The translations under genes were made by a program, and so were the position numbers. Shown in pieces: positions 1 through 64,000 of a stretch of DNA of 64,000 nucleotides (positions are counted from its first letter, which is position 1; every line of letters starts with the position of its first letter). The DNA comes from an uncultured Bacilli bacterium (GTDB lineage Bacteria > Bacillota_I > Bacilli_A > RF39 > UBA660): NCBI GenBank assembly GCA_934167485.1, contig CAKPKL010000002.1, forward strand, positions 83,027 through 147,026. Reading direction: 5' to 3'. The notes beneath the pieces are model-generated. The model saw only the letters and a list, made by a program, of their open reading frames with translations, had not been told where the DNA came from and made no database searches.

Positions 1-480
1 TATTTTAGCAATTTCTACGGCATTAATACTATTACTATCCCAACCACTTCTAATTTTAACTGTAACTGGTATTGGCACTGATTCTACTACAGCATGTACT
101 ATTTCATATACTTTATTTGGATCCTTTAAAAGTGCACTACCAGCTTGAGCACCCATAGCCACCTTAGGTACAGGGCATCCCATATTTATATCTATAATAT
201 CTGGATGCATATTTTCATATATGTATTTAGCTGAGTATACAAAAGAATCCTTGTCACTACCAAAAATTTGTTGACTTATAGGTCTTTCAAAATCAGTCAT
301 ATAAAGCATATCACAAGTTTTTTTATTACCATACATTATTGCCTTATCACTTACCATTTCGGCAACTATAAGACCTGCTCCCATCTCTTTTATAATAGTT
401 CTATATGCACTATTTGAAATACCAGCCATAGGCGCTAAAACAACTCTGTTTTTTAATTCTACATCTCCTATTTTAAACAT
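1..480 (-). CDS. dus: tRNA-dihydrouridine synthase, N-terminal part (gene runs off the left edge)
   Basis: Not in the ORF track because no stop lies in the window. Manual translation from the ATG at 480-478 gives MFKIGDVELKNRVVLAPMAGISNSAYRTIIKEMGAGLIVAEMVS..., a typical Dus-family N-terminus. Confidence 0.8.
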   Translation of the reverse strand, partial: MFKIGDVELKNRVVLAPMAGISNSAYRTIIKEMGAGLIVAEMVSDKAIMYGNKKTCDMLYMTDFERPISQQIFGSDKDSFVYSAKYIYENMHPDIIDINMGCPVPKVAMGAQAGSALLKDPNKVYEIVHAVVESVPIPVTVKIRSGWDSNSINAVEIAKI

Positions 481-525
481 CAAATCACCTATTTTAATTA
501 TATCATATTACAAAAAAAAAGTTAA

Positions 526-771
526 TTAAATTAACTTATCTATATCCTTAGGAACATTATCATTTACAACAGTTTTAATTATTTTATCTTCTTGTTCTTT
601 TGATACATCTCTACCAGTCATTTTACTTAGCGTTTGAATAACTTCCCTTAATGTCCCCTCATTTTTTAAATCATTTTGTTGTAGTTTTTTAGCTAAATCA
701 AGAATAGTATTTTTATCTACATTAGTTTTTTTCTCTACTCTATTAAAGAAAGAATCTGAAAATCCCATCAA
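526..771 (-). CDS. spoVIF: stage VI sporulation protein F-like small protein
   Basis: 81 aa. The pattern FFNRVEKKTNV...LAKKLQ...LKNEGTLREVIQ...VSKEQEDKII matches my recollection of B. subtilis SpoVIF/YjcC. Confidence 0.65.
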   Translation of the reverse strand: MMGFSDSFFNRVEKKTNVDKNTILDLAKKLQQNDLKNEGTLREVIQTLSKMTGRDVSKEQEDKIIKTVVNDNVPKDIDKLI

Positions 772-802
772 AAAACCTCCTACAATAGTTTATGTTTAAT
801 GT

Positions 803-2101
803 TTAATTTTGACACTCCGCAGATAAAATAAAACCAATTATTATAAAATAGATAGGAGTGGTTGTAAGCATATTTATATTAGAAAACCCTTGAATAGAAA
901 ATGCAACGAATGCAAAAAATAAAATTTTATTTTTTTGTTTTAATCCTTTAAAAAATGTTATAGCAAGTAAAATTATAAAAGGTATTACACCCAATATTCC
1001 ACTAGATACAAGAGCATTTAAATACATATTATGAGTATTATCAACTATAACATTACCTCTTAAAGCATTCTTACTTACAGCACTATTAGTTATAGAGAAT
1101 ACTACTGATTCTTTTGGTTTATTAGGATAAGCCAAATATAAATTATCATACCCTACACCAAGCACTGGATATTTTTTAACAATTTTTAAAGAATTCTTCC
1201 ATATATCAATTCTTCCGTTGTCTATAGATTTACAGTTTTTCTTAATATCACATATTTCACATCTAAATGTAGAATTATTTTTAATATTAACTTTAAAAAC
1301 ATCAACTAATAAATAATTTAGACTAAGTGTCATAACACAAGTAACAATTAAAATAAATAATAATTTTAAATATTTTTTTACTTTTATTTTATTAAAACAT
1401 AAAATCAATATTAATATATAAACAAGTACATAAGTTAAAAGAGGTCCTGTAGATTGACAATTTACTAAAGAAATAAAAAATAGAATAATTAAACTTATAT
1501 TTTTTTTGTTTTCAATTAAATATTCATAAGTAACTATACTTAAAACAGTTACTATATAACTTCCAAAGAAATTAGGATTTCCAAGTATACCACAAGCCAT
1601 ATTTGTATCTAATCCATATCCTATTATAAAACTAAAAGGCATATATATTTGAAATAAAGCATATATTGAATTTATTACTGAAATAATTATTAAAAGTTTA
1701 ATAAACCTAGAAATATCTAGTTTATTTCCATATCTAATCCAATTTACAACTAATAAAAAGTATGTAAATAAAGTTAAAAAACCACCATGTCTATAATCTT
1801 TACCAAATATTGATATATTTTTATTTATAGAAAACATGCATACTAAAATTCCTATTAAAATAAACAAAAAGAATATATAATCATAGTAATTTAATTTTTT
1901 TGTTTTTATTATATTATATACATAAGTGTATAGCAAGAAAGGTATGCTTATATATAGTATTATAGCTATATTTATAGAATCATAGTTATTAATTACATTA
2001 TAGTATTGTAAATAAAAAGATAATATTCTAAGAAATGGGATTATTAATAATATACAAAGTGTAAAAATTGTTAATACTTTTTTTGCATCTATGTTCTTCA
2101 T
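803..2101 (-). CDS. O-antigen ligase / Wzy_C-family polytopic membrane protein
   Basis: 432 aa with about 10-12 hydrophobic segments. Large loop carries RIDIWKNSLKI..PVLGVGYDN, typical of O-antigen ligase-like proteins. Confidence 0.6.
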   Translation of the reverse strand: MKNIDAKKVLTIFTLCILLIIPFLRILSFYLQYYNVINNYDSINIAIILYISIPFLLYTYVYNIIKTKKLNYYDYIFFLFILIGILVCMFSINKNISIFGKDYRHGGFLTLFTYFLLVVNWIRYGNKLDISRFIKLLIIISVINSIYALFQIYMPFSFIIGYGLDTNMACGILGNPNFFGSYIVTVLSIVTYEYLIENKKNISLIILFFISLVNCQSTGPLLTYVLVYILILILCFNKIKVKKYLKLLFILIVTCVMTLSLNYLLVDVFKVNIKNNSTFRCEICDIKKNCKSIDNGRIDIWKNSLKIVKKYPVLGVGYDNLYLAYPNKPKESVVFSITNSAVSKNALRGNVIVDNTHNMYLNALVSSGILGVIPFIILLAITFFKGLKQKNKILFFAFVAFSIQGFSNINMLTTTPIYFIIIGFILSAECQN

Positions 2102-2145
2102 ATTATCACCATTATAATTTTATCATAAACAAAAAAAGAAAACAA

Positions 2146-3459
2146 TTATTGTTCTCCTTTACTTTTAAAATTAATTACAATTGGTGTTCCACTAAAGTCA
2201 AAAGCTTCTCTTATTTTATTTTCTAAATATCTTTTATAAGAAAAGTGTACTAAACCTTTACTATTTACTTGAATATTAAATGTTGGTGGTGCACTTTTTA
2301 CCTGAGATGTAAAATAAATTTTAAGTCTTTTTCCCTTATAACTAGGTGGTATATTTAATTCATAAGCATCCATTATAACTTTATTTAAAACACTAGTTTT
2401 TATCTCTTTTTTACTATTTTCATAAGCTTGTAATATTTCTGGCATTAATGTATGTATTCTTTTCTTTGTTTTAGCACTTAAAAATACTACCTTAGCATAA
2501 TCTATAAAAGCAAAATTAGCTTCAATATCTTGTTTCCACTTTTTAATAGCCATATCTTTATCTTCTATTAAATCCCATTTATTTACAACTATAACAACTG
2601 CTTTACCAGCATCTATAGCATATCCTGCTATATGTTTATCATGTTCTATAATACCTTCTTCTGCATTAATAACAATAACACATACATCAGATCTATCTAT
2701 AGCTTTTAAACTTCTAAGTAAACTATACTTCTCAACATTTTCGTATACTTTACCCCTTTTTCTCATACCAGCTGTATCTATAACTACATACTTTTCATTG
2801 TTATAATTAAATTCTGTATCTATAGCATCTCTAGTAGTTCCAGCTATATTTGACACTATTACCCTATCTTCATTAAGTAACGCATTTACTAAACTACTTT
2901 TACCTACATTAGGTCTTCCTATTATAGAAAATTTTACTTTAGTATCATCTTCATCATCTTCAAATTTAGGAAAATTAGATGTAATAATATCTAATAGATC
3001 ACTTATTCCATCACCTTGTTCTCCACTTACTTTAATAAGTTTATCAAATCCTAATTCATAAAACTCATATTCTGTTTCCTTAATTTTTTTACTATCACAT
3101 TTGTTTATGGCAACTATTACTTTATCACTTACTTTCATAAGCATATCACGAACTAAGAAGTCATCACTAGTTAATCCTTCCTTACCATCTACCACAAACA
3201 CAACAATATCAGCTTCATCTATAGCAAGACTTGCTTGCATTTTTATTTCATTATTAAAATCAGCTGTACCACTTTCAATACCACCTGTATCTATAAGATG
3301 AAATTTATAATTGTAATAAGAAACATCACCATACACTCTATCACGAGTTATACCTGGAGTATCTTCAATTATAGATATTTTTCTCCCTACTAATTTATTA
3401 AATATTGTACTTTTACCTACATTAGGTTTTCCTACAAGGGCAACTACCGGCTTTCTCAT
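2146..3459 (-). CDS. der: ribosome-associated GTPase Der/EngA (tandem GTPase domains plus KH-like domain)
   Basis: Two P-loops (GKPNVGKST, GRPNVGKSS), DTGG/DTAG and NKxD motifs, 437 aa. Confidence 0.95.
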   Translation of the reverse strand: MRKPVVALVGKPNVGKSTIFNKLVGRKISIIEDTPGITRDRVYGDVSYYNYKFHLIDTGGIESGTADFNNEIKMQASLAIDEADIVVFVVDGKEGLTSDDFLVRDMLMKVSDKVIVAINKCDSKKIKETEYEFYELGFDKLIKVSGEQGDGISDLLDIITSNFPKFEDDEDDTKVKFSIIGRPNVGKSSLVNALLNEDRVIVSNIAGTTRDAIDTEFNYNNEKYVVIDTAGMRKRGKVYENVEKYSLLRSLKAIDRSDVCVIVINAEEGIIEHDKHIAGYAIDAGKAVVIVVNKWDLIEDKDMAIKKWKQDIEANFAFIDYAKVVFLSAKTKKRIHTLMPEILQAYENSKKEIKTSVLNKVIMDAYELNIPPSYKGKRLKIYFTSQVKSAPPTFNIQVNSKGLVHFSYKRYLENKIREAFDFSGTPIVINFKSKGEQ

Positions 3460-3502
3460 ACTATCTTCCCTCTTTCAACGTTGATATTATACCATAATTT
3501 TT

Positions 3503-3534
3503 ACAAAATAAAAAGTTTGAATTAATCAAACTTT
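3503..3534 (-). terminator. rho-independent terminator after the pilin gene
   Basis: Minus-strand hairpin AAAGTTTGA-TTAAT-TCAAACTTT (3512-3534) followed by TTATTTTG. Confidence 0.6.
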
Positions 3535-3549
3535 CTAAATGTTACAATT

Positions 3550-3933
3550 TTAAGCTCCAGCAACTATTTCCATTGTTGATGTAGTTGCATTTTCACCAAC
3601 ATTACAACTAACTGATAAATTATTATTTGTAGTAGTAACTGTACAAGTAACATTATCATCTGTTGTTATTTCATCATCATTCCATTTAGCATTATCCATT
3701 TTGAATGCACTTTTTACTTTATCTAAAGTAGGTGCTGAACCGTCAGCCATAAATGCTGTACTATAAGCTAATTCAACAGATTGAATTACAAGTTCTGCAC
3801 TACGCTTTTTAGCATTATTTCTTGCATCCTCTATTATACCTAATACGATTGGTGTTGCAATTAATGCGATGATTGCTAAAATAACAATTACAGCTAATAA
3901 CTCTATCAAAGTAAAACCTTTTTTACTTTTCAT
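3550..3933 (-). CDS. type IV pilin / pseudopilin (prepilin N-terminal cleavage-methylation domain), Ser/Thr-rich C-terminus
   Basis: MKSKKG/FTLIELLAVIVILAIIALIATPIVL. Class-III signal with G-1, F+1 and E+5. 127 aa. Confidence 0.85.
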   Translation of the reverse strand: MKSKKGFTLIELLAVIVILAIIALIATPIVLGIIEDARNNAKKRSAELVIQSVELAYSTAFMADGSAPTLDKVKSAFKMDNAKWNDDEITTDDNVTCTVTTTNNNLSVSCNVGENATTSTMEIVAGA

Positions 3934-3977
3934 ATTTTCACCACCTTACCTTTTCTATAAACAAAGTATATCATACT

Positions 3978-4997
3978 TTAATTTGTTTTGTCAACATTAT
4001 TAATTGATTTATTTATCGAATTTGCAATAATTAATGATAATTTGTCAATAACAAAATCTATTTCTTTTGGAGTAACCATTAAATTATATCCAATAGGATT
4101 TAATACTTCATATATTAGTTTTTCAAGTTCTTCTTCATTTAATGTGCCTATTAATCCAAGCAATGCCTTTTTATCGTCTACATTTTCTTTTATTTTTTTA
4201 TTTAAATAGTTTACATTATTAAATGTCAATTTGCTTTTTGGATCCTTCATATATTCTTTATTAAATGCATAATTTTTATATATAAAGTTTATTGTATCTC
4301 TTACTATTACAGTAGCATCTACAACCGTTGGAACTCCTATTGCATAAACTGGTATACCTATTGTATCTAAACTTATTTCTTTTCTTTTATTACCTATACC
4401 ACTTCCTGGATGTATTCCTGTATCTGTTATTTGAATAGTTTTATTTAATCGTTCTATTGATTTACTTGCAAGTGAATCTATTACTACTAAATAATCTGGT
4501 TTTATTTTATTTACAATAGATTCAATTATATCACTAGTTTCTATACCTGTCTGCCCCATTACTCCTGGATTTATAGCAGCTACCCTATTATATCCTTCAC
4601 TTAAGTTATCCAATAAATATATATGATTTGTTACTACTATATTATTTATTACAAGTGGTCCTAATGAATCAGGAGTAGATTTATCATTACCAAGTCCAAC
4701 AATAAGTCCTAGAGAATTCTTTTTTACTTTTAGTATTTTTCTTAATATATTAGTTAAAACATTCGTTACATTATCTTTATTATCTCTATCTGTAACATCT
4801 TCAAATTCTAATGTTATATATTTACCTTTTTTTCTATTTAATTCATTATTTTTACTTAATGTAACATCAGTAATTTTAATATTATTAATATTCTTTACTT
4901 TATATTTAACACCTTTTAAAGACTCTTTTTCCTCTACCTCATCTATAGCTAAATCTGTTCTTAGTTGATATTTTTCTAAATCTACTTCTTTATTCAT
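3978..4997 (-). CDS. gpr: germination protease (GPR endopeptidase)
   Basis: 339 aa. N-terminal YQLRTDLAIDE, LGNDKSTPDSLGP and GIHPGSGIGNKR motifs typical of spore GPR. Confidence 0.9.
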   Translation of the reverse strand: MNKEVDLEKYQLRTDLAIDEVEEKESLKGVKYKVKNINNIKITDVTLSKNNELNRKKGKYITLEFEDVTDRDNKDNVTNVLTNILRKILKVKKNSLGLIVGLGNDKSTPDSLGPLVINNIVVTNHIYLLDNLSEGYNRVAAINPGVMGQTGIETSDIIESIVNKIKPDYLVVIDSLASKSIERLNKTIQITDTGIHPGSGIGNKRKEISLDTIGIPVYAIGVPTVVDATVIVRDTINFIYKNYAFNKEYMKDPKSKLTFNNVNYLNKKIKENVDDKKALLGLIGTLNEEELEKLIYEVLNPIGYNLMVTPKEIDFVIDKLSLIIANSINKSINNVDKTN

Positions 4998-5095
4998 ACA
5001 ATCACCACTATTATTTTTAACAAATTTCTTTATTTTATTGCATTTTTTACATTTTTTTGTTAAAATATGAGTATATGTGACTTGGAGGTGAATTT

Positions 5096-5359
5096 ATGCC
5101 AAATTTAAAGAATGCTAAAAAAAGAGTTTTAGTTAATGTTAAAAAAGAAAAAGTTAATAATGAATTTACTGCTAGTATGAAAACAGCTATTAAAAATGTA
5201 GAAAGAGCTGTTGCTTCTAAAGATAAAGAAAAAGCTAACGATAAATTAAAAACTGCTATCAAAGCTATAGATAAAGCTACTCAAAAAGGAGTAACTTCTA
5301 AAAACACAAGTGCTAGAAACAAATCTAGATTAAGTAAAAAAGTTAATTCTATGGAGTAA
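5096..5359 (+). CDS. rpsT: 30S ribosomal protein S20
   Basis: MPNLKNAKKRVLVN..., 87 aa, SD GGAGGTG 6 nt upstream. Confidence 0.95.
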   Translation: MPNLKNAKKRVLVNVKKEKVNNEFTASMKTAIKNVERAVASKDKEKANDKLKTAIKAIDKATQKGVTSKNTSARNKSRLSKKVNSME

Positions 5360-5380
5360 TTTACTCCTTTTTATTTTATT
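5353..5380 (+). terminator. rho-independent terminator of rpsT
   Basis: GGAGT-AATTT-ACTCC followed by TTTTTATTTTATT. The hairpin overlaps the stop codon. Confidence 0.6.
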
Positions 5381-5457
5381 TGTAAATATTTATACAAGTT
5401 ATTGTTTTTTTGTGGCATAAAAATTTCTTGTATGATATAATTATGCTAGGTGATACT

Positions 5458-6339
5458 ATGAAAGATCTTTTTAAAATATTTTTTTTACTTTCTTTATTAG
5501 TAGTAGTATATATTTTTAGAGATAATATTTCTGGTTTTATAAATGATGAAATTATTTATAAAGGAAGTAATAAGGTCTTAACATATAATGAATACTATTT
5601 AAAAAATGATTTTGCTTTTGTACAAAATACAGATTCAAACTCAGCTAATAGTTATCAAGAGGTTTTAAATATGTTTTATAGTATTATAAATAGTGGAGAT
5701 GATAGTTATTCATTTTCTTGTAATTATGATAAATGCATAGATGATGTAAAAAAACTTATCGCAGAACAAAATATAATAGCCAATATTAATAATTTTGTTC
5801 ATCCATATAATTCTTTTTCTAGTATAAATATTGATGTAGAAACTAGTGGTAAAGTTACTGTAAAAATTAAAAAAGTTTATAGTGATGGAGAAATAACTTT
5901 TATTAATAAATATATTGATACTTTTATAAATAATAATTTAAATGATTCTATGAGCAATTATGATAAAATAAAAGTGTTTCATGATTTTGTTATAAACAAT
6001 ACAATATATGATGAAGCCAACACATTAAATTCATATACTGCTTATAATTTAATAACTACAGGTAAATCTATTTGTGGTGGATACAGTGATATCATGGCAA
6101 TATATCTTGATAAATTAGGAATAACTAATTATAAAATAACTTCAGAAAATCATATATGGAATTTAATTAATTTAGATGGAACTTGGTATCATTTAGATGC
6201 TACTTGGGATGATCCAGTTGCTAGCGATGGAAAACAATATTTAATACATAATTTCTTTATGATATCAACAGAACAATTACTTTCACTTGATCAAGTAGAA
6301 CACAATTATGATAAAAATATTTATTTAGAAGCAAATTAA
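5458..6339 (+). CDS. secreted/anchored transglutaminase-like cysteine protease domain protein
   Basis: Start moved to MKDLFKIFF (AGGTGA SD) from the track start at 5410. N-terminal TM. Core motif CGGYSD...HIWN...WYHLDATWDD (Cys-His-Asp transglutaminase core). Confidence 0.7.
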   Translation: MKDLFKIFFLLSLLVVVYIFRDNISGFINDEIIYKGSNKVLTYNEYYLKNDFAFVQNTDSNSANSYQEVLNMFYSIINSGDDSYSFSCNYDKCIDDVKKLIAEQNIIANINNFVHPYNSFSSINIDVETSGKVTVKIKKVYSDGEITFINKYIDTFINNNLNDSMSNYDKIKVFHDFVINNTIYDEANTLNSYTAYNLITTGKSICGGYSDIMAIYLDKLGITNYKITSENHIWNLINLDGTWYHLDATWDDPVASDGKQYLIHNFFMISTEQLLSLDQVEHNYDKNIYLEAN

Positions 6340-6367
6340 ATCTACACTTTTCGTGTAGATTTTTTTA
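6340..6367. terminator. hairpin terminator between convergent genes
   Basis: ATCTACAC-TTTTC-GTGTAGAT followed by TTTTTT on the plus strand. The minus-strand side has a weaker T tract. Confidence 0.6.
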
Positions 6368-6374
6368 ATCTAAT

Positions 6375-7835
6375 TTATTTATAATATTGAATTTCCAACT
6401 TACTAGATTTTACTGTTGTATTTACACTTATTATACTTGTATCTTTATTTATTGAAAGTTTTGGTAAATCTATTTTTTCTTCTATTGGAGTTTCTAAAAC
6501 ATAATCAACACTCAATGGATTTCCTGATAAATATTTTTCTTGAAGCCAAGAACTTAATCCATCTAAAGATGCAAAAAGGGTATTATCACTATTATCAAAT
6601 ATATACATTCGTCTAGAAGGAAGATCCACCATAAATCTAATAGATGGACGCAGTTTAGTTTGGGATATATTAATTTGAAAATAATTACAAATCAATAAGT
6701 CATACTTTTTTATTGCATCAAGGGATTCTATAAAATAAGCATAATCATAACTAGGATATTTATACCACTTTTCATCACCATTGAACTTTACATTTTTTAC
6801 CATTCTTATTACTTTTTTATTTCTAAAATCTATATAATCAGAATATTCTCCTACTTTTCTTAATGGCTCGTCTAAATATATATTTGTTATTGTCTCTTTA
6901 TATGGTTCATATTCAGTTGCTTTATCTCCATATTCTAATTGTATATCTTTTATTTTTATATTTAGATTTCCATAATCACCTTGCTCTCCTCCACCTTGCG
7001 TATTAACAGCAAAATTTGATGAAGTTGGTATTGTTATTTTATAAATTTCTCTCTCCCAAATTTTATAATCGCTTAATGTAGGAAAATTTCTATAATTTAT
7101 TCCATTTATAATATCCCTTAATCCTAAAGTTACTACTTTATTTCCAGATTCTTTATCAGCCATAAAATTTGCTTGAATTGTATAAACTCCCTCATTTAAA
7201 AACATCTTAGAATCGTACAATAAAACTGTGGCACCATACGCACCAACATTAGATGTTATAATTCCATTATCAATCGAATTATTTTCGGTAGCATCCATTT
7301 CATAATCAGCTTTTTTAAATGAATTTATTTTTGAAATATCAAATAAATTTTTTCCAGTTACTTTTATTGGTATTACATATTTTCCTACATTATTACATGC
7401 ATCTGATCCATAATTTAAACAATTATCGAGTGTTATTAGGTCTCCTACACTTTCTACCTCTACTGGTGTATCTGGGGTTGGTGTTCCATTCTGTATACTA
7501 TTTCCATATATTCTATAATTCTCTATTTCTGTTGTTTTATTGTTATCTATTAATATATTTGTTCCGTTTACTGTTATAAGTCCTGCATTATTGCATGTAA
7601 ATTTATTATTTTCTTTTATACAGTTATATCCTTTTATTATGATATTTTCAAATGTTACGCCATCTTCATTTACTATTATTCTTCCTCTATCTGGCATGTC
7701 TCCTTTTACATTTAATGTCTTACCATTATATGTGCATTTTCCATCATAACAATTATATATAATTTCTTCTTGTTCTTTTCCATCTAATACTAAATCTGAA
7801 TATTCTAACAAAGCTGCTTTCTCTATATTTTTCAT
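6375..7835 (-). CDS. C-terminal 486 aa of a large pilin-fusion protein; the frame is open upstream to 7985 and encodes a prepilin N-terminus, so the true gene is 6375..7999 interrupted at a poly-G tract
   Basis: No SD precedes the ATG at 7835. The same frame upstream reads VTYSKG/FTLIELLAVIVILAIIALIATPIVLDIIDSVKQSSTEAT. See the repeat at 7970-7980. Confidence 0.6.
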   Translation of the reverse strand: MKNIEKAALLEYSDLVLDGKEQEEIIYNCYDGKCTYNGKTLNVKGDMPDRGRIIVNEDGVTFENIIIKGYNCIKENNKFTCNNAGLITVNGTNILIDNNKTTEIENYRIYGNSIQNGTPTPDTPVEVESVGDLITLDNCLNYGSDACNNVGKYVIPIKVTGKNLFDISKINSFKKADYEMDATENNSIDNGIITSNVGAYGATVLLYDSKMFLNEGVYTIQANFMADKESGNKVVTLGLRDIINGINYRNFPTLSDYKIWEREIYKITIPTSSNFAVNTQGGGEQGDYGNLNIKIKDIQLEYGDKATEYEPYKETITNIYLDEPLRKVGEYSDYIDFRNKKVIRMVKNVKFNGDEKWYKYPSYDYAYFIESLDAIKKYDLLICNYFQINISQTKLRPSIRFMVDLPSRRMYIFDNSDNTLFASLDGLSSWLQEKYLSGNPLSVDYVLETPIEEKIDLPKLSINKDTSIISVNTTVKSSKLEIQYYK

Positions 7836-7966
7836 TGTTGCTTCTGTTGATGATTGTTTTACTGAATCTATTATATCTAATACTATTGGAGTTGCAATTA
7901 ATGCGATAATTGCGAGTATTACTATAACTGCTAAAAGTTCTATTAGGGTAAATCCTTTACTATAGG

Positions 7967-7999
7967 TTACCCCCCCCCCCAGGCCTTATTTTTATTCAT
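7967..7999 (-). other. orphaned translation start of the pilin-fusion gene (ATG plus 9 codons, then TAA)
   Basis: ATG at 7999-7997 with SD GAGGG 7 nt upstream. Reads MNKNKAWGGG-stop in the current tract length. Confidence 0.6.
7970..7980 (-). repeat. homopolymeric tract: 11 C on the plus strand, 11 G in the coding sense
   Basis: Counted directly. It is the only long G/C run I saw in this AT-rich window. Confidence 0.95.
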
Positions 8000-8033
8000 A
8001 TTTTTACCCTCTTTCTTATTTTTAACTATATTA

Positions 8034-8042
8034 ATTATAACA
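8034..8042 (-). promoter_or_regulatory. extended -10 element (TGTTATAAT) upstream of the pilin-fusion gene
   Basis: The reverse complement of 8034-8042 is TGTTATAAT, 35 nt upstream of the ATG at 7999. Confidence 0.4.
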
Positions 8043-8049
8043 AAAAGAG

Positions 8050-8072
8050 ATTGAATAATCAATCACTTTCAT
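8050..8072. repeat. 23-bp direct repeat, copy 1 (ATTGAATAATCAATCACTTTCAT)
   Basis: Exact match to 9641-9663. It supplies the last three codons (ESD) and the TGA stop of the 492-aa pilin-like gene. Confidence 0.9.
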
Positions 8073-9537
8073 TTACTTCAGCTGCAAAATTTAATAGAGT
8101 AATAGCTGTTGCATTTTCAGAACCACCCAATGCTTTTCCTATACTTCTTGAATATAATTTTGAATAAATTATTGAGCCATCATCATTCCTATAAAATGTT
8201 CTATAGTATATTGATTTGTTTAAATGCTGTAAATCAAAAATATACTTAAAAACATTATAATTTGAACTAAAGCCACCCCCATAGTTCTCATCTTTTGCTT
8301 CTAATATGATTGCTCCTTTTGTATTATAATTTAAACTACTATAATCACTAGAGTTACTCATTATTTCATTGAACAAAGATTCTTCAAATATTAATACACC
8401 ATATTTTTTAAATTCATTCAATGGCATATTACTGGAAGTTGCTTTTTCTTTATCCTTATTACCAACAAAAAATTCAAAATTTAAAGGAAATTCTGTAAAC
8501 ATTTGACATCCTACTCTATAAAATTTATCTAACATATCTGCATCATCTGCATTTGTAATTGAAGAATCTAAAGTTGGATTATTGCTTGCTATTACTTGAG
8601 CTTTACTAGTTAAATTAGTCATATTTATATCTTTTTCTTCCAATACACTGTTTATTTTTATTTTATTTGTTTCACTTAAATAAAATGGCCAATTTTCTTG
8701 ACTAGCTTCTCCATAGTTTATTAATGAAATTAATACTTTTTGATTCTTTTCTGTTATTTTATCTGAATATAATATTTCTTTTGAATAATCTATTAAATTA
8801 TAATTATATTCTGATGATACAACACTTTCAGAATCTTTTATTCCTTCTATCTTTGTTTTAAAATTTCCAAATAAATAAAATATCATACTATTTACATCAT
8901 ACTCAAATACAAAATAATTTCCTTTTTTTACTGCTTTATCTAATACTATATTTTGAGTTTCTGTTGTATTAGCATTATTATATGCATAATAATAATCATT
9001 TGTTATATTTATTTTTAAATCTGTATATTCATTATATGTGTCTTTATTTATATAAAAATTTATTTTTAAATTCTTATCATATGATAATGAAATATAATCT
9101 ATTTTTAACCCTTCACTCTTATCTAAATTTACTAAATTCATTTCTCTTTTTTCTGTTATATCTATATCTTTTGACTTACTAGTTGTTATATCTATTTTAT
9201 TTCCATCGTATCTTTCTACTATATAATTTTCAAATAATAATTTATAGTCACTTACTTGACTATTTTCTATTTTATACCACCCATTTATTGGTTTATTTTT
9301 TGCTTGTATATCTAATTCATTTACATAGTATATTCCATCTTCTATTTGTTTATTATTTGATAATGAATCTGCTATATAATATTCTACTGCTTTTGCATAA
9401 TTATCAGCACTTATTTTTACTGAAGATTTTTTACTATCATCTATTATGTCTAGTACTATTGGTGTTGCTATAAGTGCAATTATAGCTAGTATTACTATAA
9501 CTGCTAAAAGTTCTATTAATGTAAATCCTTTTTTCAT
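8059..9537 (-). CDS. large type IV pilin-like protein (prepilin N-terminus plus about 450-aa unknown domain)
   Basis: MKKG/FTLIELLAVIVILAIIALIATPIVLDIIDDSKKSS, 492 aa. Confidence 0.8.
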   Translation of the reverse strand: MKKGFTLIELLAVIVILAIIALIATPIVLDIIDDSKKSSVKISADNYAKAVEYYIADSLSNNKQIEDGIYYVNELDIQAKNKPINGWYKIENSQVSDYKLLFENYIVERYDGNKIDITTSKSKDIDITEKREMNLVNLDKSEGLKIDYISLSYDKNLKINFYINKDTYNEYTDLKINITNDYYYAYNNANTTETQNIVLDKAVKKGNYFVFEYDVNSMIFYLFGNFKTKIEGIKDSESVVSSEYNYNLIDYSKEILYSDKITEKNQKVLISLINYGEASQENWPFYLSETNKIKINSVLEEKDINMTNLTSKAQVIASNNPTLDSSITNADDADMLDKFYRVGCQMFTEFPLNFEFFVGNKDKEKATSSNMPLNEFKKYGVLIFEESLFNEIMSNSSDYSSLNYNTKGAIILEAKDENYGGGFSSNYNVFKYIFDLQHLNKSIYYRTFYRNDDGSIIYSKLYSRSIGKALGGSENATAITLLNFAAEVNESD

Positions 9538-9640
9538 ATTTTTCTTCTTTCTATTTATACTTTGGGGTAAGATTCCCTCACCTAGTATTATTTTTATCTC
9601 TACTTTCGTATATTAACTATGTTTATTATACTAAAAAAGG

Positions 9641-9663
9641 ATTGAATAATCAATCACTTTCAT
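9641..9663. repeat. 23-bp direct repeat, copy 2 (native 3' end of rbfA)
   Basis: Exact match to 8050-8072. It covers codons ESD plus the TGA of rbfA and 9 nt downstream. Confidence 0.9.
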
Positions 9664-9985
9664 GTATCTCTTTTATTTTATCTTCTATATGTTTTCCATA
9701 TTCTATAGATTCATCATAAATAAATTCTAATTCTGGAACATGTCTTAATTCTACTCTATCAGCAAGCTCTCTTCTTATATAACCTTTTGCACTTTTAAGA
9801 GCTTTTAATGTTTCTATTTTGTCATCTAATGTTGTGAAATATATCTTAGCATAACTTAAGTCACTTGTAACATCAACAGCTGTTATTGTTACAAATTTTA
9901 TATTAGGATTTTTTACTTCGTTTGCTATTATATAACTCAATTCTTTTAAAACATTACTATTTATTCTTTCATTCTTTACTGACAT
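9650..9985 (-). CDS. rbfA: ribosome-binding factor A
   Basis: 111 aa, directly downstream of infB (1-nt overlap). Typical RbfA sequence (VTITAVDVTSDLSYAKIYF). Confidence 0.9.
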   Translation of the reverse strand: MSVKNERINSNVLKELSYIIANEVKNPNIKFVTITAVDVTSDLSYAKIYFTTLDDKIETLKALKSAKGYIRRELADRVELRHVPELEFIYDESIEYGKHIEDKIKEIHESD

Positions 9986-12081
9986 TATTTCTTCTCTACC
10001 ATCTCATAGGCTTCTATAACATCTCCAACTTTAATATCATTAAAATTGTTTATTGTTATACCACATTCTAAGCCTTTTTTAACTTCTTTCGCACTATCTT
10101 TTTCTCTTTGAATAGAATTAATTTCACCATCATATATAACAACGCTATCTCTTATTATACGTACTTTTGAATTTGATTTAATTACGCCATCTAAAACATA
10201 ACTACCTGCTATTGTTCCTACTTTAGAAAATTTAAATAATTGTCTTACTTCTGCACTACCAATTACTTTTTCTTCATATTCTGGATCTAACATACCTTTC
10301 ATTGCTGCTTCCATATCTTCTACTGCTTTATAAATTATATCGTAAAGTCTAATTTCTACACCTTTTTCTTTTGCATAATCTTTTATAGTATTATTTGGTC
10401 TTATATTAAATCCAATTATTATAGCATTAGATGCATTAGCAAGTACTATATCACTTTCAGTAATAGCTCCTACACTGCTTCTAAGTACTTTTACTTTAAC
10501 ACCCTCTACTTCTATTTTTTCTAAAGAATTTTTTACAGCTTCACTAGATCCATTTACATCTGCTTTTACAATTACATTAATTTCTTTTACACCTTCTTGT
10601 ATTTTAGCAAAAATATCTTCTAAAGATACCGTTCCTTTAGCATTTTGTTTTAAATGTTCTTCTTCTTTTCTAGCTTCCCCTATACTTCTAGCTTGTTTTT
10701 CTGTTTCAAAAGCCATAAATTTATCTCCAGCACTAGGTGTATTATTAAGCCCTGTAATTTCTACTGGTTGACTTGGATAAGCCTCTGTAATTTCCTCGCC
10801 TTTATCATTTTTAAGTGTTCTTACTTTACCATAACTTGTACCTACTACTATAGGATCTCCAAGTCTTAAAGTACCATTTTGTACAAGTATTGTAACTATA
10901 GGACCTACTTGTTTATCAAGTCTAGATTCAACTACACTACCACTTGCATAACGAGATGGATTTGCTTTATATCCTTCCATTTCTGATACCAATAATATAT
11001 TGTCTAATAATTCTTCTATTCCTGTTCCATTTTTAGCACTTATTTGTGAATATATTGTATCTCCACCCCAAGTATCTGGAGTAAGGTCATATTCTGCAAG
11101 CTCACTCATTACACGTTCTACATTAGCTCCAGGTTTATCTATCTTATTTATAGCTACAATAATTGGAACTCCAGCTGCTTTTGCATGGTCTATTGCTTCT
11201 TTTGTTTGTGGCATAACTCCATCATCTGCAGCTACTATTATAATAACTATATCAGTAATAGAAGCTCCACGTGCTCTCATTTCTGTAAAGGCTGCATGTC
11301 CTGGTGTATCTATAAATGTTATATATTCACCCTTTACTTTAACTTGATAAGCACTTATAGCTTGTGTTATTCCCCCAGCTTCTCCTTCTGCAACACTTGT
11401 TTTTCTAATTGTATCTAGTAAAGTAGTTTTACCATGATCAACATGTCCCATAATAGTAACTACTGGAGGTCTTTTAACTAAATCTTCTTCTTTATCTTGA
11501 ATATCAAATTCTTCAAATTTAGTTTCATCTATTATTTGTTCTTTTTGTAATTCTTTACCATATTCTGATACCAACAATTCAGCATTATCAAAATCAACTT
11601 TATTATTTACAGTAGCAAGTATACCTAACATAAATAATTTTTTTACAAGCTCTCCTGATGAAACATTTAACTCTTTTGCTAAATCACCAATAGTCATACC
11701 TTCCTTATAAGTTACTACGTTTGAATTTTGTACTGGTCCATTACTTATAAGTTTTTCTTTGTTTTTATACATTTCTTTTTTCTTTTTAGCTAATTCTTTT
11801 TTATTTGTTTTAGCTTTATTTATTACTTGAACCTGTTTTTTTTGTTTTGTATTACTTACTATACTTTCTTGTTTTTTATTTTCTTTTTCTATTAACTCTT
11901 CTTCATATTCTAAATCCATTTCTTCTTCTAAAGAAGAAATAGCTCCATCAAGTTCTGTAATAGCTTCTTCATCTAACATATCATCTTCATTTGAAACTGA
12001 TATATTTAACTTTTTACATAATTCTAATATTTCTTTTAAGGTTTTGTTTACATCTTGTGCGTATTCTAATACACTCATCAT
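9985..12081 (-). CDS. infB: translation initiation factor IF-2
   Basis: [17 protein letters not shown] and NKID GTPase motifs, 698 aa, operon position. Confidence 0.97.
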
Positions 12082-12096
12082 AATTTACACCTCTTT

Positions 12097-12522
12097 CTAC
12101 AATTTTCTTATTTTAGTACCTGCCTCCGCTAAAAATCTTTTAGATAAGGCATCTGGATAATCTTGATCATAAACTATTTCTTTTATACCACTGCTTACTA
12201 AAAGTTTAGCACATATGTGGCATGGAAATGTAGTAATGTATGCAGTGCTTCCATCTATTTCAATACCATTTCTAGCAGCCTCACTGATTGCTAACTGCTC
12301 AGCACATATATTTCTGCATACTTCTCTTCTTTCTCCACTTGGTATTTTTAATTCATCTCTCAAACATCCCTGTTCTAAGCATGGCCTTATTCCACCTACA
12401 ACATTATTATATCCTTGAGCAATTATCTTATTATTTTTAACAAACACAGCCCCTACATGAGCACGTAAGCAAATAGACTTACTTGCTTGTTCATAGGCTT
12501 TATCCATATATTCCCTATCCAT
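12097..12522 (-). CDS. cytidine/deoxycytidylate deaminase-family protein with CAE...PCxxC zinc site and a Cys-containing insertion
   Basis: 141 aa with NICAEQLAI and FPCHICAK motifs. Insertion GGIRPCLEQGCLRDELKIPSGERREVC. Confidence 0.7.
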   Translation of the reverse strand: MDREYMDKAYEQASKSICLRAHVGAVFVKNNKIIAQGYNNVVGGIRPCLEQGCLRDELKIPSGERREVCRNICAEQLAISEAARNGIEIDGSTAYITTFPCHICAKLLVSSGIKEIVYDQDYPDALSKRFLAEAGTKIRKL

Positions 12523-12530
12523 AACCTCAC

Positions 12531-13010
12531 CTATAATTTAAATACTAATTCTTTTCCTTTTTGATTATATTTTCTATAAGGAATTCCACAAGCATCTAGC
12601 ATTTTTTTAGATGCTAAATTGCCTTCTGTACCATTATATTTATCGCTTAAATAAACAATTTCTTTAATTCCAGATTGAATTATAGCTTTAGCACACTCAT
12701 TACATGGAAAAAGTGTTACGTAAATTCTACATCCTTCAACTGAAGTTTTTGAATTTAAAATTGCATTTAACTCTGAATGACATACATATGCATACTTAGT
12801 ATCCAAGAAGTTTCCTTCTCTTTCCCAAGACATATTCTTATCATCATCATAACCACGAGGAGCTCCATTATATCCTACTGAAATTATTTTATTATCATCA
12901 TCTACTATGCAAGCTCCCACTTGTGAATTTGGATCTTTACTTCTTTCAGCAGAAAGAAGCGCTAACCCCATAAAATACTCTTCCCAAGTTATATAATCTT
13001 CTCTTTTCAT
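12531..13010 (-). CDS. comEB: dCMP deaminase (ComEB/DCTD-like)
   Basis: 159 aa with VCHSELNAI and FPCNECAKAI motifs and a WEEYFMGLA N-terminus. Confidence 0.8.
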   Translation of the reverse strand: MKREDYITWEEYFMGLALLSAERSKDPNSQVGACIVDDDNKIISVGYNGAPRGYDDDKNMSWEREGNFLDTKYAYVCHSELNAILNSKTSVEGCRIYVTLFPCNECAKAIIQSGIKEIVYLSDKYNGTEGNLASKKMLDACGIPYRKYNQKGKELVFKL

Positions 13011-13267
13011 ATTTCACCTACTAATTTTCTTAACTCATCATATATAGAATCAGGAACTTCAACCTCTAATTTTTTATTTAATATTTTATTTTTTTGAGCA
13101 ATATTAAATGTATTTAAATCTTTTTTTAAATAAGCACCTCTACCATTTGCTTTTCCTGTCTCATCAACAATTACATTTCCTTCTGGAGTTCTAACAACTC
13201 TTATTAGTTCTTTCTTAGGTAATTTTTCTAAAGTCACTACACATGATCTCATTGGTATCTTTTTCAT
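13007..13267 (-). CDS. ylxR: YlxR/RnpM-family RNA-binding protein (DUF448)
   Basis: MRSCVVT...LIRVV... GRGAYL motif. Lies immediately downstream of nusA. Confidence 0.8.
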   Translation of the reverse strand: MKKIPMRSCVVTLEKLPKKELIRVVRTPEGNVIVDETGKANGRGAYLKKDLNTFNIAQKNKILNKKLEVEVPDSIYDELRKLVGEI

Positions 13268-13274
13268 GACTCAC

Positions 13275-14459
13275 CTACTCTAAAATGTTTATTCCAGCTT
13301 CATGTACTTGTTCTATTGTTTTTATTTCTAAATTATAATGTGTAAGACGACTAGCAAGTTTTACATTTATACCTTTTTTACCTATAGCTAAACTTAAATT
13401 TTTATCATCAACTACAACCATAGTTTCTTTAGTTTTTTCATCTAATATAAATACTCTCAAATCTTTAGCAGGACTAAGTGCATTTTGTATAAATTCTACA
13501 GGATCTTTAGAATATTTTACAATATCTATTTTTTCGCCACCTAATTCATTTAATATATTAGCTATTCTTGTACCTCTTTCCCCTATACAAGCTCCAATTG
13601 GATCTACATTACTAATCTCAGAATATACGGCTATTTTAGTTCTGTTACCTGCTTCACGAGCTATACTATAAATAAGTACTGTTCCATCACTAATTTCTGG
13701 TATTTCAAGTTCAAATAATCTTTTTACAAAACCAAAATGTTTTCTACTTAAAAGTATTAAAGCACCCTTTGAATTAATATCAACTTTACTTATGTATACT
13801 TTTATTGTTGAACCCATTTGAATTTTTTCACCAGGTATTATTTCAGTCTTTGGAAGTAATCCTTGAGTTTTTCCTAAATCAATATAATAATTATTCTCAT
13901 CTTCCATTTCTACTGTACCTGACATCATTTCATCTTGTTTTTCACCAAATTCACGAGCTATATTATTTCTTTCTGCCTCACGAACTTTTTGAATTACAAC
14001 TTGTTTAGCAGTAGCAGCAGCAACTCTACCAAAATCCTTTGGAGTTACTTCTTCTTCTATAGTATCTCCAACTTTAATACTAGGATCTATTTTTCTAGCA
14101 TCTTCAAGCGTTATATGTATTTTATTATTAAATACAAATGGTCTATATCTAAATTCTTCTGGTAAATCTTCTAAGTCTTCATCTTCTAATTGCTCTTCTG
14201 TTAGAATTTCTTCATCAGCCATTGGAATATTATCTTCATCTAATGATTCTTTATGTTTTTCATCAAGCACTACTGTTTTAAATGAAAATAATTTAAAACG
14301 CATATTATCTTCATCATATTCTACTCTTCCATTTGGAAGTCCTGTTTGTTTTTTGTAAGCACTTAAAAGCGCTAAAGACATAGCTTCTATTATATAATCT
14401 TTATCTATACCTTCTTTTTCTAATATTTCTAGTGTTTTCTTAAATTCTTTACTATCCAT
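13275..14459 (-). CDS. nusA: transcription termination/antitermination factor NusA
   Basis: Start placed at MDSKEFKKTLEILEKE (the track ORF extends 11 codons further upstream). S1 and KH domains recognisable. Confidence 0.93.
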   Translation of the reverse strand: MDSKEFKKTLEILEKEGIDKDYIIEAMSLALLSAYKKQTGLPNGRVEYDEDNMRFKLFSFKTVVLDEKHKESLDEDNIPMADEEILTEEQLEDEDLEDLPEEFRYRPFVFNNKIHITLEDARKIDPSIKVGDTIEEEVTPKDFGRVAAATAKQVVIQKVREAERNNIAREFGEKQDEMMSGTVEMEDENNYYIDLGKTQGLLPKTEIIPGEKIQMGSTIKVYISKVDINSKGALILLSRKHFGFVKRLFELEIPEISDGTVLIYSIAREAGNRTKIAVYSEISNVDPIGACIGERGTRIANILNELGGEKIDIVKYSKDPVEFIQNALSPAKDLRVFILDEKTKETMVVVDDKNLSLAIGKKGINVKLASRLTHYNLEIKTIEQVHEAGINILE

Positions 14460-14460
14460 A

Positions 14461-14715
14461 TTATTCACATCCTTTCTCTTTAGAACATACATCTAATATA
14501 TAACTATTTTCTATGTAATCTACTTCATCTAATAATGGATCTACTATCCTAGTTACTGTAACACAATCTGATACATCTATAACACCATTCTTATCAATAA
14601 TAATTCTCAAATAATAATTATTATCCTCTTCTACATATAATACCTCATCTAATATAAAACCTGCTTCTTTTATTTTGTCTTCTATTAGATTTCTCACTTT
14701 AACTGCAATTTCCAT
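14461..14715 (-). CDS. rimP: RimP, N-terminal domain only (truncated relative to the usual ~150-aa protein)
   Basis: Start at MEIAVKV with GGAGGTG SD. It ends ...YILDVCSKEKGCE-stop, where other RimP proteins have LEVSSPG followed by a C-terminal domain. Confidence 0.6.
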   Translation of the reverse strand: MEIAVKVRNLIEDKIKEAGFILDEVLYVEEDNNYYLRIIIDKNGVIDVSDCVTVTRIVDPLLDEVDYIENSYILDVCSKEKGCE

Positions 14716-14736
14716 GAACACCTCCAAATTAATTTA

Positions 14737-14761
14737 AAGAGTGGGATTTTTTCCCACTCTT
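14737..14761 (-). promoter_or_regulatory. perfect 10-bp stem hairpin in the rimP-nusA leader
   Basis: AAGAGTGGGA-AAAAA-TCCCACTCTT, 11 nt upstream of the rimP SD. Only a weak T tract follows. Confidence 0.3.
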
Positions 14762-14854
14762 GCTTGCAACATACTAATTATATCATCTTTTATAGAAAAA
14801 TAAAAGATTTTTTTATTAAATTTTGGTATAATATATAATAGATATGGAGGATAT

Positions 14855-15559
14855 ATGGAAAAAAAACGTATTAATATAAAAAGCATTTTGACTGGTATCG
14901 GAGTAATTCTATTATATTTTATAGGTTCTTCTATATATACTAACATCCTAAATTTATTTGGTGTTAATTATAGTAAACTAAGTATTGCTGTTAAAAGTAT
15001 TTATTTAGGTTTTTATGAACTTATTTTAACTTTAATAATAGTATATATATACAAAAAAGATTTTATTCCTAATTTAAAAGATTTTATAAAAAATAATACT
15101 AAATATTTTAAAGAATATATAAAATACTGGTTTATGATGTTAGGCCTTATGATGATAGCGAATATCTTAATAACAAATTTTACGACATCACTTACATCAA
15201 ATAATCAACAAACTATTATGGATAACCTAAAAATAGCTCCTATATATACATTTGTAGTAACTGTATTTATAGCGCCTGTTCTAGAAGAATTAGTATTTAG
15301 ATTATCTTTTAGAAAGATATTTTATAAAAATGATATACTTTTTATAATTATCTCAGGACTTGTTTTTGGGTCTTTACATGTATTAGGAAGTTTTAATGCT
15401 CCTATTGATTTATTATTTATAATACCTTATAGTATCCCAGGATTTATATTTGCTTATATCTATTGTAAATCTAAAAATATATGTGTATCAATGAGTATTC
15501 ACTTTATACATAACGGTATTATGTTATTACTTTCTTTTATTTTATTTATGTTAACATAA
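14855..15559 (+). CDS. CPBP-family intramembrane glutamic endopeptidase (CAAX protease-like)
   Basis: 234 aa, polytopic. Motifs APVLEELVFR, FGSLH and HFIHN. Confidence 0.8.
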   Translation: MEKKRINIKSILTGIGVILLYFIGSSIYTNILNLFGVNYSKLSIAVKSIYLGFYELILTLIIVYIYKKDFIPNLKDFIKNNTKYFKEYIKYWFMMLGLMMIANILITNFTTSLTSNNQQTIMDNLKIAPIYTFVVTVFIAPVLEELVFRLSFRKIFYKNDILFIIISGLVFGSLHVLGSFNAPIDLLFIIPYSIPGFIFAYIYCKSKNICVSMSIHFIHNGIMLLLSFILFMLT

Positions 15560-15584
15560 AAAGGAAACTAAAATTTCCTTTTTA
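15558..15584. terminator. bidirectional hairpin terminator between convergent genes
   Basis: AAAAGGAAA-CTAAAA-TTTCCTTTT, with A/T runs on both sides. Confidence 0.5.
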
Positions 15585-15737
15585 TTAACCCATATCTTCT
15601 AGTTTTTTACTTGCTTTTTTCATAGCACTATCTGCTATATCCTCTAATTTTTCCATTACTGGCTCACTATATTTTTGGTAAGCTAGCACGGCTCCAGCAC
15701 CAACAGCTATTAAAGCCATCGATTTTACTATTTTCAT
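15585..15737 (-). CDS. small membrane-anchored protein, 50 aa (below the ORF-track cutoff)
   Basis: Manual translation: MKIVKSMALIAVGAGAVLAYQKYSEPVMEKLEDIADSAMKKASKKLEDMG. SD GAGGTGA lies 5 nt upstream and a terminator lies downstream. Confidence 0.5.
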   Translation of the reverse strand: MKIVKSMALIAVGAGAVLAYQKYSEPVMEKLEDIADSAMKKASKKLEDMG

Positions 15738-15749
15738 AATTTCACCTCA

Positions 15750-15803
15750 CTAGAAATATGACTTTGTATATAAATAAATTATATACATTTTTATTATTTC
15801 TAG
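15750..15803. repeat. 54-nt composite palindrome (outer 9-bp stem plus inner 9-bp stem)
   Basis: Outer stem CTAGAAATA (15750-58) pairs with TATTTCTAG (15795-803). Inner stem TGTATATAA (15765-73) pairs with TTATATACA (15779-87). Confidence 0.6.
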
Positions 15804-15807
15804 TTTT

Positions 15808-18021
15808 TTATTTATTATACAATTTATTAGTTAATTTTTCTAATAAATTAGTTTTTCTAGAATATTCTATAGTTTTTTTTATACCAAACATAAATGCGTT
15901 AGGATCTCCTATTATTATCAATCTTTTTTTAGCACGTGTTATTCCTGTATAAATTAACTTTTTATAAAGCATTCTTTTATAGGATAAACAAATTGGCATT
16001 ATTACAAGTTCAAATTCACTACCTTGACTTTTATGTATACTTATAATAAATCCATGTTTAAATTTATTAAAATCTTTTGATTGATATGTAACAATAGTTC
16101 CATAATAATCTATTGTAATCTCAGGATGTCCACTCTTTCCTTTATAATTTATATCTTTTATTACACCTATATCACCATTAAATACATTATTATCTGGATC
16201 ATTAACAAGTTGTAGTATCTTATCATTTTCTCTAAAAATAACATCTCCATACTTTATTTCTTTACATCCTACACAAGATGGATTAAATACATCTTGTAAA
16301 ACTTTATTTATATTATCTATTCCATTTACACCAGCGTACATCGGAGCCATTATTTGTACTCTTTTATAATCATAGCCTTTACTTATTACTTTTTTTACTA
16401 TATTTACTAAACTAGGAACAATAGCATCACTTGAACATTCTAAAAATTTATAATCATCTCGATCTATTAAAAAATCATCTTCTAAAGTTTCATTTTTTAT
16501 TTCATTAGCAAGCACAGGTATATAACTAGACTCATCTTGTCTATATAATAAATCAAGTTCAACTACATCAATAATATCACTATCTATTAAATCTTTTAAA
16601 ACATTGCCACTACCAACACTAGGCAATTGATTATAATCTCCTACTAATACTAACTTAATATTATTTGTAAGTCCTTTAAGTAAACTACTCATTAAATGAT
16701 TATCTATCATACTAACTTCATCTACTATTATTAAATTAGAAAAATCTGGGTTATATTCATTAACCATAAACTCATCTGTTTCTTTATTCCATTTTAAAAA
16801 TCTATGAATTGTAGTAGCTGGTAAATTAGTAGATTCACTCATACGTTTACTTGCTCTTCCTGTGGGCGCTAAAAGTGCGATAGAATTTATTAATTCTTTG
16901 AGTTCTAATTTATTTAATTTCTTATACAAATCGACTATAGCTTTTATTATAGTAGTTTTTCCTGTACCAGGACCTCCAGTTACAATTACTATATTGTTTT
17001 CTAAAGCTTTTATTATAGCCTCTTCTTGCCTAGGACTATACTTAATTTCATATTTATCTTCTAACTCTTTTATCCTTAAATCTAAATTTTTATATTTACT
17101 AACAGGTTTATTTATCAAATAATTAACTTTAGAAGCTATATATTCTTCAGATTCATATTCATCAAAAATATAGTATCTATCTTCTTCTATTTTTATTTTC
17201 AATTCACCATCTAACTCATTTATAGCCTCATCAAAAAGATCACTAGATATATCTGTTTTTAAATAATATGAAACTCCTTCATATATTTCATTTATATATA
17301 AATATGTGTCTCCTTTTGAAAAACTTATATTTTTCATAACATAAATAATACATGCTTTTATCCTATTTATATTATAATTATCTTCATTTATTTTGGTTGC
17401 TATTTCATCTACTTTAGTAAAATTGATTTCATCTACATCATCTATTATTCTATATATATTATTCTCAATTATTCTAATTGTATTACTCTTATACATATTA
17501 TAAATAGAAAGTGAATCTCTCATAGAAAAACCTAATTCTGTTAATTTTACAATTATTTCATGTGATTCTTCATATTTTACTAATGTATCATAAATTATAT
17601 TTATTTTTTCTTCAGATAGTTTTGGTACTTGATAAAGACAAGTTTTATCTTTTAAAATCATATCAAGAGTTTTATCACCTAAAATATTTACTATTCTAGT
17701 TGCCATTTTTTCTCCAATACCTTTAAAAAGATCACTAGATAAAAATTCTATAATACCATCTTTATCATCTGGTTTAATTCTCTCACTATTAGTAACATTA
17801 TATTGAAATCCATATTTAGGATGATTTACAATCTCACCATACATAATATATTTTTCATTAAGATTTAAATCTGCAAAATAACCTGTAAAAGTAATAGTCT
17901 TATTTATATAATCTTGCATTTCTACCATATTTGTTTCAGTAACTTTTAAAAGACCTATTATATAGCCTTTGTCACTTTTAAATATAATTTGTCTAAATAT
18001 TCCTTTTACATAATCTTGCAT
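15808..18021 (-). CDS. recD2: SF1B ATP-dependent DNA helicase RecD2
   Basis: 737 aa. Motifs GGPGTGKTT, IVDEVSM, VGDYNQLPSVG and SIHKSQGSEF. Confidence 0.9.
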   Translation of the reverse strand: MQDYVKGIFRQIIFKSDKGYIIGLLKVTETNMVEMQDYINKTITFTGYFADLNLNEKYIMYGEIVNHPKYGFQYNVTNSERIKPDDKDGIIEFLSSDLFKGIGEKMATRIVNILGDKTLDMILKDKTCLYQVPKLSEEKINIIYDTLVKYEESHEIIVKLTELGFSMRDSLSIYNMYKSNTIRIIENNIYRIIDDVDEINFTKVDEIATKINEDNYNINRIKACIIYVMKNISFSKGDTYLYINEIYEGVSYYLKTDISSDLFDEAINELDGELKIKIEEDRYYIFDEYESEEYIASKVNYLINKPVSKYKNLDLRIKELEDKYEIKYSPRQEEAIIKALENNIVIVTGGPGTGKTTIIKAIVDLYKKLNKLELKELINSIALLAPTGRASKRMSESTNLPATTIHRFLKWNKETDEFMVNEYNPDFSNLIIVDEVSMIDNHLMSSLLKGLTNNIKLVLVGDYNQLPSVGSGNVLKDLIDSDIIDVVELDLLYRQDESSYIPVLANEIKNETLEDDFLIDRDDYKFLECSSDAIVPSLVNIVKKVISKGYDYKRVQIMAPMYAGVNGIDNINKVLQDVFNPSCVGCKEIKYGDVIFRENDKILQLVNDPDNNVFNGDIGVIKDINYKGKSGHPEITIDYYGTIVTYQSKDFNKFKHGFIISIHKSQGSEFELVIMPICLSYKRMLYKKLIYTGITRAKKRLIIIGDPNAFMFGIKKTIEYSRKTNLLEKLTNKLYNK

Positions 18022-18060
18022 TTTATCACCAATAAATATTATAACATAAAAATAAAAGAG

Positions 18061-18462
18061 TTAAACTCTTTTATTAATTATATCGTTATATGCATCTAGG
18101 ATTTTATCAGTTAGAATTTTTCTTTTTTGTTTATTCTTTTCTAATTTAAGTTCATTCATACTACACTTTAATATATTTAACAATTCTTCTTTAGTATATT
18201 CTTTTTCACTAACTCCTAAAACTTTATATGGATTATATTCATCCCAAAACAATTTAGGCTCATTTACTTTAGGTTTATTTTTATAATACATACATAATGC
18301 CTTATAAAATAAAATTATTTCTTCATTTGTTAAATATTTATTTAAAAATTCACTATCTAAATCTTCAAATTTTTTACTATTTTTTTTCATTACAATCATT
18401 AAATATTTAATATGTTGCAATTGTTCTATATTCATATTTTCAAATTGATCCATTTGCATCAC
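18061..18462 (-). CDS. hypothetical protein with J-domain-like segment lacking HPD (paralogue 1)
   Basis: 133 aa; ...WDEYNPYKVLGVSEKEYTKEEL...LDAYNDI. Confidence 0.5.
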   Translation of the reverse strand: MMQMDQFENMNIEQLQHIKYLMIVMKKNSKKFEDLDSEFLNKYLTNEEIILFYKALCMYYKNKPKVNEPKLFWDEYNPYKVLGVSEKEYTKEELLNILKCSMNELKLEKNKQKRKILTDKILDAYNDIINKRV

Positions 18463-18500
18463 CGAGAAAATATATTACTAAATTAAATCTTATTTGTCAA

Positions 18501-18887
18501 TTATTTTATCTTAGTTTTATCTATTTCATTGAATGCATCTAATACTTCATCTATCAATTTTTTTTGAATTTCTATATCTTTTTCTTGTTTTTGTAATTCT
18601 AAAATTTTTAAATTTAAAGCATTTACTAATTCTTCATGTGTGTAATCAAAATTTTCGAGTCCCAATACATCATATGGATTATACTCTTTCCAAGATATTT
18701 TGTTTGATCTTGTACTCACTACTTTATTTTGTAAATTTGATTGTTTTAAATAATAGTTTAAAATAATTTGCTCTCCTGTATTTAAATAATCATCTATTAC
18801 ATCTTTTGACAAAAATAAAGTATTTCTTTCTTTTAATATTTTTATAATTCTTTTTACTTTTACTAAATCTACTTTTTCAACGTACAT
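18501..18887 (-). CDS. hypothetical protein with J-domain-like segment lacking HPD (paralogue 2)
   Basis: 128 aa; ...WKEYNPYDVLGLENFDYTHEEL...LDAFNEI. Collinear with the neighbouring ORF. Confidence 0.5.
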   Translation of the reverse strand: MYVEKVDLVKVKRIIKILKERNTLFLSKDVIDDYLNTGEQIILNYYLKQSNLQNKVVSTRSNKISWKEYNPYDVLGLENFDYTHEELVNALNLKILELQKQEKDIEIQKKLIDEVLDAFNEIDKTKIK

Positions 18888-18890
18888 AAA

Positions 18891-20078
18891 TTATTCATCC
18901 GCCAAATTGTCAAAATATCCTTGAATAAATACAACAGGTGTACCTTTATCTCCACTACCACTAGTTAAATCACAAAGTGAACCTATTAAATCAGTTATTC
19001 TTCTTGGAGTAGTTCCTTGCGTTATCATTTGACCTTTTAAATCCTTATCTTTATTTCTTATTTCTTCTTTAATAGCATTTTTTAATTCTTCGCCTTTTAA
19101 ATTAGCAAATTTATTATCTGATACATATTTAAGTTTTATTTCGTTTGGAGTTCCATCTAAACCACTAGTGTGTGCAGGCGAAACTACTGGATCGGCAAGT
19201 TCCCAAATATGTCCAACAGGATCTTTGAATGCTCCATCACCATATACCATTACTTCTATATTTTTACCAGTTAAATCTTTTAATTTAGATTGAATATCTA
19301 AAACTAACTTATCACCTGTTTTTGGAAATAACTTTAATCTTTCCTCTGTTGATTTATTAGAACCTAAAAGTCCATAATCTGGATTAAATCCACTACCATT
19401 AATAGATTTATTCATAACTTCATAAAGTCCATAAACAGTATGAGCCCCTGAATTTTCTAATATTCTTTTTGTACGTAATCTTGTATGAATATCACAGTTA
19501 AGTACATCATGAGTATAGTTTAGTATTTCTTTTGGATCATTAGCAAACACAAACTCTACTTTACAATTCTCACTTTCAATTAATTCTCTATAAAAATCTA
19601 CCATATTGATACCAGTAAATGGATGTATCCAAGAACCAAAAGTTTCTTTATATTCATCTTCTGTTATAACACTTGATAAATTATACTTACTTTTATCTAA
19701 TAAATCTTCATCTAAAATTCCATTACCAACTTCATCTGATGGAAAACTAAGTAACATAGTAATTTTATCCATACCACGTGCTATACCTTTTAAAATAATA
19801 GAAAATCTATTACGACTTAATATTGGAAATACAACCCCAATATTTTTACTTGGAAATTTATTTTGTACGTCCAAAGCAACATCATCAACAGTAACATAAT
19901 TACCTTCACTAATTCCAACAACTGCCTCAGTTATAGCAACTACATCCCTATCTCTAAATTCAAATCCTTCACTTTCTTTAGCTTTCATAAGTGAATCTAC
20001 AACTATATTAGCTAAATCATCATGTTCTTTTATTATAGGTGTTCTTATACCTCTAACAACAGTACCTACACATCTCAT
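18891..20078 (-). CDS. CofE-like (F420-0:gamma-glutamyl ligase family) protein
   Basis: Start moved to MRCVGTVVRGIRTPII (AGGAGG SD). The N-terminal pattern resembles the CofE fold. From memory only. Confidence 0.5.
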   Translation of the reverse strand: MRCVGTVVRGIRTPIIKEHDDLANIVVDSLMKAKESEGFEFRDRDVVAITEAVVGISEGNYVTVDDVALDVQNKFPSKNIGVVFPILSRNRFSIILKGIARGMDKITMLLSFPSDEVGNGILDEDLLDKSKYNLSSVITEDEYKETFGSWIHPFTGINMVDFYRELIESENCKVEFVFANDPKEILNYTHDVLNCDIHTRLRTKRILENSGAHTVYGLYEVMNKSINGSGFNPDYGLLGSNKSTEERLKLFPKTGDKLVLDIQSKLKDLTGKNIEVMVYGDGAFKDPVGHIWELADPVVSPAHTSGLDGTPNEIKLKYVSDNKFANLKGEELKNAIKEEIRNKDKDLKGQMITQGTTPRRITDLIGSLCDLTSGSGDKGTPVVFIQGYFDNLADE

Positions 20079-20115
20079 ATTTATTCCTCCTATCATAAGT
20101 AAATTATAGCACATC

Positions 20116-20143
20116 AAAAAAAATAAGTAAATAAAACTACTTA
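20116..20143 (-). terminator. rho-independent terminator after miaA
   Basis: Minus strand TAAGTA-GTTTTATT-TACTTA followed by T8. Confidence 0.6.
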
Positions 20144-20162
20144 CTTATAAATTTAGTTTACA

Positions 20163-21050
20163 TTACAATATATTAGATTTTGATAAATATTTTAAAATTT
20201 CATTAACTGTTGTATTAAAACACTTAAAATTTACATTAAACCACTTAACTGGTATTTGATGATTATTCCAAGTATATTGTCTTTTAGCATACCTTCTACT
20301 ATTTTGTTTTATAAGATCTAAAGATTCAACTAAAGTTATTTCACCATCAAAATATTTAAATAACTCTTTATATCCTATAGGAGTTAATACTGCTTTTGTT
20401 CTTATATTTGTATCATAAATTTTTTTAGCTTCTTCTAACAAACCATTCTCTACCATCATATCTACTCTTTTGTTAATTCTATTATATAAAATATCTCTAT
20501 CACAAGTAAGTCCTATAAAATATGTATCGTATAATAATTTATTAGTTTTTTCTTTAGAACTTAAAGTCTCATTATTTGAATAATAATAATCAAGAGCTCT
20601 TTCTATTCGTTTTCTATTGTTATGATGTATATTAGTATTAGGATCTATTTTTAATAGTTGTTGATAAAGTTCATCTAATGATAGCGAACTATAATCCTTT
20701 TTATTTAATTCTTCATTAAATTTATAATCATATAAGCATGCTTTTATATATAATCCTGTACCACCAACAAGTATTGGTGTTTTACCTCTTTTTAATATAT
20801 CGTCAATTACTTTTCTAGCATCTTTTTGATAATCGTATACTGTATAATCTTCTTCTATAGTTTTTATATCAAATAAGTAATGAGGTATTCCTTCTTTTTC
20901 CTTCTCAGTTATTTTAGCGGTTGCTACATCAAGGCCTTTATATACTTGTGTGCTATCAGCATTTATTATCTCACCATTTAATTTTTTAGCAAGTTCTACA
21001 CTTAACTTAGTTTTACCTACTCCCGTAGGTCCTACTATACAAATTACCAT
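20163..21050 (-). CDS. miaA: tRNA dimethylallyltransferase
   Basis: IVGPTGVGKT P-loop, GGTGLY motif, 295 aa. Confidence 0.95.
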   Translation of the reverse strand: MVICIVGPTGVGKTKLSVELAKKLNGEIINADSTQVYKGLDVATAKITEKEKEGIPHYLFDIKTIEEDYTVYDYQKDARKVIDDILKRGKTPILVGGTGLYIKACLYDYKFNEELNKKDYSSLSLDELYQQLLKIDPNTNIHHNNRKRIERALDYYYSNNETLSSKEKTNKLLYDTYFIGLTCDRDILYNRINKRVDMMVENGLLEEAKKIYDTNIRTKAVLTPIGYKELFKYFDGEITLVESLDLIKQNSRRYAKRQYTWNNHQIPVKWFNVNFKCFNTTVNEILKYLSKSNIL

Positions 21051-21053
21051 AAA

Positions 21054-21722
21054 TCACCTACTTATTATTTGTTTTATTTCTTCTGGTGTATTTACATCTG
21101 TTTTATAATATTTGTCTACATCTTCTTTTATTTGATATAGCATTTCACTTGCAGACATATCTAAGTGTAAATATTTTTGTGCCCTACTTAATATATAATT
21201 TGTATTATTACCTATTTTTATATTTTCACTAAATAATCTATAGAATATACCTTTATATGTTTTTATATTTCTTTTAGTTATTTCATCTTTACTATATATT
21301 GACATTTTATTATACTCATCAAAATCAATTATTGTAAATTTTTTACCATCATACATAAAGTTATTATCATGAAAATCATACATCATTATAAGTCCATTTG
21401 ATATATATTTAATATCTTTTTCTACCCTAATAGAATTAGTAGACATATCTAATATATTTGACTTTTCAAATGCCCTTTCCATTACTATACCAGGTGCTTT
21501 TTCTGTTATATAGCCATAAAACTTTTTATTATCATATACAAAATCAAATGGAAATGCCATTGAAGAGTTTTTATATTCTAATAAATACTTAAATCTATCT
21601 ATTTCTACTAAATTAAGAGGTTTACCAAATTCTTTATATACATTTCCATTTTCTAATGTATAACATTTGTTAAAAGCACCACTACCTAAAAATTTCTTTT
21701 TTCCTATTTCTTTTTTTTGCAT
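21054..21722 (-). CDS. small protein-kinase-like fold protein
   Basis: GSGAFNKCY glycine loop, FHDNNFM (HxDxxxxN-like) and IIDFD (DFG-like). Confidence 0.45.
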   Translation of the reverse strand: MQKKEIGKKKFLGSGAFNKCYTLENGNVYKEFGKPLNLVEIDRFKYLLEYKNSSMAFPFDFVYDNKKFYGYITEKAPGIVMERAFEKSNILDMSTNSIRVEKDIKYISNGLIMMYDFHDNNFMYDGKKFTIIDFDEYNKMSIYSKDEITKRNIKTYKGIFYRLFSENIKIGNNTNYILSRAQKYLHLDMSASEMLYQIKEDVDKYYKTDVNTPEEIKQIISR

Positions 21723-21728
21723 AAATAC

Positions 21729-22751
21729 CTACTTTATAAACATACTATCTCCAAATGAGAAAAATCTATATTCTTCTTTAACCGCTTCTTTATATGCATT
21801 CATTATATTTTCTTTACCAGCTAAAGCACTTACTAACATTATTAATGTACTTTTAGGTAAGTGAAAATTTGTTATTAATGAGTCTATTGCCTTAAATTTA
21901 TATCCAGGATATATAAATATATCTGTCCAGCCACTGCATTCTCTAAATTCACCATATAAATTCATTATTGTTTCAAGTGTCCTTGTAGATGTCGTACCAA
22001 CACTTATTATTCTTTTATGTTTCTTTTTAGCATCATTTAAAACATCAGCTACCTCTTTACTCATTTGATAAAACTCACTATGCATTTTATGTTTTGTTAC
22101 ATCTTCTACATTAACAGGCCTAAATGTTCCAAGTCCAACATGTAATGTTATATATTCCATTTTAATGCCTTTTGATTTTATTTTTTCTATTAAATCTTCT
22201 GTGAAATGTAATCCTGCTGTTGGTGCAGCTGCACTCCCTATATTTTTGGCGTATACAGTCTGATATCTATCTTTGTCTTTTAATTTTTCATGAATATATG
22301 GTGGTAACGGCATCTCTCCTAATTTATCTAATATTTCATAGAATATTCCTTTATAATTAAATTTAAATATTCTAATACCTTCTTCACCTAAACCTATACA
22401 TTCTGCATTTAATTCATCTGAAAATTTTACAACTGTACCTACCTTTACTCTTTTTGCTGGCTTTACTAAACATTCCCAAACATCTTTATTTTTTTCTTTT
22501 AACATAAGTATTTCTATTACTGCATTTGTTTCATTCTTAACACCGTAAAGTCTTGCAGGCATTACTTTTGTATCATTTAAAACTAATATATCATCCTTAT
22601 CTAAATAATCTATTATATCTGTAAAATGTTTATGTGTAATTTCTCCTGTTTCTTTATCCAATATTAATAATCTTGAAGAATCTCGTCTTTCTAAAGGTGT
22701 TTGTGCGATTAAATTTTCTGGTAGGTAAAAATCAAAATCATCAGTTTTCAT
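21729..22751 (-). CDS. queA: S-adenosylmethionine:tRNA ribosyltransferase-isomerase
   Basis: [24 protein letters not shown]..., PTAGLHFT, 340 aa. Confidence 0.95.
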
Positions 22752-22815
22752 AATATCACTTCCAATGTATGTATTATATCACATAACATTAAAAAAAGGA
22801 ATTATTTTCAAATTC

Positions 22816-23529
22816 CTATATTGTTGATATACCACTACCACCCTTTTTATAAAAGTCTTCTACTAGTTTATAAATCTCTTCATCTCTATTACTTCTAAAA
22901 ATATCATGTGTTAAAAAGTTTACATAAACTAATTTTTTTTCTTTAGATTTTACACTATCATATACATATTTTACAGAAGTAAGTGGTACTAAATTATCAT
23001 TTTTTCCTTGTATTAATAGTATTGGGCATTTTACTTCTTTTGGATAATTATAATATTCTTTTATTAATGACATAAATTCTCTTATAGCACTTGGGTTTAA
23101 TTTAAGAAGTCTAGCAAATATTTCATCTCCACCATAAGTCTTTATTACTTTTGGAGTCATTTTAAGTGACTTTGTGACATTTAAATTATCTTTTATTACA
23201 TCTAAATATTGAAAAGCAGGTGCGGCTAAAACTAGTTTTTTTACTTCACTATATTTAGAAGCTAAGTATGTAGCAATTACTCCACCCATACTATGACCCA
23301 ATAAATAAATTTTGTTATAACCTTTACTTATTAACCACTCTATTTGTTTTTCACTTGCTCTAATCCATTCACTGTATTTAACCTTACTTAAATTTTTTTC
23401 ATGTCCTGGTAGTGTAAATTGATATACATCATAAAATTTATTAAGTTCTAGATAGTTTGCTAAAGCTTCTTCATCATAAGTACCTCCAGCAAATCCATGA
23501 ACTATTAAAATTGCTTTTCTAAATAACAT
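22816..23529 (-). CDS. alpha/beta hydrolase (carboxylesterase/lipase-type)
   Basis: HGFAG and GHSMGG nucleophile elbow, 237 aa. Confidence 0.75.
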   Translation of the reverse strand: MLFRKAILIVHGFAGGTYDEEALANYLELNKFYDVYQFTLPGHEKNLSKVKYSEWIRASEKQIEWLISKGYNKIYLLGHSMGGVIATYLASKYSEVKKLVLAAPAFQYLDVIKDNLNVTKSLKMTPKVIKTYGGDEIFARLLKLNPSAIREFMSLIKEYYNYPKEVKCPILLIQGKNDNLVPLTSVKYVYDSVKSKEKKLVYVNFLTHDIFRSNRDEEIYKLVEDFYKKGGSGISTI

Positions 23530-23573
23530 ATTATCACATCCTATTATTATCTTAACATAAAAATATTACTATT

Positions 23574-24176
23574 TCAAATTTTTATTGAATCATAGAAATT
23601 AGCCATAGTAACTTGAGTATAAGGAATTAACCATAAATAACCAATACCAAGAGTTAATGCTGCTAAAATTGACCATCCAATAAAACTTAACATCAACACA
23701 AAATAATCTGCCTTATGACCTTGCATCATATTTTTACTCATTTTTATTGCGTCCATAGCGCTCATATTGGGATTATCTAATAAAATATAAGGAACTTGTG
23801 AATAACTTATGGCTGCTATAATACCAGGAATTACAAGCAATAGTGACCAAAGGGTTACAAATATACTCATTAAAATAATAGATAATAGTGCAACACTAAA
23901 CATATTTGTCTTACTAAATAATTCCTTATAAGTTACTTGTTCTCCCCTAGATAACTTTAAATAAAAACTATTAAATCCTAACATTAGTAAAGAATTAATT
24001 ATTATACCAATTATTGATGTCATAGTATTACCTGTATATTCATTTCTGACTATAATCCCTACCATAATTCCAGATAATATTGAAACACATCCAAGTATAG
24101 CCACTACAATTATTGCTTCACCCCAATTATCTTTTAGTCTCATCTTAGCTTTTTCTTTTAATTCAGCTCTTGTCAT
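23574..24176 (-). CDS. DUF975-like integral membrane protein
   Basis: N-terminal RAELKEKAKMRLKDNWG, then 4-5 TM segments. From memory of the family. Confidence 0.55.
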   Translation of the reverse strand: MTRAELKEKAKMRLKDNWGEAIIVVAILGCVSILSGIMVGIIVRNEYTGNTMTSIIGIIINSLLMLGFNSFYLKLSRGEQVTYKELFSKTNMFSVALLSIILMSIFVTLWSLLLVIPGIIAAISYSQVPYILLDNPNMSAMDAIKMSKNMMQGHKADYFVLMLSFIGWSILAALTLGIGYLWLIPYTQVTMANFYDSIKI

Positions 24177-24251
24177 ATCAACACTCCTTTCTATTATAAA
24201 TTATACCATATCTTTTTAATTTATAAAAAAAATAGTAAAAAATTTACTATT

Positions 24252-24722
24252 CTAATTAATTGCTAAAATTTTAACGTCATATTTTCCATTTGGACTTTCA
24301 ACAGATACTACATCTCCTACTTTTAATCCTAAAATAGCTTTAGCTATTGGAGACTCATTTGATATTTTATTAGAAAAAGGATCTGCTTCTTGACTACCTA
24401 CTATAGAATATTCTTCTTGGTCTTCATCATCAACATACTCTATTGTCACCTTAGTACCTATAGAAACTACATCAGTATTAACTTTTTCTATAACTACTGC
24501 ACGTTCTAACATAACTTCTAACTCTTTTATTCTAGATTCCACTACTGCTTGTTCTGTTCTAGCTGCATCATATTCTGCATTCTCACTTAAATCACCTTGA
24601 GCTCTAGCATCTTTAAGAGCTGATATAACCTCAGGTCTTTTTACAAGCTTTAATTCCTCTAATTCTTTTTTTATTTCCTCTAATCCTTCTTCTGTTACAT
24701 ATAATTCTTTATCTTTTGACAT
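24252..24722 (-). CDS. greA: transcription elongation factor GreA
   Basis: 156 aa; GDLSENAEYDAA coiled-coil tip motif. Confidence 0.95.
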   Translation of the reverse strand: MSKDKELYVTEEGLEEIKKELEELKLVKRPEVISALKDARAQGDLSENAEYDAARTEQAVVESRIKELEVMLERAVVIEKVNTDVVSIGTKVTIEYVDDEDQEEYSIVGSQEADPFSNKISNESPIAKAILGLKVGDVVSVESPNGKYDVKILAIN

Positions 24723-24759
24723 AATCGTTCACCTCAATCTTTTCTTGTAAACATACAAA

Positions 24760-24788
24760 ATAATACTACATAAATTTAGTTTTGTCAA
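24760..24788 (-). promoter_or_regulatory. sigma-A type promoter of greA
   Basis: Minus strand TTGACA (24788-83), 17-nt spacer, TATTAT (24765-60). Confidence 0.6.
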
Positions 24789-25988
24789 CTATCTTTTAAT
24801 TCTTATCATATCATATGTATTTAATTTATTTTCTATACTAATTTTTACAATTTCTCTAGGATGTCTTACAACATCAATAATTTCATTATCAGCATTTATA
24901 ATTTTATCTATTTTATATACAATAGTATCATGATTTGGTCCAAATATTTCTACAATATCACCTTTTTTAAAATAATTTCTTTGTTCTATTGTAGCTATTT
25001 TAGTAGTCTCATCATAGTCTAATACTATCCCTAAAAAATCCTGATTAGATATCTCTTCTCTTCCATTATAATAACTACAATTTTCATCATAAACTCCGTT
25101 AAAGAATTGTGTTATTGAATCTCTATTAGCACAGTTAGAAAGTATTCTCTCATACTCCATATTATATGTATAATTTAATTTATCGTTACAATATTCATCT
25201 ATAACTTTTCTATATATTGAAACTACTGTAGCAATATAATATAAAGAACGCATTCTACCCTCTATTTTAAATGAAGCAATACCTATATCAATCATATCAG
25301 GTATATATTTTAACATAGATAAATCCTTAGAACAAAAAGTAAATGGTCTATCACCTTTTATTTGTTTTTTATTTTCATCTAATAAATCAAAATCCCATCT
25401 ACATATTTGACTACATCCTCCACGGTTAGCATCTCTATTAGTTAAAAAATTAGACATAACACATCTACCACTATAACCTGCACACATAGCACCATGTATA
25501 AATGTTTCAATTTCTATATCTACATTTTCAATTATTTCCTTTATTTCCTCTTTAGTACATTCTCTTCCAAGTACAATTCTACTTACTCCTTCACTTTTCC
25601 AATACTTACAAGCCTCTATATTTAAAGTACTTGCTTGTGTTGATAAGTGTATTTCTAGATTAGTATTTTTACGAGCAATATCAATAATAGTTGGATCACT
25701 TACTATTATTGCATCTACACCTATTTTTTCTATTGTTTTTAAATACTCTTTTATTTCCTTTATTTCTTCATTGTGTATCATTATATTAATAGTAACATAT
25801 ACTTTTTTATTTAATTTATGAGCAAATTCTACACCTTCTTTTATTTCTTCCATTGTAAAATTAATGGCGTTTGCTCTTAAGTTTAATAATGGTCCACCTA
25901 TATATACAGCATCTGCTCCATATAAAAGTGCTATCTTTAATCTTTCTAAATCACCTGCTGGAGATAATAATTCTGGTTTATTTATCAT
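24789..25988 (-). CDS. peptidase U32 family protein (YrrO/TrhP-like)
   Basis: 399 aa; PELLSPAG N-terminus, EGRMRS motif. Confidence 0.85.
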   Translation of the reverse strand: MINKPELLSPAGDLERLKIALLYGADAVYIGGPLLNLRANAINFTMEEIKEGVEFAHKLNKKVYVTINIMIHNEEIKEIKEYLKTIEKIGVDAIIVSDPTIIDIARKNTNLEIHLSTQASTLNIEACKYWKSEGVSRIVLGRECTKEEIKEIIENVDIEIETFIHGAMCAGYSGRCVMSNFLTNRDANRGGCSQICRWDFDLLDENKKQIKGDRPFTFCSKDLSMLKYIPDMIDIGIASFKIEGRMRSLYYIATVVSIYRKVIDEYCNDKLNYTYNMEYERILSNCANRDSITQFFNGVYDENCSYYNGREEISNQDFLGIVLDYDETTKIATIEQRNYFKKGDIVEIFGPNHDTIVYKIDKIINADNEIIDVVRHPREIVKISIENKLNTYDMIRIKR

Positions 25989-26838
25989 TTTTCTTCACCT
26001 TATATATTGTCTTTTTTTCTAAAAATCCCAAATCTACATTATTAAACATATTATTTATTTTATTATTACTATCCTCTATATTTTTACTATTAACATTTTT
26101 AAATAAATTAATAATACAAATAAATTTATTTAAATCAATATCTAAACTATTTAATACTATATAACAATCAAGTAAATCTAAACTATATTTTAATCCATTT
26201 AATATATTATTAGAATAACACATAGTTCCAATCTCTTTATCTATTATAGGATATATCTTATTTTCTTTTTCCATATAATTAATTTTTGAAGAGTCTTTTA
26301 ATTTAAAATAATTTAAGTAATTTTTAACTATATGTCTTTTAGATACAAACATAGGTAAATATCCAAATAAATTTACTAATAATGTTGATTTACTATTTTG
26401 TTTAATCTCTTTTATCTCTTCAAAAGTTATATCACTAGATAAATATGTGTATTTAGCACCTTTCCCATACCAATAATTAATTGTACTATAATTAGTTGTT
26501 GAATGTTCTTGTGACCATACTAATTCATAATTAGGTTTTATTTCTTTATATATTTGCAATATTGCAACATCATAATATAAAACACCTTTTATATTATAGT
26601 TATTTAGTTTAATCATAATATCTTTTAAACATTTTAAATCTATATTATGCATATTTTTATTTAACGAAATAAAAATATCTTTATCTTTATAATCATCTAA
26701 TATACTAATACTATTTATTGATATATTTAGATTAGTATTAACACTCATATTATCTATTCCAATTATAAAACCATCTATTATATTTAATGTTTTATTTATT
26801 TCATCTATACTTGATGGAATAGTTATTATTTTTGACAT
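25978..26838 (-). CDS. peptidase U32 family protein, second subunit type (YrrN-like)
   Basis: 286 aa. It overlaps the downstream U32 gene by 11 nt. The paired arrangement matches B. subtilis yrrN-yrrO. Confidence 0.65.
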   Translation of the reverse strand: MSKIITIPSSIDEINKTLNIIDGFIIGIDNMSVNTNLNISINSISILDDYKDKDIFISLNKNMHNIDLKCLKDIMIKLNNYNIKGVLYYDVAILQIYKEIKPNYELVWSQEHSTTNYSTINYWYGKGAKYTYLSSDITFEEIKEIKQNSKSTLLVNLFGYLPMFVSKRHIVKNYLNYFKLKDSSKINYMEKENKIYPIIDKEIGTMCYSNNILNGLKYSLDLLDCYIVLNSLDIDLNKFICIINLFKNVNSKNIEDSNNKINNMFNNVDLGFLEKKTIYKVKKNDK

Positions 26839-26849
26839 AACATCACCTC

Positions 26850-26878
26850 AAAAAAAAGACGTCTTTTTTAGACGTCTT
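26850..26878 (-). terminator. rho-independent terminator after the 329-aa gene
   Basis: AAGACGTCT-AAAAA-AGACGTCTT followed by TTTTTT on the minus strand. Confidence 0.65.
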
Positions 26879-26908
26879 AATATTAGCACACAATACTTAT
26901 TTTGTCAA

Positions 26909-27898
26909 TTATTTACTACACTTAACATCTTCGCCATAAAGGTTTGTACAAATATCTACACCACTTACAGTAGTTTTATAATATGTATTTGCTGAACAAT
27001 CATTATTTAAGAAACATGACATACAAGATGATATATTCTCTGCCTCACTTGAGTCAGCCACTTTTAAAATTACAAATTGTACAATAGATATTACAAAGAA
27101 TACCATAACAGAAGCTATTATTTTTTTAAGTAAGGAACTTTTTGCCTTCTTTATTTCATCTTCTTTAGAAGCTGCTAAAGCCTTTAATAAAGTAATCATG
27201 CTTGTTACTATTAAAACAATTGGAGTAGCAATCTTAAGTAAATTTACAAAGAAACTAGTAAGAGCTGGAGCCTCTTTTGGAATATCAAATGCATTTCCAC
27301 ACGTAACATATTGTAATTTATCAACATTACAATAACCATTCTCTTTATTCCAAACACATGCAAAATACTTATTATTTTCACAAGTTCCTTTATCATTAAA
27401 TTCTAAACAAGAGGATGGTGTTTCTTCTTCACTTTCTTCAGTTTGTTCAATTAAATCAAACACTACTGGAAAACCACTTTTTTGAATACTAAACTTCTTT
27501 TTTAATGAATCCGACATTTTATTTACATTTGTGTTATCTGAGACATAAAACCTATAAGTCCAAAAACCAAGCTTACCTTTTCTATGTACCAAAATGGCCT
27601 TTGATGGGCATTTTTTATTTTTTTCATAATAGCTCTGGCCACTAAATCCATTATAAGCTGAAACCCAATTTATTACATCTTCTGAATCTTTTTTACCCAC
27701 TACATCATTACCAGTAAGTATGGCATCTTCTGATTTTATTTTCCCATTCTTTGCCATATATAATCTAAATTTAATTTTAATATCTTTACTAGTAGTATTA
27801 TAAACACAATAATACTTTACTTTTGCCCTTATTGGCATTACAAAACACATTGAAGTTAAAAGTGTAACTAACAATATTAATAAGTATTTCTTTTTCAT
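26909..27898 (-). CDS. secreted Cys-rich protein with C-terminal VirB2-like two-TM module (orphan paralogue A)
   Basis: Signal peptide, then ...VTCGNAFDIP...IATPIVLIVTSMITLLKALAASKEDEIKKAKSSLLKKIIASVMVFFV...CMSCF. ATGA overlap with pduL. Confidence 0.7.
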   Translation of the reverse strand: MKKKYLLILLVTLLTSMCFVMPIRAKVKYYCVYNTTSKDIKIKFRLYMAKNGKIKSEDAILTGNDVVGKKDSEDVINWVSAYNGFSGQSYYEKNKKCPSKAILVHRKGKLGFWTYRFYVSDNTNVNKMSDSLKKKFSIQKSGFPVVFDLIEQTEESEEETPSSCLEFNDKGTCENNKYFACVWNKENGYCNVDKLQYVTCGNAFDIPKEAPALTSFFVNLLKIATPIVLIVTSMITLLKALAASKEDEIKKAKSSLLKKIIASVMVFFVISIVQFVILKVADSSEAENISSCMSCFLNNDCSANTYYKTTVSGVDICTNLYGEDVKCSK

Positions 27899-28458
27899 AT
27901 AATCTCTCCTATATCATCGTTATTTATTAAATGAGCATTAGCATCATCTAAATCTAAATGCATTTCAAAAAATGATTCCTCACTTACTTTTAAATATACA
28001 TTACAAATTATTCCACCTTTTTCTCCAGGTAATTTTACATTAACAGTCTTCTTACCTTCAAAACCATAGGCACTCATTTGATCTGGTCTAATATGTATAT
28101 GTCTAGTTGGAATTATACAACCATATTGTATATCTATACCACCCTTAGGCCCTATTATTGTTATAGGACTGCTCCCTATTAAATCTCCTGAATTTCTAAC
28201 TGGTGGGTTTATCCCTAAATTATGAGCATCTGTTTTACTTATTTCAACTTGTGTATAATCTCTAATTGGTCCTAAAACTCTAACATGTTCTATAATTGAT
28301 TTATCCGTTTTAATAGTTACTAAAGCATTTGAAGCAAATTGTCCAGGTTGTTTCAAATCACTCTTTTTTTCTAATTTATAATCCTTACCAAATAAGATTT
28401 CTAAATGTTCTTGTGTTAGATGAACATGTCTTGCCGATACTCCTATACTAACTTTCAT
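27895..28458 (-). CDS. pduL: phosphate propanoyltransferase PduL
   Basis: IGVSARHVHL and IPTRHIHI duplicated motifs, 187 aa. Confidence 0.85.
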   Translation of the reverse strand: MKVSIGVSARHVHLTQEHLEILFGKDYKLEKKSDLKQPGQFASNALVTIKTDKSIIEHVRVLGPIRDYTQVEISKTDAHNLGINPPVRNSGDLIGSSPITIIGPKGGIDIQYGCIIPTRHIHIRPDQMSAYGFEGKKTVNVKLPGEKGGIICNVYLKVSEESFFEMHLDLDDANAHLINNDDIGEII

Positions 28459-28527
28459 ATTATCACCAAGATAATTATAGCATATTTCTAAATTTTTTGA
28501 AATATATTTTAAAGAAAGGATGATTTT

Positions 28528-28887
28528 ATGAATAACAATTATATGAATAATAGTAAATTTCCAGGTACACCTTTATATTCTAATGGTATGCCTACTCCAA
28601 ATCAATCAAGTGTTCAGGAATATATACCTGATGAACAATCTTATATAGAAAATATTTTAAGAGTTAACAAAGGTAAAAAAGTGTCTGTTTATCAATCTTT
28701 TGCTGATTCTAAAGATTGGAGTGATAAAGTATTCACCGGTATTATAGAACAATCTGGTAGAGATCATATTATTTTAAGTGATCCTACTACTGGTGAGTGG
28801 TATTTATTATTGATGATATATGTAGATTATATTAAATTTGATGAAGAAATCAATACTGTTCAACAATTTTATCCATCTAAAGGTTAA
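28528..28887 (+). CDS. gerQ: spore coat protein GerQ-like
   Basis: SYIENILRVNKGKKVSVY...GRDHIILSDPTTGEWYLLLMIYVDYIKFDEEI matches my recollection of the GerQ C-terminal domain. Confidence 0.75.
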   Translation: MNNNYMNNSKFPGTPLYSNGMPTPNQSSVQEYIPDEQSYIENILRVNKGKKVSVYQSFADSKDWSDKVFTGIIEQSGRDHIILSDPTTGEWYLLLMIYVDYIKFDEEINTVQQFYPSKG

Positions 28888-28945
28888 AAAGTATTGATAA
28901 GAAATTAAAAATTTGTTATAATTGTCTATAGATAAGGTGATATGT

Positions 28946-29488
28946 ATGAGTACTATTATGGTAACACTATCAGTAATAATTGTAGTATGTTTGATACTAA
29001 TAGTATTAATATCTATTTATAATCGTTATCAAGATTATATAATTAGAATTAATGAAGCTGATGTTAATATAGATGCAGTATTAAGAAAAAGATTTGATCT
29101 TTTAAACAAATCAATAGGTATAATAAATGCTAATATTGAAACGGAAGAGCCAATATTACAAATGATAGAAAATTTAAGATCTAAAAAACTTACTAATTTT
29201 GAATTAGATAGAAATTTGTATGATGCAATTAATGAATTTCATACTTTAAAAGAAAAATATAATAAATTACAAAATTGTAAAGAATTTATTAAAATTGAAA
29301 TTAATCTTATTGAGTCAGAATCTGAGATAGTTGGATTAAGAAAATATTATAATGATATTATTACTGATTATAATAAATTAGTTAAATCTTTTCCTACTAA
29401 TTTAATAGCATTGTTAAAAGGTTATAAAGCTCGTGATTACTTTGACGGAAATAATGTAGATGAAAAAAAAGGAACTGTAAAATTATAG
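28946..29488 (+). CDS. lemA: LemA family protein
   Basis: Start moved to MSTIMVT (AAGGTGA SD). N-terminal TM plus YNRYQ...NIDAVLRKRFDLL. Confidence 0.8.
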   Translation: MSTIMVTLSVIIVVCLILIVLISIYNRYQDYIIRINEADVNIDAVLRKRFDLLNKSIGIINANIETEEPILQMIENLRSKKLTNFELDRNLYDAINEFHTLKEKYNKLQNCKEFIKIEINLIESESEIVGLRKYYNDIITDYNKLVKSFPTNLIALLKGYKARDYFDGNNVDEKKGTVKL

Positions 29489-29494
29489 TTCCTT

Positions 29495-29923
29495 TTATTT
29501 TTTCTTTTTACCTTTAGATAATATATATATAAATATTAAAAATACAAGTACACATAGTCCTATTATTAAATAATTTTTATTTATTGTTGTATTAATTGTA
29601 TCAATTTTTTCTGTCGTTTGTGAATATTCTTCACCCATTTGTATAATATATTCGCCTGATTTAGAATATAAGTAATTTTCTCTTGCATAATTAGCTAAAT
29701 ATTCTGGATCATTTAATTTTTCTATATCTATTTTTAATTGTTCAGCTTCTTCTTGTAATTTTACATATTTTTCTTCTAATTGTTTTTTTTCAACTGTCAA
29801 TTCATAAATTGTGTAAATATTATATAATAAGCTAAACGAAAAATACACTATTATTATTAAACAAATAGGCCCAAAACAACTAAGTCTTCTTTTAGATACT
29901 TTGGGAACTCTTCTCTTAGACAT
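29495..29923 (-). CDS. septum formation initiator family protein (DivIC/FtsB-like)
   Basis: TM plus coiled coil ...LNDPEYLANYARENYLYSKSGEYII. It follows yabP-yabQ as in Bacillus. Confidence 0.7.
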   Translation of the reverse strand: MSKRRVPKVSKRRLSCFGPICLIIIVYFSFSLLYNIYTIYELTVEKKQLEEKYVKLQEEAEQLKIDIEKLNDPEYLANYARENYLYSKSGEYIIQMGEEYSQTTEKIDTINTTINKNYLIIGLCVLVFLIFIYILSKGKKKK

Positions 29924-29944
29924 ACTATCACCATATAAAGTATA

Positions 29945-30232
29945 TCATTTTTTATTAGTATTTGCAATTAACTTTATAATTATATCATAAGTAAAAAATC
30001 CAAATATTATATTTAATATTGAGTATATATGAAATATGGCATTACCTATACTTTTTATTCCTATAAAATATACTAAAGTCATAAAAGAAATCAAAAGAAA
30101 AGAAAATATTAGTTTTAAGATTTCATTATATTTACATATTTTTTTATTAAACCAATCTAAAATTACAGAAAAGAAAAATCCAAATGAGAAGGAAAATATT
30201 ATCAATTTAAGTTGTAAAGATAACTCTATCAT
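29945..30232 (-). CDS. yabQ: spore cortex biosynthesis protein YabQ
   Basis: 95-aa polytopic protein immediately after yabP with a 4-nt overlap. Confidence 0.65.
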   Translation of the reverse strand: MIELSLQLKLIIFSFSFGFFFSVILDWFNKKICKYNEILKLIFSFLLISFMTLVYFIGIKSIGNAIFHIYSILNIIFGFFTYDIIIKLIANTNKK

Positions 30233-30513
30233 TTAAATAATTTAGAAAAAACGCTTTCTGATTTTTCTGCTTTTTTAGAGTTTTCTAAATAATTTAAACT
30301 ATCAATCTTTCCTTTTATTGATACATCTCCCTGAAATGTATCTAGTTTAATTATTTCTAAATTTGAACCTTTTATTAATATAAAGCCCATATTAGTTTCT
30401 AATAAAAATTCATTTTCATCAAAGTTTTCTATTTTTTTTACCCCTGTAATTGCTATACTCTTTCTTTGATTAATACTTATATTATGGTTATTAGTTACTA
30501 TATCCTTGTCCAT
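30229..30513 (-). CDS. yabP: sporulation protein YabP
   Basis: INQRKSIAITGVKKIENFDENEFLLETNMGFILIKGSNLEI... Confidence 0.8.
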   Translation of the reverse strand: MDKDIVTNNHNISINQRKSIAITGVKKIENFDENEFLLETNMGFILIKGSNLEIIKLDTFQGDVSIKGKIDSLNYLENSKKAEKSESVFSKLFK

Positions 30514-30575
30514 ATCATCACCTAATAAATATTATTCAAAAGAAAAATATATATGAAAAAAACTCTTGACGAGTT

Positions 30576-30827
30576 TTATTCTTTATTATATTCTTCAAGT
30601 ATAGCATCCTCAAACATTTTTCTTGTTTCTGCATTAATAGGATGAGCTATATCATGATATTCTCCATTTGCATTCTTTCTACTTGGCATTGCTATAAAAA
30701 GACCATCTTTACCTTCAATAATTCTTATATCACGAATTACAAAGCAATCATCTAGCAATACTGAAGCTATTCCTTTCATCTTCATATCATCATTTTTTTT
30801 GTGAACATTGACTGACGTTATTTTCAT
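30576..30827 (-). CDS. spoVG: septation regulator SpoVG
   Basis: Start at MKITSVNVH. Motifs LFIAMPSRK and YHDIAHPIN. Confidence 0.9.
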   Translation of the reverse strand: MKITSVNVHKKNDDMKMKGIASVLLDDCFVIRDIRIIEGKDGLFIAMPSRKNANGEYHDIAHPINAETRKMFEDAILEEYNKE

Positions 30828-30894
30828 AAAAGCATCTCCTTCCGTTATCATCTCACACTTTTAGTATATAATAAATTGGTAAAAATTGCAATAT

Positions 30895-31338
30895 TTATAT
30901 ACGATTTTTTAATGTTTTATCTATTTCTCTTTTTATATCTTTTTCTTTTAAAGATTCTCTTTTATCATAATTTTTTTTACCTTTAGCAACACCTAATAAT
31001 ATCTTAGCTTTATTACCTTTAAAATATAGTTTAACAGGTACTAATGTATAACCACTTACTTCAACTTTATCTCTTAACTTTAATATTTCTTTTTTATTTA
31101 ATAACAGTTTTCTAGTTCTTCTTTCGTCATGATTAAATATACTGGCATCATCATATTTACTTATATACATATTAAGTAAATAAACTTCACCATTTTTTAT
31201 TATCGCATAACAGTCTTTTAAATTAGCAAGTCCACTTCTTATAGATTTAATTTCAGTACCTTTAAGTACTATACCACATTCAATTTCTTCTTCTATATAA
31301 TAATCAAAATATGCTTTTTTATTTTTTATCTCAATCAT
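30895..31338 (-). CDS. smpB: SsrA-binding protein SmpB
   Basis: NKKAYFDYYIEE...GTEIKSIR..., 147 aa. Confidence 0.95.
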   Translation of the reverse strand: MIEIKNKKAYFDYYIEEEIECGIVLKGTEIKSIRSGLANLKDCYAIIKNGEVYLLNMYISKYDDASIFNHDERRTRKLLLNKKEILKLRDKVEVSGYTLVPVKLYFKGNKAKILLGVAKGKKNYDKRESLKEKDIKREIDKTLKNRI

Positions 31339-32476
31339 AATTTACCTCTGCTGTTACTATATCAAGATATTGTTGCTCTAAAGATTTATAGTTAGGTAAA
31401 ATATCCTCTGTTAAGTTTGAAAAAGGTATTACCTTATAATTTCTATAATTAGCTGTACAATAAGTATATAATAGTTTATAATCTACATTTTCAAAAGTAA
31501 CTTTAGAATCCTTGACAACTATATCCATACCTACCATAAGTCCTATTATTTTATCTATTCCAAGAGGACTTTGACCTGATATAAAATTACCTAAAGAATA
31601 TATTACTAGAGTATCACCTACATAATCTACTGGCATTATAACATGTGGATGTGAACCTATTATCAAATTTACACCTAAACTTGATAAATACTGAGCTTCT
31701 CTTTTTTGAGTTTCTGTAGGAACATGTGTGTATTCTTCTCCCCAATGCATTGACACTATTATTACATCTACTTTATCCTTTATTTTATCTATATCAGCTT
31801 TTGCTTGTTCATCTGAATATACATTTACTAAATAATCTTTTCCTGATGGCATAGTAAGTCCATTTGTCATATCAGTATAAGCTAAAAATGCATACTTTAT
31901 TCCATTTTGTTCATATACTTTTATTTTACTTTCACGATCCTCAAAAGAATCATTTTGACCACTTACAACTACATTTTTATCTCTCCAAAAATTAACCGAA
32001 TTAAGTACCCCTACTTCATTCATATCAAGGCTATGATTATTAGCAAGACTAACCATATTAAAACCTATATCAAGAAGATTAAGAGCTATTTCATCAGGTG
32101 AATTAAATCTAGGATAGTGTTGCACCCCTAAATCTTTACCACCTATTATTGTTTCTTGATTATAGTATTTTAAATCATAATCTTTTATTAATGGAGCTAC
32201 ATCTGTAAACATTTTACTGAAATCATAATTATTATTTCCAAGTGAAGCATCGGTATATACAGCGCCATGTATTAAAGCATCTCCAACTGCTACTAAAGAC
32301 ATTCTTTTTTCTTTTGGTAAATCTTCTTTTATATCTAGTTTATTATCTTTTGGTTTATTATTAGATTTTGATAATTTATTGGAATATATTATTCCACCTG
32401 TAATAAGACCTATTAATAATACAAATATTATTATTGTTAAAATTACTTTTCCTTTCTTTACTCTTCTTTTTTTCAT
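31331..32476 (-). CDS. CapA/PgsA-family metallophosphatase-fold protein (paralogue 1)
   Basis: Start at MKKRRV (GGAGG SD). N-terminal TM, then GDALIH, ANNHSLD, SMHWGEEY and GSHPHV. Confidence 0.75.
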   Translation of the reverse strand: MKKRRVKKGKVILTIIIFVLLIGLITGGIIYSNKLSKSNNKPKDNKLDIKEDLPKEKRMSLVAVGDALIHGAVYTDASLGNNNYDFSKMFTDVAPLIKDYDLKYYNQETIIGGKDLGVQHYPRFNSPDEIALNLLDIGFNMVSLANNHSLDMNEVGVLNSVNFWRDKNVVVSGQNDSFEDRESKIKVYEQNGIKYAFLAYTDMTNGLTMPSGKDYLVNVYSDEQAKADIDKIKDKVDVIIVSMHWGEEYTHVPTETQKREAQYLSSLGVNLIIGSHPHVIMPVDYVGDTLVIYSLGNFISGQSPLGIDKIIGLMVGMDIVVKDSKVTFENVDYKLLYTYCTANYRNYKVIPFSNLTEDILPNYKSLEQQYLDIVTAEVNYD

Positions 32477-32477
32477 A

Positions 32478-33596
32478 CTAACCTCCATTTACTATTGACA
32501 TATATTCTTGCTCTACACTTTTATAATTATTAAGTAAATTATCATTTAATTTTGAAAATGGTATTACTTTAAAATTTGTACTATTTTCTGCATAAGCAAG
32601 TATTAATTCTTTATATAAGTTATCAATTGTTACTTTTTTATTCTCATCTACAGTTATATTCATACCTACAATAAGACCAATACCTTGATTAAGTCCTATA
32701 GATAATTGATTAGATATAAAATTACCTAAAGAATATATTACTAGAGTATCATTAATTTGAGTTATAGGTTGTACTACATGTGGGTGTGAACCCAATATAA
32801 TATTTACACCCAAACTTGATAAATACTGTGCTATTTCTTTTTCTTCATTAGTAGGTGTATTTGTATATTCTTCTCCCCAATGCATTGATACTATTATTAC
32901 ATCTACTTTATCCTTTATTTTATCTATATCTTCTTTTACTTGTTCATCTGAATACATATTTACTAAATAACTATTAGGTAATCTATTTCCATTTAAACTA
33001 GTTGTATAAGCTAAAAATGCATACTTTATTCCATTTTGTTCATATACCTTTATATCATTTCTCTCTTCCATACTTGAATATGATCCTGCAGTTATAACAT
33101 TTTTTGTTTTCCAAAAGCTATTAGAATATAATATAGCATTCTCTCCTTTATCCATTGAGTGATTATTAGCCAAACTTATTAAATTAAAACCTAAATTTAC
33201 TATTTCATCCCCTATTTCATCTGGAGAATTAAAACTAGGATAACCACTTATACCTAAAGTTTCTCCACCTATAGTAGATTCTTGATTACAATATTTTAAA
33301 TCATATTTTTTTATTATAGGTTCTACTTCAGTAAACATTTTATGAAAATTATAAGAATCCCCTTCTATTGCATCTTTATATACACTTTCATGTATCAAAA
33401 CATCTCCAACGGCTATCAAAGACATTGTTTTACTTTTTTTAGTAATAGGCTCTTCTACATTGTTATTTACTTTATTATCATCTATTTTATTAGAATTATT
33501 TTTATTTAAGTTATTAAACACTATTAATATAAATATTATAAATACTATACTAATAAAAAAAACAATAACACTTTTTTTTAATTTTCTCTTCTTCAT
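32478..33596 (-). CDS. CapA/PgsA-family metallophosphatase-fold protein (paralogue 2)
   Basis: Same motif set (GDVLIH, ANNHSMD, SMHWGEEY, GSHPHV). Confidence 0.75.
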   Translation of the reverse strand: MKKRKLKKSVIVFFISIVFIIFILIVFNNLNKNNSNKIDDNKVNNNVEEPITKKSKTMSLIAVGDVLIHESVYKDAIEGDSYNFHKMFTEVEPIIKKYDLKYCNQESTIGGETLGISGYPSFNSPDEIGDEIVNLGFNLISLANNHSMDKGENAILYSNSFWKTKNVITAGSYSSMEERNDIKVYEQNGIKYAFLAYTTSLNGNRLPNSYLVNMYSDEQVKEDIDKIKDKVDVIIVSMHWGEEYTNTPTNEEKEIAQYLSSLGVNIILGSHPHVVQPITQINDTLVIYSLGNFISNQLSIGLNQGIGLIVGMNITVDENKKVTIDNLYKELILAYAENSTNFKVIPFSKLNDNLLNNYKSVEQEYMSIVNGG

Positions 33597-33621
33597 CCTA
33601 CCACCTATATTAATTATAAAC

Positions 33622-33648
33622 TAAAAAAGAGATAAAGTCTATCTCTTT
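33622..33648 (-). terminator. rho-independent terminator after rnr
   Basis: AAAGAGATA-GACTT-TATCTCTTT then TTTAG. It overlaps the rnr stop. Confidence 0.6.
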
Positions 33649-35726
33649 ATTACAAAGTCTACAGTATGATTTATTTTACTTGCTGATTTTACTACTACTT
33701 TAACTTCATCGCCTAATCTATATCCTCTTTTATTCTTATTTCCTATAAGGGAGAATGTTGATTCATCGTATCTATAATAATCATCTGTTAAGTCATCAAT
33801 TCTAATTAATCCCTCTATTTTATTTGGAAGTTCTATAAACATACCAAAACTCATAACACCTGACACTATACCAGTATATTCTTCTCCTATATGTTTTTCC
33901 ATATATTCTGCCATCTTCATATCATCTACTTCTCTTTCACAGTCAACAGAAGCACGTTCTCTTTCTGAAGTATGAGTTGCTAAAACTGGTAATTTTTGTT
34001 CCCAATATCTAATTGTATCAGAATTTATATTTTTATTAAATAAATATGTTCTAAGTAATCTATGTACGGTTGTATCTGGATATCTTCTGATTGGTGATGT
34101 AAAGTGTGTATAACACTTACTAGCTAAACCAAAATGACCTATATTATTACTATCATAAACTGCTTTTTGCATACTCCTTAAAAGTAAACATGAAAGAATT
34201 GGATATTCTGGTACATCCTTTAATTCTTCTAACAATTCCTGCATTGATTTAGGGGTTATTTTTTTCATTTTATGAACATTATATCCTAATATACTTATAA
34301 AATTAAGGAAATTATTTATTTTTTCTTCATTAGGTTCACCATGTACACGATAAATAAATGGATAATCTAAATAAGTGACATGACGCGCTACAGTCTCATT
34401 AGCAGCTATCATAAAGTCTTCAATTAATTTTTCACCAGTGCCACGTTCTCTTAATTTAACATCAATAGCTTCTCCTTTTTCATCAGTTATTATTTTAGCC
34501 TCATCTATATCAAAATCTATATATCCTTTTCTAATTTTATTTGCCCTTAAAATGCTAGCTAAATCACTCATCATATTTAATTTTTCTACATAAGGTTCAT
34601 AACCTTCTGGAACTATCGTTTTTTCTAATATACTATTTACTTTTTTATAAGTCATTTGTATATTTGACTTTATAACACTCTCATAAATATCATAGTTAAT
34701 TACTTCACCAGTAGAATCAATTTCCATAACACATGAAATTGCTAATCTATCTACATTTGGATTTAGAGAACAAATTCCATTAGATAATTGATGTGGTAAC
34801 ATAGGAATAACTGTATTAGCTAAATATACACTAGTACCTCTTTTATAAGCTTCTTCATCTAAAGGAGAATGTTCTTTTACATAATAACTTACATCAGCTA
34901 TATGTACACCAAGTTCATAATTCCCATTAGACAATTTTTCAATAGATATAGCATCATCAATATCTTTAGTATCATCACCATCTATTGTAAATATTTGTTT
35001 TTCTCTTAAATCTACTCTACCTTCATATTCATTTTCTAAAACGTGATCTGGAATACTTTTTAATTGCTCTATAACTTCTTCTGGAAATTCATCTTCTATC
35101 TCATATTTAGCAGCTATACTAAGTATATCAACACCAGGATCATCAACATGTCCTAAAATCTTTATAATAGCACCTTTATAAACATTATTTTCTATTTTAT
35201 TAAGTAATCTAACTACTACCTTATGTCCACTTACTGCACCCAATGTACAATTCTCATCTACTATTATATCTAAATTTACCTTCTTATCATCCAAATCTAC
35301 TTTACATTTATTATTCTTAAAATAAACTTTACCTACAAATTGTTTAGATTTTCTTTCTACAACTTTTACTATTCTACCTTCTAATTTTAATCCTTTTTTA
35401 GAAGTAATTTCTACAATAACCTCATCATTATTAATAGCGCCATTTAAATTACTTTGTTCAACGAATACATCGTCATCACCTTCTATATCAACAAAAGCAT
35501 AACCTTTTCTGGTTGCTAAAAGCTTACCAACTCTAAGATTACTTTTATTAAATAACATATATTTATCTTTTTTTGTTCTATAAATTTTTAAATTGTTTTC
35601 TAATTCATTTAAAACTTTCAATAATTCTTTTAGATCTTCCACACTATTAAATCCTAATTTTTCCTCTATTTCCGGTACAGTTAGGGCATCATTTTCGTTT
35701 AATATTTTAATAATTTTTTCTTCCAT
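33639..35726 (-). CDS. rnr: ribonuclease R
   Basis: 695 aa. RNB domain (IDGDDTKDIDDA) and C-terminal S1 domain. Confidence 0.95.
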   Translation of the reverse strand: MEEKIIKILNENDALTVPEIEEKLGFNSVEDLKELLKVLNELENNLKIYRTKKDKYMLFNKSNLRVGKLLATRKGYAFVDIEGDDDVFVEQSNLNGAINNDEVIVEITSKKGLKLEGRIVKVVERKSKQFVGKVYFKNNKCKVDLDDKKVNLDIIVDENCTLGAVSGHKVVVRLLNKIENNVYKGAIIKILGHVDDPGVDILSIAAKYEIEDEFPEEVIEQLKSIPDHVLENEYEGRVDLREKQIFTIDGDDTKDIDDAISIEKLSNGNYELGVHIADVSYYVKEHSPLDEEAYKRGTSVYLANTVIPMLPHQLSNGICSLNPNVDRLAISCVMEIDSTGEVINYDIYESVIKSNIQMTYKKVNSILEKTIVPEGYEPYVEKLNMMSDLASILRANKIRKGYIDFDIDEAKIITDEKGEAIDVKLRERGTGEKLIEDFMIAANETVARHVTYLDYPFIYRVHGEPNEEKINNFLNFISILGYNVHKMKKITPKSMQELLEELKDVPEYPILSCLLLRSMQKAVYDSNNIGHFGLASKCYTHFTSPIRRYPDTTVHRLLRTYLFNKNINSDTIRYWEQKLPVLATHTSERERASVDCEREVDDMKMAEYMEKHIGEEYTGIVSGVMSFGMFIELPNKIEGLIRIDDLTDDYYRYDESTFSLIGNKNKRGYRLGDEVKVVVKSASKINHTVDFVIKR

Positions 35727-35811
35727 ACATATCCTCCACTTATATTATAAAATATTTTATTCAAACATTTCAACTAAATACTTGTAAATAGTCTTGTTTA
35801 TACAAAAAAAG

Positions 35812-35854
35812 TGTAAAGAAAAAGAGTTATAAAACTATTTTAAGTTTATAACTC
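35812..35854 (-). terminator. rho-independent terminator after the 366-aa gene
   Basis: GAGTTATAAA-11 nt-TTTATAACTC followed by TTTTTCTTT. Confidence 0.6.
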
Positions 35855-36935
35855 CACAACCTTCTGCTACAAATCCAAATTTTTCTAGTACAAATACTAT
35901 TATAAATGGTATTATGAATGCTAAAGCAGCTGCTATCAATCTCTTAGCAAATCTACCTTGTGCTTTTTTCATTTCATCATCTTTATCAGAAGCAATTGCT
36001 TTTATAAAATCAATTATTCCAAGTATTATTACTAGTACTGGTAATATATATTTTACAATGTTTAAAATATTATTTATCCATCCTATTAAATTTTCAGAGA
36101 ACCCGCAAGTGGCACTATAATCTTTTGTTTTTATGTATTGTTCTTTTAATACTTTCATTCTCTCAATTGCATTTAAGCAACTATCTACACAACCATCATC
36201 AGAGCTTAAGCTTTGATTTTGCAAAATCGAATTACAAGTTTTTGTCATTATATTTGTATATTCTTCAACTTTTGAAAGTGCTTTACTTTTACAAACTGCT
36301 ACACTTGCATTTTTTTTATTAGAAGCACCATCTAAATAGTTGCCACATCCTAAATATTCTTTGTATGACCTAGCAACATCTGAAAACATAGACGTAAATT
36401 TATCACATGATGATACTAAATTTTCCTTAGAAATATCCCCACCATTATAATTTGCAACTTCACATGAAACATAAGTAGTGCCCCAAAACCACTTATTCCA
36501 AAAGTTTTCACTGCTTGGATCAAATTCATTTGCTGTTACATCATCTATTGTTTGAGTATCTAAAGAAGAGGAAAATAAACCTACATATGTATCTTTCGTT
36601 AATTCATTAAATGCAGGCCCTGTCAATAACCCGAAAAATAATGAACCAACTATAGGCAAATTTCTTTTTTCTATGCTACAAACTGTTAATGTCTTCCAAC
36701 AGTGTTGATCATCATTTAACATTGAAGGCTCTAAGAAATTACTAACACCAGAATATTTGCCCTCTAAATCTTCTTTATTATATGTCATACTGACATTACC
36801 ATTTTCATCTTTAGACGTATTTATTATTATATCTTGTCCATTATAGTTATATTTACATTCTCTAGCACTTATCTCACCACTAAATATAAATATTGAAATA
36901 AGCACAAATAATACCATTAATAAACTTTTTTTCAT
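35835..36935 (-). CDS. secreted Cys-rich protein with C-terminal VirB2-like two-TM module (orphan paralogue B)
   Basis: Signal peptide, then ...ATCGFSENLIGW...ILPVLVIILGIIDFIKAIASDKDDEMKKAQGRFAKRLIAAALAFIIPF... Confidence 0.7.
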   Translation of the reverse strand: MKKSLLMVLFVLISIFIFSGEISARECKYNYNGQDIIINTSKDENGNVSMTYNKEDLEGKYSGVSNFLEPSMLNDDQHCWKTLTVCSIEKRNLPIVGSLFFGLLTGPAFNELTKDTYVGLFSSSLDTQTIDDVTANEFDPSSENFWNKWFWGTTYVSCEVANYNGGDISKENLVSSCDKFTSMFSDVARSYKEYLGCGNYLDGASNKKNASVAVCKSKALSKVEEYTNIMTKTCNSILQNQSLSSDDGCVDSCLNAIERMKVLKEQYIKTKDYSATCGFSENLIGWINNILNIVKYILPVLVIILGIIDFIKAIASDKDDEMKKAQGRFAKRLIAAALAFIIPFIIVFVLEKFGFVAEGCGVINLK

Positions 36936-36964
36936 ATTTCCTCCATATATTTATATCTAAATTA

Positions 36965-36972
36965 ATTATACA
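36965..36972 (-). promoter_or_regulatory. extended -10 (TGTATAAT) upstream of orphan paralogue B
   Basis: The reverse complement of 36965-36972 is TGTATAAT, about 30 nt upstream of the ATG. Confidence 0.4.
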
Positions 36973-37003
36973 AAAAAAAACAAATAAAGTAAACAATTTT
37001 ACT
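36972..37003 (-). terminator. terminator after the YjdF-like gene
   Basis: AGTAAA-ATTG-TTTACT followed by TTATTTGTTTTTTTTT. Confidence 0.5.
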
Positions 37004-37017
37004 ATATTTGTTAATAA

Positions 37018-37611
37018 TTATAGTTCTTTTACAAATTTTTTTATAATCATATTTACATTTGATTTATATTCATATAAATAACTTATTGACACAAGTATTG
37101 ATCCTAGGAATGCTACTATCATGTCATCCATAGTATCACTAACACCTGTAGCTACTACTCTTTGTGGATCTACATTAAATAATATACTTGATAAATATTC
37201 GAAAAATTCCCAGAGACTTGCCGTCATAAGTGTAAATGATATTATAAATATTATTGAAAACATTATATTATTATTTTTTTTACACTTTACAAGGAAGAAT
37301 ATTGCTCCAAAAGCTGCTACTATTCCAGATAAGAAATGGGTAAATTTATCAAACCAAAATATCTTGCCATAAAAATTACATATGACACCTAAAAAATGAG
37401 ACATAAATATAAATATTATATAAATTAAATTTATTCCATCACTTATATTCCATTTAAATAGTTTTCTAGCTATGTAAAGAGCATTTATAGTAAGTATTAT
37501 TGAAATATCTTTTAATATGAACACCAAACTACTTTCTTTTGTAAATGCGATATTAAGTGAACAAATTATGGATGTTAATACTAATATTACATTAATTTTC
37601 TTTATCATCAA
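37018..37611 (-). CDS. polytopic membrane protein, YjdF/DUF2238-like
   Basis: 197 aa; FDKFTHFLSG and WEFFEY motifs. From memory. Confidence 0.45.
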   Translation of the reverse strand: MMIKKINVILVLTSIICSLNIAFTKESSLVFILKDISIILTINALYIARKLFKWNISDGINLIYIIFIFMSHFLGVICNFYGKIFWFDKFTHFLSGIVAAFGAIFFLVKCKKNNNIMFSIIFIISFTLMTASLWEFFEYLSSILFNVDPQRVVATGVSDTMDDMIVAFLGSILVSISYLYEYKSNVNMIIKKFVKEL

Positions 37612-38662
37612 TACTCTCCATTTCTACCTGATTTATACTATTAAATCTTTTTGTTATTTTATCAGTTGTTGTGTGTATATCTTTTACATCTTTACTTACT
37701 GTTTCTATACTTCTATATAATTTATCCCATCTATCTTTATATCTTTTAAATTCCTCATCTAATAACCTTAATTCACCATGTATTATTTTAGCAAATTTAT
37801 CTCTTTCGATATTTTTTATAATTATTTGAATAGTTGTAAGTGTACTAATAAGTGTTGTAGGACTTGTAATCCAAACTCTTTTTTTATATGCATATTCTAA
37901 TAAATCTGTATGATATGCATTAATTTCTGCAAATATTGCCTCTGCAGGTAAGAAAAGTATTGCTTGATCACTTGTTACACCAGGTATTATATATTTACTA
38001 CTTATAGCATCTATATGTTTTTTCATGTCTGTTTTAAACATTTTTTCAGCTTGAGTACGAACATCAACACTATTATTTTTATCTACCATTATTTGATAGT
38101 GTTCTAATGGAAATTTAGAATCAATTGCTATAGTTCCTAAAGGTTCCGGTGTAAATAAAACACAATCTGCTATAGTTCCATTACTAAAAGTATATTGTAA
38201 TTGATATATTTTAGTATTATTTTTACCAAATACATTAGATAAAATGTGCTCTAAATTAACTTCACCATATATACCTCTAGTTTTTTTATCTGTAAGTACA
38301 CCTTGTAATGACACTATATCACCAGATAGTGTATCTATCTTTTTTTGCGCTTCATCTATTTTAGATAATCTCTCTAATACATTTGTAAATGTTTTGTTAG
38401 TTTTCTCAAAATTTTCATCTAATCTTTCATTTACTTTATCATTAATAAGCCTCAATCTATTATCAAGTCTTTCTGTTTGATTGTTAAAATCTTCTGTCAA
38501 ACTATGCGAAAAATCATTTTTAAATTCTCCTATTTCTTTAATTAAACTTATTTCTAATTTATTTATTCTTTCATCTGTATTTTTAGTATTATTTTTACCT
38601 AATAAAAGTACTACAATTAATACTAAAATAACAATTAATAATCCCAATATTATATATTCCAT
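37592..38662 (-). CDS. rmuC: DNA recombination protein RmuC
   Basis: N-terminal TM, long coiled coil, then C-terminal ...AIDSKFPLE... nuclease-like domain. Confidence 0.88.
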   Translation of the reverse strand: MEYIILGLLIVILVLIVVLLLGKNNTKNTDERINKLEISLIKEIGEFKNDFSHSLTEDFNNQTERLDNRLRLINDKVNERLDENFEKTNKTFTNVLERLSKIDEAQKKIDTLSGDIVSLQGVLTDKKTRGIYGEVNLEHILSNVFGKNNTKIYQLQYTFSNGTIADCVLFTPEPLGTIAIDSKFPLEHYQIMVDKNNSVDVRTQAEKMFKTDMKKHIDAISSKYIIPGVTSDQAILFLPAEAIFAEINAYHTDLLEYAYKKRVWITSPTTLISTLTTIQIIIKNIERDKFAKIIHGELRLLDEEFKRYKDRWDKLYRSIETVSKDVKDIHTTTDKITKRFNSINQVEMESIDDKEN

Positions 38663-38718
38663 ACTATCACCATATCAATTATATCATATAACAAAAAAAT
38701 AAGATATAGTTAAATATC

Positions 38719-39006
38719 TTATTCACTTAATACCCATGCTTCATATCCTCCAGTTATATTAATTACATTATAATTTTGATTTAACAATATTTGACATAAT
38801 TTTCTACTTTGCATACCTTTTTGACAATATATGTAATATATTTCATTTTTATTTAAATACTTATCAGGTTTTATAAGTAATTCATTTAAGGTAATATTTG
38901 AAGCATTTTTTATATGTCCATTATTATAACTAGTATTACTTCTTATATCTATTAAATTAATATTATTTAAATTTTTTATTTCAGATATAGAAACACTTTT
39001 AATCAT
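38719..39006 (-). CDS. single-domain rhodanese-like protein
   Basis: 95 aa with active-site loop YCQKGMQSRK. Confidence 0.8.
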   Translation of the reverse strand: MIKSVSISEIKNLNNINLIDIRSNTSYNNGHIKNASNITLNELLIKPDKYLNKNEIYYIYCQKGMQSRKLCQILLNQNYNVINITGGYEAWVLSE

Positions 39007-39061
39007 ATAACCACCCTAGTACATTATATGATTATATTTAAAGTTAATAAATTTAATTAGT

Positions 39062-41134
39062 CTATTCGTCAAAGAAGAAATCATCAAAAAATTGGTCGTC
39101 CGTAATTCCCTTTTTATCCTTTTTCTCTTCTTCATAATGTTTATTTTCATCTATTGGTTCAATAAGTTCTGGTTTATTTTGAACTAAATTAGATTCAGCT
39201 TTTAATTTTTCTTGCCTTTCTTCTTCTTCAAGTTCCGCTATTTTAGCATCTATTCTTTTAACCAAATCATCTACATTGAATCCACCACCATTATTTGATG
39301 GTTTAGAAGGGGCAAAAGGATTAAATGGTGTATCTGAGCCTCCAAATGGCATAGGTGCTCTACCTCCAAATGGACTATCTTCTGAAGAGGAATTACCATT
39401 AAGCATTCCATTTATTTTTTCTTCTCTTTTCTTATTTACAAAATTCTTTAAATCAAATGTTTGAACAGGCGTTTTAGATCTTTGCGGATATGCTGCTTTA
39501 GGAAAATTATGTCCCCAATTCATTTGATAATTAGGAGTTAATTTTGTCTTAAATGGCATCGTTCTAAGTCTTAGTATTATTGTTTCCCATTGCTCTAATC
39601 TTTGTAAATCACTTACTGTTACAAGTGGTGTTGAAGATGTTTTTTCTTTTTCTTTTGATTTTACTTCTCCACACATTTTACTTATCTCTTCAAGAGCAGA
39701 TAATTCTGTACTTATTAGGTATACTATATTACCACAGTTACCTTTTATTGTTTCTCCATTTTCTTTACCATATACCTCATATAGTTGGGCAAAGTTTTGA
39801 ATTATAAATGTAAATCTTATATTTCTTGAACGAGCGGCTGTAACCATAGTTGTTACATCTTTAAGTGGTGGCATATTTGCAAACTCATCTAGGATAAAAT
39901 TAGTTCTATGATTTAACTTTCCACCTGATTCTTGCGCTACTGAAATAAGTGTTTCATAACATTGTTTTAAGAATATTGTTACTAATGAATGATAAGTAGT
40001 TTTTTCATCTTGTATAACAATAAATACTGCTGTTTTTTTTCTACCAATATCTCTCATATCAAAATCATTATTTGATAACATTTCTGATAGATTAGCACGT
40101 GATGCGAATAATTGTATTTTTTGCTTAAATACTGATAATATACTACCCTTTGTCTCACTTGGAGCCATTAAAGTAGATGAGGCTTTAGTATATGCTGTTC
40201 CACTTGGATCTTTATAACTAAAATAATCCTTTACATATGTTGTATTTGCAAGTTTTTCTTCCCCAACTGTAGTCATTAAACTAATACTATTTAAATTAAT
40301 TTCTTCTGGTTTTGCATCTTCAAACAAAGCACAAGCAAGACCTGCAAAATAGTCTGCAGAAGTATTTTCCCAGAACGGATCTTGACCTTTAGCTGATGGA
40401 TCATGAAGTATATTGGCAGCCAAATCCTCTAATAACTCTACTGATTTATCTATATTTCCATCTTTATATAACGAATAAGGTAAATACATAGGATTCCAAG
40501 CATTACCTTGTTGTGGATCACGGAAGTTTAAAAGTACTATATTGTATCCTAAACTCTTTAGATAGTTTGCTGTATTTTCATATATTTCACCTTTTGGGTC
40601 AGTAATTATCATAGATTCATCATGTTTTGCTAATAAATTTACCATAGGTAAAACTGTAGTTTGGGTTTTACCTGCACCTGTTGAACCTATTACTAAGTTG
40701 TGATATCCACCATTATCTACCCAAACTTTCTTAGGAGTCATTTTAAGTGGTATACCTGCTGCATCTGCTTTTGGTGACAATGGGTCTACTGGTTTTACAT
40801 CCAACCCATTTTCTATTTCTTTATCTTTAGCCCATCTTGCATAATTTTTTTCCTTCTTTTGACCTATAGTTAAACCAATACCTACATCGTCTTCTTTTTC
40901 TAAAAAGACAGATTTAACTCCGGCAAAAGCAGCTACAATACCAGCTATAAAAAATACCATTGTAGCAGCAAGATTTTTTAAAGAAAATCCTAAAAACAAA
41001 TTAATAGTAAACGATTCACCAGCTATAAATTCTGATACGTTTGCTACTGCGAGTGCTACAACACATAGCCAAACAAATGCAAATATACAGAATATTGTAA
41101 CGTCCTTTGCTTCAGCTTTAAATTTTAATTTCAT
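39062..41134 (-). CDS. T4SS coupling protein (VirD4/TraG family) with acidic-aromatic C-terminal tail
   Basis: Two N-terminal TM segments, Walker A VIGSTGAGKTQ, FILDEFANM Walker B region, 690 aa. Confidence 0.85.
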   Translation of the reverse strand: MKLKFKAEAKDVTIFCIFAFVWLCVVALAVANVSEFIAGESFTINLFLGFSLKNLAATMVFFIAGIVAAFAGVKSVFLEKEDDVGIGLTIGQKKEKNYARWAKDKEIENGLDVKPVDPLSPKADAAGIPLKMTPKKVWVDNGGYHNLVIGSTGAGKTQTTVLPMVNLLAKHDESMIITDPKGEIYENTANYLKSLGYNIVLLNFRDPQQGNAWNPMYLPYSLYKDGNIDKSVELLEDLAANILHDPSAKGQDPFWENTSADYFAGLACALFEDAKPEEINLNSISLMTTVGEEKLANTTYVKDYFSYKDPSGTAYTKASSTLMAPSETKGSILSVFKQKIQLFASRANLSEMLSNNDFDMRDIGRKKTAVFIVIQDEKTTYHSLVTIFLKQCYETLISVAQESGGKLNHRTNFILDEFANMPPLKDVTTMVTAARSRNIRFTFIIQNFAQLYEVYGKENGETIKGNCGNIVYLISTELSALEEISKMCGEVKSKEKEKTSSTPLVTVSDLQRLEQWETIILRLRTMPFKTKLTPNYQMNWGHNFPKAAYPQRSKTPVQTFDLKNFVNKKREEKINGMLNGNSSSEDSPFGGRAPMPFGGSDTPFNPFAPSKPSNNGGGFNVDDLVKRIDAKIAELEEEERQEKLKAESNLVQNKPELIEPIDENKHYEEEKKDKKGITDDQFFDDFFFDE

Positions 41135-41152
41135 TATCTCACCTTATTCTAA

Positions 41153-41632
41153 TTACTTATCATAATTTGTTATATCTACAGTATAATCATCTAAATATAC
41201 CTTATAATTCATCACACCATTTGTCACAATTATAAACAAATTGTTATTTTTGTCAGTAATATAATATTTCTGACCAGATATCTTATATGTACTTATTGAA
41301 GAAATTGTTGGATAAATTGTATTTACATAATTTACAAAACTATCATAACTTGGAAATTTAATATTTCTATAATTTTCATCTAGCATATTATAAGCTTTTA
41401 AAGTATCAGTCGAAAGAATAGAAATATAATCATTTAAATAAATGGTACATAACTCCTGCTTGCTAATATTAAAACTATAATATTCATTCGCTTCATACTT
41501 TTTAGGAGTTACTGGTAATTTACTTACATCAATAATTCCTTCGCTTTTTTTAGCAGTAAAATAATCTATAAAAAACAAAGATATAATTAAAACTATTAAA
41601 ACTATAATTACTATACTTATTTTTTTATTCAT
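41153..41632 (-). CDS. N-terminally anchored extracytoplasmic protein (candidate VirB8/TcpC-like component)
   Basis: 159 aa, one TM plus a ~125-aa domain. The function is positional inference only. Confidence 0.35.
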   Translation of the reverse strand: MNKKISIVIIVLIVLIISLFFIDYFTAKKSEGIIDVSKLPVTPKKYEANEYYSFNISKQELCTIYLNDYISILSTDTLKAYNMLDENYRNIKFPSYDSFVNYVNTIYPTISSISTYKISGQKYYITDKNNNLFIIVTNGVMNYKVYLDDYTVDITNYDK

Positions 41633-41634
41633 AT

Positions 41635-42135
41635 CTATCCCTCAAAAATTTCTCCATCATATGGTTCTATACTAAAAGTCATATTATTTGTATATAAATA
41701 AACTATAAAATAATAATTTTGACTTTGACCTACACTATCCATTAATTCTTGTCTATATGTTCCATAAACATAATACTTATAAATACTTTTATCTAATTGT
41801 TGATAATACATTTTTCTAGATGAAAAAACATCATTGAAATCAAATTTTTTTATATAATTAAATATATTATCTTGTGATATATTATTTTCTTTTATATATT
41901 CACTGTTAATTATATTAATTAAATTATCATAGTCATCATTCTGTGAATAAGTTATATATTTGTCTATACATGAAGAAACTTCAAAAAATTTATTTTGGTC
42001 TGTAACTATTTTTATTGAATTATCAATAGTATCTTTTTTATTATAAAAAGATACTATCTTAATAATCATTACAATAATTAAACCAATTCCCAATAAAATC
42101 AACATTATTTTTTGATTTTTATCTATTTTATCCAT
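41635..42135 (-). CDS. N-terminally anchored extracytoplasmic protein (candidate VirB8/TcpC-like component)
   Basis: 166 aa with the same architecture as the neighbour. Confidence 0.35.
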   Translation of the reverse strand: MDKIDKNQKIMLILLGIGLIIVMIIKIVSFYNKKDTIDNSIKIVTDQNKFFEVSSCIDKYITYSQNDDYDNLINIINSEYIKENNISQDNIFNYIKKFDFNDVFSSRKMYYQQLDKSIYKYYVYGTYRQELMDSVGQSQNYYFIVYLYTNNMTFSIEPYDGEIFEG

Positions 42136-42146
42136 TATATCACCTT

Positions 42147-43577
42147 TTAATATCCAAATATTTTTTGTCTTAAATTCAATTTGCCTTGCATTTGAAAAAT
42201 TGTATATCTAGATTGTTCCCAAGCCGTAACACGTGTACCTGATGCATGTTCTCCACCTGCATTTAAGCACTTTTCTACAAACTCTTGATGAGTTGAATAT
42301 ATTGTTTTTACGCCAGCACGATCTGGATCCATATAATAATATCCTCCAGCTCCGGAACTACCATATTCATGTTTTCCTAAGCTTGAATATATCATTTGCA
42401 TTCCAGCATATGTTCCAGGTAGTCCTATACCATTTAAATCTGCACCTGCAGCCTTTCTTGATTCATATGTTGACTTAATAAAATTAGCCATTGAACCACC
42501 TTCTTGATATCTTGCAAGTACTCCAGCATATCCTCTTACACCATCTGCAACAGATGAATATCTAGGACCAGCAGAACATCCCTTACCATTAGTTATTCCT
42601 ATACCCCAAAAGTTATTTGTAGTACCACAATTTTTAAAAGCCTGTTCCGTTCCAGCCGTAACTACTGCAAGTTCTGGGTTAACTCCGCTAGATATTGCAG
42701 CATCATATATTTCTTTAGCTTTTGCTGCAAAATTACTACAAAAACTAGCATTATTTGACCTATTACAATAATCATTCATTTTAGCAACAAATTCTTCTTT
42801 AGTTAAATTTGTAGTTGTTAATGAAAACCCATCAACAGATGATATTATAGGTCTTGGATCATCTGCTTTTACATAATTTAGTGGATTTAATTCTGATCCT
42901 TTACTTCTGCTAGTACGGATTTCAAAATGAAGATGTGGTCCCGTTGAGGAACCAGAATGTCCAAGTTTACCTATAACTTGTCCTCTTTCTACTGCATCAC
43001 CAGCCATTACTGTTATTGAATCTTTAGCTAAATGAGCATAATAAGTATAGTTACCATCTGGGTGTTGTATAATTACATAATTGCCATATCCTCCACCATC
43101 TGTATTTCCATAATATCCATTATCATTAAAAGATGTTTGAGATTTATTAGCAGGATATACTACTACTCCTGAATTTGAAGCTACTACATTATCATAATTA
43201 GCAGCACCTGTACTACTTCCAATATCTAAACCTTTATGTGCTGAATTTCTAAAACTCTCTTCACTATTAAAATCAGAAGTAATCTTAATTGTACTAGGAC
43301 TACCTTTAGCAAATAATTTACCATTTTCCTCAGTAGTCTCTAAACTTCCTATTGGCCACCAATATGCTATATTAATAGCTTCTTTTACTTCTACTACAGT
43401 TTCTTCTTGTTCTCCAGCTAATTCTTCATATTGGTCTTTAGCATCATATATCTCTCTCATCATATCTCTAACCCCTCTTTTATTTTCAGGGTTTACATAA
43501 TCATAAGCACTTACACTATATACAAATGAAAATAATGTTATAAAAACAACAATAAAATTTATATATTTTTTTAACAT
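42147..43577 (-). CDS. secreted bifunctional peptidoglycan hydrolase: M23 peptidase plus glucosaminidase/FlgJ-like domain
   Basis: Start at MLKKYINF (AGAGGTGA SD). M23 motifs HKGLDIG and GPHLHFEIR. C-terminal ...GTEQAF...NNFWGIG. Confidence 0.8.
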   Translation of the reverse strand: MLKKYINFIVVFITLFSFVYSVSAYDYVNPENKRGVRDMMREIYDAKDQYEELAGEQEETVVEVKEAINIAYWWPIGSLETTEENGKLFAKGSPSTIKITSDFNSEESFRNSAHKGLDIGSSTGAANYDNVVASNSGVVVYPANKSQTSFNDNGYYGNTDGGGYGNYVIIQHPDGNYTYYAHLAKDSITVMAGDAVERGQVIGKLGHSGSSTGPHLHFEIRTSRSKGSELNPLNYVKADDPRPIISSVDGFSLTTTNLTKEEFVAKMNDYCNRSNNASFCSNFAAKAKEIYDAAISSGVNPELAVVTAGTEQAFKNCGTTNNFWGIGITNGKGCSAGPRYSSVADGVRGYAGVLARYQEGGSMANFIKSTYESRKAAGADLNGIGLPGTYAGMQMIYSSLGKHEYGSSGAGGYYYMDPDRAGVKTIYSTHQEFVEKCLNAGGEHASGTRVTAWEQSRYTIFQMQGKLNLRQKIFGY

Positions 43578-43595
43578 TATATCACCTCTTAACAA

Positions 43596-44252
43596 CTATA
43601 TTTTATTTTCTTTTTTCTTTTTAAAACTAACATAATAAATAATAATTCCACCTACTATAATTATAAAACTAGGAATAATTATATATAAATATTTAAAATA
43701 ATTTGTATAATCTGATTCACTAAACTCAATCATTATATGATTATCTCCACCTCTTGTTAAATTCCATATATAAGAATTCCCATCTTGTTCTATAGAATTT
43801 GTTGAAATAACTTTATGATTGGTAGTAAAAATAAATTTTACAGTATCTAAATTATCATAATAATCAAAGCAATTAAAATTATTTCCTGTATCTATACTTA
43901 TAATATCATCTGATACTGTAATTGAATAATTTGTATAACATTGATTTAAAATAGATAAACCTTTAATATCATCAAGAAGCATTGATTTATTATACTCTAC
44001 ACCTAATTTATTATCATCACTTAAAGATTTAACACTATAATCTTCTTTTGAAAATTCATCTTTAGTTAACAGTGATTCAAATGATTCTCTAAGTGTCCAT
44101 CCAGATTCATCTTGAATATCAAATTTTGATTTATCATACTCTAATAAAGTTAATTTTTCCTTTACATTTGGGCCATTTACACTTACTTCATACTGTGCTG
44201 AACAACCACATAAAATAAACAATCCAATAAAAAATATTATTAATTTCTTCAT
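43596..44252 (-). CDS. lipoprotein with C-terminal TM anchor
   Basis: Lipobox FILCGC, 218 aa, hydrophobic C-terminus. Confidence 0.65.
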   Translation of the reverse strand: MKKLIIFFIGLFILCGCSAQYEVSVNGPNVKEKLTLLEYDKSKFDIQDESGWTLRESFESLLTKDEFSKEDYSVKSLSDDNKLGVEYNKSMLLDDIKGLSILNQCYTNYSITVSDDIISIDTGNNFNCFDYYDNLDTVKFIFTTNHKVISTNSIEQDGNSYIWNLTRGGDNHIMIEFSESDYTNYFKYLYIIIPSFIIIVGGIIIYYVSFKKKKENKI

Positions 44253-44258
44253 ATCACA

Positions 44259-46157
44259 CTAATCCTTTTTTTCATATACAACAACACTATAAACTTTGTA
44301 GTAATCATATAGAGATGTCATATTTGTTCCTGCTGGATCCATTATATAAATATCTCCTGTCGATGAATCAACATAATCAAGAGCAACATAATGATGAGCA
44401 GATTTTCTACCTTTTTTACCCACATGCAAAATGAAATAATACTTATTTGAATCATAACTTGAAATTTTACTTGCCAATGATGATTTACTCATCCCTACTG
44501 TAGAAAACTCTGTTTGTTTTATGAAAAAAGGCGCTAAATTTTTAACACTTCCCCAGTATAATCCACCACCACTTGTAAAACTAAATTTTTTAGCAGCTAT
44601 TCCTGGATCTAAAGAATCAGTTGTAATCGCAGTACCACTTCTAGCTATTTGAATTGATAAGGATGTGACTAAACATCCAATACTACACATAGTTCCACCT
44701 GGATTACCTATTTTTTTATTACTCCAGCTTTGTTTACATTGTGTCCAACTTCTAAAACTACCAACAGCAGCAGTGCCACTATTATTTATAGGTGGATTAT
44801 CTTCTTCTATTGATGTATCTTCATCTAAAAAATATTTTCTCTCTAAGAATTGTTTTAAAAACTCATCATATTTATTACGATCTAATAAATAGCCTAAATC
44901 TTCGGTTTGATATGTTTCTCCTTCTGCACATGTTATACTTTGAATACCTATTTCTGAATCCTTTAAAACATGTTCTTGTGTCCTAACACCAGATTCATTT
45001 TGACAATACTCATTTACTTGCTTAGATACCATATGTTGTGCGAGAAGTTCCATATCGTGTTGACTTTTAGTACTACTTAACTTATAATTACTCCAATCAT
45101 AATCATAAGCAAATTCAGCAATTGGTTTTTTCCTTGCTGTTTTTGCTCTATCTTCTTTAGTTAGATTGGAACTAAATATAACATTCATGTCATCAGATTG
45201 CATATTTAGTGTAGACATTAAAAGTGGTAAATCAAGATAAACTCCATAATCATCTCTATATGTAGTATATAAGTTATACATTTTAAAGAAAAAATCATAT
45301 ACCATATTCTTATCATAATCTTTACCATACTCACTAATAGTTGGATAAAAATCCTCTAATGAATCCAAATCAGCTTCGTTATATTTTCTTCTTAAATATT
45401 TTGTAGTTTTTGTTGAATCTAGTTTTAAACTCTTAAATTTATTAGAATTTGGTTCATATATATCTACATAAGCATATAAATTTGTATTATCTATATTATA
45501 ATTTATAGCCTCTTCTCCAGATTTATCTTCATCTACTGCATTTACATCATTTGATTTTTTATTAATTTTACCTTCAGCATCCTTTTCTGAAATAGAATCA
45601 GCATGTCCTAATTTTATTGAATTCAAAAAAATCATAGATGAAGGAATTATCATAGCAAGTATCATAAATGGAATTAATGAACCTAACAAAGCTATTGATA
45701 GATATTTAACAACTTGGTAAGTCATCTTAAAGCTTGAACCTCCACCATCAGATGTTTGCTCTTCTACTTGTTTTTGACCTCCACCCATTAATTTATCAAG
45801 TGCATTGAGTGCAAAATTTTTCTTTTTTGCATTTGATATTACCTTTTGACCTAACTCACTATTAACAGCTTTATCTGCTAGTGGTTTTGGTACACCAAGA
45901 GATTGTACTCCCTTAGATGCCAGTTCATTAGTTGCTTTGCTATTACTTGTATTAGGTCTTTTTCTTGGCATATTTAATTTTTGTTCCGCTGAAGAACTAT
46001 TAGAAGGACTATTATTTAAAGTGCTATTTCTATTATTATTTAAATTTTTATTATATGATTTTACCTTTTCTTCTAATCTTTTAGCTTCATTTTGGGCACT
46101 TAAATTCTTAACATAATTTTCTTTATTATTTTTTAAGAATACATCTTTATTATTCAT
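44259..46157 (-). CDS. bitopic protein with C-terminal papain-fold (C39-like/CHAP-like) cysteine peptidase domain
   Basis: Hydrophilic N-terminus, TM around residues 150-180. C-terminal Q..W...GGTMCSIGCLVTS ... HHYVALDYV ... IMDP. Confidence 0.55.
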   Translation of the reverse strand: MNNKDVFLKNNKENYVKNLSAQNEAKRLEEKVKSYNKNLNNNRNSTLNNSPSNSSSAEQKLNMPRKRPNTSNSKATNELASKGVQSLGVPKPLADKAVNSELGQKVISNAKKKNFALNALDKLMGGGQKQVEEQTSDGGGSSFKMTYQVVKYLSIALLGSLIPFMILAMIIPSSMIFLNSIKLGHADSISEKDAEGKINKKSNDVNAVDEDKSGEEAINYNIDNTNLYAYVDIYEPNSNKFKSLKLDSTKTTKYLRRKYNEADLDSLEDFYPTISEYGKDYDKNMVYDFFFKMYNLYTTYRDDYGVYLDLPLLMSTLNMQSDDMNVIFSSNLTKEDRAKTARKKPIAEFAYDYDWSNYKLSSTKSQHDMELLAQHMVSKQVNEYCQNESGVRTQEHVLKDSEIGIQSITCAEGETYQTEDLGYLLDRNKYDEFLKQFLERKYFLDEDTSIEEDNPPINNSGTAAVGSFRSWTQCKQSWSNKKIGNPGGTMCSIGCLVTSLSIQIARSGTAITTDSLDPGIAAKKFSFTSGGGLYWGSVKNLAPFFIKQTEFSTVGMSKSSLASKISSYDSNKYYFILHVGKKGRKSAHHYVALDYVDSSTGDIYIMDPAGTNMTSLYDYYKVYSVVVYEKKD

Positions 46158-46175
46158 TTAAGCACCTCCTAAATA

Positions 46176-47960
46176 CTATAGTCCTCCACCACTACCAAAT
46201 GAATCTAATTCTTCATCTGATACTATTACATTTATTCTCATTCTTCTACTACCACAAACAAATAATGCTTCACCTTGTTGATATTGTTTTATACTTTCTT
46301 TTTCATTATCATTTAAATCTATTAATTTTGCTAAATCATCAACAGCTTGTTTTTTTAGTCCCATTACCAAATAATAAGAAGCATTATCAAATATTGCTTT
46401 CCCTTGAGTAATTACACTAGGATCACTAAAATCTGTTGGTTGCTGAGTAATTATTATTGTTCCTGTATTGTACTTTCTTGCACGTCTTTGAATCTGTGCT
46501 AAAAAGTCTGCTCCTAAAGTATTTCCTCCACTAAGTAATACATGAGCCTCATCTACCATCATTACAGTATTAATAGAACTATTTAAAGTAAGTCCCCAAG
46601 CATATTTAAGTATATTAAAGAATAAAGCATTTCTAATATTTGTATCAGCATTCATTATTTCTCTTATATTGAATACAACAAAATTACTTTGTGGTTTTAT
46701 TGTTGTATGACCATCGAAATAATACTTAAGTTCTCTTACTATCGGTCTAATTTTTATCTCTAATTTTTCCAAAACATCTTTTTCTTGTGTCTTTTCTGGC
46801 ATAGATAAAATCCTACCCTTTATAGTAGCATATACATCTTTAAACGTTGGATAATCTTCTGAATGGTATTTAGTAAAATCAGAATTAAAATCTATACCAA
46901 ATCTTTTATATGTTTCTTGTACTACCTCACTAAACATATTTACGACATCTTCACCAATACTAGGATCATAATACTTTAAAAATGCTTTTATTGTTTGTAA
47001 AGTTCTAGTAAACACTGTATATCCAAGTCCTTGTCTCATTTCATCTTCATCAGCATCTACAATAACTTCAAGTGGATTTATCATACCAAAATCTCCACCT
47101 TTACCCAAACTAATGAAATCTCCATCAAAGGCATTAGTCATCTCTTCTAATTCTCCTTCTGGATCTATTACAACAACTTGATTATTATTTCTTATATGAC
47201 TTCTTAAAAGTAATTTAGCAGCTGTAGATTTACCACTACCACTTGTACCCAAAATAATCATATTGGCATTATTTCTATTATGTTCTTTTTTAATTTGATA
47301 TAAAAATTGATTAAATAATATTACACCACCTGAAAAATCTATTCCAAGTAAAGTAGATAAACCAGGGTCTTTAATACTATCAAATATAAACGGATACATA
47401 GCAGCCATAGTTGGAGATGGAATTGGTGTACCAATTCTATCTTCAATATCTTGTTTACCATATATAGGTATAATAGATTTCAAAACTTTATCTTGTTCAA
47501 ATCTTAAAGGTACAGCTCTCATTTCCATAGCTTCCAAATAATTTTTTACTTGTAATTTTTTAGAATCTAATTCTTCTTGAGTATCTGCAGTTATCATAAC
47601 ATGCATTTGAAAATCATATATTTTAGATTGACTAGCAGCAAGTTCACTAATAAACATCTCTAAAGATTCATAATCTTGACGAATTCTTTCTTGAATTGTT
47701 TTATCTTTTTCTTCTTGATATCTTTGTTTTAAATCCGCTAATTCTTTATTTAACATTTTACTTATACTACTAAAAGGAAGTGGTATATGTTTTATAACCA
47801 CTTTTATACCCGACATACTAGTTAAGCTACTTAAATACCCAGGATAAATAAATTTTGGAAAAGAAATTATAGTTAAAATACAAGCATATTTATCACTTAT
47901 AATAAATTGATTAGGTTTAAACTCCAATCCTTTTGGAGCAATTTGACTTCTTATATCCAT
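46176..47960 (-). CDS. VirB4-family T4SS ATPase, middle plus ATPase domains (C-terminal part of a split VirB4)
   Basis: Walker A ILGTSGSGKST, MMVDEAH Walker B, 594 aa. Confidence 0.85.
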   Translation of the reverse strand: MDIRSQIAPKGLEFKPNQFIISDKYACILTIISFPKFIYPGYLSSLTSMSGIKVVIKHIPLPFSSISKMLNKELADLKQRYQEEKDKTIQERIRQDYESLEMFISELAASQSKIYDFQMHVMITADTQEELDSKKLQVKNYLEAMEMRAVPLRFEQDKVLKSIIPIYGKQDIEDRIGTPIPSPTMAAMYPFIFDSIKDPGLSTLLGIDFSGGVILFNQFLYQIKKEHNRNNANMIILGTSGSGKSTAAKLLLRSHIRNNNQVVVIDPEGELEEMTNAFDGDFISLGKGGDFGMINPLEVIVDADEDEMRQGLGYTVFTRTLQTIKAFLKYYDPSIGEDVVNMFSEVVQETYKRFGIDFNSDFTKYHSEDYPTFKDVYATIKGRILSMPEKTQEKDVLEKLEIKIRPIVRELKYYFDGHTTIKPQSNFVVFNIREIMNADTNIRNALFFNILKYAWGLTLNSSINTVMMVDEAHVLLSGGNTLGADFLAQIQRRARKYNTGTIIITQQPTDFSDPSVITQGKAIFDNASYYLVMGLKKQAVDDLAKLIDLNDNEKESIKQYQQGEALFVCGSRRMRINVIVSDEELDSFGSGGGL

Positions 47961-48496
47961 TATGCTAACACCGTCCCAAATGTAGTGGTTTGTCCACCGT
48001 TTAAGAAATTATCAAGAATCATTCTTAAATCATCATTATTCGTTTGAAATGCAGTCAAACCTGCACTAGCAAAATTGTTGATTAAATTACGAATTCTCTT
48101 TTGAATAACATCATTATCTTTTTCTTTAAATAATAAGAAATATTCTGTATCAACAACATTGTTATTCATAAACATATTAGCTTTATTAATATCTTCCATA
48201 ATCAATTTTCTTTTCTTAGTATCATTTACCTGATTATACAATAATTGTAATTGAGATAAATATACATTTATGTCCACTGGCCTATCAGCAACAACAATCC
48301 AAAATTCATAATCTATAGCATTATAAACATTTTTTAAATTCATAATAATTGCATCTTGCATAGATTGATCAAGTATAAAAATATTTCTAGGCATAATTTT
48401 TACACCTGATACTTTTTGATTATTATCTAATACGATAACACCATTTGTAATATTTTTTACTGGCACATCAGTATATTTACTTTTTACTTGTTTCGC
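47960..48496 (-). CDS. VirB4 N-terminal domain as a separate ORF
   Basis: ...VKNITNGVIVLDNNQKVSGVKIMPRNIFILDQSMQDAII... resembles the first ~180 aa of Tn916 Orf16/ConE-type VirB4. The stop TAA overlaps the next ATG (TAATG). The start is uncertain (48496 or 48559). Confidence 0.55.
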   Translation of the reverse strand, partial: AKQVKSKYTDVPVKNITNGVIVLDNNQKVSGVKIMPRNIFILDQSMQDAIIMNLKNVYNAIDYEFWIVVADRPVDINVYLSQLQLLYNQVNDTKKRKLIMEDINKANMFMNNNVVDTEYFLLFKEKDNDVIQKRIRNLINNFASAGLTAFQTNNDDLRMILDNFLNGGQTTTFGTVLA

Positions 48497-48797
48497 CATG
48501 ATCAAAGCACCAACCCTTCCATATATATCTTTGTCTAGTAGTATAAAATTCCCAAGCATTTTTTATTACAGTTCTTATATTGTGATAATTTGGTACAGGT
48601 AATACCAAAAATCCACATATAAGTCCTGGAGCAATAGCAAGTATTGCTACCCAAAACTCTTTGACAGGGAGAATCATCATTAATAATAATGATAATCCAA
48701 CTCCACTACCAAATATAATTAAATCTACTGTATTGAAAAGTCCAAACATCAACATACTCTTCTTTGAGTTTGCTGGTATTAAATATGAATTTTCCAT
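48477..48797 (-). CDS. PrgI/VirB3-like small two-TM protein
   Basis: 106 aa with two TM segments, immediately upstream of and overlapping VirB4. Confidence 0.5.
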   Translation of the reverse strand: MENSYLIPANSKKSMLMFGLFNTVDLIIFGSGVGLSLLLMMILPVKEFWVAILAIAPGLICGFLVLPVPNYHNIRTVIKNAWEFYTTRQRYIWKGWCFDHGETSKK

Positions 48798-48820
48798 TTA
48801 GTATCACACCCTTTTTATTC

Positions 48821-51199
48821 TTATGAACCTCCGCCTAAACGTCTATTATTATGAGATTCAACATTTGTTTTAATTGTAGAACGTTTATCTTGATATTCTT
48901 TTTCACGTTCGCTAATAATTCTTTTAGCTTCAGCAATAGTAATCTCTTTGCCTTCAAACATAACTTTAGTATCTTCTCTAAGTTCACTAATTTCTTTATC
49001 AATTTTAGCCATTTCTTCTTTGGCAGCTGCATGTTTAGCTTCTATATTCTCTGATTCTGTTGCCAAGCCATCAGATTGTGATTTTATTTCAGTTGCAACT
49101 GTCTCAACACTCTCACCATTTGCTTTCGCTGTTTCTTCATACGTTGAATATCTTGCAGCAAAATCTGAATGTCCTTTATCATAAGAAGCTTTCTCTTCTT
49201 CCGACATTTCATGGAAATCAATATTACCATCTGCATCTCGTACATAATCTAGTCCATCTGCTGAAACTGTTGGAGCATATCCTGCTTTTCCTTGTAACCT
49301 AACTTCTAAATGCTCCAAGGCTCCTTGTTTATTTTGATAGAACCCTACAGCTCCTTTTGCTTCAGTTGCAATTTCATCAGTTATAACTTCACCTTTTTTT
49401 ACAACAGCTTCTTGTAATTTCATATTACCATTTTTATCCTTAACACGTCTGTAGTATTTTATATCATTTTCTGCTACTTTTCCAGCATCTTGAACCAAAT
49501 GATCCCTTACTGTCTCTAAATAGTCACTTTTTTTGCTTATAGTACCTGCCTTACCACCTGTTATTTCAGATTTTGAAAAATCTACAAGTGCTTTACCACT
49601 ATCTGCTGTAGTCTTCTTTTTCTTAGCAACATACTCTTCAGCTGCTATACTATCTTTAATTGCTTTTTTTCTATTCTCTTTTTCGTTAACTTGGGCATTT
49701 AAATTTCTTTCCGCCAAATCTATATTATGTTTATCCGTTGTTATTTTTCTACCCTGACGAGCTAATCCAGCATTTTCTAATCCCAAAGCTGAAGCGGCAC
49801 CATAAAAATTTCTTTTTAAAAAACCATCGCCATTTATTCTCGACTCTATCATTTTTCTATTTGCGTCAGCTTGTTTAGACATACCACCTTTAAAACCTTT
49901 GTTCGCAGACATTCCTCTTGCTGCACCTCTAATTAATTGTCCTCGAGGCAGCCCAGCTAAAGCTCCACCTACAGCTCCTGTTATTCTTTTTCCACCGGCT
50001 GCTTGTTCTTCAAACTTTTTAAGCGGATTTAGGAAGAATTTGCCATCACCATCAAGTTTAATTCCTAAGCCTTCTAATATCTTTGGTAATTGTTTAGCAA
50101 ACATTAAAGCTCCAATAATTATAAATATTGAAATAAGACGATTTGATACATAAGAACCATCTATTATATCAACCATTTTTCTATCTGCAACTTTACTTAT
50201 AATAAATACTGCAAAATAAAGTGCTAAAAGTCTTACAAACAAGCTTAAGAACGTTTTAAAACACATTTGATACCATTTCTTAAATAATCCATCTTTACCA
50301 CTTTTTGGATCTACATAGGATATAATTGGAATAGGTGCCATTAATTGTAAAAATGAAAGCTTAATACTACGCATAGCAACATCCATACAGAAAGTTATTA
50401 AAAGGAAAACTATAACCACACCAACTACTGTACTAAACCCATATTTATAATCTATAATATATTCTTTATCTTCTGTTGTAGCTTTAACCATATCTTTTCT
50501 AAACATAAGTCCTAAACTACCAGCCTCTACACCTCTAACATAATCTTTTAAATCCTCTTCAGTAAAATTTTTATCGTTAACTAAGCCTCTCATAGAGTCA
50601 TCTCGTCCATTATCTTCATAATCTGAACTATCTAACCCAGAACATTTCGTATTAAAATGTCTATTTCCTTTTGTATCTACTTCTATTAAATCTGTACAAT
50701 CATATAACTTAACTAAAGATGTATTAGGTGAGAAAAATGCACTCATTGTAATAAACGACATATCTTGTCCTGCCGTATTTAAAAAATTATCATTACTTTC
50801 TGTTCCAAATACCAAAGTAGCAAGAGAATTATCTTCTAAAATTATAGTTTGTAACCTAAAAGCATAATTAAATACATATGGAGTTAATATTAAAAGTGCT
50901 AATGAAATAATGATATTTGTTCCAAGTTTAGCAACTCCTTTTGACTTATCTGAAAAATCATCTGGATTTACTATATATGTTATTAAAGAAAGAGTAACTT
51001 TAAAAATCATAAAAATTGCTAACAACTTATATATTCTATCAGCCATTTGTGATATATCACCTTGTGTTAAAACTGATGTTCTTGCTATTGAAATTAGTAA
51101 ATCGTATATTTGTGGTATAAAATTATAAACAACTTTATCTAACAAATAAAACATTTCTCTAAATATACTATCAAACCAAGTAGCTGCTAAAATATACAT
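48821..51199 (-). CDS. VirB6-like polytopic channel protein with ~400-aa hydrophilic/coiled-coil C-terminal extension
   Basis: 792 aa. About 6-7 TM segments in the first 390 aa. The remainder is charged (KEKE-rich). Confidence 0.55.
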   Translation of the reverse strand: MYILAATWFDSIFREMFYLLDKVVYNFIPQIYDLLISIARTSVLTQGDISQMADRIYKLLAIFMIFKVTLSLITYIVNPDDFSDKSKGVAKLGTNIIISLALLILTPYVFNYAFRLQTIILEDNSLATLVFGTESNDNFLNTAGQDMSFITMSAFFSPNTSLVKLYDCTDLIEVDTKGNRHFNTKCSGLDSSDYEDNGRDDSMRGLVNDKNFTEEDLKDYVRGVEAGSLGLMFRKDMVKATTEDKEYIIDYKYGFSTVVGVVIVFLLITFCMDVAMRSIKLSFLQLMAPIPIISYVDPKSGKDGLFKKWYQMCFKTFLSLFVRLLALYFAVFIISKVADRKMVDIIDGSYVSNRLISIFIIIGALMFAKQLPKILEGLGIKLDGDGKFFLNPLKKFEEQAAGGKRITGAVGGALAGLPRGQLIRGAARGMSANKGFKGGMSKQADANRKMIESRINGDGFLKRNFYGAASALGLENAGLARQGRKITTDKHNIDLAERNLNAQVNEKENRKKAIKDSIAAEEYVAKKKKTTADSGKALVDFSKSEITGGKAGTISKKSDYLETVRDHLVQDAGKVAENDIKYYRRVKDKNGNMKLQEAVVKKGEVITDEIATEAKGAVGFYQNKQGALEHLEVRLQGKAGYAPTVSADGLDYVRDADGNIDFHEMSEEEKASYDKGHSDFAARYSTYEETAKANGESVETVATEIKSQSDGLATESENIEAKHAAAKEEMAKIDKEISELREDTKVMFEGKEITIAEAKRIISEREKEYQDKRSTIKTNVESHNNRRLGGGS

Positions 51200-51249
51200 T
51201 GTTACTCCTCCTTAAAATCTTTTATATAAAGACATTTATACACAGTATC

Positions 51250-51258
51250 ATTATAACA
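51250..51258 (-). promoter_or_regulatory. extended -10 (TGTTATAAT) in front of the VirB6-like gene
   Basis: The reverse complement of 51250-51258. It follows the terminator T tract directly. Confidence 0.4.
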
Positions 51259-51289
51259 AAAAAAGAGCAAATAATCAATAATTATTTGC
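51258..51289 (-). terminator. intra-cluster rho-independent terminator after VirB2-like gene C
   Basis: GCAAATAAT-TATTG-ATTATTTGC followed by TCTTTTTTT. Confidence 0.6.
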
Positions 51290-51304
51290 GTCTTATTTAA
51301 GTTT

Positions 51305-51685
51305 CTATTCAGCATCTGCAATTTGACATGCTTTTTCTGAAGCTTCACCACTTATAAAGCAGTTAAAACAATTCATTATATTTGGATCACTACTAGAAAC
51401 AAATCTAATAATAATTTGAACAACTTGAATTACAAAGAAAACAATAACAGCTGCTATTAATCTCTTTATAAACATTTGTTGACCTTTCTTTATTTCATCT
51501 TCTTTAGCTGCTATTACAGCTTTTCCTAGATCTAACATACCAAATATTATTAATAAAATTGGTACAGCAATCTTAATAATTAAAATTATTGTAGATACAA
51601 GATAAGGGAAAGTACCAGAAAAAACTAAACTAGTTCCTCCACAAGTATATTCAGATTGCATTAAAACCTTTGCCGCTAATATCAT
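51305..51685 (-). CDS. VirB2/TrbC-like two-TM small protein, paralogue C (no signal peptide; own promoter and terminator)
   Basis: 126 aa: ..YTCGG..IAVPILLIIFGMLDLGKAVIAAKEDEIKKGQQMFIKRLIAAVIVFFV...CFNCF. AGGAGG SD. Confidence 0.7.
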   Translation of the reverse strand: MILAAKVLMQSEYTCGGTSLVFSGTFPYLVSTIILIIKIAVPILLIIFGMLDLGKAVIAAKEDEIKKGQQMFIKRLIAAVIVFFVIQVVQIIIRFVSSSDPNIMNCFNCFISGEASEKACQIADAE

Positions 51686-51709
51686 TCTATTCCTCCTAAC
51701 ACTAAATTA

Positions 51710-51738
51710 ATTATATATTTTTTTTATTTAAAAGTCAA
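51710..51738 (-). promoter_or_regulatory. near-consensus sigma-A promoter for paralogue C
   Basis: TTGACT (51738-33), 17-nt spacer, TATAAT (51715-10). Confidence 0.6.
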
Positions 51739-51748
51739 TAATCTTGAA

Positions 51749-52873
51749 TTATTTTAATTTTCCAATTACATAAGGATCATTAGAAGTACCCTTACCAGTT
51801 GTATATAACTCATTTCCATCTATGTATATAACTATATTATATGATGCATTAGTATTAGCAGTTTCAAATGTAGTTAACTCATTTGAAACATATATAACAT
51901 CATAAGAAGTATCAGATGATGAATTTAATGTCCAAGTTGATAAAGGCATATAATACAAGTAATTATAATTATTACAAGAACGTGCTGCTGTAGAATTACA
52001 TTCTGGATCCAAACTTGCCATAAAGTAATCTGATACGTTCACCAATGAGATAACCTCATTCTCTAATATTTCATTACAATCAATTTCTCTACTAATTGAA
52101 TAATCAGAAGCACTTCTTTTACCTATACAAGCATTGTAAGAAACAATGTGTTGTCTTGCATCTTTTTTTATTTTTTTGACGTTTAAATAATCTTCCATAA
52201 GATATGATCTTATCTTACTATCTTTATATATATTTTTACCTACAGTTCTATTAATTTCAGTATTAAATTTGCTATCCCACATTCTAGAATTTAATTCTGT
52301 TTCTGATCTAACTAACTTTACTATACCATTAGAATCTATACTCATGATTCTATATTCTTTTCCATAAAAATTAATATAATTTTTAGGCTTTTCACCTTTA
52401 AATATGTATTCATTGCCTACTTGATATAGCCCAGCCTCTGTAGTTGTTAAACTCTCCATTAATTTATCATTTAAATGAACTGTTGAATATTTATCACATT
52501 CCAAATTAGGAATATAATTCAAATATCCACCTTCATTAGCTTCTACAACTTGACCATTTCTTCTTACAGTAACATTTCCTTTACAAGTTGTATCATCTAA
52601 TAATTTTTCTGTAGATTTAATAAAACCTCCATCAACTAATTTTTTTATACTAATTACTTCAGTTTCTGATTCCTTAGTTAAATCTATTTTTTCACTTTTT
52701 ATGTAATTTTTAGCTGCTGCAATCATTTTAGTCTCATACTTTTCATAAGACATCTTTCTATTGCCACATGCTTGAATGATTGCTAAAAAGACTAATAAAA
52801 CTACAGGTATTAAAATAATTCCCCCAACAGTTATTAAGAACTTTTTATCCATTTTTTTTAATGCATCTATCAT
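51749..52873 (-). CDS. N-terminally anchored secreted protein of unknown function
   Basis: 374 aa, single TM near the N-terminus, Cys-containing extracellular region. Confidence 0.55.
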   Translation of the reverse strand: MIDALKKMDKKFLITVGGIILIPVVLLVFLAIIQACGNRKMSYEKYETKMIAAAKNYIKSEKIDLTKESETEVISIKKLVDGGFIKSTEKLLDDTTCKGNVTVRRNGQVVEANEGGYLNYIPNLECDKYSTVHLNDKLMESLTTTEAGLYQVGNEYIFKGEKPKNYINFYGKEYRIMSIDSNGIVKLVRSETELNSRMWDSKFNTEINRTVGKNIYKDSKIRSYLMEDYLNVKKIKKDARQHIVSYNACIGKRSASDYSISREIDCNEILENEVISLVNVSDYFMASLDPECNSTAARSCNNYNYLYYMPLSTWTLNSSSDTSYDVIYVSNELTTFETANTNASYNIVIYIDGNELYTTGKGTSNDPYVIGKLK

Positions 52874-52887
52874 AAGTTCCTCCTATA

Positions 52888-53319
52888 TTATCTATTTTTA
52901 CAAGTACCATCAGTTTCATTAACACCATTTAAAAAGCAATTAACACAATCTATCATATTTCCATTTTTATCATCTGCTACAAAACTAAATAATAGTTTTA
53001 CTATAGCTATAACAAAGAATACAATAGCTGCCGCTAATAATCTTTTTATAAACATTTGTTGTCCCTTTTTTATTTCATCTTCTTTTTGCGCAGTTATAGC
53101 TTTAAATAAATCTAACATTCCCATTATTACTAAAACTATTGGTACTGCTATTTGAATTACCAAAATTACAGTGTGTACTGTATTTGGAATTTTAGGAGCT
53201 AATTCTACATTCTTTCCTCCAAAAGCACTTATACACCCTTTTGTTGTTACAGCCATTACAGAAGGTGTATATAATACTGCAAAAGCCATTGCTAAAATTA
53301 AAGTTATTTTTTTCTTCAT
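52888..53319 (-). CDS. VirB2/TrbC-like two-TM small protein, paralogue D
   Basis: Signal peptide, then ..GCISAF..IAVPIVLVIMGMLDLFKAITAQKEDEIKKGQQMFIKRLLAAAIVFFV..CVNCF. Confidence 0.7.
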   Translation of the reverse strand: MKKKITLILAMAFAVLYTPSVMAVTTKGCISAFGGKNVELAPKIPNTVHTVILVIQIAVPIVLVIMGMLDLFKAITAQKEDEIKKGQQMFIKRLLAAAIVFFVIAIVKLLFSFVADDKNGNMIDCVNCFLNGVNETDGTCKNR

Positions 53320-53321
53320 GT

Positions 53322-53732
53322 TTATTCCTCCTTACAATCATTACTCATAAAACAATCAACACAATCAATTATGTTCGTACTACTATTATCAGCTACTATA
53401 CTTATTAAAAATTTTGCTATTACAATTACAAAGAATATCAAAGCTGCTATAAGTAATCTTTTTATAAACATTTGTTGTCCTTTTTTAATTTCATCATCTT
53501 TCTGTGCAGATATTCCTTTAAATAAATCTATAGATCCCATAACTACTAATATAACAGGCACTGCTATTTGAATTAAAGTTATGGCAAAACTAACTAATTC
53601 AGGTATTTTTGCAGGTATGCCAGTAACATTGCCACAACTTACCCTACTCATCTCAATAGCATATATATTGGTAAACGGAATAACAGCTATTAATAATCCC
53701 ATTAAAGATAAACTTGATATTTTTTTCTTCAT
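53322..53732 (-). CDS. VirB2/TrbC-like two-TM small protein, paralogue E
   Basis: ..SCGNVTGIP..IAVPVILVVMGSIDLFKGISAQKDDEIKKGQQMFIKRLLIAALIFFV..CVDCF. Confidence 0.7.
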   Translation of the reverse strand: MKKKISSLSLMGLLIAVIPFTNIYAIEMSRVSCGNVTGIPAKIPELVSFAITLIQIAVPVILVVMGSIDLFKGISAQKDDEIKKGQQMFIKRLLIAALIFFVIVIAKFLISIVADNSSTNIIDCVDCFMSNDCKEE

Positions 53733-53740
53733 TTTATCAC

Positions 53741-54184
53741 CTATTTTTTATTAGAACACTCACCACTTATAAAACAATCAGCACATTCAAGTATTCTACT
53801 ACCGTTATTATCAGCTACTAAACTAATAACAAACTTTACTACAACAAATACAAAGAATACAAGCGCTGCTGAAATTAATCTTTTTATAAATATCTGTTGA
53901 GCTTTTTTTATATCATCATCCTTTTGTGCAGATATAGCCTTAAATAAATCTAACATTCCCATTATTACTAAAACTATTGGTACTGCTATTTGAATTGCTA
54001 TATATACAATCTTTATAACTTGTGGAATCAAACTTGGAATATTAGTTAATAGATTATCACCACAACTTACAACTGCGTTCTTGTCATAATTATTATACGT
54101 ATCTGCTTGTACAAAGTCAATAAAAACAACATTAATTAATAGAATTAATAAACAAATTAACACTTTTTTTCTACTTTTTTTCAT
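53741..54184 (-). CDS. VirB2/TrbC-like two-TM small protein, paralogue F
   Basis: ..SCGDNLLTNIP..IAVPIVLVIMGMLDLFKAISAQKDDDIKKAQQIFIKRLISAALVFFV..CADCF. Confidence 0.7.
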   Translation of the reverse strand: MKKSRKKVLICLLILLINVVFIDFVQADTYNNYDKNAVVSCGDNLLTNIPSLIPQVIKIVYIAIQIAVPIVLVIMGMLDLFKAISAQKDDDIKKAQQIFIKRLISAALVFFVFVVVKFVISLVADNNGSRILECADCFISGECSNKK

Positions 54185-54198
54185 TCTTTCCCCCTAAA

Positions 54199-55200
54199 CT
54201 AAATTTCTGATTGTTGTTTAGAAAAACCTAGTTTCACCAACATTTTATTAAGTTCTGGTAATTTTTTACTTCTTTCATTCAATGGAACTAGATTATAAAA
54301 AACTTTAATTCTGGCTTCATATTCAAAATTAGCAACCTCTCTAGAATCTAATAAACTTTGATTTAATACAATTTTTTTACCTTTCAATCCATATAAAGCA
54401 TTAGCATTAAGTACCATTAGTTTTTCTAATTTTATAATAGATGGTTCTATTAAATATAAAACTTCTTGGCAAAAGCCTTCAGCTACCATACTATTATTTA
54501 TATCAACAATAATAATATTTTTATCTTTATTTTTATTTATAACAACACCTATATCACTAGTAATAGTTGAAATTAAACGTTTATCTTTAAAATAAGTAAA
54601 ATCATTTTTATCAACTTCTATACCAACAACACTATAATTTTTACTTAATTCCTTAACCATCATATAAACTAAACTACTAGCCCCAGATTGCTTAGTTATA
54701 TTTTTAACACCTATTATTCTAGTCCCATAAAACTCTGGTGTTTCTGGAACATCAATAGTGGGAGATATAAATTGAGCTTGTGGATTTTGTTGTTGCATAT
54801 TTGCATTAGCAAACGTTGCATCCAACCTATGGAATTGAGCGACATCTCTATAACTGTTTGGACTATTATATAAATATTGAATTCCTTCAAAATTTTTAGC
54901 AAAATTATAAATTCCCATAGATACTAAATTAGATAAAAAGTTAGGATTGCATGTTGCATCTGTTCCATCCAACAATAAAATAACTTTTTCCATATCTAAT
55001 GCCATTGATAATTTTTGTAAATTCACAATATCAGTATAATTTTTTATTGCAGTAATGTCAAGTATCATCCTCTGATAAAAGAAATTTTGAAATGTAGCAA
55101 TTATTTCATCTACATCAAACTCACCATTCATTTCTTTTATTACATCAATACCTAAATTTTCTAACATAGCTTGATTTTTATTTGATATAATTACATTCAT
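54199..55200 (-). CDS. TadZ/CpaE-like protein (receiver-like N-domain plus ParA/MinD-like domain with degenerate P-loop)
   Basis: 333 aa. IIGVKNITKQSGASS sits where KGGxGK[ST] is expected, and IIIVDIN is Walker-B-like. Confidence 0.45.
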   Translation of the reverse strand: MNVIISNKNQAMLENLGIDVIKEMNGEFDVDEIIATFQNFFYQRMILDITAIKNYTDIVNLQKLSMALDMEKVILLLDGTDATCNPNFLSNLVSMGIYNFAKNFEGIQYLYNSPNSYRDVAQFHRLDATFANANMQQQNPQAQFISPTIDVPETPEFYGTRIIGVKNITKQSGASSLVYMMVKELSKNYSVVGIEVDKNDFTYFKDKRLISTITSDIGVVINKNKDKNIIIVDINNSMVAEGFCQEVLYLIEPSIIKLEKLMVLNANALYGLKGKKIVLNQSLLDSREVANFEYEARIKVFYNLVPLNERSKKLPELNKMLVKLGFSKQQSEI

Positions 55201-55214
55201 AAATTCTCCCCTTT

Positions 55215-63718: not shown

Positions 63719-64000
63719 ATGATGAAATACGAAGTAAATATAAATGAATTTGAAGGACCACTAGATTTATTACTTCATTTAATAAAAAAATCCAATATAA
63801 GTATAAATGAAATTAGTATAGATGAAATTACTAAACAATATTTAGAATATATAAATAAAATGGAAGAATTAAATTTGGATATTGCTAGCGAATACTTAGT
63901 TATGGCAGCAGAACTCATAGAAATTAAATCATCTTCTCTTCTCCCACGTCAAGAAATTGAAGAAGATGAATTCGAAGAAGATCCAAAAGAAAAATTGATA
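63719..64000 (+). CDS. scpA: segregation and condensation protein A, N-terminal part (runs off the right edge)
   Basis: Manual translation: MMKYEVNINEFEGPLDLLLHLIKKSNISINEISIDEITKQYLEYI...ASEYLVMAAELIEIKS. GGAGTG SD. Start is at 63719 or 63722. Confidence 0.85.
   Translation, partial: MMKYEVNINEFEGPLDLLLHLIKKSNISINEISIDEITKQYLEYINKMEELNLDIASEYLVMAAELIEIKSSSLLPRQEIEEDEFEEDPKEKLI

Follow-up and report, generated by a model that had tools for sequence, protein, structure and literature searches.

An uninterrupted run of 11 G residues (G11; minus strand, 7970..7980) probably acts as a slipped-strand contingency switch, situated in that part of a modular type IV prepilin gene which encodes the cleaved leader. 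In the window, by which is meant the whole 64,000-nt stretch of DNA analysed here, the gene is in the OFF state, and the gain of one G or the loss of two is needed to bring it into frame. Near-identical strains were found that differ in the length of the G run alone, and for this reason a mutational on/off switch is the most likely explanation. Changes in tract length would presumably be frequent and reversible within a population.

Leader anatomy and tract length

Unless stated otherwise, minus-strand features are described here. The promoter of the switch gene (8034..8062) consists of a −35 element, TTGATT (8062-8057), a 17-nt spacer and an extended −10 element, TGTTATAAT (8042-8034). It was the sole 10/12 match with an upstream TG in a scan of positions 6200-9800, its −35 element contains the stop codon of the upstream paralogue, and the promoter block is kept in at least 12 alleles from other samples. 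A Shine-Dalgarno (SD) sequence, GAGGG (8011-8007), is located 7 nt before the ATG at 7999-7997 and is conserved in other alleles as GAGGG or TAGGG. The ATG is followed by AATAAAAATAAGGCCT (16 nt), exactly 11 G (7980-7970) and a TAA (7969-7967), the leader ORF at this tract length (7967..7999) giving the OFF reading MNKNKAWGGG and a stop. The body of the gene (6375..7970) occupies the −1 frame with respect to the ATG; its sequence from GTA 7970, VTYSKG/FTLIELLAVIVILAIIALIATPIV..., continues for 531 codons before the stop at 6377-6375. The prepilin cleavage motif, KG/FTLIE (slash at the cleavage site), has Gly(−1) at 7955-7953, Phe(+1) at 7952-7950 and Glu(+5) at 7940-7938. A terminator-like hairpin with a 10-bp stem (6338..6362) is present 3' of the stop codon; its T-run follows on the plus strand, and it may therefore be chiefly the terminator of the convergent gene 5410-6339. 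All positions given in the sequence-only reading for G11, the ATG frame and the displaced frame proved correct, and the extended −10 element, unique in the region scanned, and the GAGGG sequence are as it described them.

Automatic gene callers start the gene at an internal ATG (7833..7835). As had been noted from the sequence, this codon has no SD, and nothing resembling one precedes it. Upstream of it the body frame contains no ATG, GTG or TTG start. The only candidate for a non-ATG start was CTG 7982-7980, which was rejected for its distance of ~24 nt from the SD and its lack of conservation; the same position is TTG in some paralogues from rabbit metagenome-assembled genomes (MAGs), likewise without a usable SD. 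Initiation of the body from an in-frame non-ATG codon therefore appears unlikely.

The gene was rebuilt in silico with different tract lengths. Tracts of 9, 12 and 15 G yielded ORFs of 540, 541 and 542 aa respectively, the first two as foreseen in the sequence-only reading, and all other lengths yielded a peptide of 10–14 aa; single-residue changes in the tract decide whether the ORF is full-length or a short peptide. No G/C run in the window (~25 % G+C) apart from G11 exceeds 5 in length. From base composition 1.5e-4 C runs of at least 11 would be expected in the window, which upholds the earlier view that such a run is improbable by chance, and its length lies within the range of G/C homopolymers (~8 or more) taken to indicate a contingency locus. 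Scans of the window against Rfam (gathering threshold) and for tRNA genes gave no matches.

In the proposed mechanism, transcription would begin at the strong extended −10 promoter and translation at ATG 7999. With 9, 12 or 15 G the ribosome would pass through a Trp-Gly(n) leader into VTYSKG/FTLIE..., producing a prepilin of ~540 aa. The leader would then be cut off by a prepilin peptidase and, as the Gly run is inside the removed leader, in-frame changes in length would leave the mature protein unaltered. With 10 or 11 G, translation would end after 10–12 codons and, there being no alternative start in the body frame, the gene would be OFF. Replication slippage in the tract would shift lineages between the two states.

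Strains with the same locus were retrieved by means of the conserved neighbour RbfA. One of these, L076, has G9 and matches the window at 99.914 % identity over 9,338 nt; it differs by six SNPs and one indel, this sole indel being the loss of two G at 7970-7971, and its gene was called as a 540-aa protein with N_methyl. A second strain, L078, is 99.927 % identical over 6,826 nt and has G11, with five SNPs and no indel. These five SNPs are all of those found in L076 in the common span, and tract length is thus the only difference between L076 and L078 over the shared 6.8 kb. An ON allele (L076) and OFF alleles (the window and L078) therefore coexist at 99.9 % identity. Three more distant strains have G10 (L079, 98.7 %; L001, 98.9 %) or G11 (L003, 98.6 %). 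In these comparisons the G tract was the only homopolymer to change in length, T8 runs being invariant, and the other indels were compensated patches within divergent coding segments. The comparison of related strains proposed in the sequence-only reading has thus produced G9, G10 and G11 at identities of 98.6-99.9 %.

It is very unlikely that G11 is a homopolymer miscall and that the true tract is in frame (G9 or G12), with the gene ON. Homopolymers of at least 10 are error-prone and the tract lengths derive from short-read metagenome assemblies, some of them at 5-6x (L001, L072), in which single calls may be off by one; contigs also break often at the leader (L002, L067, L074, L075, L079). 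However, no fewer than 12 independent assemblies, made in different projects with SPAdes and MEGAHIT and including contigs at ~33x, have G10 or G11, and the lengths observed span 9 to 15. Contigs of greater depth also disagree (G9 at 76x, G11 at 33.8x and G10 at 33.5x), a spread beyond what low-coverage miscalls would explain. The assembly of L078 is independent of the window and again has G11, and the tract would be polymorphic even if the call in the window were wrong. An artefact of poly-G read ends in two-colour sequencing does not apply, as the long contigs containing the tract extend beyond it on both sides, with flanks that match perfectly.

Predicted product and genomic setting

The reconstructed protein matched the Pfam family N_methyl at 30.1 bits (cut-off 21.2), and its N-terminus has the form of a class III signal peptide, SKG/FTLIELLAVIVILAIIALIATPIV, with Phe at +1, Glu at +5 and ~20 hydrophobic residues thereafter. 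A profile of the family searched against the PDB matched MshA, PilE1, PilA and geopilin, in the N-terminal helix only. An AlphaFold model was generated from a 26-sequence alignment (mean pLDDT 66.9); in it the pilin module (7560..7955) is predicted as an alpha1 helix (residues 9-62) on a beta-sheet (residues 70-136), with block pLDDT values of 75-87. The N-terminal part is accordingly predicted to have a pilin fold, the long alpha1 helix packing on the beta-sheet.

C-terminal to the pilin module the model contains ~390 residues of predicted beta-rich modules (6378..7450), which have the appearance of grafts, with conserved joints between hypervariable cassettes. The joints conserved in homologues are YRIYGNSIQNGTPTPD.PVE.ESVG, PIKVTGKNLF, YEPYKETITNIYLDEPLR and a C-terminal ..ELEYYR, and in alignments the cassettes between them recur in different combinations among alleles. 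Foldseek searches of the PDB gave only weak matches (E 3e-4 to 3e-3, target TM 0.5-0.6), to carbohydrate-binding beta-sandwiches of CBM families 4, 6, 16 and 22 and to the Tuc2009 baseplate tripod. The body modules matched no Pfam family and no PHROG family. A phage tail-fibre origin, prompted by a YGNSxQNGTPTPD motif, was dropped because the PHROGs gave no family for the body, the single Tuc2009 match being weak.

The predicted structure has the build of a modular pilin in the sense of Raynaud et al. (2021), with further modules grafted onto a pilin module. The N_methyl score, the pilin matches in the PDB and the AlphaFold model agree with the original description of the product as a prepilin with a large extra region. 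The protein is probably a filament-displayed adhesin, in which the pilin module would serve for incorporation and be joined to exchangeable beta-sandwich (lectin-like) modules. It would be processed as a prepilin, displayed on a pilus and have a binding function. Automatic annotation lists these genes as truncated proteins of 437-497 aa with no pilin motif, no Pfam match and no assigned function, and the pilin nature of the whole family is consequently hidden in public databases.

A paralogue encoding a 492-aa pilin fusion (8059..9537; MKKG/FTLIE, with its own start) is located upstream of the switch gene. It is preceded by a decayed promoter and leader cassette (9575..9653) with TTGATT-17-TATAAT at 9653-9625, from which the leader ATG has been deleted and in which the position of the tract is occupied by GGTGAGGG (9582-9575). 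Both large pilin-fusion genes are contained in an accessory segment (6344..9658) that is missing at the syntenic loci of two related species (L046, L059), and a 22-nt exact repeat, GAAAGTGATTGATTATTCAATC, is found at 9661-9640 and 8070-8049.

The window also encodes a small pilin of 127 aa (3550..3933; MKSKKG/FTLIE), which shares its N-terminus with the switch gene. It scored 36.1 against the TIGR02532 domain model (cut-off 16.3), and its ComGC-like match was below the cut-off; it is a candidate major pilin for the filament on which the large fusions would be displayed. No gene for PilB/ComGA, PilC/ComGB or a prepilin peptidase was seen in the 64 kb, so that filament assembly of the product is assumed. 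The CpaF/VirB11-like ATPase of the window is part of a cluster of the Tad/T4SS type. This Tad-like cluster resembles the TANB77 pilus cluster, a likeness recorded as a lead only.

Identical or near-identical sequence is present in human gut metagenome assemblies, those from the Hadza included. Relatives were sought with a back-translated DNA pattern of the invariant pilin N-terminus, giving 63 loci; a protein-pattern scan of GTDB representative genomes gave no confirmed relative. The relatives are MAGs of uncultured organisms, recovered from human, rabbit, mouse and rumen samples, and their public records are labelled Bacilli, Tenericutes, Erysipelotrichaceae or Firmicutes. The sequence-only reading had placed the gene among spore-forming Bacillota. 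This stands in so far as a single gene for the GPR spore protease is present (equivalog match, 340 bits; cut-off 120), whereas the organism belongs to a lineage of uncultured gut MAGs and is not a characterised spore-former.

Tract length and integrity among alleles

The leader M(N/R/S)KN(K/N)(A/T)W-Gn-VTY.KG/F, with flanks conserved throughout, is common to 16 alleles that differ in sample, assembler and genomic context. Three have G9 and one has G15, all in frame; five have G10 and seven G11, all out of frame; G12 was absent from this set. The resulting ON:OFF ratio of 4:12 is a biased one, as the alleles were partly chosen via truncated or full-length gene calls. Several samples contained two or three such genes (e.g. 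L070a, L070b, L071), and a scan of JGI metagenomes added two further alleles only. One G11 allele, L069, is one base shorter in the spacing upstream of the tract. It has an apparent ON gene call (MLGGGV...), which was rejected as evidence of expression; the ATG used lacks an SD and precedes the tract by 5 nt.

No stop codon was found in the contig-covered body sequence of any of the 12 out-of-frame alleles. In the nine alleles with whole-gene contigs (eight OFF alleles and L069) the gene was complete, encoding 482-542 aa with a conserved C-terminus. Values of dN/dS, calculated by the Nei-Gojobori method over the first 205 codons, were 0.11-0.39 for all pairs, OFF/OFF pairs with dS up to 0.39 included. 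Because the bodies are intact and dN/dS is in this range, the OFF alleles are, to judge from their sequences, intact genes under purifying selection and hence not pseudogenes. A plain pseudogene, in which a frameshift in an accidental G run has left the gene to decay, would also be out of frame, as are the window and 11 other alleles, and might be expected in an accessory segment missing from related species. Yet the OFF alleles show no second lesion, even though stop codons are frequent by composition, OFF/OFF pairs retain low dN/dS, near-identical strains carry in-frame alleles, and the tract has been kept uninterrupted across species despite the strong AT bias. The pattern that the sequence-only reading had associated with a pseudogene, fixation of the 11-G allele together with further disabling mutations in relatives, was not what was observed, and we regard simple decay as highly improbable.

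The prevalence of G11, the commonest tract length, may stem from an equilibrium of mutation or from some role of G11 as such. The latter is the basis of a further explanation, in which G11 is the designed state of a recoding site and slippage of RNA polymerase or the ribosome on the G run brings a share of transcripts or ribosomes into the body frame whatever the tract length, with low constitutive expression as the result. Homopolymers of at least 9 cause transcriptional slippage in bacteria, A/T runs being the best documented. A recoding site would account for the prevalence of G11 (seven of the 16 alleles) and for purifying selection on OFF alleles; at G11 the 0-frame stop is directly after the tract, and G GGG GGG is formally a −1 slippery heptamer with TAA directly after it. 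Such a site should have a slippery sequence of fixed length and a constant direction of shift, whereas lengths of 9, 10, 11 and 15 were observed. Neither length nor direction is conserved: G11 requires a −1 shift and G10 (five of 16) a +1 shift, L069, with G11 and one base fewer upstream, requires the opposite shift, G9 and G15 alleles require none, and rabbit-MAG paralogues at G9 or G10 are in yet another phase. The length polymorphism is moreover present in the DNA of near-identical strains, which is the signature of mutation. We consider recoding unlikely as the function of the tract. Slippage may be the source of a leaky OFF state, which is compatible with a slipped-strand switch.

A shared leader cassette and known contingency loci

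The distribution of G/C runs was determined in 520,638 nt comprising the window and related loci. Runs of length 5, 6 and 7 numbered 40, 7 and 0, and runs of length 8, 9, 10 and 11 numbered 2, 6, 5 and 5 respectively, a bimodal distribution with one group at 5-6 and another at 8-11; bimodality of this kind is the concept behind PhasomeIt (PMC6321876). Sixteen of the 18 runs of at least 8 are at the 5' ends of genes for pilin fusions or other membrane-anchored surface proteins. The motif AATAA-NNCYT precedes 15 of the 18, as AATAAGGCYT in most, the exceptions being the rabbit-MAG genes L023 and L039, which have a different leader, and a promoter tract in L032. This one conserved motif before 15 tracts suggests a portable cassette. 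As its recurrence indicates, the switch is one copy of a leader cassette that is reused on many surface-protein genes of the lineage. The retention of an uninterrupted G run across species at 25 % GC points to selection on the tract itself.

The position and phase of the tracts vary among the related loci. Of two orthologues in different rabbit MAGs, L039 is in frame with G9 and L023 is out of frame with G10. In a rabbit MAG the leader of the window type also stands before TM-anchored non-pilin proteins, where six of six copies are out of frame, and these proteins share a C-terminal domain with the pilin fusion of the same genome. At five loci (L009, L048, L051, L070b, L077) the ATG and tract are 55-140 nt upstream of a second SD and an MKKKGF start, and the pilin at these loci, judged from this arrangement, probably escapes control by the tract. 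In L032 the tract is in the promoter spacer, TTGACA-N9-G10-TATAAT, with a spacer of 19 nt, and in the JAZTXB01 paralogues the stretch separating the −35 and −10 elements contains T7, T8 or T15. In further alleles the tract is interrupted (SCGVE) or missing (MKKGF). Leaders of this kind, and that of the gene neighbouring the switch gene, are to be expected if the switch is gained and lost.

Homopolymer contingency loci are textbook knowledge for a small number of pathogens, namely Neisseria, Haemophilus, Campylobacter, Helicobacter and the mycoplasmas. To our knowledge they have hardly been sought among uncultured commensals, the dominant members of gut metagenomes. The genomes of Campylobacter jejuni and Helicobacter are AT-rich and contain many genes with G/C tracts of ~8-11 nt, most of them concerned with surface structures and often OFF in genome sequences. 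The bimodal runs, the surface-protein genes and the AT-rich genome are features in common with the lineage described here. Unlike these, the targets in Campylobacter are mainly in glycosylation and flagellar modification and the tracts have no shared leader, in contrast to the single conserved motif found in the present set.

A closer likeness is to pilC of Neisseria, a pilus gene with a genic G(9-20) tract (PMC5953494). In pilC1 and pilC2 of Neisseria gonorrhoeae and N. meningitidis, as here, a G homopolymer of similar length is situated in the 5' reading frame of an adhesion gene of a type IV pilus, frameshifts turn the gene ON or OFF, and there are several paralogues, each with its own tract. 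Jonsson and colleagues reportedly showed in 1991 that the pilC tract is in the part encoding the signal peptide, and that in-frame changes spare the mature protein. PilC/PilY1, however, does not belong to the pilins; its signal peptide is of the Sec type and it reaches the tip via minor pilins, whereas the switched protein in the present case is a prepilin in its own right, its leader being of class III. The host differs also, being an uncultured gut Bacillota of 25 % GC and not a diderm pathogen, and the two proteins have no sequence similarity.

Modular type IV pilins are exemplified by PilB (vWA module) and PilC (lectin module) of Streptococcus sanguinis, and PMC8179133 describes such pilins as widespread and architecturally diverse and proposes for them a role in adhesion at the filament tip. 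According to the same paper these proteins, as in the present case, combine a pilin module bearing a class III signal peptide with a bulky extra module in a monoderm; the text consulted describes no phase-variable tract in the S. sanguinis modular pilin genes (PMC8179133). Here, in contrast, the extra modules are without a Pfam match, weakly CBM-like, mosaic, and hypervariable between alleles.

In other switched multi-gene families of surface proteins every gene has its own homopolymer, in the promoter spacer or the 5' coding region, as in the present lineage: vlp of M. hyorhinis has a promoter poly-A, vaa of M. hominis a coding poly-A, and opc and porA of Neisseria have tracts in the promoter spacer. 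Tracts of the opc/porA type are matched among relatives of the window by those of L032 and JAZTXB01. These four differ from the present genes in encoding lipoproteins or outer-membrane proteins, and the tracts of the Mollicutes are A/T, not G. A full-text search of the literature, with incomplete coverage, returned no report tying such tracts to pilins in Bacillota. The mechanism is thus known; what may be new is its occurrence in a gut lineage of Bacillota, its placement in a modular pilin, within the class III leader, and the portable-looking cassette shared among genes.

The switch gene belongs to a family, the promoter-leader-poly-G cassette standing before many surface-protein genes of the lineage, most of them OFF at any time. 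For this low-GC gut lineage with a reduced genome, a genome-wide phasome, built from a portable cassette (promoter-SD-ATG-AATAA-NNCYT-poly-G) that has recombined before modular pilins and anchored proteins, is a real but tentative possibility. If so, single cells would perhaps show different combinations of filament-tip adhesins, and lectin-like heads may be swapped on a shuffling repertoire of modular pilins. On short evolutionary time scales cassettes may have been acquired, moved to new sites, become locked or decayed, the gene neighbouring the switch gene then being preceded by a decayed copy. Were the phasome real, it would constitute a contingency system in the style of Neisseria or Mycoplasma in a commensal gut Bacillota with a spore protease gene, and it might govern attachment to host glycans, partner cells or phage-exposed surfaces.

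The conserved cassette is a defined search target in MAG collections. Metagenome assemblies are prone to break at it, and analyses based on strain tracking or gene presence will misjudge the expression state of the genes it precedes. If the switch is confirmed, a widespread gut lineage, present in industrialised and Hadza people and with relatives in rabbit, mouse and rumen, stochastically varies the adhesins displayed on its filaments.

Accessory pilin-fusion segment and its cassettes

The two large pilin-fusion genes, namely the gene with the G11 leader tract and its 492-aa upstream paralogue, form a single accessory segment (window 6344-9658), which is absent from the syntenic loci of two related species (L046 and L059); in these loci rbfA and the next gene are just 46-56 nt apart. 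An exact 22-nt repeat, GAAAGTGATTGATTATTCAATC, is located at 9661-9640 and again at 8070-8049, running into the promoter block, and both rbfA and the upstream paralogue terminate within this repeat with the same ...ESD-stop ending. These shared endings, within a repeat that reaches the promoter block, suggest a tandem insertion of gene cassettes by recombination at that block. The upstream paralogue itself carries a decayed switch cassette (9575-9653, minus strand), in which the promoter is kept, the leader has lost its ATG by deletion and the position of G10 in relatives is taken by GGTGAGGG.

Identical C-terminal or middle cassettes were found in differing combinations after the conserved pilin module in P0005/P0013/P0021, in P0006/P0009/P0018 and in P0008/P0016; judged from these sequences, the pilin-fusion bodies are recombining mosaics.

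Public gene calls and contig ends

In the public gene calls of at least nine relatives (including the proteins P0001, P0002 and P0017-P0022) the start is placed at an internal Met (MKNIEK...), equivalent to that at 7835 in the window, and the called product is without a Pfam domain; the pilin nature of the family is thus concealed in databases because of the frameshift. Metagenome contigs (L002, L067, L074, L075 and L079) frequently start or stop within ∼100 nt of the promoter-leader-tract block, which fits either repetition of the cassette or the failure of assemblers to cross the tract.

Conjugation, Tad-like and other genes of the window

A large conjugation/T4SS and Tad-like cluster occupies window 39,000-63,700, and all its members described here lie, as it does, on the minus strand. 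It encodes a VirD4-like coupling protein of the CD1115 family (39062-41134; score 297 bits, cut-off 250), a VirB4-like ATPase (46176-47960), the top match of which was a Mycoplasma ICE family and fell under the cut-off of that family, and a CpaF/VirB11-like ATPase (58837-60012). TadB/C-like (57136-58823), CpaB-like (60020-60877), M23 peptidase (42147-43595) and CHAP-like (44259-46157) products were assigned by eye only. The Tad-like part has a putative likeness to the pilus cluster of TANB77, an uncultured order (PMC11680825).

Four small paralogues, arranged in tandem and 126-147 aa long, have in common the motif A(Q/A)KEDEIKKGQQMFIKRL(I/L)AA with a TM segment after it, and this motif also forms the C-terminus of two secreted, Cys-rich proteins encoded elsewhere in the window; the genes of this group are located at 51305-54184, 26909-27898 and 35835-36935 (minus strand), and the two of its proteins that were tested had no match in NCBIfam. 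A Wzy_C/O-antigen-ligase-like membrane protein (803-2101, minus strand; Pfam E 7.8e-22) is encoded adjoining der and near the pilin genes, and might have a bearing on the glycosylation of pilins or of the cell surface.

Homopolymer tracts in relatives

In the rabbit MAG CANRCZ01 (L006, with three copies in tandem, L055, L057 and L064) the same kind of leader as in the window, ATG...AAATAAGGCTT-G9/10, is found ahead of TM-anchored proteins 275-371 aa in length, the C-terminal domain of which (GDYVAYDAGxW...LKGWRVL...HAGQPECYYHG...GFRPVV) is common to a pilin fusion of that genome; all six leader copies are out of frame. The two G8 runs lie outside the leader pattern (L050, plus strand, 4552; L019, minus strand, 476): one is within coding sequence that is richer in G+C, the other adjoins a terminator-like inverted repeat.

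Homopolymers were additionally found within promoters. In a related human gut MAG (L032; URIY01000012, UMGS1045; minus strand, ∼3634) a G10 tract lies in a 19-nt spacer flanked by TTGACA and TATAAT, both perfect, with the gene of a 624-aa pilin fusion downstream; this looks like the promoter-spacer type of phase variation. The pilin-fusion paralogues of a sister species, MAG JAZTXB01 (L004, L012, L021, L024 and L047), have poly-T runs (T7, T8 and T15) between a TTG -35 and TATAAT in place of poly-G leaders, and these may represent a different homopolymer switch operating in the same gene family.

Follow-up and report, generated by a model that had tools for sequence, protein, structure and literature searches.

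Pilin-like two-helix proteins encoded beside a chromosomal type IV secretion locus of an uncultured Bacilli bacterium

Gene content and conservation of the locus

The window (the whole 64,000-nucleotide stretch of DNA analysed here) carries four small pilin-like genes, C to F, all on the - strand and at the positions given in a preliminary description of the sequence. That description had counted four copies in the cluster, which undercounts the family: a profile search added two more, G and H, so that the window holds six copies of the module. In both of these the pilin-like module forms the C-terminus of a longer secreted protein, with the signature ATCGF...GCG in G (C-F profile E 7e-17) and the full signature, VTCGN...CMSCF, in H (E 2.4e-31). 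The six copies are:

51305..51685, - strand: C, core pilin-like protein, 126 aa, without signal peptide, Cys at residue 15, directly upstream of VirB6
52888..53319, - strand: D, pilin-like paralogue with signal peptide, 143 aa (alignment, AF2 hairpin, D-type orthologous group)
53322..53732, - strand: E, pilin-like paralogue with signal peptide, 136 aa (alignment, orthologous group)
53741..54184, - strand: F, pilin-like paralogue with signal peptide, 147 aa (alignment, orthologous group)
35835..36935, - strand: G, long form, 366 aa, with the pilin module at the C-terminus after a secreted N-domain rich in Cys
26909..27898, - strand: H, long form, 329 aa, full module at the C-terminus

H is sited among housekeeping genes, far from the cluster. 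The G type lies between C and VirB6 in many species, and in the window it is displaced by about 12 kb. Around the array are found:

54199..63672, - strand: Tad/Flp-like type IV filament module, directly upstream of the array and co-oriented with it
within 54199..63672, - strand: 333-aa protein at the TadZ position
within 54199..63672, - strand: two pseudopilin-like proteins, 165 aa and 309 aa (ricin lectin domain)
within 54199..63672, - strand: Flp-like protein, 92 aa
within 54199..63672, - strand: two membrane proteins at the TadC/TadB positions
within 54199..63672, - strand: T2SSE/VirB11/TadA-like ATPase
within 54199..63672, - strand: CpaB-like protein and DUF5411 protein
within 54199..63672, - strand: 224-aa and 539-aa proteins
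51749..52873, - strand: p374, bitopic membrane protein between D and C, with a weak DUF6273 match
48821..51199, - strand: VirB6/TrbL-like polytopic protein, 792 aa (PF19597 TrbL_4, 6.4e-9; NF045889 Mbov_0396, 1.1e-10)
48477..48797, - strand: VirB3/PrgI-like protein, 106 aa (PF12666 PrgI, E 0.0013)
46176..48559, - strand: VirB4 ATPase as two ORFs (N part 47960-48559, C part 46176-47960)
39062..46157, - strand: rest of the T4SS module, comprising the next five lines
within 39062..46157, - strand: 632-aa protein with a possible C-terminal Cys-peptidase-like region
within 39062..46157, - strand: 218-aa lipoprotein-like protein
42147-43595, - strand: M23 peptidase
within 39062..46157, - strand: two small bitopic proteins, 166 aa and 159 aa
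39062-41134, - strand: VirD4 coupling protein (passes the NF045973 cut-off, 297 bits vs 250)

C thus sits immediately upstream of VirB6-VirB3-VirB4, the adjacency expected of a VirB2-like pilin gene. The best NCBIfam matches of the VirB6- and VirB4-like neighbours are the Mollicutes ICE families NF045889 and NF045975; for the latter (VirB4_plasma) the C part of VirB4 scored 2.6e-103 and the N part 7.6e-13. We compared the locus with 75 related loci fetched from species-representative genomes, whose source labels are mostly uncultured gut Bacilli or 'Tenericutes', with some Bacteroidota-labelled bins. Where the contig reaches, the common order is Tad-like genes, pilin-like genes, VirB6-VirB3-split VirB4, hydrolases and VirD4. 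VirB6 was detected in 63 of the 75, the TadZ-position protein in 69, and VirB4 is split in 59-60; the gene order of the Tad/Flp-like module is likewise kept across the 75. Tad genes went undetected over the 8-10 kb upstream of the pilin genes and T4SS of two loci (L056 and L071).

The flanks consist of housekeeping genes, with scpAB upstream and rmuC, RNase R, smpB and IF2 downstream, and the array together with the T4SS forms a chromosomal locus. No relaxase or integrase family was found among the cluster ORFs, although a relaxase could lie elsewhere in the genome, and a search for a plasmid matching the locus returned none. The cluster therefore does not show the combination of a T4SS with a relaxase and an integrase or replication module that marks a conjugative element.

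Paralogy, topology and cysteine pattern of the array proteins

C, D, E and F are true paralogues, D, E and F being 43-50% identical to C in an alignment that spans the whole mature length. When a four-member C-F profile was run against the window's 394 ORFs, each member was recovered at E 1e-56 to 1e-68, and their relatedness is therefore far beyond chance. The alignment has 34 invariant columns, which include IAVP, G..DL.K, K.D.IKK.QQ.FIKRL, FFV and CxxCF. The Gly after the N-terminal Cys was counted among them, but D differs in having Ile there (GCIS, as originally read). The wider family comprises 7,406 clusters at 50% identity, with no Pfam assignment and no informative name, and long forms with the module at the C-terminus account for about half of its best 150 representatives.

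Across species F, E, D and C are old orthologous groups whose order is fixed. The C type is the universal copy, kept even in minimal two-pilin loci, and is the best conserved of the paralogues. Since the groups are ancient and their order is constant, the earlier suggestion that the copies are antigenic variants is unlikely.

Direct reading of the N-termini of D, E and F reveals a KKK region, a hydrophobic core and an AxA-like site, none of which is present in C. A hydrophobicity scan of the counterparts in other species agreed with this reading: the maximum over the first 25 residues was 2.2-3.8 in most signal-peptide-bearing copies and 0.5-1.6 in 40 C-type orthologues, with no signal peptide in the C type of about 38 of 40 species. 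The distribution of signal peptides proposed at the outset, present in D, E and F and absent from C, is thus supported.

The AF2 model of D (pLDDT 78) consists of a signal helix and a helical hairpin (H43-76/H80-114; 34 and 35 residues). The hairpin loop, at about 20 residues, is longer than is typical for VirB2-like pilins and has a net charge of +2, while the tails are acidic or neutral (0 to -4), in agreement with the two-helix hairpin and charged loop first described. Long-form relatives carry dockerin, GDSL lipase and Flg_new (Listeria-Bacteroides repeat) domains N-terminal to the module, and so both Cys regions very probably lie outside the cell, as had been supposed. Two TM helices, a charged loop and external termini correspond to the broad definition of a VirB2-like protein.

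The preliminary description had recognised an N-terminal Cys and a CxxC pair. Both are genuine, but its count of three was too low, since the conserved Cys number four: a first one preceding TM1, the two of CxxC, and a last one 6-10 residues beyond them. Exactly one Cys in the N-tail, none in the hairpin and three in the C-tail were found in 401 of 480 distinct modules, and the total outside the membrane is even in about 96% of the 480. G-type modules have just one Cys on each side of the hairpin. Such strong parity is what a staple would require and lends weight to the idea of a disulfide-stapled hairpin; the 1+3 pattern with even totals would fit one, although the disulfides themselves are something we infer.

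Expression signals around C

Two predicted signals bracket the C gene:

51710..51738, - strand: sigma-70-type consensus promoter, TTGACT-17-TATAAT, in the 63-nt gap upstream of C
51245..51304, - strand: intrinsic-terminator hairpin and U-run just after C, overlapping the next promoter

Of 40 species loci, 36 have a promoter of the form TTGA[CT][ATC]-N16-18-TA[TA]AAT in the corresponding gap. The terminator has a fold energy of -12.3 kcal/mol (z -5.4). Over 16 species, compensatory changes affect 5 of the 11 pairs of its hairpin, and the -35 box, T-run and -10 box at the junction of terminator and next promoter are invariant. The promoter that overlaps the terminator, TTGATT-17-TGnTATAAT, would drive the VirB6 operon. 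The other genes of the array are spaced 2-14 nt apart. A predicted promoter and terminator of its own, together with the lack of a signal peptide, are as expected of a gene that would encode a major subunit.

Similarity to T4SS pilin families

In Pfam scans C, D and F scored 10.2, 10.0 and 16.1 bits (E 0.012 for F) against PF18895 (T4SS_pilin) and E gave no match, all below the Pfam gathering score of 26.6 bits. G reached 26.6 bits, exactly the gathering score, and H, at 23.3 bits, fell below it. Precomputed PF18895.6 annotation is present on 11 of 24 G-type relatives, and when the C-F and G-type families were aligned hhalign returned a probability of 99.3% (E 1.5e-20). C-F are thus homologous to Pfam-assigned PF18895 proteins by way of their G-type relatives.

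Among 58 short forms, 34 match PF18895 at E<=0.1 (best 9.5e-7), and no PF18895 matches were listed for the reversed sequences of the same 58. However, DUF621, an unrelated nematode family, was matched by 39 of the 58 in native orientation and DUF973 by 42 in reversed orientation (best 6e-6). E-values are unreliable for such hydrophobic sequences, and because these two families reach similar counts and E-values, the PF18895 signal is on score alone no stronger than noise. What singles PF18895 out is its orientation specificity, the gene context and the G-type bridge, which makes the link of C-F to T4SS pilins indirect but coherent. We know of no structurally proven pilus built from a PF18895 protein.

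The similarity to TrbC/VirB2 (PF04956) suggested at the outset did not materialise: hhalign gave a probability of 0.2% for the C-F family against 30 canonical VirB2 sequences, and PF04956 was not among the families listed in any of the Pfam scans. Nor was there detectable similarity between PrgF and C-F (hhalign probability 0.15%), and profile searches against PDB sequences found nothing. Foldseek comparison of the AF2 model with the PDB gave no pilin, the best E being 2.6 (HtrII, ATP-synthase subunit c, Mediator subunits), but this negative is weak because two-helix hairpins give little discriminating signal.

A resemblance to the pilin-like proteins of Mollicutes ICEs, mentioned in the preliminary description, is real but weak. 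G matches NF045849 ('Mbov_0395 family pilin-like conjugal transfer protein') at E 0.0016 (18.1 bits, 68 of 80 profile positions) and H at E 0.21 (11.3 bits), both short of the curated cut-off of 40 bits. Six of the 58 short forms match at E<=0.5, and C-F themselves have no match at E<=1. There are also weak matches to DUF4134, the TraE family of Bacteroides conjugative transposons, which is regarded as VirB2-like.

Comparison with known systems

The premise that Gram-positive T4SSs lack VirB2 has been overturned by work on PrgF of pCF10. This protein of 75 aa has two TM helices and no signal peptide, and its gene lies near virB6; it is essential for conjugation and was modelled as a pilus on VirB6, and PrgF-like genes were found in 95% of the conjugative plasmids of Gram-positive bacteria (bioRxiv 10.64898/2025.12.18.695078). 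The array proteins share with PrgF and other Gram-positive VirB2-like proteins a size of 50-150 aa, two TM helices, a charged cytoplasmic loop and a position just upstream of virB6-virB3-virB4, and C, like PrgF, has no signal peptide. The pCF10 order prgF-prgG-prgH(VirB6)-prgI-prgJ, which we checked, matches C-VirB6-VirB3-VirB4 in the window. However, PrgF has no Cys and short tails, and is a single copy on a conjugative plasmid with a relaxase, whereas the window has several copies, Cys tails of the disulfide type, paralogues with signal peptides and domain fusions, in a chromosomal setting where no relaxase was seen.

In Patescibacteria, pilin genes of the PF04956/PF18895 type are arrayed in groups of 2-11 next to a relaxase-less MPF-FATA-like T4SS (PMC12102498). 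These too encode small two-TM proteins, often Sec-secreted, and lie near virB4 with a chromosomal T4SS, in organisms where a type IV filament system matters too. In contrast to them, C-F score below the PF18895 cut-off, and a 1+3 Cys/CxxCF signature with a long, conserved KEDEIKKGQQMFIKRL loop marks them as a distinct family of 7,406 clusters that carries no annotation. The hosts here are a low-GC lineage of uncultured gut Bacilli rather than CPR, the paralogues form ordered orthologous groups with 43-50% identity as opposed to an average of ~25%, and a Tad-like operon is joined physically to the array.

Mycoplasma ICEs show the same order of pilin-like, VirB6-like (NF045889/NF045848) and VirB4 (NF045975) genes (cf. 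Mbov_0395-0396-0397), but scores in the window are far below the cut-offs of these families (pilin 18 bits vs 40, VirB4 346 vs 590), and Mycoplasma ICEs, unlike the window, are mobile, belong to wall-less hosts and lack a Tad module. With canonical TrbC/VirB2 (PF04956), for which we take Agrobacterium VirB2 (PDB 8cue/8exh) as the example, C-F share the two-helix hairpin, the basic loop, the external tails and a leader that is predicted to be removed in D, E and F. A covalent link between N- and C-regions is plausible in both, by cyclisation in TrbC/VirB2 and by disulfide in C-F. They differ in the much longer loop and the monoderm envelope, and show no profile-profile similarity or Foldseek match.

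Possible roles of the array proteins

We consider it probable, if well short of certain, that C-F, G and H belong to the PF18895 'T4SS_pilin' superfamily and serve as VirB2-like subunits in a chromosomally fixed monoderm T4SS of MPF-FATA/Mollicutes-ICE-like type. The array proteins are most likely subunits of the pilus or conduit of the secretion machine, the part whose absence from Gram-positive systems was long assumed. Monoderm VirB2-like pilins are a recently recognised kind, of which the C-F family is a new form. Each subunit would insert as a helical hairpin with its tails outside and the basic loop K.D.IKK.QQ.FIKRL toward the cytoplasm. The one N-tail and three C-tail Cys would make two disulfides tying both tails, a functional counterpart of the cyclisation that joins head to tail in TrbC and VirB2. 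A VirB4-powered machine might then extract the subunits and stack them on the VirB6 platform as a short pilus or conduit through the wall, its lumen lined by the loop. We infer both polymerisation and a division of roles in which C, lacking a signal peptide and having its own consensus promoter and terminator, would be the abundant major subunit; D, E, F and the domain-carrying long forms would be minor or accessory subunits that co-assemble with C or decorate the structure.

The module could instead be a hairpin retained in the membrane that never polymerises outside, either as an inner-membrane platform subunit of the T4SS or Tad system or as a C-terminal two-TM anchor that keeps secreted domains, such as those of adhesins, lipases and dockerin proteins, on the cell surface close to the machine; the short forms would in that case be 'empty' anchors or regulators. 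The large share of long forms with a C-terminal module among the best 150 representatives would suit an anchor, as would the enzymatic or adhesive N-domains of some of them, which are unlike classical VirB2 pilins (we know of none with large N-terminal fusions), the siting of H among housekeeping genes, and the generic membrane hairpin that is all Foldseek returns. However, a simple anchor leaves unexplained the extreme conservation of the loop across paralogues, the fixed position beside VirB6 in related loci, the dedicated promoter and terminator of the domain-less C gene, and the links to PF18895 and Mbov_0395, and we regard this explanation as possible but unlikely.

That C-F belong to the adjacent Tad/Flp-like filament system, as novel assembly or platform proteins or an unusual class of pilin, seems to us very unlikely. 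It is true that 14 nt separate the start of the array from the upstream 333-aa gene that occupies the TadZ position, that the region is co-oriented throughout, with tiny gaps, and that Tad-like genes co-occur in most loci. Yet a pair of TM helices following a Sec signal is not the build of Flp-type pilins, in which a single hydrophobic helix at the N-terminus goes with a prepilin motif, and a Flp-like gene (92 aa) and two pseudopilin-like genes are already present in the locus. Moreover, C, the universal copy, is set apart from the Tad genes and lies directly against VirB6, L056 and L071 keep pilin and T4SS in the absence of detectable upstream Tad genes, and the families matched by profile are those of T4SS pilins rather than Flp or TadE. 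It is more improbable still that C-F are unrelated small membrane proteins (holin-like, immunity or entry-exclusion) merely travelling with the locus. Small proteins with two TM helices are widespread and difficult to assign, and the sequence-profile evidence for C-F themselves is weak, but synteny, order and copy types are kept across the 75 related loci, toxin, lysis and mobile-element genes are absent nearby, and the family is homologous to PF18895-positive proteins.

Extending the VirB2-like reading, we speculate, while thinking it rather doubtful in full, that this low-GC gut Bacilli lineage has a vertically inherited composite nanomachine, with a relaxase-less T4SS and a Tad-like filament in one superoperon. 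Its conduit would be a heteromeric, disulfide-stapled VirB2-like pilus (C major; F, E, D and G ordered minor subunits, some displaying enzymes or adhesins by N-terminal fusion) that serves contact-dependent exchange with bacteria or a host rather than plasmid transfer. If true, this would be a solution convergent or shared with the T4SS and type IV pilus apparatus essential to the epibiotic life of Patescibacteria.

Finally, p374, encoded between D and C, is present in 40 of the 75 loci and has a long N-terminal helix and an extracellular domain with six invariant Cys.

A family of six pilin-like proteins

Four related two-TM proteins, C to F, had been described in one cluster. The four ORFs do lie on the minus strand at these positions, and in a MAFFT alignment D, E and F share 43-50% identity with C, with 34 columns invariant among the four. 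These include the Gly after the N-terminal Cys, IAVP, G..DL.K, the loop K.D.IKK.QQ.FIKRL, FFV and CxxCF. A profile built from the four and run against every stop-to-stop ORF of the window (394 in all) retrieved its own members at E values of 1e-56 to 1e-68. It also added two longer copies, G and H, so the paralogy is real and the copy count of four was too low. The original observation is thus real, and stronger than originally stated.

Pilin-like copies in the window
51305-51685, minus strand: C, short form without signal peptide
52888-53319, minus strand: D, short form with signal peptide
53322-53732, minus strand: E, short form with signal peptide
53741-54184, minus strand: F, short form with signal peptide
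35835-36935, minus strand: G, long form of 366 aa (C-F profile, E 7e-17)
26909-27898, minus strand: H, long form of 329 aa (C-F profile, E 2.4e-31)

In G and H the pilin-like module forms the C-terminal 100 residues, and the remainder is Cys-rich and bears a signal peptide. H is flanked by a PTAC-domain gene on one side and peptidase U32 genes on the other. G sits beside genes for RNase R and a DUF2238 protein, shifted by about 12 kb from the position between C and VirB6 that many species keep. Typical Sec signal peptides, called by reading the sequences and by a hydrophobicity scan of counterparts in other species, are present in D, E and F and absent from C. Lipoprotein processing of C was rejected, as it has neither a lipobox nor the hydrophobic region.

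One gene order in the related loci

More than 4,600 relatives came up in a word-indexed search; the top matches listed carried no Pfam domains and were named only 'hypothetical protein', from Bacilli bacterium MAGs. An exhaustive search of 50%-identity representatives gave 7,406 clusters at E<=1e-3, of which 2,815 also pass E<=1e-10; many of the representatives span 170-450 aa and carry the module C-terminally. With one genome taken per GTDB species, 186 stretches encoded a relative, and 75 of these loci were compared. Their sources are digesters and the guts of humans, rabbits, mice and ruminants, and most of the MAGs go under uncultured Bacilli, Tenericutes or Mycoplasmatota. A few other labels occur among the bins (Muribaculaceae, Bacteroidaceae, Roseburia), which we suspect to be wrong. 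No relevant literature on T4SS or pili in RF39 was found.

As far as each contig reaches, the 75 loci have one gene order: a Tad-like module, a protein in the TadZ position (detected in 69/75), one to four pilin-like genes, the gene for p374 (a 374-aa bitopic membrane protein), a pilin-like gene of 115-135 aa, an optional long form of 370-470 aa, VirB6 (63/75), VirB3, VirB4-N, VirB4-C, hydrolases and VirD4. A simpler form of the locus carries two pilin-like genes but not p374.

When every pilin-like ORF of these loci was typed by its best window paralogue, 16 loci showed the order F-E-D-C and another 6 the order F-E-D-C-G, the G type lying between C and VirB6 in many species. The last short copy before VirB6 is nearly always of the C type, which minimal loci retain; it carries no signal peptide in roughly 38 of 40 species and begins M(x)FL...YTCG. 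Since the order is fixed across loci, the paralogues are old orthologous groups. Recent duplicates and variation cassettes were rejected on this ground, and the earlier suggestion of antigenic variants falls with them.

A chromosomal T4SS joined to a Tad-like operon

The pilin-like cluster is chromosomal. The window has about 26% G+C and nearly all its genes lie on the minus strand; precomputed Pfam annotation places IF2, NusA, RbfA, RNase R, SmpB, GreA and several sporulation genes on the same 332-kb contig. The cluster is bordered by scpA/scpB upstream and rmuC downstream. Neither megablast of 48000-56000 nor tblastn of F matched a PLSDB plasmid, so the locus is no known plasmid. Relaxase and integrase families were found in no ORF of the cluster or its flanks, and comparison with PHROGs gave nothing meaningful. 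TGA terminates 2/36 ORFs; genetic code 4 was therefore rejected and the standard code applies.

Main features of the machinery
63672 to 54199, minus strand: Tad/Flp-like module, upstream of F
46176-48559, minus strand: split VirB4, a 199-aa N part and a 594-aa C part
51245-51304, minus strand: predicted terminator-promoter junction, a hairpin and U-run directly 3' of the C stop codon

In order of transcription, the Tad/Flp-like module is followed by F, E, D, p374 and C, then VirB6 (VirB6/TrbL-like), VirB3 (VirB3/PrgI-like) and the two VirB4 ORFs. Behind these come a 632-aa protein, a lipoprotein-like protein, an M23 peptidase, two small bitopic proteins and VirD4, which exceeds the NF045973 cut-off. 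The two VirB4 parts correspond to positions 106-276 and 295-891 of NF045975, and base 47960 is common to the stop of one ORF and the start of the other. Because VirB4 is split in 59-60 of the 75 species loci, this is a conserved feature and no frameshift or sequencing error.

The Tad/Flp-like module encodes a CpaB-like protein, a T2SSE ATPase, a pair of membrane proteins, an Flp-like protein of 92 aa, two pseudopilin-like proteins, of which one carries a ricin lectin domain, and p333, a 333-aa protein that occupies the TadZ position and had no matches in the PDB. The T2SSE ATPase, a hexameric enzyme (58837-60012, minus strand), has its best NCBIfam matches in VirB11 (2.1e-33) and TrbB, with the TadA-family and ComGA models behind. 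This enzyme could serve the T4SS, the filament or both. The p374 profile matched only a type IV pilin, in its N-terminal helix and without significance (E 0.81), and the single-sequence AF2 model of p374 (pLDDT 38) was unusable.

The Flp-like position (56760-57038 in the window) varies among strains with identical flanks (for example L080:13839-15565 versus L081:13840-14118, two related loci), being filled by a 92-aa gene, an 88-aa gene or 62-aa and 498-aa genes, so that strains have exchanged the filament subunit. Behind VirB4, the 632-aa protein (44259-46157, minus strand) has no family match; Cys and His motifs in its C-terminal 170 residues (GTMCSIGC...HHYVALDY) recall wall hydrolases of the papain-like or CHAP type. 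If it is a hydrolase, it would be a second VirB1-type enzyme alongside the M23 peptidase.

Expression signals around C

Genes of the array are spaced by 2-14 nt, except around C. The 63-nt gap preceding C contains TTGACT-17-TATAAT, with an equivalent consensus promoter in 36 of 40 species. The hairpin after C (-12.3 kcal/mol, z -5.4) has changed on both sides in 5 of its 11 pairs across 16 species, with pairing kept, and in the same species its 3' arm and T-run are overlapped by an invariant promoter, TTGATT-17-TGnTATAAT. The 3' arm and U-run thereby double as the -35 box and spacer of this following promoter, and 51245-51304 would be a compact terminator-promoter junction. A genome-wide promoter/terminator scan showed no enrichment (128 sites against 135 expected from shuffles); the sites flanking C are credible through their cross-species conservation only. 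As conserved sites, they make C a promoter-gene-terminator unit insulated from the machinery operon, a layout that would be expected for an abundant structural subunit.

Predicted topology and the cysteine tails

An AF2 model of D, made with 58 relatives (pLDDT 78), consists of a signal helix, a hairpin of two helices of about 34 residues that turns at A-Q-K, and a short C-terminal helix. The loop has a net charge of +2 and the tails are neutral to acidic, which fits an N-out/C-out topology. Independent support comes from the N-terminal parts of some long forms (among relatives P0121-P0269), where dockerin (4), GDSL lipase (3) and Listeria-Bacteroides repeat (3) domains occur, all of them extracellular.

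Of the 480 distinct complete modules analysed, 401 show the same layout, with a single Cys ahead of TM1, a Cys-free hairpin and exactly three Cys beyond TM2. The Cys count outside the membrane is even in about 96%, and modules of the G type retain one Cys per side. With a single Cys in the N-tail, any intramolecular pair joins N-tail to C-tail. Pattern and parity thus support the disulfide-stapled hairpin proposed in the preliminary description, and fall short of proof; the four Cys may alternatively form a metal site or engage in intermolecular bonds. The staple is a testable alternative to pilin cyclisation.

Even Cys numbers recur in most predicted extracellular proteins of the locus:
51749-52873: p374, 6 invariant Cys
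61386-62060: p224, a 224-aa protein of the Tad-like module, 6 Cys
62053-63672: p539, a 539-aa protein of the same module, 6 Cys
43596-44252: lipoprotein-like protein, 4 Cys

This pattern suggests that the anaerobe forms extracytoplasmic disulfides; no thiol oxidase was seen within the window.

Relation to VirB2-like pilins

The family had been called VirB2-like. With the canonical VirB2 family (PF04956), hhalign found no profile-profile similarity, and PrgF of pCF10 likewise gave no hhalign signal. Family profiles matched no PDB sequences, and Foldseek of the D model against the PDB returned generic hairpins only. Direct profile support for PF18895 is weak in C-F themselves, which score 10-16 bits, under the cut-off of 26.6. 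It improves across the wider family, where 34/58 short forms match at E<=0.1 (best 9.5e-7) and 22/129 long forms at E<=0.01. G attains the cut-off, Pfam annotates PF18895 in 11/24 G-type relatives, and the C-F and G-type families align with an hhalign probability of 99.3%. The matches vanish on reversed sequences, although unrelated TM families reach similar counts (DUF621 in native orientation, DUF973 reversed). The PF18895 scores cannot settle the matter by themselves; what carries the assignment is orientation specificity, together with the bridge through the G type and the gene context.

Weak matches to NF045849, a pilin-like family of Mollicutes ICEs, fit the best NCBIfam matches of the VirB6- and VirB4-like neighbours, Mbov_0396 and Mbov_0397. 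A few members match DUF4134, the Bacteroides TraE family. When 58 members were scanned against NCBIfam, MamI, a two-TM magnetosome protein, dominated the matches (43/58), along with other noise. NF045848, a VirB6-like Mollicutes family, was weakly matched by 10/58 short forms.

Taken together, the best explanation, which we favour with moderate confidence, is that these proteins are VirB2-like in a broad, functional sense and form a divergent PF18895 branch; membership of canonical TrbC/VirB2 is not supported. The main rival, that the module is a membrane-retained anchor or platform subunit, we consider rather unlikely.

VirB2-like pilins of monoderm T4SS were recognised only in 2025, with PrgF and the Patescibacteria arrays, and are nearly invisible to sequence searches. 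PrgF is essential for conjugation and has been modelled as a pilus atop a VirB6 pentamer, and 95% of Gram-positive conjugative plasmids carry comparable small two-TM genes near virB6 (bioRxiv 10.64898/2025.12.18.695078, a December 2025 preprint). Patescibacteria have chromosomal, mostly relaxase-less MPF-FATA-like T4SS with VirB2-like genes (PF04956 or PF18895) near virB4, in 441 arrays of 2-11 genes; the same study still states that Gram-positive T4SS classes lack virB2 (PMC12102498). The present family resembles this class in architecture and position and differs in its own sequence signature, its disulfide-type tails, and its ordered paralogues and domain fusions; the locus differs in its chromosomal relaxase-less setting and its physical fusion with a Tad-like operon. 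On this comparison the family would be a variant of the recently recognised VirB2-like monoderm pilins.

The subfamily is very large, unannotated and easily recognised by its C(G) motif, KEDEIKKGQQMFIKRL loop and CxxCF, a signature by which gut metagenomes could be searched for such systems. It offers a natural example of ordered pilin paralogues and pilin-domain fusions, and draws attention to a T4SS-Tad superoperon that is conserved in the chromosomes of an uncultured but abundant gut lineage.

Other observations

Three proteins encoded on the minus strand at 3550-3933, 6375-7835 and 8059-9537 have weak to clear N_methyl (type IV prepilin) motifs, two of them being unusually large (486-492 aa). 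They would represent a third filament-type system of the window, besides the Tad-like module and the T4SS. On a window-matching contig, the region just beyond scpAB, upstream of scpB and outside the window (L081:1-5350), encodes a second VirD4-like protein, a ResIII helicase and an acetyltransferase, where other strains have tRNA-methyltransferase and bacA genes; this set is probably a separate inserted element. Finally, the window contains sporulation and germination genes (3978-4997, 28528-28887 and neighbours: GPR peptidase A25, GerQ, YabP and SpoVG), with a SpoVIF gene immediately outside it; MAGs of the lineage often carry Tenericutes or Mycoplasmatota labels. The bacterium itself probably forms spores and has a wall.
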